Below are positions 1-64,000 of a DNA stretch of 64,000 bases, in pieces (position 1 is the stretch's first letter; each line of letters begins with the position of its first letter). The position numbers were made by a program, and so were the translations under genes. This stretch comes from Cetorhinus maximus (Eukaryota), in contig NC_135881.1 in NCBI RefSeq assembly GCF_964194155.1, positions 29,450,001-29,514,000 on the forward strand, in the 5' to 3' direction. The notes below the pieces were generated by a model, which ran no database searches, was not told the DNA's origin, and saw only the letters and a list, made by a program, of their open reading frames with translations.

Positions 1-149
1 ACCGCAGACTGCTTTTTTAAAATTTAAAGGCCAGAAGATTTAAATCCCTTGATAACTTGACAATTCCAATGAACTTGACAGTTCTACTGAGTTTTTCTAC
101 CTTTTGCACACATTCATGTCTAATTTTAACAATGATAAAGAGCAACTTA

Positions 150-275
150 CCTCTCCCAAAGGGCACTTTATTTCTCCCAAAGGATACCTTACTTCCCCAA
201 AAGGTGTCCCTGGACCAATCCAAAAGGGTATACTATCTTCCAAAAGGGTACCCTGTTTCTCCAAAGGACTCTGCT
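150..275. repeat. Degenerate about 21-23-bp minisatellite (core TCCCAAAGG), about 6 units
   Basis: ctcccaaaggg / ctcccaaagga / ccccaaaagg / tccaaaaggg x2 / tccaaagga. Confidence 0.7.
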
Positions 276-662
276 AAATTTAAACTCCCTGATAGGTATA
301 AAGTGCACAAATTGCATTTTGGACACCTGACCATCCAAAATTGGATCTGACTGAAGGCATCTGGCTTTAACATGAGCAGCTGCCTCCGTGAGCCACAGAT
401 TTGCAAAAAACAAGCTGTTTTTGTTTCCCCCCCAGACCCTACGAAAATGGTAGTGGCCAGATTTGGGGATGGGACTTCCGGTTCTGGAACTCCGGTGCCA
501 TTTTGGCCAAGCCAGACACCCGCTCCAATTGCATGACAATTCAGGCCTTAGTTCCCAGAGGGTGTGATGGGAACACAGGAACAAGAATAGGTTAATTTAG
601 TTCCTTGAGTCTGTTCTGAGATTCATTGAGATCATGGTTGATCTGCGACCTGACTCCATATG

Positions 663-930
663 CCCGGTGAATGGCACAATGGGCAGGGACACAGCCCTTT
701 CATCTCTGAAATCGGGTTTGAATCCAGTCCAGGGTGACAATCTCCTCTATCTGGGAAGCCAAATGGCGGCATATTTCCTACTGGATGTGGGCCCAAGGGT
801 TAGGACTGCCCGTAATTCAGCAAGGATTGGCAATGTCACTTGCAAAACCATAAAGCTGCCTGGTGTAGGAAGTGGAAAACTTCACACTGCCGCAGCAGAG
901 GATGTAAATATTTAAACGAGATCCTGAAGC
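663..930 (+). mobile_element. tRNA-derived SINE
   Basis: A-box TGGCACAATGG (about 672) and B-box GGTTTGAATCC (about 715) at tRNA-like spacing; no full cloverleaf. Confidence 0.55.
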
Positions 931-2059
931 AGGGAAGGGAAAATATTACATTCTCCTTCCAGCATGTTTCGCAGAGACAGCACAATGATAACTGTGCTGG
1001 GAGCCGTCGAAGGTAGACATTTCATCAGCCAGTCTTTTTGTTTGTATAATAAAATTGCTGAGGTCCATTGTGTGGGATAACAGCAAGGCTGAAAAAGAGT
1101 GGGTCAGAAAATAAGGTAAAAAGGTGATACCCAGCTTGGGTTTTCTAGGAGAAAGGGCAGGGTGCATGAACTCCAAATTTTTGATATACTGGGATATCCA
1201 ATGGTGATTCTGAATTACTGTTAGTGCCCAAATCTATTACAAAATGTCCATTGGAATAACATCAGTGACAACGGATACTAAAATGAATTCACATAACAAC
1301 CAATGGAAGTCACCTCCACAGCTCCTGATGATACAATGTCAGAACAATAGAACCGTTTTTCTGAGGAAATATTCAAGAAGATTTTTCAAAGCTTAACTAT
1401 ATTTTCTTTTAAAAGGATTGTGAGTTACACTTAGCCCTTATAAATCTGCTGGTGAACTCATCAAACCTTACCCTTATCTTCTCCTTTAATACACTTCTTA
1501 AATTGTTCAAGTGTTTGTAACATGGGAGGCTCGTGCCTGAGGCAGGCGAGATTATGTGCTCAAGGCTGTAGTGGGAATTAAGCCCACAACCTTTTTATCA
1601 GCTGAAGCGAGAGTGACACCAACGGAGCATGGCAGCTGATGCTACTCTGTCATTGTGACTACTAGTAGATACTAACCTGTATCAATGGCCATCACTTTCA
1701 CCTCAATGGGTTCAAAACCCACTCTAGAACTTGAGTACAAAATCCAGGCTGACACTGCAGTGCCTAGGGAATGCCAATATAGGATGTTAAATGGAAGCAC
1801 TGTTTGTCTTTTCAAGTAAATGTTTCAGATGCTAAATGAACCAAACTGACACTGGAGGGAAGTCTAAAATGGGAGATTGTCTTGTGGTTCCCAGAAGTCT
1901 GAAATAATCACACTACTTAACACAGATACTTGGAGTTGACATCAAGTGTATTTTTCACATCTCTCCGTGTGTGTGTGGCAGAATGATATAATGCAGATTC
2001 TGCACACAGGCTGCAGTGCAGTAGTGAATGCTGTATATACAGGTATGTGCATGACAATA

Positions 2060-4545
2060 TAGGGTTTATGGGGGCTTGGGGGGGTGGCGGCTGGTGGGGC
2101 GGGGGGGTGTGGACTGCTTGTCCGCCCCCAGAAGGAATGTTGCCAGCAGCCGGTGCACCCATAAGCAGCCTGCCCCGCATCCATAAAACGCTGCCAACGG
2201 GCGAAACTGGGTGGCAGTGGGACTTTTTGCCCATCAGTGGGAGGAAGTCCCACCCTCGAGAGATGCCGGCCAATCCCGACAGCGCCGGAGCTCAGTGTTG
2301 GGCACTGCCGGGACTGCAAGCAAGTCCAGGAAGAAGAGAAGAGGGACGCTGGAAGGTAAGTCGGGCTCTTTTTGGATAGGGAGGGATTGGGCAGCACAGG
2401 GAGGGGGCTGAGGGGAGATGGGTGGTGGGGTTTCTGGCTTTGGAGGCCAGGTGGGAGGGAATGGGGTGGGGGGGGGGAGGGTAAAATTTTGTAAGGGGTA
2501 CCCCCAATGCGCAGATGGCATGCACCCACAGGACATACCCCCTTCCTTTCCACCTTATAAACATCTGCGTTTGAAAAACCACCTGCCCACTCCTGCCCGC
2601 TGCTCATGCCAACCATATCATGGCCTTGACAGCATGTGATCCGGGTCAATTGGCTTGTTACCAAAATTATTTCTTTAAATGTGGTGCTGATTTTGGCACC
2701 TGCCCACCCATGGCATTATGGGGGAGGCCCCGGGGGCGGACAGGAAGGTGTTGGACCTGCTGCCCGTCATATTTTATGTACCCGCCACCCTCATCGTAAA
2801 CACGCCCACTGGGCTGACGTAAAACCCAGCCCATAGCTCCTAAATCATTTTGGAATAATATAACCGTGGCCCAAAACTTCTGATCCGAATCAGAACCCCT
2901 GTGTTCAAAAGGCTCCAATTTCCCACCCACGATGCAGAAAACTCCCTCAGCGCAGGAATCCACACAGAGAGCAGCGAAGAAAATCAGTGCAGAAGCCCAC
3001 CGCACCCCTCCCCCAACTTTTACAATACCAGCCGCCATAAGGTAAGTTCAAATGTCCAGTGTGAATGGATGAATGAGTGAGTGAGTGGATGAATGAGTGA
3101 ATGGGTAGGGTGGGTGGGTGGATGTGTTAATTGGGTAGCGTGGCAGATGGGTGAGGTGGTAGAGTGGCAGGTTGGTGAGTTGGGTGGGTGGGTGAGTGGG
3201 TCGTTGGGTCGGGTCAGGAGGGGTTGTCAGGTCAGGCAGCGGGGAGTTGGGGCTGGGGGTTGAGTCGAGGGGTCACGGGGTAGTTGGGTGTTGGGGGCTA
3301 GTCAGGTTGAGTCTATGGAATTCATGGGGTCAGTGGGGGTTAGGGGTTGCGTTGGGGCGTCAGGGGGCTACTCAGAGGGTTGGGGGGGGTTAGAAGGTCA
3401 GGGGGTGTAGTTGTGGGTTCTGGGGTGGCAATCAGGGAATCGAAGAGGGAGTTGGAGGGGTTCAGTGTGAGTGATTGGGGGAGTCAATTGTATAGTCTCC
3501 CAGGAGTTAGAATAAGAATTTTCAGTCTAACATTTCCTGCACCACAATCCAGGTGTGTCTCACGGAACTGTCCAAGATCTCCGACCCCAATTCAGAGGGT
3601 ACTGGGCAATTCCCGTGGAGTCATTGCACTGGGACTCCCACGGGGTCCCAAAGTACATCAATGGGGGTACGTCTGATCTCCAATGATCCAGCGATTGTAA
3701 AATCAGGGCTGTTATAGCAGAAAGATTGCGCAAGGTCTGGGAAGGGATTTAATTGGGCAGTGAATGGCTTTTCCATATTCCATGATAGATTTTCAAATTC
3801 CATGGGACCTACTGTATGTTCATCCAAGCAGTTTTCTAAACTACCAGGGATACACTCGGAGGTATGATTTTCTAACATGACGGAGAGCTTCTTCGCAAAA
3901 AAAAAGAGGGGAAATCTAACCTCCAAAATAAAAAAGTTGGGTTTGGTAGGACGGGGTTCCAAAATTTAAAAATTCTAATATCCTCAGCCCAACCCACCAC
4001 AAGTCCCACCCATTTCTAGTTTTAACGGAGACGGGACGGGAGGGGGTGGAGGCAGGCAGCCAACCTCCGCTCAGGAGGTGGGTTGTTGGCTTAACGTTTA
4101 AATCAGGTTGCGAGCCTCAGAATTTATTTCCTTTTTAAGTTTCATCCAGCAGCTGAAGGGAGGCATGAGCTGCGGTGTGGAAGAGATAAGTGGCTTTTCT
4201 CAGTGGCTTACAGGCCAGCTGGGCCCTCAGCTAACCTGCTTCCGCCTCCAAGATCAATCACCCTCCCCCACCCCCACCCCCACCACCATCCACACTCACC
4301 TGTTAAAGGAACCTCCTGCCCTGTGACTGGGTCACTCTGGTCCCTGCCCTCCTGCCCCACCCAGCACCACGATTGGATCCTTCTTCGCTGATCCTCCCCT
4401 GATCACGTCCCACCCCATTCTTCGCTCCAATTTGCCTCCGACTTTCCAGCAATCAACTCCTATGCCTACAAGCCGCCCTGTATCCACTCCTCCCCCACAC
4501 CTGCCCACAATCTCTACCACTCGGGTAAAATTGGGCTCCCAGGCT
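2060..4545. mobile_element. Cluster of degraded GC-rich non-autonomous DNA transposons with G-rich tracts
   Basis: TIR-like ends (GTAAAACCCAGCCC at about 2832; GTAAAATTGGGC at about 4535) and a G-rich low-complexity tract at 3060-3480. Boundaries are approximate. Confidence 0.45.
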
Positions 4546-5615
4546 CCTGGCCAGAATTCCTTCAATCCGTCCACCCTCTCTCCCAGCATGAAAGTCCTGC
4601 TCCATGAAATACCGGGGCCAGTATGAGCAGAAAGTGTGGCCATATCCGTAAGCGATCAGAAAATCATGTGCAAGGTGTGCTTGAATTTCTAATATGTGTG
4701 CCCACTGGGTTTGGCTCTTCACTGGCAGTGCCAAGTTGGAACATTACCCATCTGATACCATTTTTAAATAGGAATCAGAAGGACAGAGTAAAAAAACACA
4801 TTCATTCTTACCAGTCTTTGGAGTAAGTCCAATTGGGAAACATTTTAAAATATTTTTTTGCATTTAGCTTCTTCATAAAGCTCCCCCAATTCCTTCAGCT
4901 GCAAAGTTCATAAATTCTGACCCTTCACCTCTCCATATAAATCGACAACCTCTGCTCTAACTGGCTGGCAGTGGGCACAATTTCATTTGGCCAAAAAAAA
5001 TGTATAAACCTTGGTCCAGTGAGATATACAACTACGATTCACGGAGCACTCTTACTCTTGTGACTCAGCCTTTGCTACCGCCAATCTCCGAGTGCTTGCA
5101 TTGTGCAATTGGATGGAACGGGAGAAGTAGATTTAAAGAAATAGTAAGTAAGCAGGTTAAAGGAATTGGAAAGTGTACAGAACAGTTTTACCAGATTGAT
5201 TCCAGGGTTTAAAGGATTAAAGTTATGAAGGCAGGTTGCTGAACCCTGGCTTGTGTTCTCTTGAGTTTTGAAGTTTGAGTGGTGATCTTATAAAGTCATT
5301 TAAAATGATTAAGGGACTTGGTAGAGGAGAAACAGAAAAGCAATTTCCTCTGCTGGGGCAGTACGGAACAGAAGGATAGAAGCTTAACATTGGAGCAAGA
5401 CCATTTCGGATTGAAAACAGGAAATATCTCCACACTGAGGCTGGCACAAATCCGGAATCCTGACTTCCAAGAAGCTGTGAATGCTGAGTCAATTGAAACT
5501 TTCAATACTGAGATTGATAGGCTTTTGTCAGGTAAGAGAACGAAGAGACATAGAACAAAGACAGGAGTTAAGGTATAGATTAGTCATGCTCTAAATGAAC
5601 GATGAAACAAACACA

Positions 5616-5760
5616 GAGATAAAAACAAAAAGTTAAAAGCTACTGCGGATGCTGGAAATACAAAACAAAAACAGAATTACCTGGAAAAACTCAGCAGGTC
5701 TGGCAGCATCGGTGGAGAAGAAAAGAGTTGACGTTTCGAGTCCAACATGACCCTTCAACA
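5616..5760 (-). mobile_element. Short Penelope-like/SINE-like insertion with partial hammerhead
   Basis: Same family as 47577-47765. Direct repeat AAACAAACACA at 5605-15 and 5761-71. Confidence 0.75.
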
Positions 5761-6113
5761 AAACAAACACAATGGTCTTTATGTCTATTCCTCTCCTTAA
5801 AAATAATGAATAAGCTCCTTTGGGCCTAATTATCTCTTCCTGTAGTGAAACATTCTTCTCTTGGGATATTTCTGTTGCTAACTTCATTCCTATTTATCAA
5901 TCGAAGCGCATGGCCAGAAACTACGTGACAGGAAACAACAAAATAACAACAACCATTTCCATTTATTCGGCACCTTTAAACTAGTAAAAAGTCCCAAGGT
6001 GCTTCGCGGGTGCATTATTGCACCAAAAGTTTACACCTAGTATTTAGCACTGAGAAATGGATAACTAATAACTTTGTAGTGAAGGGGCCTCTAGGAAAGA
6101 GTGACCATAATAT

Positions 6114-6817
6114 GGTAGAATTTTATATTGGGCAGGATTATTCACTGAGCAGGTGGGCGCGAGCCCAACCCGCTCGAACATAAAACGACGTGCGGTGACG
6201 TTGGGCGAGCATCCCAACATTATTGTGTACTCGCCCGCTATTTCGGTCAGTGGGCGCGTGCGGGAGTTGGCAGAGCGCCTGCTGACAATTAAAAGGCCTA
6301 TTAAGGCCATTAAAAATGTAATTGAATTATATTTCTCGCTGCCCGTCCTTACGGTTGGCGGGCAGGCGAAAAGGCCATGCATTTTTTGTGAAGCCTCATC
6401 CACGGGCGGGATGAGATTTCGACCTGTCGTTAAAAATAAACAAATTTCATCCTAATTTCTAACATGACCCTGCTCATGGGACAGAGTCACATGAGGGGAC
6501 ATGTTTTTTTTTAACATTTTAAAAATCTTTATTTCTAATTTTCAAAACTCTTCACCTCCCTGAGGCCGCTCTGTGCCTCAGGGAGCTTTTCCAGCGCGCC
6601 TCCGCCCGCATGTGCGAACTTGCACTGTTGCCCTCCTTGTCCCCCTCCCCCCCCACAACACAGGCAACGCTGAAGCACGAATTTCACGCTGGGTGGGCCT
6701 TAATTGGCCCATCAGCGTGAAATCCCGGCCCAACCCCGATTCCGGGCGACGGTGGACTTCCCGACTGCTCCCGCCTGCCCCTGCTGAGCCCGCCCTGATG
6801 AGGGAAAATTCCTGGCC
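6114..6817 (+). mobile_element. Harbinger-derived about 0.7-kb MITE
   Basis: Aligns with the 15691 and 49914 copies and shares the internal palindromes (cctcatcc..ggatgag; ccctgagg..cctcaggg). Confidence 0.85.
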
Positions 6818-6908
6818 TTTGAGTTTGAAGTGATTTGTTAAGCCTGCAACAACTTTAAGGAGGTATTTATTAGGGTGGTTAAGGAGGAACCGTTGGATGT
6901 GGTGTTCG

Positions 6909-7491
6909 GGGCCAGAATTTTCTGCTCGGCGCGAGAATTGGCACCGTGCCCGCCGACAATTAAGAGGTCTCTTCAGGCCATTAATCGATTGATCAAGAAT
7001 GTTATTTTTAGCTGCCCGTCCAACCTTACGGGTTGGCGGGCTGGCGAATCAGCCAGGCGGCCTTTGGGTTTTTGCGCAAACCTCATCCAAGGGCGGGGTG
7101 GGGTTTCTGATCATTTTTGAAAGATACAAATGTTTGGGCAGAACTTTTATCATCGATATGTTTAGGTGAGCGCTTCTTATATGTGGAAAATGATATCCAG
7201 GATTTTGACATCTTTATTTAAGAGTTTAAAATTCTTCAGCTCCCTGAGACAGCTCTTTGCCCTCGGTGGGCGCTCCCCGGCACCTGTGCAGACTTCTGCG
7301 CTCGCCCTCCTCCCCCCACCCCCCCAACCCTGTTAGTGCTGAGCTTTTCAGCACGTCCGTCATGCTGGCCGGCCGTTAATTGGCCAGCCAATGTGAAATC
7401 GCGGCCAGAGGCCGATCACGGGCAGGGGGCCCTTTCCTGGCTGCTCCCGGGCCCGCCCACCGCACCCGCCTGGCGAGCCAAAAATCCGGTC
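6909..7491 (+). mobile_element. Harbinger-derived MITE, internally deleted
   Basis: GGGCCAGAATTTT...AAAATCCGGTC termini and the family palindromes. Confidence 0.8.
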
Positions 7492-8625
7492 CTTGATCGT
7501 GTACAACTCAAGACGACATTCCCCATATCGGGACCCATGGGATTGGGAACAATATATTAATATGAATTGGGGAATTGGTTACTGGAAAGAAAACAGAGAG
7601 CAGGGCCAGAATTTCCGGCACAGCTCGGTGAGCGGGGTCCGCTCGCTGAGGCGTAAAATGACGCGGGGTGATGTCGGGCATCATTTAGATTTTCAGTTCG
7701 GTGGGCGCGCGGCCGACTCAGCTGCACACCCGCCAAACTGGCAAAGGCCTATTAAGGCCATTTAAAAACTAATTAGAGAAATAAACTGAGCTGCCTGTCC
7801 AACCTTAAGGTTGGATGGGCAGGTGAAGAGCCCAGGCGGCCTGCGCATTTATCATGGAACCTCATCCACGGGCGGGATGAGTTCTTATGAAGTGTTTATA
7901 AATTGAATGAAAACTGAAAAAAAATTCATTGGCATGTCCCAGCTCATGTCACATGAAGGGACTTGTCTTAAAATTTTTTCTTTTCTTTATTCAGCTTTTT
8001 AAAACGTAAACTAATCTCCCTGAGGCACCTCTGTTCCTCAGGGAGATTTCTGCGCTCTTTTGCACGCATGCAGGCCCTGACTCAAGCAATCCCCCTTCCG
8101 CCCGCACAGGGAGCGCTCAGCACTTCCGGGTGCGCGTCACGCTGGGCGGGCCTTAATTGGCCCGCCCACTTAAAATGGCGACGTGGATCCGATTGGGGGC
8201 GCCAATTGGGTTCGTGCCCGCCTCATCACGCGCCATTGCGATATTTGGTTGGGCGGGCACATGATGATATCCGCTGCGCACCCGCCATTAATTAACGGGA
8301 CACTTAAGGCCCTCGTCTCACCAATCGGCACGATTTTTCGGCGCCCATGCAATTTTCGGGTCAGCGCACGGGCAAAACGGGCAGGCGAGTAGGAGATATT
8401 TGTATAAACCTCATCAAAGGGCGGGATAAGAGGGCTCACTGAGGTCGCGAATGTGCACAGTCAAGTATTGATTTTTCAAAGTTATTGAAACTTGCCTGTG
8501 TGATCTGCAATACTTCAAAACACATACCAGCTGCGTGGTCTGGACTCTTAACCTTCAGGTCAGCACTCTGCAGTGAGGAATCTTTTTTGGGCCTGCAGGT
8601 TTCTGGAAGTCTTCCCTTAGCCTGG

Positions 8626-9848
8626 GAATTGGAGTTGTGCTCTCCACTGGAGGCACCTCCTCTGAGGAGGAAGGGAGGGCTAGAAGGGGGAGGAGGCCAG
8701 GAATGCATATTCAGCCTCCAGTGGAGCCACCTTTGGGTGGACAGGCACAGGCACAAGGGGCGCAGGGCCAAGAGGTAGCCCCAGGCAGAAGGGGTCACAG
8801 AAAACGCCACTATCCTGCTGCCAGGGTATACAGGCGGCGAAGCAGCTACCTCAATATATCTGAGGTGCAGTGCCGAAGGAGGCTCTGTCTCTCAAGGGAG
8901 ACAGTCAACTGTATCTGTCAGATGATTGGGCCTGAGATCTCTGCGAACTGTGAGGGTGGACACCCCATACCAGTGGTTCTAAACGTCACAGCTGCCCTCA
9001 ACTTCTCTGCCTCTGACTCCTTCCAGGGCTCGGTGGGTGATCTTTGCGGTGTCTCCCAATCAGCTGTCCACACTTGTGTCAAACAGGTTACAGATGCTCT
9101 GTTCAGGCGTGCATTGACCTTCATCCTCTACTGTTAGGACCAGGCAAGTCAGACACAGTGAGCCAGAGGCTTCGCAGCCATTGCTGGCTTCCCCCGTGTC
9201 CAGGGTGCAATAGACTGTACACATGTGGCCATCAAGGCGCCAGCAGGTGAGCCCGGTGCCTTCGTCAACAGGAAGGGCTTCCACTCCATGAACGTGCAGA
9301 TAGTGTGTGATCACAGGATGCTGATTCTACAAGTCTGTGCAAGGTACCCAGGCAGCTCCCACGGTGCCTTCAGCCTCAGACACTCTCAGGTGCCGGGGCT
9401 CTTCAGTGCTCCGGCTTGATGGTTGGCTGCTGTGTGACAAGGGCTATCCCCTCAGAAGGTAGTTCATGACGCCTCTCCGCCATCCAAGAACAGAAGCTGA
9501 GCAGTGGTACAATAGGAGCCACGGCACCACAAAGGCTGTGGTAGAGAGAATCATCGGTGTTCTCAAGATGCGCTTCCGATGCCTGGACCGCTCAGGGGGC
9601 GCACTCTTGTACCCCCCAGATCGTGTCTTGGTGATAGTGGTTGCTGCTGCGCTCTCCACAATCTTGCGCTGGAACGGGGGAACGATGAAGACGTTGACGC
9701 AGTGTCTGCGGCTGCACACGATGAGTCCAGCAGTGAGTCCGAGGATGAGCAGGAAAAGGGAAATGCTGAGGGGGTAGACGCTGACCCGGGCATACTCCAG
9801 GGAGGCAGGGACACGTGGGAGGCTTTAATCCAACAAACCTTCAGCTAG
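8626..9848 (+). pseudogene. Harbinger (HARBI1-like) DDE transposase, disrupted
   Basis: Motifs GAIDCTHVAIK, VNRKGFHSMNVQIVCD, ARYPGSSH, WLLCDKGYPL, YNRSHGTTKAVVERIIGVLKMRFRCL. In-frame stops at 9135 and 9159 plus frameshifts. AATAAA at 9953-9958. Confidence 0.93.
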
Positions 9849-10149
9849 CACACCACATATGAACCTCCAGGACAAGCCTGGGCTGTCGGCTCCATACTCG
9901 ATACCCACGTGCAAAATCTGCCAGGTTAGGAACAGTAACTAAGGGCCTTGTTAATAAAGCTGAATGTCCCACAAATCACTCATAACATTTTTGGAAACCA
10001 TACACAGACAGAAGAAAAGAGGCACCCTCTGCCTTGGTCACTTGTCTGAATTTAATATCACAAGCAAAGAAATTTAAGCCAAAAAAATGACAATTGTGTT
10101 CCAATTCAAAGCAAATGATTAAGATCTCATCTCGGGCCAACACAAAAGC

Positions 10150-12120
10150 ACCAGTGATAAACCTGTGGTGTGCCTAAGGTGCCTTATGTTTACATTTCCA
10201 GGTGCTACGTCTTGGTGCTGCCCCATCGCTGGGAGTGGTACCTGAGACAGCCGGCTGACTCTGCTGTCCTGTTGGCCTGGATGACCTTGGCGGTCGTCCT
10301 CTGGCCCGTGGACCCTGTGCTGGCCCCACCTGGGAGGGAGCTGCCAGTTCCACAGCTGGCATCTCCCCAGTCGTCACAGCCTCACTAGATGATAAAGCAC
10401 TGGGAGAGGGGCAGAGGAGCTGAAGCCCTCATCCAGAGCGCCCTGAGAGGAGCCCACAGAGACGACAGGCAGCTGCTGCGCTGATGTACGGTCGCTTCGG
10501 AACTCCCTGCTCACCGTGGATGGATGGGCACCGAGCTAGGAAACTTGGTGCCCAGACCATATCCCACACTGGCACTGACCAGCTGTGGTCAAGGCCGATG
10601 TGATGGCTTGCTGGTCAGAGCGCATCCCCAGGAAGCCCTGACCGGTCTCCTGGAGGAGCCTCTCCATGAGAGTAGCCACTCGAGGACGCATGTCGCTCGG
10701 ATAAGTGACTCATTGCTTTGGGGATCTTCCGCGTAGACTCCTCCACCACGGAGACCAAGCCAAGCATAGCCTCATGTATCTCCCCCAGATGCTCCCACAC
10801 ACCCGGCCGCATTTCCTGCCCCTGCTGCGTCGCGGACGACTCCAGAAGCACATCATCAGGCACCGTCTGAGCATGTGCCTGGTACCCTGCAGTCCTTTGA
10901 CTGCTGGCACCATGGGCACTCTCTGCCTCTGCCAGCTCCTCCAGCGACTGTGAAGTGCCCTCACCGCTGTGCCCCGGGACACTAGCCGGTGTTCGAATTC
11001 CCACCGAGGTGCTGGTATCTGAGCTGGTGCCTGCCTGGCCGAGATGGTGTGACGCTGGTGAGACTTCAGGGCCCTCAGGTGTGAGAGGGGGCCTCTGCTG
11101 CTCCTCCTCCAGGCCCAGCTCCGCTGATGCTGAAAGGAAGAACAAGGACATTGGATCAGTTAACGCGGAGACAATGTCAATGTACATCCCTGTCCCCGGG
11201 TCATTATGCGCTCATCCTCCCATAAACAATGGTCAAGCCATGTTGCAAAATTAAATCAATTAACATTCAGCAGTGCCATGGCTGTTGGGAGAACAATGGT
11301 GACCTCACTGCTGGGCAAACATACCTGGCCATAGCGCCCCAGCCTCACCGACACCAGTGGACCTGGGCACATGGCGCCTCTCCAAATCCAGGGCCTCCTG
11401 CTCAAACTGGATCAGAATCGTGAACTGTGCCTGGCTCCACACCCACCCACCCTCCCCTTGGCCAAATGCTGCCTACATCACATTAGGCACCACACGGTAT
11501 ATCCTTCCATAGCAAGGAGGCGCAAGCACATGGAGCGCAGAGGGCAGCAGATGGTTCATTGCCACGTCACCTTGAAGCTCCCCTCCCAGCCTGTCATCAC
11601 CCTGACTTGCACATGTCCTGGATTTCCAGCACTGTGCCTGGGTGCAGCTCCTCCAGGTTGCCCCTAAAACAGTAATGTGGGTCTCAGTGTACCACATGCT
11701 GCGGGGGCAGAACCCGTCTCTTCACCACCCTCTCAGGGTGACCTCGGCATGGGCAATATCTGCTGACCCACCCAGCGAAGGACACAGGCCGTCAATGATT
11801 CAATGCAGTCACTACACTCAGACTTGGGGGCGGAGGGAGTCAGCAGCGGGGAAAGCCGACCTGCTGGGTTAGTGACCAATGCCAACATGGTACTCACCCT
11901 TCCTGAGCGCAACAAATCGTTGAAGCGCTTGAACACTGGATCCAGGTGCGCTGCACCACATCGCGGGAGCTCACCACCTCTGCCACCTCCTCCCAGGCAC
12001 ACTTCGTCATTTTGGGAGGCCTCCTCCTCCTGTCCTGGGGAACCAGCACCTCCTGTCGTGCTGCCACCTCCTCGAGGAGGGCAGCAAGTGCGGTCACCAT
12101 AAAAACAAGGGGCACACTGG
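10150..12120 (-). pseudogene. Harbinger ORF2 Myb/SANT-like DNA-binding protein (3 exons), disrupted
   Basis: Exon 1 reads ALLEEVAARQEVL..AWEEVAEVVSSRDVVQRTWIQC..RFNDLLRSGR|gtgagt and ends at 11898. Exon 2 ends at 11325; exon 3 starts at 11129 after ttcttcctttcag. Confidence 0.85.
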
Positions 12121-12683
12121 CCCCCCCCCCGCCCTATCCTCCAGCCTGGCCTGCCCCAATGGTCTACCCTCCAGACATGCGTTACCTTCAGTGCCCCTCT
12201 GCAGAGCCCTTCACCCAGCCATTGTGAGCAGCCTTTCGCACCTGCTCACGTTCCCGCTCCATCGGCGCCCCCCCCCCCACACCGTGCCAGCCAGAAAATT
12301 CAGCCCATAGACTCAAAATAAGGGGTCAGCCATTAAGAATTGAAATAAGGAGAGATTTCTTTAGTCAAGTGGCTGTGAATCTTTGGAATTCTCTGCCCAG
12401 ATAGTTGGGAATGTTCATTCATTGAGTATATTCAAGACAAAAGTCGAGAGAGTTTTGGGTACCAAAGAAATTAAGGGATATAGGGATAGTGCGGGAGCGT
12501 ACAGTTAAGGTAGATCAGCCATAATCTTGTTAAAGGGATAAATAGCTTAATCCAGCTCCTATTTTCTTGTGTAATTTAACACTGAGCCATATAAGGAGAT
12601 AGTAGGATCGGTGACCCAAAATTTGTTTAAAGAGTTACGCTTTAAGGAATGGCTTAAAAGAGAAAAGAGATTATGGTGAATAT

Positions 12684-13743
12684 TTAGTTCATGATTCATG
12701 CATTTTGAGATATAATTTTTATTAAAGCTTAACTGTAGAAAATGGGATAAGTGAATTAAAGCAAGCTTGGAGCTTATTGCACTTAAAAGTCTGGGGCCAT
12801 ATTGCCTTAAGAAGTTAACAGCTAAAAATATAAGATCAAAACAGCAGGTGGCCTTACTTAGCGAAGGAACTGGAAATGTGATGTCCATAATGCTTGCATT
12901 AATGGCTGTCCAGAGTAATGTTTTGTTTTGGAACTTAGTGTTAAATTAGTTTAAAGCATTCAGGAAACCCTGAAAAACCTATTTACTTAATCAGATTAAA
13001 AAACAAACTATAAATAGGGATAATTAACTTAAAGTTCAGTTTGAGGATAGCCCAGAGCAGGCTATGTTGTCATGGAGATGCATGAAGCTCAGGAAGGCTT
13101 CCTGGTTTCAATTTATATGCATGTTTGCTGGGAGAGGTCTTTTAGTTGCAGAGTAGACCTTGTGTGGTTTGCAGTGCACTGAGAGAAGTTAACCAAAGTA
13201 AATGACATTTAGACAGACCTGCACTGGAAGCAGAGTAAAGCACTAACTTCATTATTAACCATGTGGAAAGCAGGTAAGGCTTAATCTCAGTTTGAATTTT
13301 GTAAAGGAATGGAAGTCTGGCTTGAAGCTAGTGGGAGAATCGACAGTGGGCCTCATAGTGTCTTATTGCAAAAGAAAACAATCAACTGAATTAACTTGGG
13401 AGTATTGAAAAGTAACCAGAACAAGAGACTGAGCATCCACAGTCAAGAGGTGGTAAATGAAAGTTTTACCTCTGAGAACAGCTGGATCTGAGGAGGATTC
13501 TCCAGAGGATTGTGGCATACTTATGAGTGGTTCCCTACAGAAGTAAATAACTTTAAGATTGTTGTGTCTTATACGAGAATTCTTGGGGAAGTAGGCAGTA
13601 AACCTTGAATGCGTAACATATATAGTTATAAACCATGTTGTTAAATTAATAGTGCTTGTTTTACGTCTTTTATGTACAATAAAGTTTGTTTTTGAAAATA
13701 AAGTGAAATCTTGTGGCATAGTTCTGTTGGTCAGATTGTAACA
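12684..13743 (+). mobile_element. Probable solo LTR inserted in an L2 fragment
   Basis: Ends TGTAACA|ATAT with ATAT also on the left flank. AATAAA at 13678-83. L2 sequence resumes on both sides; the left TG is not intact. Confidence 0.5.
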
Positions 13744-14477
13744 ATATTCAGAAAGTTTTAAGGGAGAGAATTCCAGATTTTAGAATTTAGGAAGCTGATG
13801 GTACGGCCATAATGCCAGAGCAATAAAAATTGGGGATGCACAAGAGGCCAGAATTAGAGGAGTGTAGAGATCTTGGAAGGTTGTAAGGCTGGTGGAGGTT
13901 ATCAAGATAGGGAGGGGCTGATAAGTGCTGATTAGCGTCAAATCTGGAGCAGTTTTGTGCTGTGGGTTTGTGCTCACTAGAAACTAAGTTGAGACCTTCC
14001 CAACTCATTTTCCTGTAAGGACTTTGTAGCCAACAGACATAAAGCTTAGCACTTTATTAAGAACACTGAGGTCACCATTAACTTGACAATCAAAAAGCTG
14101 CAAATGTGAAAACAATAAAACACAGTTTAGAAAAATAATGGCAACACATAACAAATTAAAATACTGTTTCCATTTATAAACAAAACTCTTTACACCATCA
14201 TCTGTACATTTTTTTGCTAACAATAATAATTTACACCAGATTACAGTCCAATGGATACAACACATTGAAGTTTACTGCACATATGATCTGTACTCCTATT
14301 TTGTTCTAAAACATTTCAATAGGGCTATTCGTTTATTTTGTTTATGGTTATATATCAGCAAGGCAACCAAGATCCTCGGGGGTTAGCCATCTATTGTACA
14401 ATATACAAATACAACACAGGCTGACGAATAGTCGCTTGGTAGTACAGAGCTTGAGTATTGCTGAAAAAATACGTTTT

Positions 14478-14510
14478 TGTTAAAGCTTTTCGTCTTGCAC
14501 TCATCAGGAG
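14478..14510 (-). ncRNA. Minimal type-I hammerhead ribozyme motif (Penelope-type)
   Basis: The - strand reads CUGAUGA-GUgcaagAC-GAAA-AGCUU-U. The core is intact, stem III is palindromic (AAGCUU) and stem I is decayed. Confidence 0.7.
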
Positions 14511-14734
14511 TGATGAGCAAATATACCCATTGTAAATATACCCATTGTAAAGGGAACAACAATTTATACTGTATGAGAAGAGAGTGCTAATTGGTTGGCA
14601 AGTGGAGTCTGATTGGTAGAGGTGTTGCCATGAGGAATGCATCAGTTGATGGGGTAAATTAATAACCCTGTTACCAATCTGTTCAATCTCATCTTCTAAA
14701 TTGTTGTTCCCTTTAGATTTGGTATTCTTGCGAA

Positions 14735-14770
14735 TTGTTCTGGAGAGTGCAAGATGAAAAGCTTTGACAA
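14735..14770 (+). ncRNA. Degenerate hammerhead motif (inverted pLTR copy)
   Basis: UUGUU-CUGGAGA-GUgcaagAU-GAAA-AGCUU-U-GACAA. Stem I pairs but the core is mutated. Confidence 0.55.
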
Positions 14771-15690
14771 AAATGTCTCTTTTCTCAGCAGCACACAACA
14801 CAGGTTTATTCATCAAAGATTGTTTTCTTGCCTCAATAACAATGAAGTCCCAGCATCAAATTATTTTAATCTGAACAGCAATTTACAAGGAATTGTATTT
14901 GAGACACTTGTGATTCAGCTTTCATGAGTTCTAATTACACACTCTATAATTTAGTTCAGTAAAAGTCTCCTTATGCATGAATATTTTCTTAAAAATTGGT
15001 CTTCCAGTAAACTTAAATGTGTTCCAGGTCCTTTTCAGGAATAGATGGGCTGACCGGAAATGTTTCACGGAGTGCAAGAACCTTTAGATAAAACTATCAT
15101 CATTTCAAATTCCAATCACTTGCTGGAATATTTTTGGGATGGAATGGCTGGGATAGCCATTTTTCATATAGGAGGAAAAAATACACAAAGTAAAGCACTT
15201 TACAGATCATTGTTTAGTGCTTATGTAGGGCATGGGTAGCAGCTGTGTTTTAGGAAAAAAACCATAAACCATTCACAGATTGGTAGAGTGGCGATATGGT
15301 ATGACGGTACAATGAGGCTTTGGCAGACTCGGTGCTGAGAGGTTGTTTCCCCTGGCTGGGCAGCCTAGAACTAGGGGTCAAGGTCCCAGGGTAAGGGCGC
15401 AGCCATTTAGGACTGAGATGGAAAGTAATATCTTCACTCAGAGGCTTGTGAACCTTTCGAATTCTCTACCTAGGGAGCGGTGGATGCTTAGTCATTGCGT
15501 ATAATCAAGATAGAGGTCGATAGATTTTTGGACACTAAGAGAATGAAAGGGGGAGTAGGGTATGTCAGGAAAGCGGAGTTGAGGTTATATCTCATCCAGG
15601 ATCTTACTGAATGGTGGAGCAGGCTTGATGGGACATATGAACTCCTCCTGCTCCTAACGATAGTTTGGCAAAGAGGCATTTTGTATTATG

Positions 15691-16380
15691 GGGCTGAATC
15701 TTCGGCTCGGCCTGCGGGTGCAGGGCCCACTGGCTGAGGCATAAAATATCACGGGGTGACGTCGGGCGTGCGTCCTGACGTCACCGCGCGTCATTTAGAT
15801 TTTTAGTTCAGTGACTCGGCTGCGCGCCTGCTGAACTGTCAAAGGCCTGTTAAGGCCATTAATGAACTAATTAAGCCTATCGCGAAAGCTGCCCGTCCAA
15901 CCTTAAGGTTGGCGGGCAGGCGAAGAGCCCAGGCGGCTTTCGCATTTTTCATGGAACCTCATCCATGGGCGGGATGAGGTTTTATGAAGGGTTTATAAAT
16001 TAAATACATTTTTTCATTAAAGTTCATTGGCATGTCCCAGCTCATACGAAACTGTCACATGAGGGGACATTTATCTAAATTTTTTTTTTCTTTGTTAAAA
16101 TTTTTGGAACTTAAACTAATCTCCCTGAGGCAGCTCTGGCACTTAGGGAGGTTTCTGCGCTCTTCCGTGCGCATGCGTGAAAAAGCGCAGACCCTGACTC
16201 AGGGAACCCCTCTCTCCCCGCTCGGAGAGGGGGCGCTCAGCGCTTCCGGGTGCGCATCACGCTGGGCGGGCCTTAACTGGCCCGCCCACGTGAAATGGTG
16301 GCGCGGACCCGATCAGGGACGCCGATCGGACCTGCGCCCGCCCCCGCACAACCCCTTCGATGGGGTGGATGTTTCTACCC
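15691..16380 (+). mobile_element. Harbinger-derived MITE
   Basis: GGGCTGAA...TTCTACCC termini; TSD ATG/ATG. Confidence 0.88.
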
Positions 16381-18794
16381 ATGGTATTCTGATGCAGTGA
16401 TGTTTTGGCATACACATAGTTGGTATAGTAATGGTTGGTGTACTAGTTGTTCGGTATAATGACATTTAGTATGGTGGTGATTTGGATATGGAAACAGTTC
16501 AATATGTACATAGTTTGCCGCAATGATCTATCAGATAGTGGAAGGTTGGCATTTTGCAAACTTGTTAAAGTGGTGATTTGGTACAGCAGAGTTCAGTGCA
16601 ATGACAGTTTGATACAAAGGCAATTTAGTACAATGCAGTTTGGCACACTGATGTTTTACTATAGTGGTTGTTTGTCTAGTGATAGTCTGACACAATAGGA
16701 GTTTGGCATTGAGACAGTTTGATACAATGATGTTTTGGTACAAAGCACATGATAAAGTGGTGGTTTAGTACAGAGACAATGTAATGCAGTGGTCATTGGG
16801 TGATGGGACAGTAGTGACAGCACAATTTTGTCCCAATTTACCAAAGTCACTGAAACCAATCCTGTCCTGATTTGGTAATTAGCCTATTATTGTCTTCCGC
16901 TCACTGGTTCCAACATAATTCTCATGGAGATCCAATAAAAAGACAATTAAATTATTGGTCATCAGCCATGAGCTGAGGAAGACTCACTTGTTATGCGTTG
17001 AATTGTCACATTTATATACAAGGTTGGGCCAAAGCTGAATGACCTCATGAATACGAGGGTTGAAAGTTGCATTTTCCCATTGATATCCGGGGATATGGAT
17101 GAATTATGTTTTTTATCCTTCAGTGATGCTCATGTCTCACCTCACTGATAAACCAATCTGGAATTTTTGTCGAGGTTCTCCTAATCTGTGGCTATAACTT
17201 CAGTGGGAGATTGGTGGAAGATCCCAATGGATAAAAACAGCCACTTGTGACGTTTCTCAGAGGTATCTGCCAAAATTCTGTGGAAGCTATGATGAGATAC
17301 CAGGAGGATGCCTAAGAATTCTCCCCCTATTATTGTCTGGAAATGTATGAAATAGGCATAGGTGGTGAGTAGGGGCTAAATTGAACAGCTCTCAAAAATG
17401 GACATTGCAGTGTATGATTAACTCTTCAGAGCATTGGAAATGCGACCCTTTCTCTGATCTGAGGTTGTTGTTATGGCTGCAGCATATGGCTAATTTCAGT
17501 GAGGATGGCCTCACTGAAGCACAGATGTTTTACATACTGATCCCCATTGAGATTCAGGTGGGAGAACTGCTGCCTGAACACCTTGGGCAGAAAAGGCCTA
17601 CTCCATCACCTCCTCCTCTCTCTTCTAGTAGCTTGCCCTGCTCTGTGTGACCTCTGTCCATTTCCCAAGTCATGCTAAATTCCAAGGGGAATGGATACTT
17701 GTGTAATGACAACTAGGAGCAATCGTTTGTACAGAAGCCTTGAATTTATCAAAAACACTTTGAACGCCAGCCACACCACTCCCTGTGGAGCTGGTGGGTT
17801 GGGGGGAGGGGAGACTGTCGAGATGGTCCTTCCTGCTGCTGAATGCATGTTCAGCTGTGTCAACTTCAGACAGGATGTTAGCTGAAGTGCTGAATTCAAA
17901 AAATGGCATCGTGATGTCATGATCTGCCAGATTTGCATACTTGCAGTGGTTCTGCGCCACGCACTGTCACCTTCACCATGCCTCACCCCAAAATCGTCCA
18001 TGAGCTGTACTCATCATTTTCTCCCTAGTTGACATAATTGAATCATAGAATAGTTACAGCAGATGAGGAGGCCATTTGGCCTGTCGTGTCCATGCTGGCC
18101 CTATATATGAAATATTCACCTACTGCCATTCCCCTGCCTTTTCCTCATAGCCCTGCACAAATAATTATCCAGTAATCACATCCACAGTGCTCAGAAAACC
18201 CAATCTTGAGCGGCATGTGCTTTGTTTGGAACTGGCTCCTGACAGTGTCTGGTTTCCAAATCCACGTGCCTAAGAACTATGTGTAAAGTTAATGAACTAG
18301 AATATAGCAAAGACTCTTACCAAATCCTTTCGTGACTGTGAGCTTGTGCCAATTGTGGTTTTAAAAGTTTGCTGTCCTTAGAACACATTGCCAGATATTA
18401 CAGGAGCTGGAACATTGCCAACTATGAGATTGATCTGTTCCTTATAGGTAACTGCAGTTAATACAAATTAATGTCTTTCACTTAATTATCTCACCCTTAA
18501 GTTGCCTCATGGCAGTTTGGGTACAAAATACATTACAAGTGCTCACAGTATTGGGCTACGTTGTGGGGGCACAATTTTGGATGTGCAGTCTTGGCTTGTC
18601 ATGTTCCCGAGGGTATCTGTAATATTTTTAACCTGCCACTCGTTGTTCTTTAGCTTGCAGAAGCTGTTTGGAAGCTACGAGTGATTCAACCGCAATATTT
18701 CCTTCCCACATTTTTCAGTTACAATCAGATTTTCTAAGTTGAAGCAGCAATTTGGTTTCAATGGATTTCAATGATGTGCTGATTTGATTTTAAT

Positions 18795-19085
18795 TCTTGT
18801 TCGTTCATGAGATGTGGACATCATTGGCTGGGCCAACTACTATTGCCCATCCCTAATTGCCCTTGAGAAGGTGGTGTTGAGCTGCCTTCTTGAACCACTG
18901 CAGTCCATGTGGTGTAGGTACACCCTCAGTGCTGTTAGGAAGGCAGTTCCAGGATTTTGACCCAGTGACAGTGAAGGAACGGTGATATATTTCCAAATCA
19001 GGATGGTGTGTAACTTGGAGGGGAACTTCCAGATGGTGGTGTTCCCATGTATCTGCTGCCCTTGTCCTTCTAGGTGGTAGAGGTC
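18795..19085 (-). mobile_element. CR1/Crack-like LINE 3' fragment
   Basis: Reverse complement of 56585-56870. More copies at 20300-20730, in both orientations. Confidence 0.85.
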
Positions 19086-19921
19086 AAGGAAGATGCTGTC
19101 AGAGGAAGGTGCTGTCCAATGGCACAGCACAATGGGTATCAATTGTGGACAAGTTAGATTCCAAGGAAGTGGAGGCTAGATTTCAATAGTATGGAGGCTG
19201 GGGTTCATTTATGTGAAGGCTGCATTTCAGTAGCATAGACATTGTGGTACAATTGTGCAAAGTTCATATATAAGATACTGAGGGGAATTGAGGGGGTGGA
19301 TACTGAAAGGGGTGGTATTTCCCATTCTGGGACTAAGCCCTGTGGCGGCAGAGTGGGGAGACTTTCATGCCAATGAGGCTGCTGGGAATTTGCGTTGTAT
19401 CGCTGGCCTAATTAACTATGCAGTCGGGGGTTTCCTGATATTTTGTGCGTCAGGAAGGGCTGGATGGCTCGTGCCCCATCATAATATCCGGATGCAATAT
19501 TTAAAAGGCAACTAGACATCAGCTGATCCACTGTGGAAGTGAGAAGATCCACCTCCTGGTTAAGGTCCTGATGTCAGAAGATCCACATCGTAGATGCTCC
19601 ACTTACTTCCTTCCCTTCCGATCTCGGTGAGCTGCCCTGGGCCTTCTTGCAGGTGTCTGACATTTGCACACCATGCTGGTGCAGGTGTCCTCTGCCCCAC
19701 CGTAAAAACCCGCTGGCGGCACGGGAAATCGGATGCGGGCGGATGATTCTGGTTGGGCCTCCATCCCAGTAACGAGATGCAAAACGGTTTCATGCCGGCC
19801 TCCGGTGGGAATGGCGACCCGCCGTGATGGGTGGGAGCGCACGTACCCGCCATTATTTTACGCTGGTGGGATACTGACTTTTTGCCTCCTGCTGCAATGT
19901 CCCCCTCTGCCTGCCATTGAA

Positions 19922-20250
19922 CCTGTCATGGGTGAAACTAGAACTGGGGGACACTGCTTAAAAATAAGTGGTCTCCCATTTAAGACAGAAAGGAGGGGAA
20001 TATTTTTCTCTGAGGGTTGTGAGTCTGTGAAACTCTCTTCTCCAGAGTACAATGGAGGCAGGGCCATTGAATATTTTTAAGGCAGAGGTAGATAGATTCT
20101 TGATTAACAAGGGGGTCATGGGTAATTGGGGGTGCGGGGGAAGGTGGAGTTGAGACCACAATCAGATCAGCCATGATCTTATTGAATGGCGGAGCAGAAT
20201 TGATGGGCCGAATGGCCTACTCCTGCTCCTAATTCGTATGTTCGTATGTC
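19922..20250 (+). mobile_element. CR1 LINE 3' fragment
   Basis: Colinear with 63430-63730; TTCGTATG repeat tail. Further CR1 remnants at about 5215-5600, 12307-12560, 15330-15655, 24880-25335 and 48040-48480 (-). Confidence 0.8.
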
Positions 20251-22824
20251 TCAGTGGTGTAGGGACTGCTTTCAATGCTGTAGCAACAAAGGTTCTTTGG
20301 GGACACCTCCCAAACCTGTGACACCGATCATCTCGAAGGACAAGAGCAGCAGGTGCAGGGGAACACCGTCACTTCTGAGTCTCCCTTTTAAGTCACCAAC
20401 CTGAGTTAGAAATATATCACTATTCCTGTGTTATTACTGGGCTAAAATTCTGTAACTCCCTAGCTAACCTCATTTTTCTTTCTTGTACTTCCACAGGATG
20501 TGGGCTTTGCTGGCTGGGCCAGCATTTATAGCCCATCCCTAATTGCCCTTGAGAAGGTGGTGGTAAGTTGCCTTCTTGAACCGCTGCAGTCCATGTGGTG
20601 TAGGTACACCCACAGTGCTGTTAGGGAGGGCCATTGTTGGCCCCTCACCACCTTCTCAAGGGCAAATAAGGATGAGCAATAAATGTCGGCATTGTCAGCA
20701 ATGACCACATCCTGAGAATGAATTCAAAAAAAGTTGTAATTCAATGTTGTAGAGGTTTGGTTTCAGTGGTGTGGTGATTGGATTTCAGTCATGTGCAGGC
20801 TGGGGTTTTATTTTGAAAAATGAACTGAACGGTCAGCAATTTAAAACATTTGCTGTGCACTCGCATTACCAAACGAACATGTAGCCCATGCTGTGCAAGG
20901 TTACTGTCGAATGAATCTGATTTGGTTTCAGTTATACCACACCCTGTGCATTGCTGTGACGCTGAAACAACTTCCTGGTGGTGCTGAGTACTGAGCTGTT
21001 AGGAGTGTGAAGAGAGTGCAAACGCACAGGAAATCTGCTTTCACTTATTCTTCCGATTGAAACATTTACCAGAGCATGAACCTTTGAACTATTATTTGCA
21101 ATCAGATTAGTTTTTCACTACCGGTGAAGTGCAATAGTCAACCCTGCTATCTGGAAGCGAGGGGAAATTTTTGCTTGATTATTTTTCATAATGTGTGCCC
21201 ACCTAAATACAGATAGCCCTATCCAAAAAAAGTGGCAAGGATGGGGTGATGCCATATGTCACATTATCCCTCATTCCGTCTTAGCAATGCTGGACGCTAG
21301 CTGTGGCAGCAACATAGTGGCATTCAGCGTCACTAGAACTAGCACAATGGGTTAGAAATCTTGGAAAGGTCTTGGTAAATTGATCAGTTAAAGTCACCAA
21401 CATTCCCAGCATGCTGCAGCTGCCTAAGGGGGCATCAGCATGGTAGGGTTCTGGTGCGGCGACAAGACCAAAAGGAACTAATAAAACAACTCAGATTGGG
21501 CCGGGCCTATGAAATGTGCTGAGGTCAACAGTGGGGCAAGTGGGCAAGTGCCAAATGAACATCAGCAAATATCAGCATCCATGAAAACCTCGACAATAAA
21601 TTCACTTTGCTGGCATGCTGCTGGGTTTTTAAGATTGAAAGAATTGTTGGCGCTTTTCTCTTTGTAGCTTTTTACTTCTGTCTGTAGCAAGTTTTGTGAG
21701 GAGTGTTTGTGTACTCTGCTTAATGTAAGCCCCAATTGGCAAAGTATTGCAATGTGCTGCACAATGGAAGGTCCAGCTACATTGCCGCAAGACATCGCTG
21801 TGATCAGAGTTTACAAATAATTCAAAAACCAAATGCTGCAAATCCGAAACAAGAAGAGAAATGGTTCTGACAAACTGACCCGAAACGTTGGACTGAATTG
21901 TACTGCCGGCCACAGAATACCGATGTCAGGACCAAATGAGGGCCCTGAGCTTGCAAATGCCAGTAAAATGGCAGCAGCCCTATTTAATAGACCCTAATTG
22001 GCGCCTTAAGTGCTTCAATTGGCTGCCCCAGCGATGGGACTGCATTGGGAAAAGGGGCATTTTAACAACTCTGTGTCTCCCAGTCTGCCACCTGGTCCAG
22101 CCTATTAACACTGTTTCCCTCTCCACATTGGCTGCCTGACCTGCTATATACTCCAGGGATTAATTATATTCTAGCTCTATGACTGCACAAGGCAATCTCT
22201 AGTGTGATTTTGGTTGAGGACACTGTCTATGAAAAGGACTTGGTCTGAAACTTGGGCCTAGGAATGACAGTTTGTGACATTGGCTTAATGACATTTCCTC
22301 GTCTAATATTTTAAGAAAAGCATTAGCCTGTTATAGGTTGGTGCATTAGTCTGGAGTGTATAAACTTGCTCTCTCATCCACAAAATAAATAAGCATTGTT
22401 TCCCTGGAGGATGAAATGTGCCTCCTGACTGCACTCCTCCAAACAGGGCAGCAAACCAGAGTGATATGGAGTCTTCTGAACAATAGAAGCCATCATTTTC
22501 CTGCAAGTGTTGGAAAATCATTCTTTAACAAAAAACAAAATGACATGCTGGAAGGATCAACCACAGTATAACCAACTGGAGAGTTCCCAACATATACCCT
22601 GGCACATTTCCACTTTTAGAGAGTTCAAATTCAACTCTGGAATATGGAAGCAGCATTTAAAGTGATAGGAAGTTCTTTTTCACTCAAAGGGACATCAACG
22701 CATGGATCAGCTTCCGGGTGGGGTTGTGGAGGGAGGAATTGAAGCACCACCTGCTGTAATCAGGGGCACTATCGTTCTTCCTGGGTTCTTACTGGGTATA
22801 TGAGCTATTAACTTCATATCCTCT

Positions 22825-23420
22825 CTGTCACCAAGGCCAGTTGTCTCCACCCCGGCCTCGGCTCATCTTCTGCTGAAACCTTCATATACACCTTTGTTAT
22901 CTCCAGGCTCGATTATTCCACTGCTGCCCTGGCTGGCCCACCACCTTTCACCCTTTGTAAACCTGAGCACATTTAAAACTCCGCTGCCCGTATCTGAACT
23001 AGCTCCAGGCCCTGTTCACCCATCAACGCTGTGCTCAGTGAGGTTAACCAGATCCCTGTCCAGCAACATCTCGATTTTAAAATTCTCCAAATCTCTTCAT
23101 GGCCCCTCCCCTCCCTCTCCCTGTGACCTCCTCCAGCCTCTCGAGAACTCTGCTCTCTTCCAATTTTGGCCTCCTGTGCATCCCTGATTTTAATCACTCC
23201 GCCATTGCTGGTGGTGCTTTCAGGCTTGGCCTTAAGCTCTGAAATTCCTTCCCTAAACCTCTCCATCTCTCTACCTCATTTTCCTGCATTAGACACTCCT
23301 TAAAACCTTACTTCTTTGGCCAAACTTTTGGTCATCTGACCTGATACGTGGCTCGGTGTCATACTTTGTTTTAAAATGTCTTTGTGAAGTGCATTGGGAC
23401 ATTTTTATACAATAAAGGCT
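22825..23420 (+). mobile_element. L2 LINE 3' fragment
   Basis: AETFIYTFVISRLDYS-like L2 C-terminus and tgtgaagtgcattgggac tail. Other L2 pieces at about 13745-13920 (-), 28010-28330, 37670-39750 (-) and 61320-61735. Confidence 0.75.
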
Positions 23421-23501
23421 AATCTGATTGGCCGGCAGCTCTGTAATCCCAGCATTGTCAGTGGCAGCAGTGGTCAAGACCGGGGCTACAAACGGTTCCC
23501 A

Positions 23502-23628
23502 GGTGGAATTTTACATCCCCTCCTGCTGGCGGGATTTTCCTGTCCCACCGAAATCAATGGACTTTTAAATGGTTCACTGCATTTTCCGGCCTTGTTCCCG
23601 GCTGAGACGGGATCATAAAATTCCACCC
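23502..23628. mobile_element. About 130-bp mini-MITE
   Basis: TIR GGTGGAATTTTA / TAAAATTCCACC; internal similarity to 40438-40566. Confidence 0.7.
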
Positions 23629-24099
23629 TAAATCCCGGAGTCCAGGACCAGGTAAGTGAGGGGGGGTGGGGGGTTGGTCTCATGGCCCGAGTGGAGGTGA
23701 GGCCTGGGGGTGTGGGGGAGAAGAGTGGGGGGGGGTTTGCTTGGAGCGGCCAAGAGGTCAGGGAGCACCGACTGGGGCAGACCTCGTTGGGGAAGGGAGA
23801 GGAAAGGGGGTGCCCGACATGGAAAAGGGGCCTTTGAGGGAGGCCCTCCCGCCTTCACCCCCGAGGCCTGAGCAGACCTGCCCTCCTGACCCCGAACTCA
23901 TCCCATCAGCCTCAAACGAGGCCGGGCAGGAAGTGACGTTAAGCGGCCAATAATTTAACGATAATATTAATCGGTCACTTAGGGGCTTCAATTGGGGTGA
24001 GGACTGGCAGCTGAGGCCTCGCCTGCCCCCATGTAAAATGGCAGACAGGTCGGGGCGGGGGCAAGGGCAGCAGGAAGGCCATCTGAGGAATTTTATGGC

Positions 24100-24225
24100 C
24101 CCGCGCACCCCCGCCCCCACCCCTACCCCCCACCCCCCTCCCCCACCCCTACCACCCACCTCCCCCCCCCACCTCCCCCCCACCCCACCTTCCCCCCCCC
24201 ACCTGCCCCCCCCACCCCCACCCCA
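24100..24225. repeat. C-rich low-complexity tract (G-quadruplex potential on the - strand) within a MITE-like element about 23630-24263
   Basis: More than 15 runs of C3-C9. Confidence 0.75.
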
Positions 24226-24377
24226 GGCTGCAGACCCCTGGCGGGGAACCGTAAAACTCTGCCTGTTGTTGCTGTCTATCAGTTACAGGCATTCATCGAA
24301 ACATCAGGACCAACTTGAGGCCTCCGGATGCTCATATCATCATACTGACTCTTGCACTGAAATAAGAATGATTCTGT

Positions 24378-26150
24378 TTTATTGAAACATACTCAACTCC
24401 TGGAAATTTGCAATTTCTTCTCTGCATCATCCAATTATTTGACATAAGCAACATAAATAGAAAAGCAACGTGTGAAGTCAGTGTCAGACAAATGGAATTA
24501 TCAGCGATTTTGAATTCAGTAAAAGAAGATGAGTGGATCGTGGTTGCTATTAATTCTCTACATCACATTGTTGTCAAATTTGTGCCATTTGGTGTCGACT
24601 CAAGAATATTGCTGTTTGTCGACATATTTATTTGTTAGAACGGCAGTCAATACATATAATGTGATAGAAATGCATCGAATGTGCTTTCATCAACTGGATC
24701 ATTCTAAGTTGACCAAAAAAAGCTACATATTTTTTGGTCGAGGGGTGGATCTTATATGCATCTGTGACATTTTATACAACTCCCGCTCATATTGTTTGAA
24801 TGGAGCTGTAAGGCTGGGATTACTGCTCGAAATCTTAATCAGGCTTTGTCCCATTCAAAGCAAATGAATTTATGCCATGCCAAAGCCTTAGAGGGTGCGC
24901 AGAGCAGGTTTATTAAAATGGTACCTGGGATTGTGGGACTTCAGTTACGTAGAGAGACTACAGGAACTGGGGTATTCCCCGCAGGGAAGAGAAGATTAAA
25001 GGAGTTTTAATAGCGGCGCTCAACTCCGCGAATGGCGTCGATAATGGATCAAGGAGAAAATCTTTCCAATGACTGGAGAGGACATGGATTTAACTTAATT
25101 GGTAAAAGCACAGGAGAGAACGGACATGAGGGGATTTTTTTTTTTCACAGTGAGTTATGATGCACTGTCTGAAAGGCTGTTGGAAACAAATTAAATGGTA
25201 GCTTTCGAAAAGGAATTGGATAAATACTTAAAGTGGAAAAAAAATTGCAGGGCTACAGGGACAAGATTAATTGGAGAGCTTGTTCGAAAATGGTTTGACT
25301 GGCTTTCCGCAGTGCTGTATCACTCTATGGTTCTAAGAAAATAGCAGAGAGAGGAATGTCATCCAAACCCACCAAGCGTTCCAACATTGGCTACAGTAAA
25401 CTTTAGGCTTTAATTACTTCCCGAGCACTATAATCCCACTGATCAGCAGGATTAGTTTATCACTGCCACATACTTACTCACAATACAGCCCCACAGTAAT
25501 TCCTCAAAGCGAACTTTGGGGATGAAATTAAGTACAGAAATACCAAGTTACTCAATGATTAGAACATAATTTATCCACCTTGAAATCCCGGAATGTTTAA
25601 ACAATAAATAAAACCTCACGGATTTAAATCTTGTGATGGAAGTTGGGACCTGGTAGAATTCCAATGAATGCTGTGGATGGATTTCCATGAGGCATTCAAA
25701 TTTGTGGGTGTCCATCCATCCCCTGGGACATCAGAACAGGAACTCGTAGCACTCTAACAACTGGTGATGTGCCTTGTTCGTGTTGCAAAGAGTTGAATAT
25801 GAAATACTGGCCATTTTTTACATGAGAAAAAGTCAACATCACAAGGCTCAGTAAACGAGTGTTCGAGCTGCTACTGTGCAGAAGACTACATATATAATCG
25901 ATTTTCAAGAAACCCTTAAAAAGGTGTTGTCTTGACTGCTGCACATGTTGTTGAGAAGTTTTAAATGTACTCATCGCAAAATGCAAGCTTTGAAAAATTC
26001 TTGCGTTTGGAAAGAAAGCGCCTGTGCCTGATGTTCCCCTCGGTTTCTCTCATGTGTCCAAGCAAAACACGAGTGGATCTCTTGATTCCGATGAATGTAT
26101 GTATGGGAGGTAGAAAACTGCAGGATTCAGCACCGCCCTCAGAACCACGC
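24378..26150 (-). other. VIPR2: Probable VIPR2 3' UTR ending near a candidate poly(A) signal
   Basis: Mostly unique sequence after the stop codon. AATAAA on the - strand at 24378-24383. The end point is an inference. Confidence 0.35.
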
Positions 26151-26306
26151 TTATACCAGAGAGGTTTCTGTCTGCAGGAAGGACTGAGCTCGGGTATTTC
26201 TGCGAGAACCATTCCCTGAAATCGACGTTCTGTGCATATTGTAATCGGACTTTAAGTGACAACTGGAAACCAAGCTCCGCCATTTCTTTTTCAGTTCGGC
26301 TTGAAC
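26151..26306 (-). CDS. VIPR2: VIP receptor 2 (VPAC2), terminal coding exon (helix 8 and C-terminal tail)
   Basis: Acceptor ...aatatag|GTT. Translates VQAELKKKWRSLVSSCHLKSDYNMHRTSISGNGSRRNTRAQSFLQTETSLV*, matching the VIPR2 ending RAQSFLQTETSVI. Phase 0, 52 codons including TAA. Confidence 0.93.
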   Translation of the reverse strand, partial: VQAELKKKWRSLVSSCHLKSDYNMHRTSISGNGSRRNTRAQSFLQTETSLV

Positions 26307-26734
26307 CTATATTTTAAAAATGAAGAATTTCAATGGCTATAATATATTTAATTTATTGTAGTTTAGTCCTAAAAATAAGCACAGCCACATAAATACATCA
26401 TGTATATGTTAATACATTTGCACTTTTCATTAATATATATATTAAAATATATCAGCATATATTAACTTACACATATATTAATATGTATTAACATATGCAT
26501 TAATATAGGGAATAGTGATCATTGTATCATAAGCCACTCACCATCCGGAGTTGGAAATATATCGCCGTTCCTTCACTGTCGCTGGGTCAAAATCCTGAAA
26601 CTCCCTTACTAACAGCACTGTGAGTGTGCCTACACCACAGGGACTGCAGCGGTTCAAGAGGGCAGCTCACCACCACCTTCACAAGGGTAATTAGGGATGG
26701 GCAATAAATGCTGGCCGAGCCTGCGATGCCCACA

Positions 26735-27390
26735 TCGGACTTCATGGGGTCCGGAGTCGATGTTGAGGACTCCCAGGGCAACTCCCTCCTGACTGTATAC
26801 CACTGTGACACCACCTCTGCTGGGTTTGCCCTGACAGTCGGACAGGACATACCCAGGGATGGTGATGGTGATGTCTGGGACATTATCTGTAAGGTATGAT
26901 TCTGTGAGGAGGACAATGTCAGGCTGTTGCTTGACTAGTCTGTGAGGCAGCTCTCCCAATTTTGGCACTAGCCCCCAGATGTTAGTAAGGAGGACCTTTC
27001 ATGGTCGACAGGGCTGAGTTTGCTGTTGTCGTTGCCTAGGTCGATGCCCGGAGGTCCGTCCAGTTTCATTCCTTTTTTAAGGCCTTGTAGCAGTTTGATA
27101 CAACTGAGTGGCTTGCTAGGCCATTTCTGAGGGCATTTAAAAGTCAACCTGGAGCCACATGTAGGCCAGACCAGGTAAGGACGGCAGATTTCCTTCCCTG
27201 AAGAACATTAGTGAACCAGATGGTTTTTTACAACAATCAACAATGGTTTCGTGGTCATCATTAGAATTTTAATTCCAGATTTTTACTGACTGCAAGTTCC
27301 ATCATCTGCTGTGGCAGGACTCGAACCTGGGTCCCCAGGGCATTACCCTGGGTCTCTGGATTACTAGTCCAGCAACAGTACCACCACTCC
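26735..27390 (-). mobile_element. 5' end of CR1/Crack-like LINE: tRNA-derived head, 5' UTR and start of APE endonuclease
   Basis: B-box GGTTCGAGTCC (27317-27). LLTNIWGLVPKLGEL..QQPDIVLLTESYL..IPGY..RGGVTVVY. Abuts an inverted 3' tail of the family at 26535-26735 (+). Confidence 0.8.
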
Positions 27391-29789
27391 TTGAATTGAC
27401 ATTTCTCTGATGGGGTGCTGTGCAAGCAATAATTATTGGCACACCAATACTTCCTCCAGCTTTACCGACTACTCATTCGTTTAGTGAATGGTAATTCCAG
27501 GAAAACTCAGCTGTGTAACAAAGACTTCTACCGAGTAACTCTGTCAACAGCAGCCGTGTTCATAAAGGTATAAAGTGGACCTCTTGGATGTGTGAAAATG
27601 CCCTATTTATTAACTATTAACAGAGCTGAAAAATTGTAATTCCCCTGATGCCAACTTGTAGCTGCGGGCAGTTCCGGAGCAGAAACAGCAGCCACTCATT
27701 CATCTGACATCTCATCCTTCAGGGGGACCTTCAGCTGGATAGGGATGAGCAAAGTCTGGAAAATGGTATTGTCACATTCTCCTGTTTGGAGTCTAGGACT
27801 ACAAGACAATTTACATTCTACAAAAACAGCCTTGCTCCAAAGTCTCGTGTTAGCTCGCAGACTAGTACCATTGTGGATAATGCCCACTGAGGAATCTTTT
27901 TTTAAAAACTGCAAATACAACAAGGGCCCAGATTCAAATTCTCTAAAGTGGTTAAACTTGGCTTTTGAGCAGCCACAATGTTGTCAGCTTTCATTCTGAT
28001 CTCAGGCTGGATACTACTGAAACCTTTGTCCATCTTTCCTGGTTCAACTTCTCCGATGCTATCCTCGCCGGTCACCTACAGCTCGGCTGCTCTCACACTG
28101 TCCCGTCCAAAGTCTAGGTCAACCTAACGCCCTTGACCTCACTGACTTCCAGTAGCTCTTCCCATTCCCGCCTGCAGTGATTTTAAAAGCTTCGTCCTTT
28201 TCTATGAATTCTTTGGAATCCTCTCCAGCCCCATGTTCTAGCACGCACCCTCTTGTTCCTTTGTGTATTCTCTCCTCGCTCTACTCCCAGCATTCTAAAA
28301 CTCCCTTCCTAAAAACCCTTTCATCTTGCTGTATTTAGCAGTGAGGAAGTGGTTATGACACTGGACGAGTCACTGCAGAGTTTGTAATCACCGATCCCGG
28401 TTGGGGGGGTGGGGGAGTGATTATGAAAGCTGCTGAGGTGTTGTTAAAACTCAGCTGGATTGGTGTCTTTCAGGGAAGAGACCCTTCCAACAGCATCTAC
28501 GCTCACTCACTTTACAAAACCGCTTCATGAAATTCAGGGCCACGGGGAGTCGGAGCCTATCCCGACAGGCAATGGGCACTAGACAGAGTACACCCAGGAC
28601 GGGACACCAGTCCACCACGTGGAGTATCTATACTTGAACAGGGAAATGTGCAGGGCAGCAGGGCAGTTTCAAAGAATTGGAGCAGGCACAATGGGCTGAA
28701 TGGTCTCCTTCTGTGCTGTATGAAATGATATCTCCCATCACTGTCAAAAACCTCCTCAAAACCTACCTCCACAACTATTCGGTGTCCTAAACAACTCGCT
28801 TCGCAAACTCCTGCTCATTGTCCGTCCAATTATTTGCAAAGTGTCTTGAGAATTTTACTATGTTACAGGTGCTACACAAGCTGCAAGCTGCTGTTATTTT
28901 ATTGGGATCTTTGCCACTGCCTGCTCAGGCATTATTTCCCTTAAGGCTAGCTGACATTCTGTTGGTGTGCAGGATTACAGCCAGGTTCCAGATTCTGGCT
29001 GCCTGTTGTTGTCATCCATTAGAAAATTACATTCCTTTAACATTCAAGTCTTGTAACCAAGTTATCGGGCAAAGGTCACTGAAGCAGGCAAAATGAATAA
29101 GTTCAAGAAAGAATTGGATAGAGTTCTGGAGGGAGAAGAGACTGACAGCTTACAGCGAGATGGAATCTAGGTGCACTTCACCTACAAACATAATAACCTT
29201 TACGTGTTCTTAAAACTATTTCTGTTCTTAAACAAATGTGCATCTTTACTAGGCTTAGGAACCTAGACAAACCCAGTGCTAGCTTGCATATAGATCATAC
29301 TTTGTTATAGCAAACAAAAACCAGCTGAAATTAGGGGTGCCATCCCCTTGCAAGTTATTATTAAGATTTTCCTCAGGGGTGAGTCATGCTTTGGAATGAT
29401 GTTTTATATCAGTGGTAACCTTTGGGAAAGATTGACATTCGTGGAGAAATCACACAGCCTGTAATTCTCATCTTTTAAAATGAATGCACAGAGGCTCACA
29501 GACCATGTCCCCAGGTGCTTCTAACATATTAGAAGTTCTGGAAGGCAGAATTCCCTAATTGATTAACGTGATAGGTGGAAATTTCCCTTCCAAAGACCAA
29601 GCGCGTTGGCAGGTGGGAAAGTCAGCGTGATTCCCACGAGGCCGTGGGGCAGGTTCTCACGCCTGATCTTCCACTTTTCAGCTCATTTTTTATGCATCAG
29701 CGAGGACATTGTCGAATCTCATGGTGGGGCGGGCAGTGATTCGTCTGCCCCGCCGATACCTCATGGGGTCGAAGGTCCTGGCACCATAT

Positions 29790-31405
29790 TGTTATGACAT
29801 GGCAGATGATGTGAGCCAGACAGATCAAATCCACAAGGGAAACTTGACTATGTGGCCACAAAAACTGTTTTGACATTTGTATTTTATTTCGAGATGCGTG
29901 CCTTGAATTCAGTGGTAATAAGTCCACCACGACTTCAGAGGTTCTTTAGAAAACTAAATTAAACATTTATTAACAAAAGAAAGGATTTCAAGCACATACA
30001 TAAGTCAACAAATTACTACTATAATAACTCCTAAAACCCCGAATTAATCTGGCTTCCAGTTACACGCAGGTTAAGGCAACAGTAAAAAACAAATAGATTT
30101 AAACAGACCCAGGCAAAGCACACAATACCCTGGACAGTGGAATTCAAAGTGAGTATTCTCAACTTCGGTTCCTGTAGACAGCAACTTAATGCATAGAGGC
30201 TGGAGGATTTTTACACTTGTGTTAGATCTTAGAATGTCTTCTTCCCTTACACATAGCCTCATCTCATTTATATATATTTCTTCTTTTTTAATGCAAATCC
30301 CATTGTTCCCATGGGCAGGATTTTCCGTTCGTCGGGCGGGTGTGGCGGGAGGGCGTGGGAGCGGCCGGGATAAGGTCTGCCCACCCGTGATTGGCCCTTG
30401 ATCGCGAATTCGCGCTGGCTGGCTGTTAATTAACGGCCATCCAGCGTGAAATGCGCACTGAAACGCTCAGTGCTGCCAGGGTGGGGGCAGGAAGAGGGCG
30501 AGAGTGGAAGTCTGTGCTTGGGCGGGGCAGCATGTGCTGAAAGCACCCTGAGGGCACAGAGCTGCCTCAGGGAGCTGAAAAATCGGAGAAATGAAAGTAA
30601 AGATTTAAAGATGATATAAACATGTCCCCACATCTGGACTCAGTCGGATGAAGAGGGACATGTTTAAAATGATGGTGAAAAGTATTTAATAGATTTTTAT
30701 TCACTGTTGGGAACCTCATTCTGCCCGTGGATGAGGTTTTGTTAAAAATGCAAAGGCTGCCTGGCCTATTCGCCTGCCCGCCAACTGAACAGTTGAACGG
30801 GCAGCGAAAAATATAAATTAATTAGTTGCTTAAGGGCCTTAATAGGCCTCTTAATTGTTGGCAAGCTCACTGCCGACTCCCGTACACACCCACCGACTGA
30901 AAGATCACCAGAGTACGCGATGACATTGGGATGCTCACCCGACGTCATCATGCGTGATTTTATGCCCAATCAGGTCGGGCGCGTGCCCGCCTGATGAATG
31001 TAAAATCCTGCCCCATGTTTTTGCAACTTTACTTTTGTCATAATATAAATCCTTTATAGTACTAATTTTATCAGTAACCTTCGGGAAAAATAAACACACT
31101 GTTTAGCTTAGTGTCTCCGGGCTGGTGTAACATCTTACCATCTCTTTGAAATTCAAACTACTCTGGTTTATCTAAAAATGCTAATTTTCCTTACACCTCA
31201 CATTCTAAAACTTCAGCCATGTTTACGTATTTAGCGTTTCAAACCTAGCTTCCTTTTCGATAACTCATAGACCCAAGACCAGCTGTCCCCAATTCAATTA
31301 AATCCCATACACATACTCATAGAGAAACTAATCCAAACCCCACTTTTAACTTACTCTTACAATAAATCACAATAATATTATGAAAATTAATATATTTTCA
31401 TGACA
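29790..31405 (-). mobile_element. Solo LTR (about 0.9 kb after removing the MITE), Gypsy-like
   Basis: TGTTATGA...TCATGACA termini; TSD ATAT/ATAT; AATAAA on the - strand at about 29966-71. Confidence 0.82.
30313..31013 (-). mobile_element. Harbinger-derived MITE inside a solo LTR
   Basis: Perfect 12-bp TIR GGGCAGGATTTT/AAAATCCTGCCC; TSD CAT/CAT. Confidence 0.92.
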
Positions 31406-34400
31406 ATATTTAAATGGCACCCACACACAATCACTCACTGTAGGAGAGATGTGCTGATGAGTCAAAGATGAAGCACCAAGATGAAGTAAACCCTCAGCTC
31501 CACGATTTAGCGAGGCCTCCTTGGAGATAATCCTCCAGGCCATCCAGGAAAGGTGGCAAGACCTCCTTCTAAGGGATGGGAGCAGGAGGGCCACCCACCT
31601 GGCCTTGGCGGCCTGAGAGAAGGTCACCAGGAAGGTCAGCAAACAAAAAAGGAACGCCCTGCAGTGCAGGAAGAGAACGAATGATCTGATCCTCTCCACC
31701 AGTGAATGTTCCCCTCACTCCAAACCCACACTCTCATAAGGGCATCAGGTAGTCCACAGGGATGTCACACACTATCAGCAGATGGGCCAGCAGAACTGAT
31801 CGTCTGCCAGTCACTTTAACATCACCATCTCATGTAAGATCCTGCACAAATGGCATCTTCATCTCTTACAGGGTAGGACTCAGCACACACAGCAGGGATG
31901 CATGCTTCGGAACTGTTCTTTCATCCGTGGTGCTCACAGTCAATCCATCTGTCTTTATGCAGGACATGATTCCCCACAACAAGAGGGAGAAATCGATGAC
32001 CAGAGGGGAGATGCTGGAGTTGAGGACACTCTCTTCTTACGAGGAACAGGCTGCAGAGCTGGCTGGAGAGGATGGGGATCGTTCCTGCATGGAAGGCGAG
32101 ATCAGCCACCCCCCCGACCCCAACAAGGCAGTGAGGGCCCACACATTGGCTACACTTGGATAATGTGCGTGAACTATAGTGCAGGTGGCTGACTAGTCAA
32201 TCACTAATTATCTCTTTTCTCTATTCCAGCCACTAGAAAGAAAAGGCAGAGGGAGATTTCCAGCAAGCGCCTCAGCCCAACCCCTGGACCACCTCAGATG
32301 ATGAGGTGGTCTGATTATCAGATGAAGGCCTGTCACTGTGTTCACCTGCACCCTCCACCAGCGCAGATACACACCTTGGTGGGTCCTAGTTCTATAGTAG
32401 GCTCGAGTTCACAATCTGATCACCTCACAGATGCATGTCCACAGCAGATAGAGACAGTGACAGCCGAGGTCTCTGATACTTGGGGGACTACTGGAGACCA
32501 GGTTCCTGCTGAGTCCGAGTCCTGTGGTGAGCCTCTGGAATTGGCTTTGAGAGAAATGTTGGAGATGCGGAGACAGGCAGGGGAACATTAGGTAGAGTTG
32601 TCAGAGGCCGTCAGCAGACTGTTCTGTCTGGTGACATGGCTCCGGCATGCAAGCACATTGAAGTCTCCATTGGAAGGGAGACAGTTTCTGCCAGATTTGC
32701 TTCAGACCTGCACATCATCACTCTAGCCATGTGTGCGTTGAGTAGTGGATAGGCAAGAAGGGGACGAGGCACCTCGACCTCCCTCCATGTGCCCCTTTCC
32801 TCAAGGAGACAGGGAGGGGTCCTTGGGCACCCAGAGAGCATAGGAGCATCAGCCAGACACCCCAGGGGCATCACCCAGGAAACTCTGAAGGTGTCCAGTT
32901 GCTCCAAGTCCCCCCTATCTGTGACTCCATCAATGACAGCTGGTCAGGCGGAGGAGGGTGCATCTGAGCAGGTGACCCTTAGCAGGCTGGGGACCTCCAG
33001 ACCTCAGGCCTCCAGAGGATGCCAGCCAAAGTCACCTCAGACAACAGGGCGTCGCAGTCAGCTGGCTGCCTCCATCTCTGCCGCAGATGTCAGGGCTACA
33101 GCAAGACGTAGGCATAGGTGTTCAATCACCACATAAACTTTGCACCTTTGTAAATGTATTTTGCTGCTCTCCCTCAAAGTCTCAGGTACTTAATGGCTCT
33201 TCCATGTGATGCAATGTTCTGTATTCATTCAAGGGTAACAAATGCCCTCCCACCCCTCCTCAAGTATCTCCCATCGTGTCCCACATTCCCCTTCCTCTGA
33301 CCCCCACCCCCGTTACCCTGGAGCCAATCATTATAGATGTTGATATTCCTGTCCTGCTCCCTAACCATTTGATGTTGATGTCCTCGTACCTTTTGTTGAC
33401 CTGACCCCTACCCTTCTCAAGGCCACACGCACTCTGACTTTCAGGGACCCCCTCCCACACACACACAATGAGACCATCCAATACCCCCTCCACCTCCCAT
33501 GACTTACCAACTCCCAATTTACAGGGTGCAGATTCCTCCCTTGACCTTGACTGTGCCACCTGCCTCCAACCCTCAGGACCAAAATCTGAAACTGACTGAC
33601 CATGTCCTGCACACCATGCTGTGTATGGCCGTCACTGCCCAGAGAGGCTTTCCCCCTCCCAGTACCGGGATCAAGCCACGTGTGCCATGCAGAGCCCTCT
33701 AGCATGGGCCGTATAGTCCTAGGACTGTCTTCGGAATCTGTCCCTGACAGTGTGGCCTCAGACCCAGGACAGTCTCACGCTACCAGCCTCTGTTCCTTTA
33801 ACAATGCACCCCGCCTAGTCATGTGTTTGCCTTCCCCCCTTCCCTCCTGTGTTCCACTCACCACGCCCCCCATCCCCCACCGCAAGTCATGCCTCTGCCT
33901 CCCCCACCCCCTTCTCTCTGGCCTTGCCTGGTGGCCAGCAGCCTTGGCGCCGAGTCCGAGGAGCAGCGAGATATGGCAGCACCGCGGTTAAGGGTAGGTG
34001 AAAGCAGAGTCAATGTACCTCGAAGTCGCTGGTGAAGTGAAGGTCGCCAGGTGTACGCCACTTATACATGGTCATGTAACAGACCGTCCTGTTTGGCAGG
34101 GCATTTAAATTTGGAGGGAGGATGTCAATTCCGGCGAGTTGCATTTTTAATAAGCGTTCATGAGATGCAAATCTGGTCCCCACATCAATCAGTGGGAAAG
34201 TCTTTAACCCGCCGTGAAAGTCGGGAGCACAAAATTCCAAACTCATTTCCGGCTGGCGGGAAACTCGTTTTTGCCCGCGCTCCAGATTTAGTGCCCCTGC
34301 CCACCGCGTGCCTGGCCGCTGGTGGGAGTGGGAAGTTCCAAGCAATGTCACAAATGTGATACTGGTGTGCATTTATGGATTTGAAACTGGACTGACATAT

Positions 34401-34748
34401 TAAGATTCAAATGACTGTACATAGGTTAAAGATGTTCTTTTTAGTTAGAATTTGTACAACGGGGCTATTAACTACCATTCTTACTGGTTCACCTGTACTG
34501 AGAACAGGTATAGTTGATAAATGCTTGTCTATGATATTCCAGGCATGACTCTAACATAAATTATGACCTGAGATTGATATCTTTACAATGTACATATCAG
34601 GCTTAAGCAGATGCCAGAGCTTCTGACGTCTCAGAAAACATGCGACTATTGATTCAGTGCCTTTTGGTCTGCGGGCAATAGTTGCCCTGAATTAATTACA
34701 AACAAAATCATGAATTAGCAACTTTGGAAATCAGCAAAGTTAACTCAC

Positions 34749-34790
34749 CTCACTATTTAAAAAACAGTACAGGACTGCAACAATAAACCC
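34749..34790 (-). CDS. VIPR2: VIPR2 42-nt exon (TM7)
   Basis: tctcttgcag|[14 protein letters not shown]|gtgagt. This is the 42-nt TM7 exon typical of class-B GPCR genes. Confidence 0.95.
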
Positions 34791-34885
34791 CTGCAAGAGA
34801 AACAATTCAAAAAATATATCAGTGAACCATAAATTCTGTTGACACAAGAAATTAAATCCCAGGAGGGGTAAGAAATTGTTTTTAC

Positions 34886-35015
34886 CTGAAAAGATCCAAA
34901 ACATAATTCAAACGCCATCTTATATTCTTGGGAAATGTTATCCGGAAAAAAGGCAAACACAATGTAATGTACTCCAAGCAACGGGATTAGGAGCAGCGTG
35001 GATTTAGCAAGTCTC
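34886..35015 (-). CDS. VIPR2: VIPR2 130-nt exon (TM6-ECL3-start of TM7)
   Basis: accag|[44 protein letters not shown]|gtaaa. The phase-2 start fits the upstream exon; a 95-bp intron follows. Confidence 0.95.
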
Positions 35016-36916
35016 CTGGTTAATTGGGAAGAACAGAAACAATCACCATGACTTATAAAACCACCAGCTCCTTACAGAGCAAACAGGATCTGTGCAGAAC
35101 CTGGAGGACCAAAGGCAACCAGCAGGTTTACAATCGAACATTACAGCAGGGATAGCAACTTGTAGGTGGCATAATGCATGTGGCAGGCACAGTTAGACAG
35201 CCGGTCCATTTTAACCAGCGGGCCTTGTTTCAATGGAGTGGGTGGGCTGCCCGTCTCAATGCCATCTCTCCATGCCGATTCAATATTGGGCAGCTTGCTG
35301 GCTGCTCAGCTAACATATGGTAGGTCACTGGGGGGGGGCGAAGGGAGGGAGGGGATGGTTCAATAGGGGTTCAGGGATGGAGAAGGGTGAGAACCCCATG
35401 CGACAGAGGCTCAAAATATTCTGTGGGGTCTGGAGGAGAACCCTTGCTCCCCCTATTCCCACAATAAAGTTATTTTACTTCGCTTTGAGGGCCGCTGCTC
35501 CTGACCTGACAGCTTCTACCTTCCACCCAGTCGGCCATGACAATCGTATTAGAGTCCTATGTATGTAGTAGGACCATGATTAAGGTAAATTCAGGAGTCA
35601 GGCAGGTGCCATGGGAGGTGAAAAGAGGGCAAGTGGGTCACTTTAATTTTAACTTCTGTATGATTTCCGCTGGAATGAAGGGATTTGTCATCCCTTCCCC
35701 ACCCCACTTGAGTGACGGTCTTCAGTTGGCCAAGAACCCAACTGCATGCAAGGTGGAGTAACAGGGAAAGAACATGCCATCTGAATGTTATGCCAATGTT
35801 TGGTGCTCAGAAAGTACATTGGTCCCCAGTTCAACTGCAGCATTTCCAGGGAGAGATCGCAGTGATTCATAGATTCATAGAACATAAATCCTCCCGGCAC
35901 CTGATTCTGGGATACCATCCTACATTTACAGTCAGACCAGTTAATACATATGTGAACACCTGGAATGCTTTCATTGTGAACCAGTATCAATACGTTTTTC
36001 ATGGTGAATCCATAAATTTCCTTAATCAAATGAACCAGCACCGAACATACAATTGTTTCCTTAACCGAAAGTTAACTCAGGCTGAGTTGATACGCTTGGG
36101 TGCCATTACATGATGAATGTGTCAACTGGCATCCCATTAAGGAGGCTTTTTGTTTAAAGTTTTTAAGAGTTAACAATCAAGCCTGAAATCCGTGCCTATC
36201 ATTTGCGTATCTCGTTGCCTCACAGAAGTCCTAATTTTGCGGCTTGGACAGTCCTTAATGCACTGCTCTTCTGTTTAAAGTCCCATTGCAGTGCTGGAGC
36301 AGTGGGCGAGTGACGCTCAGGTGACTGAGTGTACATCCACCCAGATAGTGTTACATTAGCACACTCTGCTCTGAATCCCCAGTGTGCTACACAGAGGCAC
36401 TGACTGGCATGGGAACTTGTGGAAAGAAAGAAAGCAGACCACTCAACTTGACATAGATTCAGATGAGGAAGCGTTTCTCAGTTTAAAAAAAAGGGAGCTT
36501 GGTGGGGTTGGGGTACGGAATGAAATGGAAAAAAAGCTGCTGCAGTGAGAGTGAGGGATGGGTTAAAAAATCAACAGCGCAAATAAAAGCACCAAGTTAC
36601 TTCAACAACCCTGTTGTGCTCTACAGTTTGATGGATGAGGCACTGCAAGATAAGTCCATTGCCAGATTGCTAGAATATTTTCATTTTCTTTACACATTAT
36701 GACATTGAAAGCTGATTTTGACTAATAATTATTGATAAAAAGAATTGATGTCTCATTAATTGGTGGATTTTTGATATTTAAGATTATTGCATTTTCCAAA
36801 GGTTTATAACTTAATCAAGCCTGATCGTACAAATTGTGTGTGTGTTTGTGTGTTTGTGTGTGTGTCCAATATTTTCTATTAGGCACACAGTATGAGATAA
36901 CAAACAAATTGTTTAC

Positions 36917-37008
36917 TTGTATTGTGAGTGATCGTTGCCTCCAATATCTGGCGACCTTAGCTTCTGTATCAGTATTCGTACAATACTAATAAACAGGAGA
37001 AAGTTTAG
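36917..37008 (-). CDS. VIPR2: VIPR2 92-nt exon (end of TM5-ICL3)
   Basis: tttcatttacag|LNFLLFISIVRILIQKLRSPDIGGNDHSQY-aa|gtaaac. Matches VIPR2 SPDVGGNDQSQYK. Confidence 0.95.
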
Positions 37009-37815
37009 CTGTAAATGAAATGAAAATGTGCACATTAGCTGCATGCAGTCTTGAGAAAATAAAGATACCTTATCTGTTATTTCTGAAGGTATTTTTAAAA
37101 CATGTTATTTAACAGTTCAGTAATATTCAGACTATGCAACAAGAAGCTCTGGTACTTTTCTACTTTTAGGCATTGCACTTGATGAGTTCACTTGTGCTTA
37201 AAAATTGCAGTTGGGGTCCAACAGCAACATAAGACCCCTTTTGGCATATTTAAACAGCCTCCTGACTGAACTAGGTGGAAGTACAGTCTGTCCAATTACA
37301 GGCCCACCTATAATTGCAGCTGGTGGGCGTTGGATGGCAAGGGGTGACTGATGGTTCTACCCCTTCCTCTTCCTCCACTGCACACTGTTCCACACCACCC
37401 ACTCGCATCCCACTTCACCATTTTCTCTACTGACTGACTAATTTTCAACTGTGAAGCAAGTGGGCAGTAGTTGAATATCATCTCCAACGTTACAATGTTA
37501 TAGTGAGATTAATTTATGTGCACTCTGTTCATGGAAGAGCCATTAAATAATGATGATTACACCAGAGTGTTAAAGTGTTGTACTACAACATTGTTGTGTT
37601 AGCAGGTCACGAGGCCCATATGTACACACTCCTGGTCCAGCTGATCAATGTTTCTGTTATTTGCAACATCAACAATAACAACCTGCCTTTATATATTGCC
37701 TCTAATATCATAAAAGTATCAAGACACTTCACAAAATTAATTGAACACTGAGCAACATAAGAAGATATTGGGTCAGGTAACCAAAGGCTTGGCCAAAGGT
37801 GCTAAGGAGCAACTT

Positions 37816-39256
37816 AGAACCATAGAACCATAGAACACTGCAGCACAGAAAACAGGCCATTCGGCCCTTCTAGTCTGTGCCGAAATATTATTCCGCTAAT
37901 CCCATTGACCTGCACCCAGCCCATAACCCTCCAGACCTCTCCCATCCATGTATCTATCCAATTTATTCTTAAAACTTAAGAGTGAGCCCGCATTTACCAC
38001 GTCAGATGGCAGCTCGTTCCACACTCCCATCACTCTCTGAGTGAAGAAGTTCCCCCTAATATTCCCCCTAAACCTTTCCCCTTTCACCCTAAAGCCATGT
38101 CCTCTCGTGTTTATCTCTCCTAATCTAAGTGGAAAGAACCTACTCGCATTTACTCTGTCTATACCCCTCATAATTTTGTAAACTTCTTTCAAATCTCCCC
38201 TCATCCTTCTACGCTCCAAGGAATAAAGTCCTAACCTGTTTAATCTTTCCCTGTAACTCAACTCCTTATGACCCGGCAACATCCTAATAAATCTTCTCTG
38301 CACCCTTTCAATCTTACTGATATCCTTCCTGCAGTTAGGCGACCAGAACTGCACACAATACTCCAAAGTTGGCCTCACCAATGTCTTATACAACCTCACC
38401 ATAACATCCCAACTCCTATACTCAATACTTTGATTTATGAAGGCCAGTATGCCAAAAGCTTTCTTTACAACCCTTTCTACCTGTGATGCCACTTTCAGGG
38501 AATTATGTATCTGAACTCCCAGATCCCTTTGTTCCTCCGCACTCCTCAGTGCCCTGCCATTTACTTTATATGTCCTACCTTGGTTTGTCCTTCCAAAATG
38601 CAACACCTCACATTTTTCTGCATTAAATTCCATCTGCCATTTTCTGGCCCATTTTTCCAGTTGGTCCAGATCCCTCTGCAAGCTTTGAAAGCCTTCCTCG
38701 CTGTCCACAACACCTCCAATCTTAGTGTCATCAGCAAACTTGCTGATTCAATTTACCACATTTTCATCCAAATCATTGATATAGACAACAAACAACAATG
38801 GTCCCAGCACAGATCCCTGAGGCACATCACTAGTCATAGGCCTCCAGTCTGAGATGCAATCATCCACTACCGCTCTCTGTCTTCTCCCACACAGCCAATT
38901 TCGAATCCAGTTTACAACCTCTCCATGGATACCAAGTGTCTGAACCTTCTGAACTAACCTCCCATGTGGGACCTTGTCAAAGGCCTTACTAAAGTCCATG
39001 TAGACAACATCCACAGCCTTTCCTTCATCTACTTTCTTGTTAACTTCCTCGAAAATCTCTACAAGGTTCGTTAAACACGACTCACCACGCACAAAGCCAT
39101 GCTGACTATCCTTAATCAGCCCTTGGCTGTCCAGATAATTGTATATCCGATCTCTCAGAACACGTTCCAATAATTTACCTACTACTGACGTCAGGCTCAC
39201 TGGCCTGTAATTACCTGGTTTACTTTTGGAGCCTTTTTTAAACAACGGAACAATGT
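37816..39256 (-). mobile_element. Young 5'-truncated CR1 LINE (RT and C-terminus)
   Basis: ORF2 motifs [38 protein letters not shown] with one in-frame stop at 38748. (TTCTATGG)n tail; TSD ACTT; inserted in L2. Confidence 0.95.
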
Positions 39257-39376
39257 ACTTGAAGGAGGAGAGAGAGGTAAAGAGGTTTAGGGAGGGAATT
39301 CCAAAATTTAAAAGCTGAAGGATGAGCCACCAATGGTGGAGTAATGAATGTCAGAATCACAAGAGGTCAGAATTGG

Positions 39377-39476
39377 GCCCTGATGCGAGGTCATTGGCCT
39401 GAAACATGAACTCAGTTTCCCTTTCCACAGACACTGGCAGGCTTGCTGTGTACAGTCCGCATTTTCTGGTTTTATT
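39377..39476 (+). mobile_element. 100-bp Penelope-like insertion beginning with a decayed hammerhead
   Basis: 10-bp TSD TCAGAATTGG at 39367-76 and 39477-86. Starts CTGATGcg-aggtc-att-ggcct-GAAA. Confidence 0.7.
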
Positions 39477-39965
39477 TCAGAATTGGAGGTGCCACAGAAA
39501 TCTGTGAGGGTAGTAGAGCTGGGGGAGATTACATAGAAAGAGAAGGGCCAGGTTAAGGAGGGATTTGAATATATGGTTGAGAATTTTAAAATTATGGCAT
39601 TACAAGGTCATGATCCAGAGTAGGTCAGTGAGCACAGGGGAGGTGGTAAATGAGTTAGGATCAAGGTAGAAGACTTTAGGATGAGCTCAAATTTATGGAG
39701 AGCGCAAAGTAGAAGGCTGATCAGCAGAGCATTGGAATGGTCTTGTCAGTTCCTAAAGCCACTGTTGATGGTGGGGCTATAACCCCTCAATACATTGCAC
39801 ACATAAATAGAAAGAGAGAGAGAGAGAGAGAAAGGTCATATTGTAATAGAATTATCAATTTATCAATGCTCCTTTACTAATAAGAGGAGTAGGCCTTTCA
39901 GTTCCCAGGAATGCCTTGTGCCATTCTATTCGATCAAGACTGATCTGGTCGAAAAAAAAGAGATA

Positions 39966-40004
39966 TGCTATCGAAGCTTTCCGTCTTGCACTCATCAGCA
40001 CAGC
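39966..40004 (-). ncRNA. Hammerhead motif in the Penelope pLTR (GAAA>GGAA)
   Basis: GCUGUG-CUGAUGA-GUgcaagAC-GGAA-AGCUU-C-GAUAGC. Confidence 0.62.
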
Positions 40005-40437
40005 TCACAGGAAATCACCAAATGTAATGGGGGAACAACAATTTATACTGCGTGAGAAGAGAGTGCTGTTTGGTTGGCAAATGGACTCTGATTAGGGAGA
40101 CTTTGCCATGGAGAATGCAGCATGGAACAGTTAACTGCCTAGCTTTGTTCAAATTCAAACCAGGCAGGTTGACTTGATTGGCCAAGGCATTGCCCTGGGG
40201 AATGAACCAGGGAATGACTGTTCCCTAAGCTTCTGTTTAGTTGAAAAAGGTGCAATATTCCTTCTGTCTGCAAAGGAAAGGGCCCTATGTGTGAATATAT
40301 GTAGCTTCTAGCATATGTAAATGAGCCACACTGTGAGCCTGACTGATACTCTTAAATGGGTTTTCAGTGTAAATCTTAGCACAATCAGGATTGTTTAGCA
40401 GTCCAATCGTGGAATCACTTCTAATGTTGAACACTAC

Positions 40438-40566
40438 GGCCAGAATTTTCCAATCCCTTATTCCGGCGGGATCTTCCGGTCCTGCTGATGTGAACGGAGA
40501 TTTCAATGGATTGCCAGCCCTGCCACAGGAGAACCTGCGTGGTGGGGGAGCTGGAAGATTCTGGTC
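40438..40566. mobile_element. About 130-bp mini-MITE (Harbinger-type termini)
   Basis: TIR GGCCAGAATTTTCC / GGAAGATTCTGGTC; flanks TAC/TAT. A related copy lies at about 23502-23628. Confidence 0.75.
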
Positions 40567-41093
40567 TATGTTTAGAGTTTTGCAAGAGTGGGCTGGTTGG
40601 ATACAGTCAGTACTTTGCCTGTTGCAAACAGCTGAGAATACAACCAGCCAATCATTAGGACATATGCCCTATACACCTGGAATTAACTGGCACTGAAATT
40701 CATATTCCACATTTCTCATTTGTGTGATAGGCAGAACATCTTTTAGTCTTGATGGCAGCATCCTGTTAGTGGAGAATACCACTCCTGTTGCTACTGCACA
40801 GTGACAGTGTAAAATAGCTAGCTTCACCCGTTGCTCAACATTTTGAGACACTTTACCCTTACAGGGTAATCTGAGGTAGAATGGGTACTCTTCAGGACAG
40901 AAAGTGGTGGTATTTGGCCCAATCATGAGTTTGCGTGATAGACAGTGTGAAATGATCTGATCAGGGTAGCCAACATCCTGCAAGATGTCTTGATGCGCCT
41001 ATTTCAGCATCAAGATTGCACGGTGAGCAGATGGCTCGCGCCCTATTTACCAGGTTACCGATAAAACCAATCTCATAGTGCATGGAACTATAG

Positions 41094-41777
41094 GGGAAGA
41101 GTTTTCTCCCCGTCGTGGGGGGTTGGGTGGGAGTGAGCATGGGTGGGCGCGCAGCCGATCGCCGCCATTTTGGGTGGGTAGGCCAATTAAGGCCCACCCA
41201 GCGTGACGCGCACCCAGAAGCGGTGAGTGCTCCCTGTGCGGGCGGGGGGAATAGGCTGAATCGGGGCCTGTGGTCTTTCGCGCATGCACGCGAAAGAGCG
41301 CAGAAATCTCCCTGAGGTACAGAGCTGCCTCAGGGCGATTAGTTTGATTTTTAAAAATTTTAATAAAGAAAAAAAATTTTAAGACATGTCCCCTCATGTG
41401 ACAGTGTCACATGAGCTGGGACATGTCAATGAATTTTAATTTAAAAAGTTATTTAATTTATAAACCCTTCATGAAACCTCATCCCGCCCGTGGATGAGGT
41501 TTCATGATAAATGCGAAGGCCGCCTGGGCCCTTTGTCTGCCCGCCAACCTTAAAGTTGGACGGGTAGCTCAGCTAATAACTTTAATTAGTTTTTAAAAGG
41601 CCTCAATAGGCCTTTGACAGTTCGGTGGGTGCGCAGTGGAGTCGGCTGCACGTCCGCCGAACTGAGGGTCAGAATGATGTGCGGTGCTGTTGGGACGCAC
41701 GCCCGACATCACCGCGTGTCATTTCACGCATCAGCGAGCGGGGCCCACCTCCACTCACCGACCCTAAGATTCTGCCC
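41094..41777 (-). mobile_element. Harbinger-derived MITE inside the Penelope ORF
   Basis: TSD TAG/TAG. Excision restores the Penelope reading frame HWDSYSSMH. Confidence 0.92.
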
Positions 41778-42582
41778 TAGGAATCCCAATGCATGTATTG
41801 GCTGGTGAAGGTAGGCTTGCGGTAGACAGTAGTAGAGAACCCACTGGCAGATTTCTCAACTAGAACATTGAGGAAAGGGATTTGACTGCTCCACTTCAAA
41901 GGTGAATTTGAGCGCAGGATGGAGCCCATTAAGGTGTGTAAGGAAGATCTTACGTGCAGCTGTAGATTCAAAAACAGCAAATGTATCATCCACATATTGG
42001 AAATATGCAAGTGGTAGGAGGTTAGGGGCTGAAGTTTGCCCTTGTCGGGTGGGCGCAGGGTGCGGGCTCAGGAGCGATCACAAAACCGACCACCTCTAGC
42101 GATCGGGCCCCAAACACGATTTTCACGCTGGCTGGTGGTTAATTGGCCAGTCAGCGTGAATAGCTGCAATGCTGAGCACTGCCAGGGTGGGGGTGTGAGG
42201 AGGGCGAGCGCAGAAGTTTGCACATGGGTGGGGGTTTGCACTGTAAGCTCTCTGAAGGCACAGACCTGCTTCAGGGAGCTGAAGATTTATAACTGTACCA
42301 ATAAAGATTTAAAAAATAAGCGGCAGAATTTTGCCCTTGATGGGTGGGTGGGCCCAACCGACTCGGCGGCGGGCGGGCAGCCGATCACTGCCACTGAAAT
42401 GGGCCGCGCCGTGCCGCCATTTTGCGCCGGCGAGCCAATTAAGGTCCGCCCAGTGGGTTAGCGACTCCCGTGTAGAACGGGAAAATCGTCGCGGAGGTGG
42501 GCCTGTTCAGACCGCCGATTCCAATGGGGAACCGGCAGTCTGTATAAAGAGTGGCCAGGCAGCCTCGTTGAGGCAATGCACC

Positions 42583-45263
42583 ATGGCCACTCACAGAGTG
42601 AGACAGAGAGGCTGCTCTCAGAGCACAGGAGCAGGAACAGGAGGAGGGGGGGCAGGCTGCAGGAGAGGCCAGTGGGGAGCCACTGTGCCCCTTGCTTCTT
42701 AGATGCCTGCCTTGCTGTCCTCCTCGAAGAGGCGTCCAGCCATCAGGATATTTTGTATCCAGAGGATGGGAGGAGGAGTGCCCCCCCACTTGACCAGGCA
42801 GGTGTGGGAGGAGGTGGGGGAGTCAGTAAGCGCCCATGATGCTGTGCGGCGCACAGGAACCCAGTGCCACAAGCGTTTCAATGATCTGTTGCGCTCTGGA
42901 AGGGTGAGTACCATGTCAGCCTTGGCCATTTTACCCAGCAGGTAGCCTTAGCCTTTGAGGCCCCACCCCTCACGTCTTAGTGTCGTTACTGCATTGGGCA
43001 TTTGGCACACGCTGGGTGGGCAAACAGACAGTGACCATGCTTACATCAGCGTTAGTGGTTGAGGAGAAGATGTGTTCTCCCTGCAGCATATGTTGGTGTT
43101 TGTCGCATTAGAGTAGTCTGGGGGCAACCTGCAGGGGAGGCAGCTAAACACATACTCAGAACTCCAACACATGTCTTATTGATGGTGATGAGATGGTGGA
43201 AGGGGAGCCTCAAGGTGTCGTGGCCAAGAGCCATCTGCTGGCCTCGGCGTCGCACCTAGTTGCGCATCCTTGCTATGGGCGCTAAGACCCATGTGTTATT
43301 CAAAGTGATGGAATGTGTCCAAGGTGGCCGTTGGGGGAGGGGGTTGGGAGCAGCCGTACTATCTTCTGGGGACTGATCACCAGTAGCGTGGACAGGAGCC
43401 ACTGGAGGCCTCAGGTGGGCCACTGTGGTTGGGGTGCGGTGTGCGTGTACAGAGTACATGAGCGATCAGCCCCAATAAATCCTTTTCTCTGTTCTGCAGG
43501 CAAAAACTGAGCACAATCTCAGGGAGCGCCAGAGGACTGGTGGTGGGCATGCCATGCTCCAGCGCCTCACCACCTATGAGGGGCAGGCGATGAAGCTGGG
43601 GGGGGGGAGGCAGGTGGCCAGGTTGGCAGGTGTCGGTGAGGCTGGGGTCCAGTGGCCAGGTATTTGAGGTCCTCAGTCCCATCCACTCTGTTTCCCCACT
43701 ATCCAAAGCACTGATGGTTGCTGCAATCATTAATGCAGCAACACTGCTCATTCACAGACTGATACAGTCAGACGTGTGGGTCATACACAAAGGTCCCTCG
43801 GCCTCTTGAGGATGTGCGTCTCCAGCACCTTCCAAAGTCACCTTATCCCATTTGTGACCACTATCCCCATGGCCTAACATGCCATGGCATCACTGCTGCA
43901 CATCCAAAGACTTATTGCATCTTAGGAGGGTTTGTTCCTCCACCACCCTTTCAGCCAGTGCGTCCCACATTACTCTGTCTAAAAGGTTCTCAGCACCTCA
44001 CCTGTCAACCTCATGGCACTCAACTTAAATAAATGCCACCACGTTACTCATCCCTGCTCCAAGGGGAAATGTTGCCTTCTGTCCACTCGTTCGATGCCCC
44101 TCATAACGATATGAAGGTCAATAATGTGACCTGTCAATCTCCTGTGCTCCACGGCAAATGTCGCAAGTGTTTGCAACGTTTCCTCATCACTCCAACTCTC
44201 CAGGCCAGCATGCATCCAGGTCAGGAACCTCTGCACTCTCCCCACTCCAATGCCACATAACATTCCATGTGGCATTCCTTAGGCCATCTGACCAGCCTGT
44301 CTGTATGCGCGTCTAATGTTTGGGCCTCCTCTTGACTCTTTTCCACCCCACTAATGTTCGTCTCCTTAGGGACTTGAAGGGTGAGCGACTTATGAGGCTC
44401 GGGGGGAAAGGGATGAAAGGTGTTACTGACTGAATGCTAACTGATGCACTGTCCTTGTTGTTAATTTCAGCATCACCACCGCATGGCCGCCCCCAACACG
44501 TCCAGAGCCCCCCCTCCACACCTGAGGGCCAACATTTGCAAATTGATGCACATCATTTCAGCCAGCCAGGCACCAGTGCAGCGACAAACACTTTGGTGGG
44601 GAATGCAACATTGGCGAGTGTCCCGGGTCACAGTGGAGAGGGCACTTCACAATCGCTGGAGGAGATGGCATGGACAGAGTGTCTCGATGGCACCAGCAGC
44701 CAGAGGGCTGCAGGGGACCAGGCACATGCTGAGTCCGGCAGTGATGATTTACCTCTGGAGGTGTCAGCCATGCAGCAGCTGCAGGACAAGCAGCAGGGTG
44801 TGCGGGAGCATCTGGCAGGGTTGCATGAGGGTGTGCTGCAGTTGGTGCCTGTGGTGGAGGAATCCAGGCAGAGTGTCAGTGATGGCATGAACCTCAGGAC
44901 AGAGCTTCAGGCTTCCTCCATTGAGAGATTGGCGACTCTCATGGAGAGCGGCTTCAATCAGATTGAGAATCTTCTGATTGGGTTACGCTCTGACCTGCAA
45001 GCCCTCACAGCGCTAATGGCCACAGGTGGTCATTGGCAATGTGGGAGATGTTCTGGGCACCAAGTGTCGGCGCTCGGTGCCCATGCATCTGTGTGAGCAG
45101 GGAGGTCCAATCTGACCTCACGTCGGTGCAGCAGCTGCCTGTCGTCGCTGCGAGCTCCTCTCAGGGCGCTCCGGATGAGGGCAGCAGCTCCTCCGCCCCT
45201 CTGCCAGTGACCGTTGCATCCGTTGAGGCTGCGACAACTGGGGAGGTGCCAGTTCTGGAACTG
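42583..45263 (+). pseudogene. Harbinger ORF2 Myb/SANT-like gene of H2 (3 exons)
   Basis: Exon 1 to 42903 (VWEEVGESVSAHDAVRRTGTQCHKRFNDLLRSGR|gtgagt). Exon 2 is 43500-43659 (AKTEHNLRERQRTGGG). Exon 3 starts at 44471. Confidence 0.87.
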
Positions 45264-46271
45264 CCACTATCACAGAGACACGATCTGGGGATTACTGGAA
45301 TGCATCCCCTGAGCGGTCCAGGCAACAGAAGCGCATCTTGAGAAGACCGATGGTTCTCTCCACCACAGCCCTTGTGGAGCCGTGGCTCCTATTGCAGCGC
45401 TCCTCAGCTTCTGTTCTTGGATGTCGGCGAGGTGTCATGAGCCACCTTCTGAGGGGATAGCCCTGATCACCCAGCAGCCATCCCTCCAGCCGAGCCAGAG
45501 CACTGATGAGCCCCGGCACCTGGGAGTATCTGAGGATGTAGGCATCGTGGGAGCTGCCTGGGTACCTTGCACAGACTTGTAGAATCAGCATCCTGTGATC
45601 ACACACTATCTACACGTTCATGGAGTGGAAACCCTTCCTGTTGACGAAGGCACTGGGCTCACCTGCTGACGCCTTGATGGCCACATATGTACAGTCTATT
45701 GCACCCTGGACACGGGGGAAGCCAGCAATGGCTGAAAAGCCTCTGGCTCGCTGTGTCTGGCTTGCCTGGTCCCAACGGAAGTGGATGAAGGTCAATGCCC
45801 GTCTGAACAGAGCGTCTGTAACCTGCTTGACACAAGTGTGGACAGCTGATTGGGAGATATTGCAAAGATCACCCACCGAGCCCTGGAAGGAGCCAGAGGC
45901 ATAGAAGTTGAGGGCAGCTGTGAGCTTCAGAGCCGCTGGCATGGGGTGTCCACCCTCACAGGTAGGGGAGATCTCAGGCCCAATCATCTGGCAGATATAG
46001 TTGACTGTCTCCCTTGAGAGATGGAGCCTCCTTCGGCACTGCACTTCAATCATATTGAGGTAGTTGCTTCGCCGCCTGTATACCCTGGCAGCAGGATAGT
46101 GGCATCTTCTGTGGCCCCTTCCACCTTGGACAACCTCTTGGCCCTGCACCCCTTGTGCCTGCGCCTGGCCTCCCAAAGGTGGCTCCCCTGGAGGCTGATT
46201 GTCCTCCTCCTTATTCTATCCTTCCCTTCCTCCTCAGAGGAGCTGCCTCCAGTGGAGATGTCAGAACCCAT
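45264..46271 (-). pseudogene. Harbinger DDE transposase of H2, disrupted and 3'-truncated
   Basis: MGSDISTGGSSSEEE start; GAIDCTYVAIK; VNRKGFHSMNV*IVCD (stop at 45610-12); YPGSSHDAYIL; GWLLGDQGYPL; RAVVERTIGLLKMRF. Confidence 0.93.
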
Positions 46272-47576
46272 ACCCCCAGGCTAAATGGAGGCCTCTGGAA
46301 AGCTGCAGGCCCGACAAAGATTACTGTCTGCAGACTGGTGAGCTGAAGCTTCAAAGTACAGAGAAAGCTCTTGGAAATCGATGTGAACTGCTAACAATCA
46401 CACAGGCAAGTTTAAAACACTTTCTGCATTAAATACTTCATGAAAAACATGAACAACCCCTCTGAATCCACATATGCCACCAGTGCATGAGTTTTGATAA
46501 GAAATCACCTACCCGCCTGCCCGTTGGGCCCGTGCGCCGAGCTGAAGTTTGCACGGGCACCTCAAAATCCTCATCGATTGGCAAGTTCAAGGCCTTAACA
46601 AGGCCTTTAATTAATGGCGGGCGTGCGTCCTGATGCTGTGCGCGCCCGCCAACCTAAATATCGCGATGCCGCGTGCTGATGTCGGGACGCTCGCGCGACG
46701 TCAGCGGGTGACATTTTAAGCGCTGACGTGCGGGCTCCATCACCCGCACGTCAGCCAGAAAATTCTGCCCAAGGTGAACGTGTCCCCTCATGTGACTATA
46801 TCACATGAGCAGGCACACGCTATAAATGAGATTTAAACATTTTTATTTTATTTTTAATTAACACTGGAAACCTCATCCTGCCCGTGGATGAGATTTCCTC
46901 AAAAATCCAAAGGCCGCTTGGCCTTTTCACCTGCCCGCCAACCAAACGGCTGGACAGGCAGCAAAAAACCTGATTTAATGAATTGATTAAGGGTCCTAAT
47001 GGGTCTGTTAATTGTCGGTGGGCGCGCTGCCGCCTTTCGCGTGTGCCCGCTGAGCGAAATATTGCGAGAGTACACAATGACTTCGGGATGCTCGCCTGAC
47101 ATCATCGCGCAATATTGTACTCTCGTTTGGATCAGGTGCGTGCCCGCACGAGGAGAGAAAAATTCTGCCCTAGGTGTCATTCCATCAAAAGTGCATTTCT
47201 TGTGGAAACCAACGAAGGTGTTTGTGACAGCCAGGCCTAGTGGGGATCCCATGGCAACATCATCTAACTGGGCATACATACGGTGTTGTTAAAACTGAAC
47301 TCAACTGCATGAGTTGCTGAATTCATAAGCTCAGTAAGTACATTCAGATATTGGTGATAGTGTCTAGATCACCATGATACAGCGATGCAGTGCAAATGTC
47401 TATGCCTTCCTTGAGCGGTACATTGGCGAATAGTCTAGCAATGTCGAATGAGCAAATAGACACAGCGTTGCTATTGATATGCAAGTCCTGTATAGTCTTC
47501 ACAAAGGTGAAGGAATCCTTCACAGAGTATCTGGGAAACTTGCTCAGAATTGGTTGTAGTCATTTGGCCAACTCAT

Positions 47577-47765
47577 AAAAACAAAAACAGAATTACCTGG
47601 AAAAACTCAGCAGGTCTGGCAGCATCGGCGGAGAAGAAAAGAGTTGACGTTTCGAGTCCTCATGACCCTTCTTCTCCGCCGATGCTGCCAGACCTGCTGA
47701 GTTTTTCCAGGTAATTCTGTTTTTGTTTTGGATTTCCAGCATCCGCAGTAGCTTTTTGCTTTTAT
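47577..47765. mobile_element. Short fold-back Penelope-like insertion
   Basis: Perfect 61-bp inverted arms at 47578-47638 and 47669-47729. 14-bp TSD TTTGG(C/T)CAACTCAT. Confidence 0.85.
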
Positions 47766-49913
47766 TTTGGTCAACTCATGTTGTGCAGAACTGGCCATGG
47801 ATAAGATAGAGGTTAATGGGACATCGCTTTTGTGTGTCTTGGGCAGCCCATACATACACAGACACAGTGAGCTGTATGAACAAGTTCAGTCATATACATC
47901 TCCTGGCAGCTTGTAACTCTTACATAAGTCCAGCAAACGCTTTTGTGACTTACAAGTTGATGCAAGATGTAAAGCTTTGATAGCATCTCTTTTTTCAGCA
48001 GCACTCAAGTTCTGTACAACCAACAACTATAAGATCGATCTGCACTTTTACTCTATTCCCTGTCTTGGCCCCAATTTCCCTGACACAGCTACCCAACAAA
48101 AATCTATCAATCTCAGCCGTGAAAATTTCAATTGACCCAACGTTACAGTTTTTTAGGAGAGCAAGTTCCAGATTTTCACCACACTTTGTGTGAAAAGATG
48201 CTTCTTGATTTTAACCCCCAAAGGCCTAGATCTAATTGAAGATTCTGCCCTCTGGTTATGAACTCCCAACAGAGGAAATAATTTCTTGATCTACCCTATC
48301 CTATCTCTTTACCATTTTAAAGACCTTGTTTAAATCACCCAATCTTTTATACTCAAGGCAATACACACTATTTTATATAATTCATTCTCATAAGTTAACC
48401 CTTGAAGTCCTTTATGGCCCTGGTAAATCTGTGTGTTATCCTCTCCAAGGCCCATTTATCTTCCCTGATAGATTGCACATACAAATTAGATATAATTAGC
48501 ATAATTAATGGAAAATTGGTTTGAAATGCTGTATAACTCTAAATGTAAAAAGGAATGCGCCCCTCCACAAACTTCAACTCATCGACAATTCTGTCCCCAA
48601 ACTCCAGACTCTCACTACCATACCCCCATCAATGCCCTAAACTCCATTAGCCCCCTTGACGCTGCATCAGACTCTTGGCTTTACCTTCAGTTCCCTCAAT
48701 GACCTCACCCACTTTACTCTTAGCGATCTTGTCTCCACTTAAAATCCTGAACTTAGCCTCCACTCTCTAATACTGGACTTCTCCTCCTTCCTCTTTCTCT
48801 CAGATTTCCACATCAGCAGTTGCTCGTTCAGTCATAAAACTCCTGCTTTCCGACTCTCTCTCGTTCGTTCCTTCCCCTCGGCCACCTGTGCCTCTGCTTT
48901 CTCAAGTTGTCTCAACGTCATCCTCTCCAACTGTGTCTTTGTACCCATTCTCTCATCCTCTTCCCTTTCCCCGTGTGTGGTGTCCACTGTTTCAGTTTGT
49001 GATAAACTGTTTTGAGGCTTCTCCCTGCACTTGAGGAGTGTATCATAAAGGCAAGGGTTGGGATTGCACCATTTCCGTTCTTTTTTTGCATTAAAATGAG
49101 GTTCAGTGGGACACAGGTTGTAGATAATTGGCAACAGAACCAGAGGGGGAGATGAGGAAAAACATTTTACACAACAAATTATTAGAACTGGAATGCACTG
49201 CCTGAAAGGGTCGTGGAAGTGATATAAATTAGAAATATACTTAGAATGAACATATATTTAACAGTAAGCATGAGATATGTAAAAGAATACATTAGTACTA
49301 TAAGTTTCATTTTACTGGACACAGCTCAACATTTTGTTTCTCTAGAAACAAACCAGCGGAATGATTATTCTTATGTGATGACAGCTGTAGCTAGCCTGAA
49401 AGGGGCCCATGGCCAGGCGAGGCCCCTGCAATAGTGAGCGAGCAACTAGATAGATACTTAGAACAAACAGCTGTAATATAAAACTGTGCTGGGCTTTTCA
49501 CTCAACCCTGCCTATTTAAGAAGCTTGCTGAAATACATAAGTTAATTAACATAACCAAGTGGAATAGAAGTTACCTTAGTAAGCAACTTGTTAGTTCAAT
49601 AGTCTGATAAGGAATTAAAACCAATCAGACTGGATAGCCATTGTGAAGAGCACATTAACAGGCCAATATGAATAATGAGCCCCTGAAGTTAACCCAGGGA
49701 TGAGCTGGGAAGGAACTTTAAAACTAAACTGGAGAACAGCCCAGAGTGAGATAAGGAGGGGATGAAGTAAGGCCTGATTGATCAAGGACAGAAGGTACAT
49801 ACAAAGTCTCAAGAGGTTAATGGCAGGTGGATAACATTAAAAGTGGTTTTCACCCCATGATTTAGACAAAGGACAACTTTTTTTAGTGTATTTCAAATGA
49901 AGTATATCTTTAT

Positions 49914-50589
49914 GGGCAGGTTTTTCCAGTCGGTGAGCGGGGGAGGGGCCCGCTTGCCGGTGTGTAAAATGATGTGGGGATACATCGGGCGTGCGTCCCG
50001 ACGTCACCCCGCGTCATTTAGACTTTCAGTTCAGTGGGCGCGTAGCCAATTTGGCTGTGCGCCCGCCTGCCGATCTGTCAACGGCCTATTAAAGCCATTA
50101 AAAAACCAATTAACACGATTGATGGACCTGCTCGTCCAGCCTTAATGCTGGCGGGCAGCCCAGGAGCCCAGGAGGGGGAAAAATCATGAAAGCTCATCCA
50201 CGGGCGGGATGAGGTTCCATGAGGGTAGTTAAATTTTTATTAAATGTTTAAATAAAAGTTATGGGCATGTCCCAACTCGTGTGACAGTGTCACATGAGGG
50301 GACATGGCAGGGAAATTTTTTAATCATCTTTATTAAAAGTTTTAAATCTGCGCCAATCACCCTGAGGCAGCATTTTGCCTCAGGGAGATCTGTGCGCTCC
50401 TGGCTGAGGCAATCCCCCCCTGCCCGCACAGGGAATGCATAGTGCTCCCTGGCGGATGTCATGCTGGGCGGGTCTTAATTGGCCCGCCCACGTAAAATGG
50501 TGGCGTGCCCCCGATCGGAAGCCCGCCCAGTCGTGCCCGCTCCTGCATTCCCCCCCGTTGGGGGTGGGGGGCTGGGGGGAATGCTGCCC
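49914..50589 (+). mobile_element. Harbinger-derived MITE
   Basis: GGGCAG...CTGCCC termini; TSD TAT/TAT. Confidence 0.9.
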
Positions 50590-51660
50590 TATATCACCAT
50601 AGGGCCCTGTCAGTAACCCATCCAGCTTCACCCCTGAAAAAGGATATAATTAAGAGACTTTGAGACACCTCAGTGCAGTATGCAGAGAAACTGCTAAGGG
50701 TTGATCCATGCTAACACTCTTTGGGTGGTTTGAAAAATCGTGAAGATGCGAGGCACTGAGAAGAAAAAAAGAAAGTTGTTTGTACACGCTGGCCATCCTG
50801 CTACTTGTCATGGTCATATGGCTTTGCTGTATAATTCCCATCTTAAACTTTGAATAAACTTGACATATCCACCATGTTAGTTGCGGTCAATCATTATAGT
50901 TATTAATTCTCTAAACATGAACAAAGTGGAATATTAAAATCACTACAGAAGCAGATTCAATAGTAACTCGCAAATGGGAATTAAATAAATACTTGAAAAC
51001 ATTTAGAGCTATGAGGAAGGGGCAGATGAGTGGAACTAATTGATAAAATGCTTGTCAAAGACACAATGGTTCTAATGGACTCCTTCTGTGCTGTGAAATT
51101 CTAAAGCAGCTGGTAAGTCAGATAGAGAAATATTTGCCCTTTGGAATTGCTCACTTCACTAGCATCATTTAATGTTAGATCAATGACAAGTATGTGATGT
51201 GTATGAATAATACTATTTATGTTCTCATATCACGAGCACTTCATGTCACTGAAACAAAAAATATGTCAGCTAATTGGCTGCTCCCAAGCTGCTTCAAAGC
51301 AAAAAATGGTTGAACGAGGTCAAGAGGAGCTTTCATGTAAGCGTGTAAAAAATGTACAAAAACACAACTTTATGTATTGCTTGTAACCGATGAAAAATGT
51401 CGTCCCACAGAGACATCTAATAGTGTCCATGGATTGTAATTATGGGTGAGCTGTCATGTTTTATTTGGAGCAGGAGTTCTGGGGGGTCAACAGTTGTATG
51501 AAGCACTTGACAGAGCTGACAAGAACTGAGTACTGAGGCATAGTGTACTGGTGATCTTTGTTTAAGTCAGATAACAATATCTTAAGACTCACAGATGATT
51601 CAGTGAGAAGCTAAACATGGGTCAGCTGTGACTCTGGTCTAGAACTGCACCAGTTACTTG

Positions 51661-52291
51661 GGGCTGAACTCTCCTGTGGAGTTGGAAGTCCTGCCGCTAG
51701 GGGCGAAAGGGGGAGCCAACCACAGCTTCCCCACCCCCCATCTCCAGCAGGCGGCGGGACACTGGGGCGGCATTTACCAATAGCGGCCAATTAAGAGGCC
51801 GCTTCCAGGGTCGCCATTCATTTGAGGATGGCATCACCTCCTCAAGAGCTGCCGGCCCAATCAGGAGGCCAGCAGTTTAACAGCCCCACCTCGCAGTGGC
51901 CAGAGCTAACACTGAATCTCGAGGATGAGTGCTCGTCGATACTGAGGCATCTTTGAAGGCTTGTAGGTGTCCTTGGGGAAGCCGGGGCCAGGCAGACAGA
52001 CGCTGGTGATTGGCAGGATGGGGGTGGAGGTGGGGTTGGATTGTTATCGTGGAGACCCTCGGGGCATTACAGCCAGGGGCTCCTTCATGGGCCATAGAGC
52101 ACCTATTAAGGATGCTCCCCCCTTCCCAGGAACCCGCTGGCAGGGTCAGGAAGTGGCCTTTAATTGAGCCATTAAGTGGCTCAATTGGCTGCCTGGGGTT
52201 GGGCGGCAGTGCTCCTAAGGTTCCCGCTGCCATGGTGGCAGGAAGTCATCGGGCTTCCCTCCCAATGCCACGTTCCAGCATATTTCCAGCC
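51661..52291. mobile_element. Non-autonomous DNA transposon (Harbinger-like termini)
   Basis: GGGCTGAA...TTCCAGCC termini; GC-rich with ccaattaa motifs like the other MITEs. Confidence 0.55.
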
Positions 52292-52334
52292 TAACAGCTC
52301 GTCTCGAATGGCACAGGAGCATTCTGCCCTTCAG

Positions 52335-52950
52335 CTTCATCTAGGCTGGCACTCCTGTGCACTACAGAGGGAGTGCTGCACTGTGGGATGCCCTGTGGCA
52401 ATGTTTGAGAAAGATATCCTGTGGGAATACTTGATGAAGAGCTTGTGGGTTTTCCTGGTGTCCGGGTAAATATTTTAACTCTCAATCAACAGCACCAAAG
52501 CAGATAATCTGATTATGTATTTCATTACAGTCTATGGTACCTTGTTGTGCTCAAATTTCTGTGTTTCCTCCATTACTATGACTGCATTTCAAAAGCACAT
52601 CACTGGGTATCAAGAGATTTGGGACATCTTGAAGGGAGAAAGGTTACATGTGTAAATGCAAGTTTTTTCTTATTAAACCAAGGCCCTATCTCTCTGTCCT
52701 GGTGGTTCAGGAGGACAGTAAAGAGCCTGTAGCTCTATATGAAGAAGAGCAGGGAGTTCCAAACGTGTCAGGGCTGACAGTCCTTCAACCAGCACTGCCA
52801 AAAAAAAACTGTCTAACTGGGATGAATTGGAATTTGCTATTTGCCTACATAACAACAGTTACCCAATTTCAAAGTAATCTGTGGTTTGTGAAGCGTTTTT
52901 GGGATGTTTCTAAGAGACATGATAAGAAGCTAAATAAACAGATGTCTGTC
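52335..52950 (+). mobile_element. Two tandem decayed Deu-domain SINEs (SacSINE1/AmnSINE1-like)
   Basis: Motifs gagggagtgctgcactgt, ttaaaccaaggccc and gaagaagagcagggagtt, as recalled from the Deu domain. Related pieces at about 1530-1850. Confidence 0.6.
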
Positions 52951-53430
52951 TCTCTTCTCTTAGATAGTAGTTCAAACGCTTTGACTGCATGACAAACAAG
53001 TTCATCCGAATTTGCAGTGACAATTCTTTCAGAGCTCAGTCAGCGATAGAAAAAGCCTGCAGCTTCTCGACTCACTTACAGAATGAACCTGGAGCTCAAT
53101 GAACAATCCTTGGCTCATTCACTGTGTCTGCAGCTGAAGGAAAGAATTGGAGGTACTGACTCCTCAGATACTGAAGCAGTCCGTGTCCATATGCAGCAAG
53201 ACCCGGACAACATTCAGGCTTGGGCTGAAAAGTGGCAAGTAACATTCTCGCCCACAAATGCCAGGCAATGACCATCTCCAATAAGAGAGAATCTAACCAT
53301 CTCCCCATGATATTCAATGTTACCATCGCTGAATCCCTCACTATCAATATGCTGGGGGTTACCATTGGCCAGGAACTTAACTGGACCAACCATTTCAATA
53401 CTGTGGCTACAAGAGCAGGTTAGAGGCTGA

Positions 53431-56400
53431 GGCCAGAAGGGTCTGCTCCCATTGGTGGCGGGCGTCAATGGAGACAATATGGCTTGAAAGCAAAAAAGTG
53501 GCTTTACGCCATCGTGAAACCAGTTTGCAATCGCACACTCCGCCTGTCAATGGCGGGTTGCGTTTCCCACCGTCCAACGTCAGGAACTTAATTTTAATGC
53601 ATTTGCATCTCATCATTATGCCCGCACGCCGGAATCATCCCCCCTACATCAAATTACCTCCCGCATCGGCGTGACTGCAGAAAGGTGTGATTTATGACTG
53701 CCTTTAAAAGGCGTGCACCTGGCGAGCTGAACTTTGAGGGGAACTTGGAGGTGATTGCACCCAGCCTTCTGCAGCGCTCACGAGGATTGGCCCTAGGACA
53801 TCAAGGAAGAGGCACCATGCATTCGGAGGGGGAAACGGGCAAGTAGCTTTCTCCCGGCTGACTTTCGGTGCGGTGCTGGGACAAGAGCTCCAGTGGGGAT
53901 GCTCATGCAGCAACCCAAACTTTGGTGGAGCAAACGATCAGCATATTGAAAATGAGGTTCCGGTACCTCAACAGGTCAGGTGAAGCCCTGTAATACAGTC
54001 CCCAGAGGGTGCTGCGGATCATTGTCGCTAGCTGCGTGCTACCCAATCTGGCACTAGGTTGCCAGGGGCAGGACCTGGCTGAGGAGGTGATGGAAGAGCT
54101 ACACGTCTCCTCCGATGAGGTCGATGGGGACGAGCGTGATGATGTCCTCGAAGGCAAGGATGCCAGTGATGAGGCCATTGCACTGGCCAGACAAGGATAG
54201 AGCGCTCATGAGGCCCAAATACCTGCAAGATTCGTGGAGGATGGAGGCGAGATGCAGTGAGGGCAGTCCTGACATCCTCACTTTGCATCTGTGAACGTTT
54301 GACTCCTGTGTGACTGGTAGCAGCGTACATACCCTCAGTGCTCAGGCTCATGTCTTGGAGATGCAGTGGAGGCCCTAATAGTCACTAGATTTCAGGAGGT
54401 TGATGGTAACATGTAGTGAGGATGTTTCATATTGCCTCTGTGAATGTCTGACTCCTGTCTCGCAATTGTCTTTGCAGCTCCAACAACTGATTGAGGACTG
54501 AATCCAGAGGCTCATCATCTGACTCAGACTCAGCAGATTCCTTGCCTCCAGCAGTCCTCCGAGTGCCGGCGACTAAGGGTATCCCTGCCTCCATCTGCTG
54601 TGGAACAGATTGTGTACTGTGCTCACTAGATTGTGATCCCACCCAGGTCCCACCGAAGTGTGTGTCGCTGCGCTGGTGGAGAGTGTGTGTGAGCGTCATG
54701 GTGGGTTTTCAACAGTGCTGCCCTGTCCTTATCCAAGGTGCTCTTGGTGCTGGAGTTGGGGTCAAGTTAGCCTGAGGGTGTTGCAGCAGATGTGCCTAGG
54801 AGAGAAAGTGGAGATTATTAGTGCTTGGCAGCCGCACACAGAACAGTGGCCTAAGAGTTGTGTTGACGGAGGGATGATGTGGTGCAGGATCCTCACGTGG
54901 ATGCTTGCTGACCTCACCGTTGCCGCAGGAACGGTTCACGGCCTGTCCAGCTGGCTCTAATGCCTGACTCTTGAACAGAGTGAGGACCTTGATGTCTGGC
55001 ACTCCACCATCCCCCTGCCTGGGACCTCTCCCGTTGATTGTGCAAGATCTTGTCCTGCATAAAGACAGGTGAAGAGAGTGTGAGCAAGGCGTATGCCAGG
55101 CCAAATGAAAAGGATGCCAGGCATGTGTGCTGAGTGGAGCCATGGATGGGATGAGGAGGCCACCTCCAGAGGAGATGAGGCCAGATGGAAATGTGAGGAA
55201 GTGTGTGACAGGGTGAGTGGTGATGTCACTGAGCTGGCAGTGAGTGAGATGCCAGTGAATGTGTGATGGGCTTGTGAGTGTGTGTGTTTAGAGTGATGAG
55301 ATGGTTGACTTACCCTGGCGACATGGATGAGATCATTCATCCTCTTTCTGCACTGGATGGCCGACATGTTGTGTAAAGCGTTGGCACTGACCACCTCTGC
55401 CACCGCCTCCCAAGCCAGAGTGGTGACACTGATGGGGCCTCCTGTGGCCAGAGTGGAGATAAAGGTATATCCTGTACACAAAAAGCAGGACAAATCCAAC
55501 CCGACCAATTACCGCCCCATCAGTCCACTCTCCATCATCAGTAAAGTAATGGAAGGGGTCATCAATAGTATTATCAAGCGGCACTTGCTTAGCAATAACC
55601 TGCTCACTGATGCTTAGTTTTGGTTCCAACAGGGCCACTCAGCTCCTGACCTCATTACAGCCTTGGTTCAAACATGGACAAAAGAGCCGAACTCCCAAGG
55701 TGAGCCAAGAGTGACTGCCCTTGACATCAAGGCAACATTTGACCAAGTGTGGCATCAAGGAGCCCTAGCAAAACTGGAATCAATGGGAATCAGGGGGAAA
55801 ACTCTCTGCTGGTTGGAGTTATACCCAGCACAAAGGAAGATGGTTATGGTTGTTGAAGGTCAGTCATCTCAGCTCCAGGTCATCACTGCAGGAGTTCCTC
55901 AGGGTCGTGTCCTAGACCCAACCATCTTCCGCTGCTTCATCAATGACCTTCCTTCCATCATAAGCTGAGAAGTGGGGATGTTCGCTGATGATTGCACAAT
56001 GTTCAGCACCATTTGTGACTCCTCAGATACTGAAGCAGTCCATGTCCAAATGCAGCAAGACCTGGACAATATCCAGGTTTGGGCTGACAAATGGCAAGTA
56101 ACATTCACGGCACAGCAGTGTCAGGTAATGACCATCTCCAACAAGAGAGAATCCAACTATCGCCCCCTGGTGTTCAATGGCATTACCATCACTGAATCCC
56201 CCACTATCAACATCCTGGAGGTTACCATTGACCAGAAACTGAACTGGACTAGCCATATAAATACTGTGGCTAGAAGAGCAGGTCAGAGGCTAGGAATCCT
56301 GCGATGAGTAACTCACCTCCTGACTCCCCAAAGCCTGTCCACCATCTACAAGGCACAAGTCAGGAGTGTGATGGAATACTCCTTGCTTGCCTGGATGAGT

Positions 56401-57234
56401 GCAGCTCCCACAACACTCAAGAAGCTCGACACCATCCAGGACAAAGCAGCCCAATTGATTGGGACCACATCCACAAACATTCAGTTCCCCCACCACCGAT
56501 GGATAGTAGCAGCAATGTTTATCATCTACAAGATGCACTGCAGGAATTCACCAAGTCTCCTTAAACAGCACCTTCCAAACTCACGACCACTACCATCTAG
56601 AAGGACAAGGGCATCAGATAGATGGGAACACCACCACCTGGAAGTTCCCCTCTGGGTCACTCACCATCCTGACTTGGAAATATATCACCGTTCCTTCACT
56701 GTCGCTGGGTCAAAATCCTGGAACTCCCTTCCTAACAGCACTGTGGGTGTACCTACACCACATGGACTGCAGCGGTTCAAGAAGGCAGCTCACCACCACC
56801 TTCTCAAGGGCAATTAGGGATGGGCAATAAATGCTGGCCTAGCCAGCGAAGCCCACATCCTGTGAATGAATTAAAAAAGGACATTGCCTTGGGCCTCCCT
56901 GGCATCCAGAATGTGTCCCAGGGATGTATCACTGAATCAGGGGGCTGCGCTCTTCTTGGCTTTTGGGGCCATGTCTTCACCGGAGCAGTTCTGGGCTGCA
57001 AGCATTGGGAACTGTGCATGCGCCTGAAGTTTAAACATGGTACCCGGAGTGAGGAAGCAGCGAGGCAACGTCGTGGAGGGCAAATCAGAGGCCGGCCACC
57101 AGCAATCTGCTGTGTTTCCCATGACTGCCCAATTTATGAGGTAAAAGGGGACAATAGTTACCTGTGGTCAGCAGGTAAAGCATCTTTTTTCACGCCTGCT
57201 ACCGCACTTAACACAAATCTGGGAGATTCTGCCC
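53431..57234 (+). mobile_element. Old PIF/Harbinger element H4, internally deleted, inserted in a LINE and itself interrupted by a LINE
   Basis: Termini GGCCAGAA...ATTCTGCCC. Transposase 3' remnant about 53905-54260 (VEQTISILKMRFRYL..IIVASCVLPNLAL). Myb-like gene on the - strand from ATG 56972 (MAPKAKKSAAP..AWEAVAEVVSANA..IQCRKRMNDL|gtaagt); exon 2 is 55054-54897. Confidence 0.8.
55466..56875 (+). mobile_element. 5'-truncated CR1/Crack-like LINE inside H4 ORF2 exon 1
   Basis: NYRPISPLS, ALDIKATFDQVWHQG, GVPQG, FADDCT. 3' tail AAGGGCAATTAGGGATGGGCAATAAATG plus A-run; TSD AAAGG. Confidence 0.9.
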
Positions 57235-57834
57235 TCAGAATTCTGTGATGAGTAACTCACCTCTTGACTTCGCAAAACCTGCCCACTATCTACGAGGCAC
57301 AAATCATGAGTGTGATGGAATGATCCCTATTTTCCTGGATGAGTGCAGCCCCAACAATGCTCCAGAAGTTCAACACCATCTAGAACAAAGCACCCTGCCC
57401 CATCTATCACCTTAAACATTCATTCCCTCCACCACAGAGCACAGCGGCTATAGTAAGTGCCATCTACAAGATGCACTGCAGCAACATGCCAAGGCTCCTT
57501 CGAATTGCGAACTCTACCACTTAGAAGGACAAGTACAATAGATGCATGTCACCAAATGCAAGCTCCCCTCAGATTGCACACCATCCTCACTTAGGACTAT
57601 TTGCCCTTTCTTCATTGTTGCTGGTTCAAACTCCTAGAGCTCCCTCCATAATAGCACTGTAGGTATATCATCAGCACAGATACTCAAGAAGGCCACCTTC
57701 CCAAGGGCAAATAGGATTGGTAATAAATGCTGACTTTAGCACACATTCAATGAATGAATAAAAACAAATTATGCTCACGCTGTTCATTCTCTGGTACGGT
57801 CCTCATCTCCTTTCCCTTAAAGCGAAGGGGTGCA

Positions 57835-60800
57835 GACTTGAATGAATATGGTGGACAACTGGTTCAGCTATCACCATGTGCACAGCGGAGCCTGGTCTCC
57901 AGTCGTCTTGGAGACCCTTGCCACTGGACCAAGGCCTTGGCTCTGTGAAGCCCATGTAGTAGCTGGTGTGCAATGGCCACCCTACGTTAAAAGAACTTAC
58001 GAACAGGCATCTTCTACGACCTTAAAATTAAGTTTGGGACCTGGAACGTAAGGACCCTCATGGACAACCGCAACAGTGACAGACTGGAATGGCTCACCAC
58101 TATCGTTACCCAGGAGCCCAGGCATTTCAACATTGACATCACCACCCTAAGTAAGACCCAGCGGGCGGGAGAAGGCCAGCTCAAGGAACAAGGTGGCAGT
58201 TACACCTTCTCCTGGAAAGGTAAACCAGTAGAAGATCAACACCTCCACGGGGTTGACTTCGTCATTAAAAACTAGTCGGCCCTCTCAAAGACACCACCTG
58301 CAGGATAAATGAGCACCTCATGATCCTTCGGCTCAGCCTAGCCTAGAACCAAGGTGCTACAGTCCTCAGCGCGTATGCCACAACACAGGCGAGTCCAAAG
58401 AGGAATTTTATTCCAGCCTCGATCAATCCCTGGCCCGAGTCCCTGCAGGCAATATGCTGATCTTCGTCGGCGGCTTCAGTGCCTGAGTTGGGAAGGACAC
58501 AGGCCTCTGGGGAGATGTAATCAGCAGTGAGGGGGTAGGGAAATCCAACATCAATGGTATTCTGCTCCTGAACAAATGCCTAGAACAGGGCCTTGTCATA
58601 ACCAACACCTTGTTCCGTCAGAGAGGTGAGTACAAGGCCTGATGGCAACACCCTTGCTCCAGGCACTGGTGCCTTCTCGACTACATCATTATCCGAGCGA
58701 GGGACTGCAAGGACGTGCGTACCACCCACGCCATGACAGGAGTTGACCCCTTGCTGGATGGACCACTGCCTAATTCGCTCTGTCATCAACATCAATGTAG
58801 CCCCAAATCAGCCACAGCAACAGAAACTTTGCTGCAGGAAAATCAGCACTGAGGCTGTCAAGGACCCTGATAAGAGAGCCCTATTCAGCCAGTGCCTCAC
58901 TGCTGAACTGGCGACTCCCAGTGACCCAGAGACACAGAGTAAGCACAGTGCCTGGTCTGCCCTCAAGGCCTCCATAATCAGCACTTGCGATGAGACGCTT
59001 GGTCGCTCGACCAGGAAACACCAAGGCTGGTTCGATGAGAATGACCAGGAGATCCAGGAGCTGATAAGTCAGAAGCGCAAGGCATTCCTGAACCTGAAAC
59101 AGCAACTCAACCCGAGAGCAAGAAAGCAGCTCTACAGACGGCTGAAGGCTGAGGTCCAGCAAAAAACCCGCGACCTAAAGAACAGATGGTGGGTGGAGAA
59201 AGCATAGGAGGTCCAACAGTGAGCTGATAACCATGACATGCGAGGTTTCTTTAGTGCAGTCAAGACCACCTAAGGTCCAGGCAACCAAAGTCCGACTGCA
59301 CTGCTGGCCAAGAACGGAGAGGTGCTCTTCAAGGACAGAGAGGTGGTCAGCACCTGTTGTAAGGAGCACTCCAAAGATCTTAACAGACTCTGTCTTTTGA
59401 CTCCCCACAACATGCAACCCACCACCATCTCAGCACAACTCCAACCCTGCACGAGGTAGAAAAGGCCATTTGACAGCTAAAGAGCAACAAGTCATCGGGA
59501 GTAGATGGAATCCCCGCTGAAACACAAAAGCAGGGTGGAGGAGCACTATTGGCATAAATACATGGCCTCATCTCCCTTATCTGGAAGGAGGAGAGCATGC
59601 CAGGAGATCTCAGAGACGCCACAATTGTAACCATCTTCAAGAAAGGTGACAATTCCGACTACGGTAACCACAGAGGAAGCTCCCTGCTGTCAGCCACAGG
59701 GAAGGTCATCGTTAGAATCCTCCTCAATCACCTTCTCCTTGTGACTGAAGAGCTCCTCCCAGAGTCGCAATACAGACTCCGCCCACTAAGGAACACAACA
59801 GATATGATCTTCACTACGCAGCAACTGCAAGAGAAATGCAGTGAACAGCACCAACCCTTGTACATGGCCTTCTTTGACCTCACAAAAGCATTCGACACTG
59901 TCAACTATGAAGGGTTATGGAGCAGCCTCCTCCATTTCGGCTGTCCCCAAAAGTTTGTCACCATCCTCCACCTGCTCCACGATGACATGCAAGCCATGAT
60001 ACTGACCAACAGATCCACCACAGACCCAATCCACGTTTGGACCGGGGTCAAACAAGGCTGTGTCATCGCACCAACGCTTTTCTCGATCTTTCTTGCCACA
60101 ATGCTCCATCTCACCCTCACCGCCGCTGGAGTGGAGCTAAACTTCAGGACAAGGGGGAACCTATTCAACCTCCACCACCTGCAGGCAGATCCAAGGTCGT
60201 CCCATCCTCTGTCATTGAACTACAGCACGCAGATGATGCTTGTGTCTGCGCACACTCGAAGGCCAAGCTCCAAGCGATCATCAACATCTTCACCGAGGCG
60301 TACGAGAGCATGGGCCTATCACTAAACATCCGTGGGACTAAGGTCCTCTACCAACCTGCCCCCTCCACACCGCACTGCCCCCCAGTTATCAAAATCCATG
60401 ACAAGGCCTTGGACAATGTGGATCACTTTCCGTACCTTGGGAGTTGACTATCAACAGGGGCAGATATCGACAACGAGGGTAAACACCGCCTTCAGTGTGC
60501 CAGCACAGCCTTCGGCCACCTGAGGAAGAGAGTGTTTGAAGACCAGGACCTCAAACCCGGCACCAAGCTCATGGTCTACAGACCAATAGTGATACCCACC
60601 CTTCTATATAGCTCAGAGATGTAGACCATGTACAGCAGGCACCTCAAAACTCTGGAGAAGTACCACCAGTGCTGCCTCCACAGGATCCTGCAAATCCATT
60701 GGCAGGACAGGCGCACGTCAGTGTTCTCACTCAGGCCAACATCCCCAGCATCAAAGCACTGACCACGCTCAATCAGCTCCGCTGGGCGGGCCACACTGTC

Positions 60801-61217
60801 CGCACTCCTGACACAAGACTCACGAAGCAAGCGCTCTACTCGAAGCTTTGACATGGCAAGCGAGCCCCAGGAGGGCAGGGGAAACACTTCAAAGACACCC
60901 TCAAAGCCTGCTTGAAAAAGTGCAACCCACCGACATCTGGGAATCCTTTGCCCAAGGCCATCATCTGGGAAATCTTCTGGGAAGGAGCTGAACACCTCGA
61001 GTCTCATTGCCAAGGGCTAGCTGAAGCTAAGCGTCCGACAGCGAAAGGAGCGCATGGCAACCCGGGCATCCCACCCACCTGTTCCCCCTACCACCGTCTG
61101 CCCCACCTGTAACAGGGACTGTAGGTCGAGCATTGGACTCTTCAGTCGCCTGAGAACTCATTTTTAGTGCGGAAGCAAATCATCCTCCAAGTCGAGGGGC
61201 AGCCTAAGAAGAAGAAG
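57835..61217 (+). mobile_element. Near full-length decayed RTE-clade LINE
   Basis: APE domain (FGTWNVRTL, GEGQLKEQGGSYTF); RT (FFDLTKAFDTV, GVKQGCVIAPTLF, QHADDA); C-terminal CPTCNRDC..LRTH; (AAG)n tail. Confidence 0.92.
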
Positions 61218-61767
61218 TGGCTGCATTAGATAAAGCATTGTCAGATCCTGCTCTCATGTGTCAGAACTATTTGCTAATAGAGGATCATTCTGGAGTGCAA
61301 AGATAACCCCTGGTCTCTTTTTTCCACTGAAACTGTCATGTTAAATCCCTGTCCCTGTCTCCTCCACCTCAGCCTCAACAATAAAGGTGAGGACCTCATG
61401 GGCTTTTTTGTCAATATGATCTATACCATCTGATCAGCTGCTTCTGCGATGCCCCTCCCTTCCTTAAGCCCACTGGAGCAAACTTCCTCTAAAGCTCCTC
61501 CCTGTCCTAGCCCCAAATTTGCATCTTTCTCTAGTTTCTCTCCTTCATACCCACTGCAAGGTCATCCAGCCCATGAGACCCATCCCCTGCTCCTTCAATC
61601 TTATTCCCAGTAAACTGCTGACCACACAACTTCCCCTCCTGTTTCCCATGTTGGCTGAGATTGTTAACGGTTCTCTCTCCTCAGGTACTCTTCACCTGTC
61701 CCTCAAATCCGCCACTATCACCCTTTCTCCTCAATTATGTTAAATTTGTGTTAACTGAGGATCTTCT

Positions 61768-62716
61768 ATTTATTCTTTCATGGGATGTGGGTGTCACTGG
61801 CAAAGTCATCATTTGTTCCTCATCCCTAATTGCCCTTGAACTGAATGGCTTGTTTGGGCATTACAGAGGGCAGTGAAGAGTGAACCACATTGCTGTGGGT
61901 CTGGAGTCACATGCAGGCCAGACCAGGTAAGAATGACACAGATTTCCTTCCCTAAAGGGACGTTAGTGAACCAGGTGTGTTTTTACAGCTATTGAAGATA
62001 GTTTCATGGAGTAAAATGTTTAGCTCGGCGGGTGGGTGCCCACCCGACCCACCCGACCCACTTGAGCATGAAATGCCGTGCATTGATGTCGGCCGAGCGT
62101 GCCGATGTCAACGTGCAGTCGCCGGGTGCGCGCTGGAGTCAGCGGCGCATCCCTTAACAATTATAAGGCCTGTTATGGCCATTAAAGAATCAATTAACTT
62201 AAATTTTTCGCTGCCCATCCAACCTTATGGTTGGCGTGCGGGCGAAAAGGCCAAGCGACCTTTGAAATTTTTTGGAAACCTCAACCAGAGCCACATGAGG
62301 GGACATGTTTCATTACATTTTTATTTTTTAATATATCTCTTCATCTTATGAAGTGCACACTCACACATGCGTGAAGTTTGTGCTCGCCCCCGCCCGCTCG
62401 CTCGCTCGCTCGCCCGCTTGCACAGGCAGCGCTGACTGCCACTTGCGTTTCATGCTGGGCGGGCCTTAATTAGCCTGCCAATGTAAAATCACAGTCCAGC
62501 CCTGATCGTGGGCTTCCTGACTGCCCCTGTCCAACATGTGCTAAATTCTGCCTATGGTAACCATTACTGATTTTAGTTTTTGATTCCAAATTTTATCAAT
62601 TGAATTTAAATTCCATCAGCTATCATGGTGTGATTTGAACCCATGACCTCAGAGCATTAGCCTAGGCCTCTAGATTACCAGTCCAGAGACATTACCACTA
62701 CACTACCATCTCCCCC
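61768..62716 (-). mobile_element. tRNA-headed SINE with LINE-derived 3' tail (interrupted by a MITE)
   Basis: A-box TAGTGTAGTGG; B-box GGTTCAAATC. Body homologous to 27102-27390; tail homologous to 56805-56875. Confidence 0.85.
62008..62552 (+). mobile_element. Harbinger-derived MITE inside a SINE
   Basis: Family motifs; flanks CAT/TAT. Excision restores the SINE body gtttcatggtaacc. Confidence 0.82.
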
Positions 62717-63039
62717 CTCCTACCTGTGGAAATAGTTGCTCCCTATCTACTCTATCAAAACCTCTCTTATCCTGATTAAACTTCAAAATCCAAAGAGGAC
62801 ATAAGAGTAAAAACTTGCCACCCAGCAAAGTTTCACTGTGGTGGATCCGTTGGTCAGGATCATGTCATTATGGAGCAGGCAGAGGTATCATAGACCTTGC
62901 CACAGCAGCTATATTAATCAGGAACTTTGAATCAAGGTTGATGGATCGGAGACAATTCAGATCAAACCGAGCCAGAAATAATTGTTATAAATGCGAGGTT
63001 TTATAAGATGACTATGTTTTGGGACTGTGTTTCTCTGCG

Positions 63040-63742
63040 ATGCAAAGGGATCTAGATGTCCTAGTGCATGACTCACAAAAGGCTAGCAGGCAGGTACAGT
63101 AAGTAATGAGGAAAGCTAATAGAATGTTATCATTTATTGTGAGGGGAATTGAATACAAAAGTAGGGAGGTTATGGATTTGGTGAGAGCACATTTGGAGTA
63201 TTGTGTACGGTATTAGTCATCTTATTTAAGGAAGTATGTAAGTATGCTTGAAGCAGTTCAGGGAAGGTTTACTAAACTAATACCCAGAATGGGCGGGTTG
63301 TCTTTTGAGGAAAGGTTGGATAGGCTAGGCTTATACCTGCTGGAGTTTAGATGAGTAAGAGGCGACTTGATTGAAACATTTAAGATCTTGACAGGGTTGA
63401 TGTGGAGAGCATGTTTCCTCTTGTGGGACAATCTAGAACTAGGGGCCAATGTTTAAAAATAAGGGGTCACCCATTTAGGGCAGAGATGAGCAGAATTTTT
63501 TCTCTCAGAGGATTGTGAGTCTTTGGAACTCTCTTCCTCAAAAGGCAGTGGAAGCAGAGTCTTTGAACATTTGTAAGGCAGAGCTAAATAGATTCTTAAT
63601 AAGAAAGGGGGTGAAAGGTTATCGGGGGTAGGCAGGAAAGTGGAGTTGAGATTACAATCAGATAAGCCATGGCAAAACAGGCTCAAAGGGCAGAGTGGCC
63701 TATTCCAGCTCCTAATTCGTAGGTATGTACATATGTATGTAT
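63040..63742 (+). mobile_element. CR1 LINE 3' fragment
   Basis: HLEYCV-like and RGDLIETFKIL-like segments; tattccagctcctaattcg plus (TATG)n tail. Confidence 0.85.
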
Positions 63743-64000
63743 GGAACTGTCACTCTGGCTCCAGATAAGAAGGAGTCATGAAGAGGATCATGTGATCCAC
63801 TTTGAATTCTGCCTGACAACAAGCCTGAATGACCCAGGGTCAGGGAGGTCCAGGGTGACGCTTACTGGGAGCAAAGTGTAAGATATTCACATCTGAAAAA
63901 AAAAGGCAAGAGCTGCTGTGGATAGACTTTTAGTCTTCAGGTTTGGGCAGAAAAAAGAGAAAGAGGGAGGTCTCAGCACAGAAAAAGGTTGCAGCTAGTG

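Follow-up and report, generated by a model that had tools for sequence, protein, structure and literature searches.

LINEs are generally regarded as coding units of RNA polymerase II (Pol II) and are copied by target-primed reverse transcription; SINEs are non-coding units of RNA polymerase III (Pol III). Bipartite SINEs of RTE and Vingi elements (Bov-tA, CoeSINE4; Kojima 2018, PMC5786205) consist of a tRNA head, a LINE 5′ UTR and a LINE tail. That work proposes that a tRNA head is added to a headless two-ended LINE derivative, treats the LINE as a Pol II unit and reports such SINEs from RTE and Vingi only. In Lepidoptera, the short SIDE Persaeus combines the 5′ and 3′ ends of CR1-Zenon and has arisen repeatedly, and is described as having neither tRNA similarity nor a Pol III promoter (PMC6740152). 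Zenon elements of sharks and rays (CR1 group) have been catalogued by Stuart et al. 2026 (PMC13343379) as CarCar_, ScyCan_, RhiTyp_, HypSab_ and SquAca_Zenon; Zenon is defined there as lacking ORF1 and ending in a poly-A tail.

Here we report on a window of 64,000 nt from the genome of Cetorhinus maximus (contig NC_135881.1), which contains a dead and broken copy of an abundant shark and ray LINE (positions 27390-26738, − strand). An earlier note, made from the sequence alone, had taken this locus for an apparently ORF1-less LINE whose 5′ end derives from a tRNA. The reading that we modestly favour is that the copy stems from a 3.28-kb Zenon-type LINE with a single APE-RT frame, no ORF1 and a tRNA head, which was likely transcribed from end to end by Pol III and gave rise to a SINE by internal deletion. 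The Zenon clade, its lepidopteran deletion derivatives and the two-ended SINEs of RTE and Vingi are known; an autonomous LINE that itself carries a tRNA head is unusual. Searches over listings and abstracts of the openly accessible literature turned up no shark LINE described as tRNA-headed or as transcribed by Pol III. The features of the window are listed in Table 1.

Table 1. Features of the window; majority positions refer to the majority sequence of the LINE.
Feature	Position	Strand	Remarks
tRNA-derived head of the LINE	27306..27390	−	hairpins of the anticodon arm and a long variable arm; likely tRNA-Ser origin
B box GGTTCGAGTCC	27327-27317	−	window copy of the LINE
A box, decayed in the window copy	near 27391-27381	−	
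5′ UTR body common to LINE and SINE	27102..27231	−	conserved; not a Deu domain
Conserved AUG 3′ of the A-rich spacer	27067..27069	−	out of frame with APE-RT; start of a short, overlapping reading frame
Start of the APE endonuclease frame (V-L-L-T-N)	26738..26995	−	window copy ends at majority position 685
3′ piece of a second copy of the same LINE, opposite orientation	26531..26736	+	majority 3066-3271, 92.7%; abuts the break
5′-truncated copy of the same LINE	55463..56872	+	94.7% to majority 1875-3284; RT, C-terminus, tail hairpin, AATAAA, short T/A end
Head of the SINE: tRNA-like part plus next segment	62554..62715	−	
SINE body, followed after the join CAGTT/CAAGGG by the final 68 nt of the LINE	61769..62009	−	body 62009-61839, tail 61839-61769
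MITE-like insertion in the SINE, ~545 nt	62010..62553		later event; flanked by a (C)CAT duplication
Relatives of the MITE-like repeat	near 6127-6705, 7625-8222, 15691-16342, 30310-31016, 41160-41777, 46777-47170, 49929-50518		
4-kb element, two inverted copies that have diverged	8223-12151 and 42650-46679		transposase-like frame (GFPRVQGAIDCT motif) and a second frame
Young canonical CR1 fragment, used as control	37935-39284	−	genome copies 96-97% identical
RTE-like LINE, used as control	58737-60447	+	T-poor coding strand (16.8% T) with a single T-run over 2.7 kb

Anatomy and family of the LINE

The window copy aligns with positions 12-685 of the family majority sequence at 89% identity. ARAGORN predicts a tRNA-like gene at 27306-27380, and the Rfam tRNA model, whose gathering score is 29, gives the head no more than 19.5 bits. 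Head and body together measure 289 nt and end at 27102 with the letters AAGCCACTCAGTT; the distance from there to the start of the endonuclease at 26995 is 107 nt, which the earlier note had put at about 130 nt. Exo_endo_phos families were matched in Pfam on sister copies. At the break (26531-26738), the 5′ piece and the opposite-strand tail piece join tail to tail, both without their 3′ ends, a geometry unlike twin priming and closer to a deletion that occurred later, between copies in inverted orientation.

A genome search with the body-to-APE junction gave 40 scored matches, all of which spanned the junction (83-87% identity). From the 39 other places 7.5 kb each were fetched: 30 copies came within 51 nt of the 5′ end, 36 extended to the RT and 31 to the tail, and 15 aligned from head to tail in a single piece, which bears out the supposition that the APE piece and the tail of the truncated copy at 55463-56872 belong to one family. 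Since this set had been selected by the junction itself, a second search used the APE alone. Of 60 loci fetched, 54 remained after removal of six duplicates or self-hits (three of the 54 represent one segmental duplicate); the head was reached (within 51 nt of the 5′ end) in 34, while 12 went no further than the body and the remaining 8 no further than the spacer or APE. Among these 54 loci we found no ORF1 or other 5′ end, no alternative 5′ UTR common to the upstream flanks, and no headless full-length family. Counts of 31-nt patterns in the genome gave 681 exact copies of the LINE junction and none of the reversed-pattern control.

In the majority sequence, built from those 24 of the 39 copies that carry no large insertion, head, APE, RT and tail formed one multi-copy element of 3.28 kb (3282 nt), conserved from the tRNA head to the A-tail. 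Full copies begin at the first bases of the head and continue with the conserved body, a single APE-RT frame and the A-tail. The majority sequence has one stop-free frame of 975 codons with intact APE (TNIWG, LTESY, YRPP, GDFN, SDH) and RT (FADD) motifs, and Pfam confirmed RVT_1 and endonuclease families on real copies. The anatomy of the LINE, with a tRNA head, an APE-RT frame and no ORF1, is near certain and holds genome-wide. No convincing target-site duplications were seen in the 17 copies inspected. The tail has at least about 9,700 exact matches in this genome, an abundance by which the LINE has shaped shark and ray genomes. Much older 3′ pieces of the same lineage (57238-57732 and 11541-11798, 68-72% identity) indicate that it has been long-lived in Cetorhinus maximus.

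Judging from sequence likeness, we identify the LINE as the catalogued elasmobranch Zenon (Stuart et al. 2026, PMC13343379). Two of its motifs occur in 5 and 6 rows of the supplement of that paper, and its majority sequence resembles CarCar_Zenon-1 (3288 nt) nearly letter for letter, by eye over the first 400 nt. It shares with the published elements the lack of ORF1, a single frame with APE and RT, and the poly-A tail. The absence of ORF1 is therefore ordinary for the clade, and it is the tRNA head that is unusual. By eye, the same head stands at the start of six further shark and ray consensuses, that is, of all seven published elasmobranch ones, and it is absent from the hagfish and coelacanth Zenon 5′ ends (first 400 nt in each case). 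In the main text of the paper 'tRNA' and 'polymerase III' do not occur and 'SINE' occurs once, in a reference; its available parts do not describe the head, the loss of T-runs, the missing AUG or the partner SINE.

In an RT tree built without named Zenon proteins, the LINE stood apart from canonical CR1-like proteins and among unnamed single-ORF relatives (~40% identity). A search with an older copy (L306) gave matches of at most 87% identity and thus no distinct young sister family. Among 80 metagenome loci of invertebrate relatives, mostly distant, a B-box-like word lay upstream in 2 of the 30 best, which is about the chance level; the coding strand of both is rich in T-runs.

Other repeats of the window include an abundant MITE-like repeat with GGGCAG(A)ATT-type ends, which may be of Harbinger-type origin; one copy sits in the SINE. 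The transposase-like frame with the GFPRVQGAIDCT motif in the 4-kb element is presumably Harbinger-like, and the YADD context of the LINE at 58737-60447 is presumably of RTE type.

Promoter, terminators and translation

ARAGORN folds the head of the family into a tRNA of 89 nt that has a long variable arm. Against a host tRNA-Ser(AGA) gene the head scored 61-64, with 1000 shuffles reaching at most 49.5, or at most 48 where the score was 64; this gene, the only tRNA compared, was located with a pattern taken from the LINE itself. The head likely derives from tRNA-Ser. Between the majority sequences of the LINE and the SINE, the A box (11-21) is identical and the B box (75-85) differs once, inside the consensus R. 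By eye, both boxes are near consensus across the published elasmobranch 5′ ends (first 400 nt) and the stretch between them is variable; the B box of the ray consensus reads GAGTTGAATCC, which we counted against transcription by Pol III.

The shortest Pol III terminators are TTTT and TVTTT (PMC8466645). In the count of internal T-runs that the earlier note had suggested, the coding strand of the LINE majority contains no TTTT, no TVTTT and no window with five Ts in six, as against 14, 12 and 24 on the other strand. In majority sequences of two control LINEs from 25 loci each, the corresponding coding-strand counts were 14, 10 and 18 (CR1) and 1, 3 and 5 (RTE-like; T-poor, which accounts for its single TTTT over 2.7 kb). 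In shuffles that kept protein and codon usage, terminator-like motifs (TTTT and TVTTT) numbered 0 against 4.3 expected, a value that 26 in 5000 shuffles reached; there were 4 TTT runs where 12.8 were expected, with none of 5000 shuffles as low; the same two tests gave 1488 and 209 of 5000 for CR1 and 1328 and 447 of 5000 for the RTE-like element. For TTTT alone, P was 0.01 in base shuffles and not significant in dinucleotide (0.18) and synonymous (0.09) shuffles. The observed/expected ratio of TTT was 0.28 in the LINE and at least 0.61 among 80 other LINE segments from metagenomes.

Single copies show the same asymmetry, with 0-1 TTTT and 13-18 AAAA in 14 real full-length copies and 0-2 TTTT in seven pattern-picked ones; two older, more decayed copies (L306 and L308) have five TTTT each, which we counted against the Pol III reading. 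The phenylalanine share of 1.8% is not significantly depleted (residual z −1.6 among 127 relatives); that of a lancelet relative (P0018) is still lower (1.5%). Contigs of four runs that we guess to be RNA cover the whole LINE, in a form from which start, strand and polymerase cannot be read. The lack of terminators on the coding strand exceeds that of codon-preserving shuffles and has no counterpart in the CR1 and RTE-like controls, and therefore favours Pol III over the whole element. From the sequence evidence, we rate transcription of the LINE by Pol III as about equally probable as its contrary.

The head might instead be a passenger, with a Pol II transcript starting in the body or reading through from the host, and the T-poor strand a constraint of RNA stability, export or splicing. 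The body is the most conserved 5′ part (3/145 nt differ between the LINE and SINE majorities, against 5/53 between the boxes), and, being better conserved than the tRNA part, might itself be the true promoter. In Lepidoptera, Zenon and the derivative that arose from it by deletion are reported to work without a Pol III promoter (PMC6740152), the LINE has an AATAAA 40 nt before its end and an A-tail, and Pol II would supply the cap for translation. Against this, full copies begin at the first bases of the head, as expected of an internal Pol III promoter, and the depletion spans both terminator types and is specific to TT-containing codons (NTT/NTC 43/99 against NVT/NVC 160/216, P 0.012; controls P 0.17 and 0.20). 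We regard a passenger head as possible but rather unlikely.

The AATAAA lies upstream of a T-run of variable length, which is followed by the A-tail. By hand count, 22 of the first 100 LINE tails listed have at least four Ts before the A-tail, and most have a single T. This layout would fit the T+ class, and is likewise compatible with Pol II or with change after insertion. T+ SINEs (B2, Dip, Ves; PMC8466645) share AATAAA, T-run and A-tail with the LINE but are short and non-coding, whereas the LINE is coding and has mostly single-T tails; T-runs before the A-tail can lengthen after insertion, according to the same source. The SINE has AACAAA at the upstream site where the LINE has AATAAA.

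Under the favoured reading, the A and B boxes of the head would direct end-to-end transcription by Pol III, which could pass through the entire LINE because its stop signals would have been lost under selection. Transcription would finish at the 3′ T/A stretch or in the flank; the RNA would acquire or retain an A-tail and, like that of other LINEs, would serve as template for target-primed reverse transcription. To our knowledge, there is no known route by which an uncapped 3.3-kb RNA without an in-frame AUG is efficiently translated. L1 ORF2 can be translated independently of AUG, and translatable Pol III RNAs exist in engineered systems. The majority sequence has no in-frame AUG before the endonuclease; its first in-frame methionine is residue 291, past that domain. 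An upstream ATG is conserved in 66 of 81 copies, 80 nt before the start of the APE, at a distance that is not a multiple of three in 77/81; any in-frame upstream ATG occurs in 5/81. By eye, the ray consensus keeps the distance from AUG to APE, and the A-rich spacer that precedes the AUG differs in length from species to species, so translation would start at or after the conserved AUG. Ribosomes would most likely load there and then reinitiate or shift (−1) into the APE frame.

The TTG at the end of the body was rejected as a start codon: it is in frame in 53/81 copies, but in the published dogfish and whale-shark 5′ ends either a stop comes after it or it lies in another frame. In SquAca_Zenon-2, a shorter family, the upstream AUG shares the frame of the endonuclease as the result of a small deletion (by eye), unlike in the ray consensus and the copies studied here. 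Rfam searches of 20 loci gave chance-level matches only and no ribozyme or IRES family. Head and body fold no more stably than shuffles (z −0.3 to −1.5), and the tail of the SINE is the sole part to reach z −2.1.

Origin of the SINE

The SINE at 62715-61769 consists, as the earlier note had recognized, of LINE head and body followed by the LINE tail, a junction found in 2137 exact copies genome-wide (reversed-pattern control 0); the note did not mention the repeat of ~545 nt inserted in it. The SINE majority (30 copies, 391 nt) corresponds to LINE 1-315 (90%) and LINE 3216-3283 (90%) with an overlap of 1 nt. With a tRNA head containing A and B boxes, a short, non-coding sequence, a LINE-derived tail and amplification as a unit, it fits the SINE2 type, and may already carry a database name. 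Among the first 100 listed places with the end of the body, a hand count gave 56 SINE, 37 LINE, five other junctions and two ambiguous cases.

The earlier note took a shared 3′ tail as the usual extent of SINE and LINE similarity. The arrangement does go beyond this, but LINE 5′ parts in SINEs were already known from RTE and Vingi (PMC5786205), whose bipartite SINEs have the same tRNA head, LINE 5′ UTR and LINE tail. Like Persaeus (PMC6740152), the SINE consists solely of the 5′ and 3′ ends of a Zenon; the tRNA head with its Pol III boxes sets it apart. SacSINE1 and the DeuSINEs (PMC5499810) are likewise tRNA-headed with a conserved body (SacSINE1 in sharks), but are characterized by Deu hallmark motifs and an L2 tail. 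Our first guess, that the body was that of SacSINE1/Deu, was ruled out by the absence of Deu motifs and by the tail, which is Zenon and not L2, and the idea of a Deu domain as LINE 5′ UTR was dropped with it. In this motif comparison (motifs from the alignment in the supplement of PMC7245038), four of five short motifs were absent with one mismatch allowed, and the fifth, a 7-mer, had chance-type matches only.

The SINE is most simply read, from these sequences, as a deletion product of an older LINE subfamily: an internal deletion would have kept promoter and tail, and the product would have been mobilized in trans. The reversed order can be envisaged with either polymerase, in that a headless Zenon gave a two-ended derivative that became the SINE by acquiring a tRNA head, and the LINE regained head and body by template switching in the shared body. 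That is the route to SINEs proposed in PMC5786205. It would also suit the distance of 10% between the heads of the SINE and the dominant LINE, which sort to their own majority in 28/30 SINE and 38/39 LINE copies; the average identity of SINE copies to their own majority (86%, against 88-93% for most pattern-picked LINE copies); and the occurrence of the SINE-type head in 5 of 73 loci with head and APE (six rows, one locus twice). We nevertheless consider the reversed order unlikely. The APE-alone search found no headless full-length family among its 54 loci, and all seven published elasmobranch consensuses carry the head, the dogfish one with diagnostic bases of the SINE head (by eye). The SINE head also resembles the older copy L306, a LINE that combines a SINE-type head with older APE variants. 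There are at least four further deletion junctions (fetched examples 319-3231, 315-3213, 385-3119 and 561-3186), and several independent junctions suggest that deletion is recurrent. Within the head region of the older-type copy L306, a stretch of the 5′ UTR is replaced by a LINE tail piece (L306:3500-3570). The earlier note had also allowed for a chance insertion of a SINE beside a truncated LINE, and although the window copy is broken and abuts a second LINE piece, this is ruled out with near certainty by the hundreds of exact junctions, the colinear full-length elements and the APE-alone search.

The fuller proposal, to which we give an even chance, is that elasmobranch Zenon is an autonomous coding element transcribed over its full 3.3 kb by Pol III, with a captured tRNA-Ser promoter, terminator-avoiding recoding and cap-free, AUG-less translation, from which one deletion yields a complete SINE. 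If this is true, the RNA of the LINE would represent a naturally occurring Pol III mRNA of 3.3 kb that encodes a protein of ~940 residues, and cap-independent, AUG-less translation would become directly testable. There would also be a route to SINE birth in a single step, which would account for head, body and tail together.
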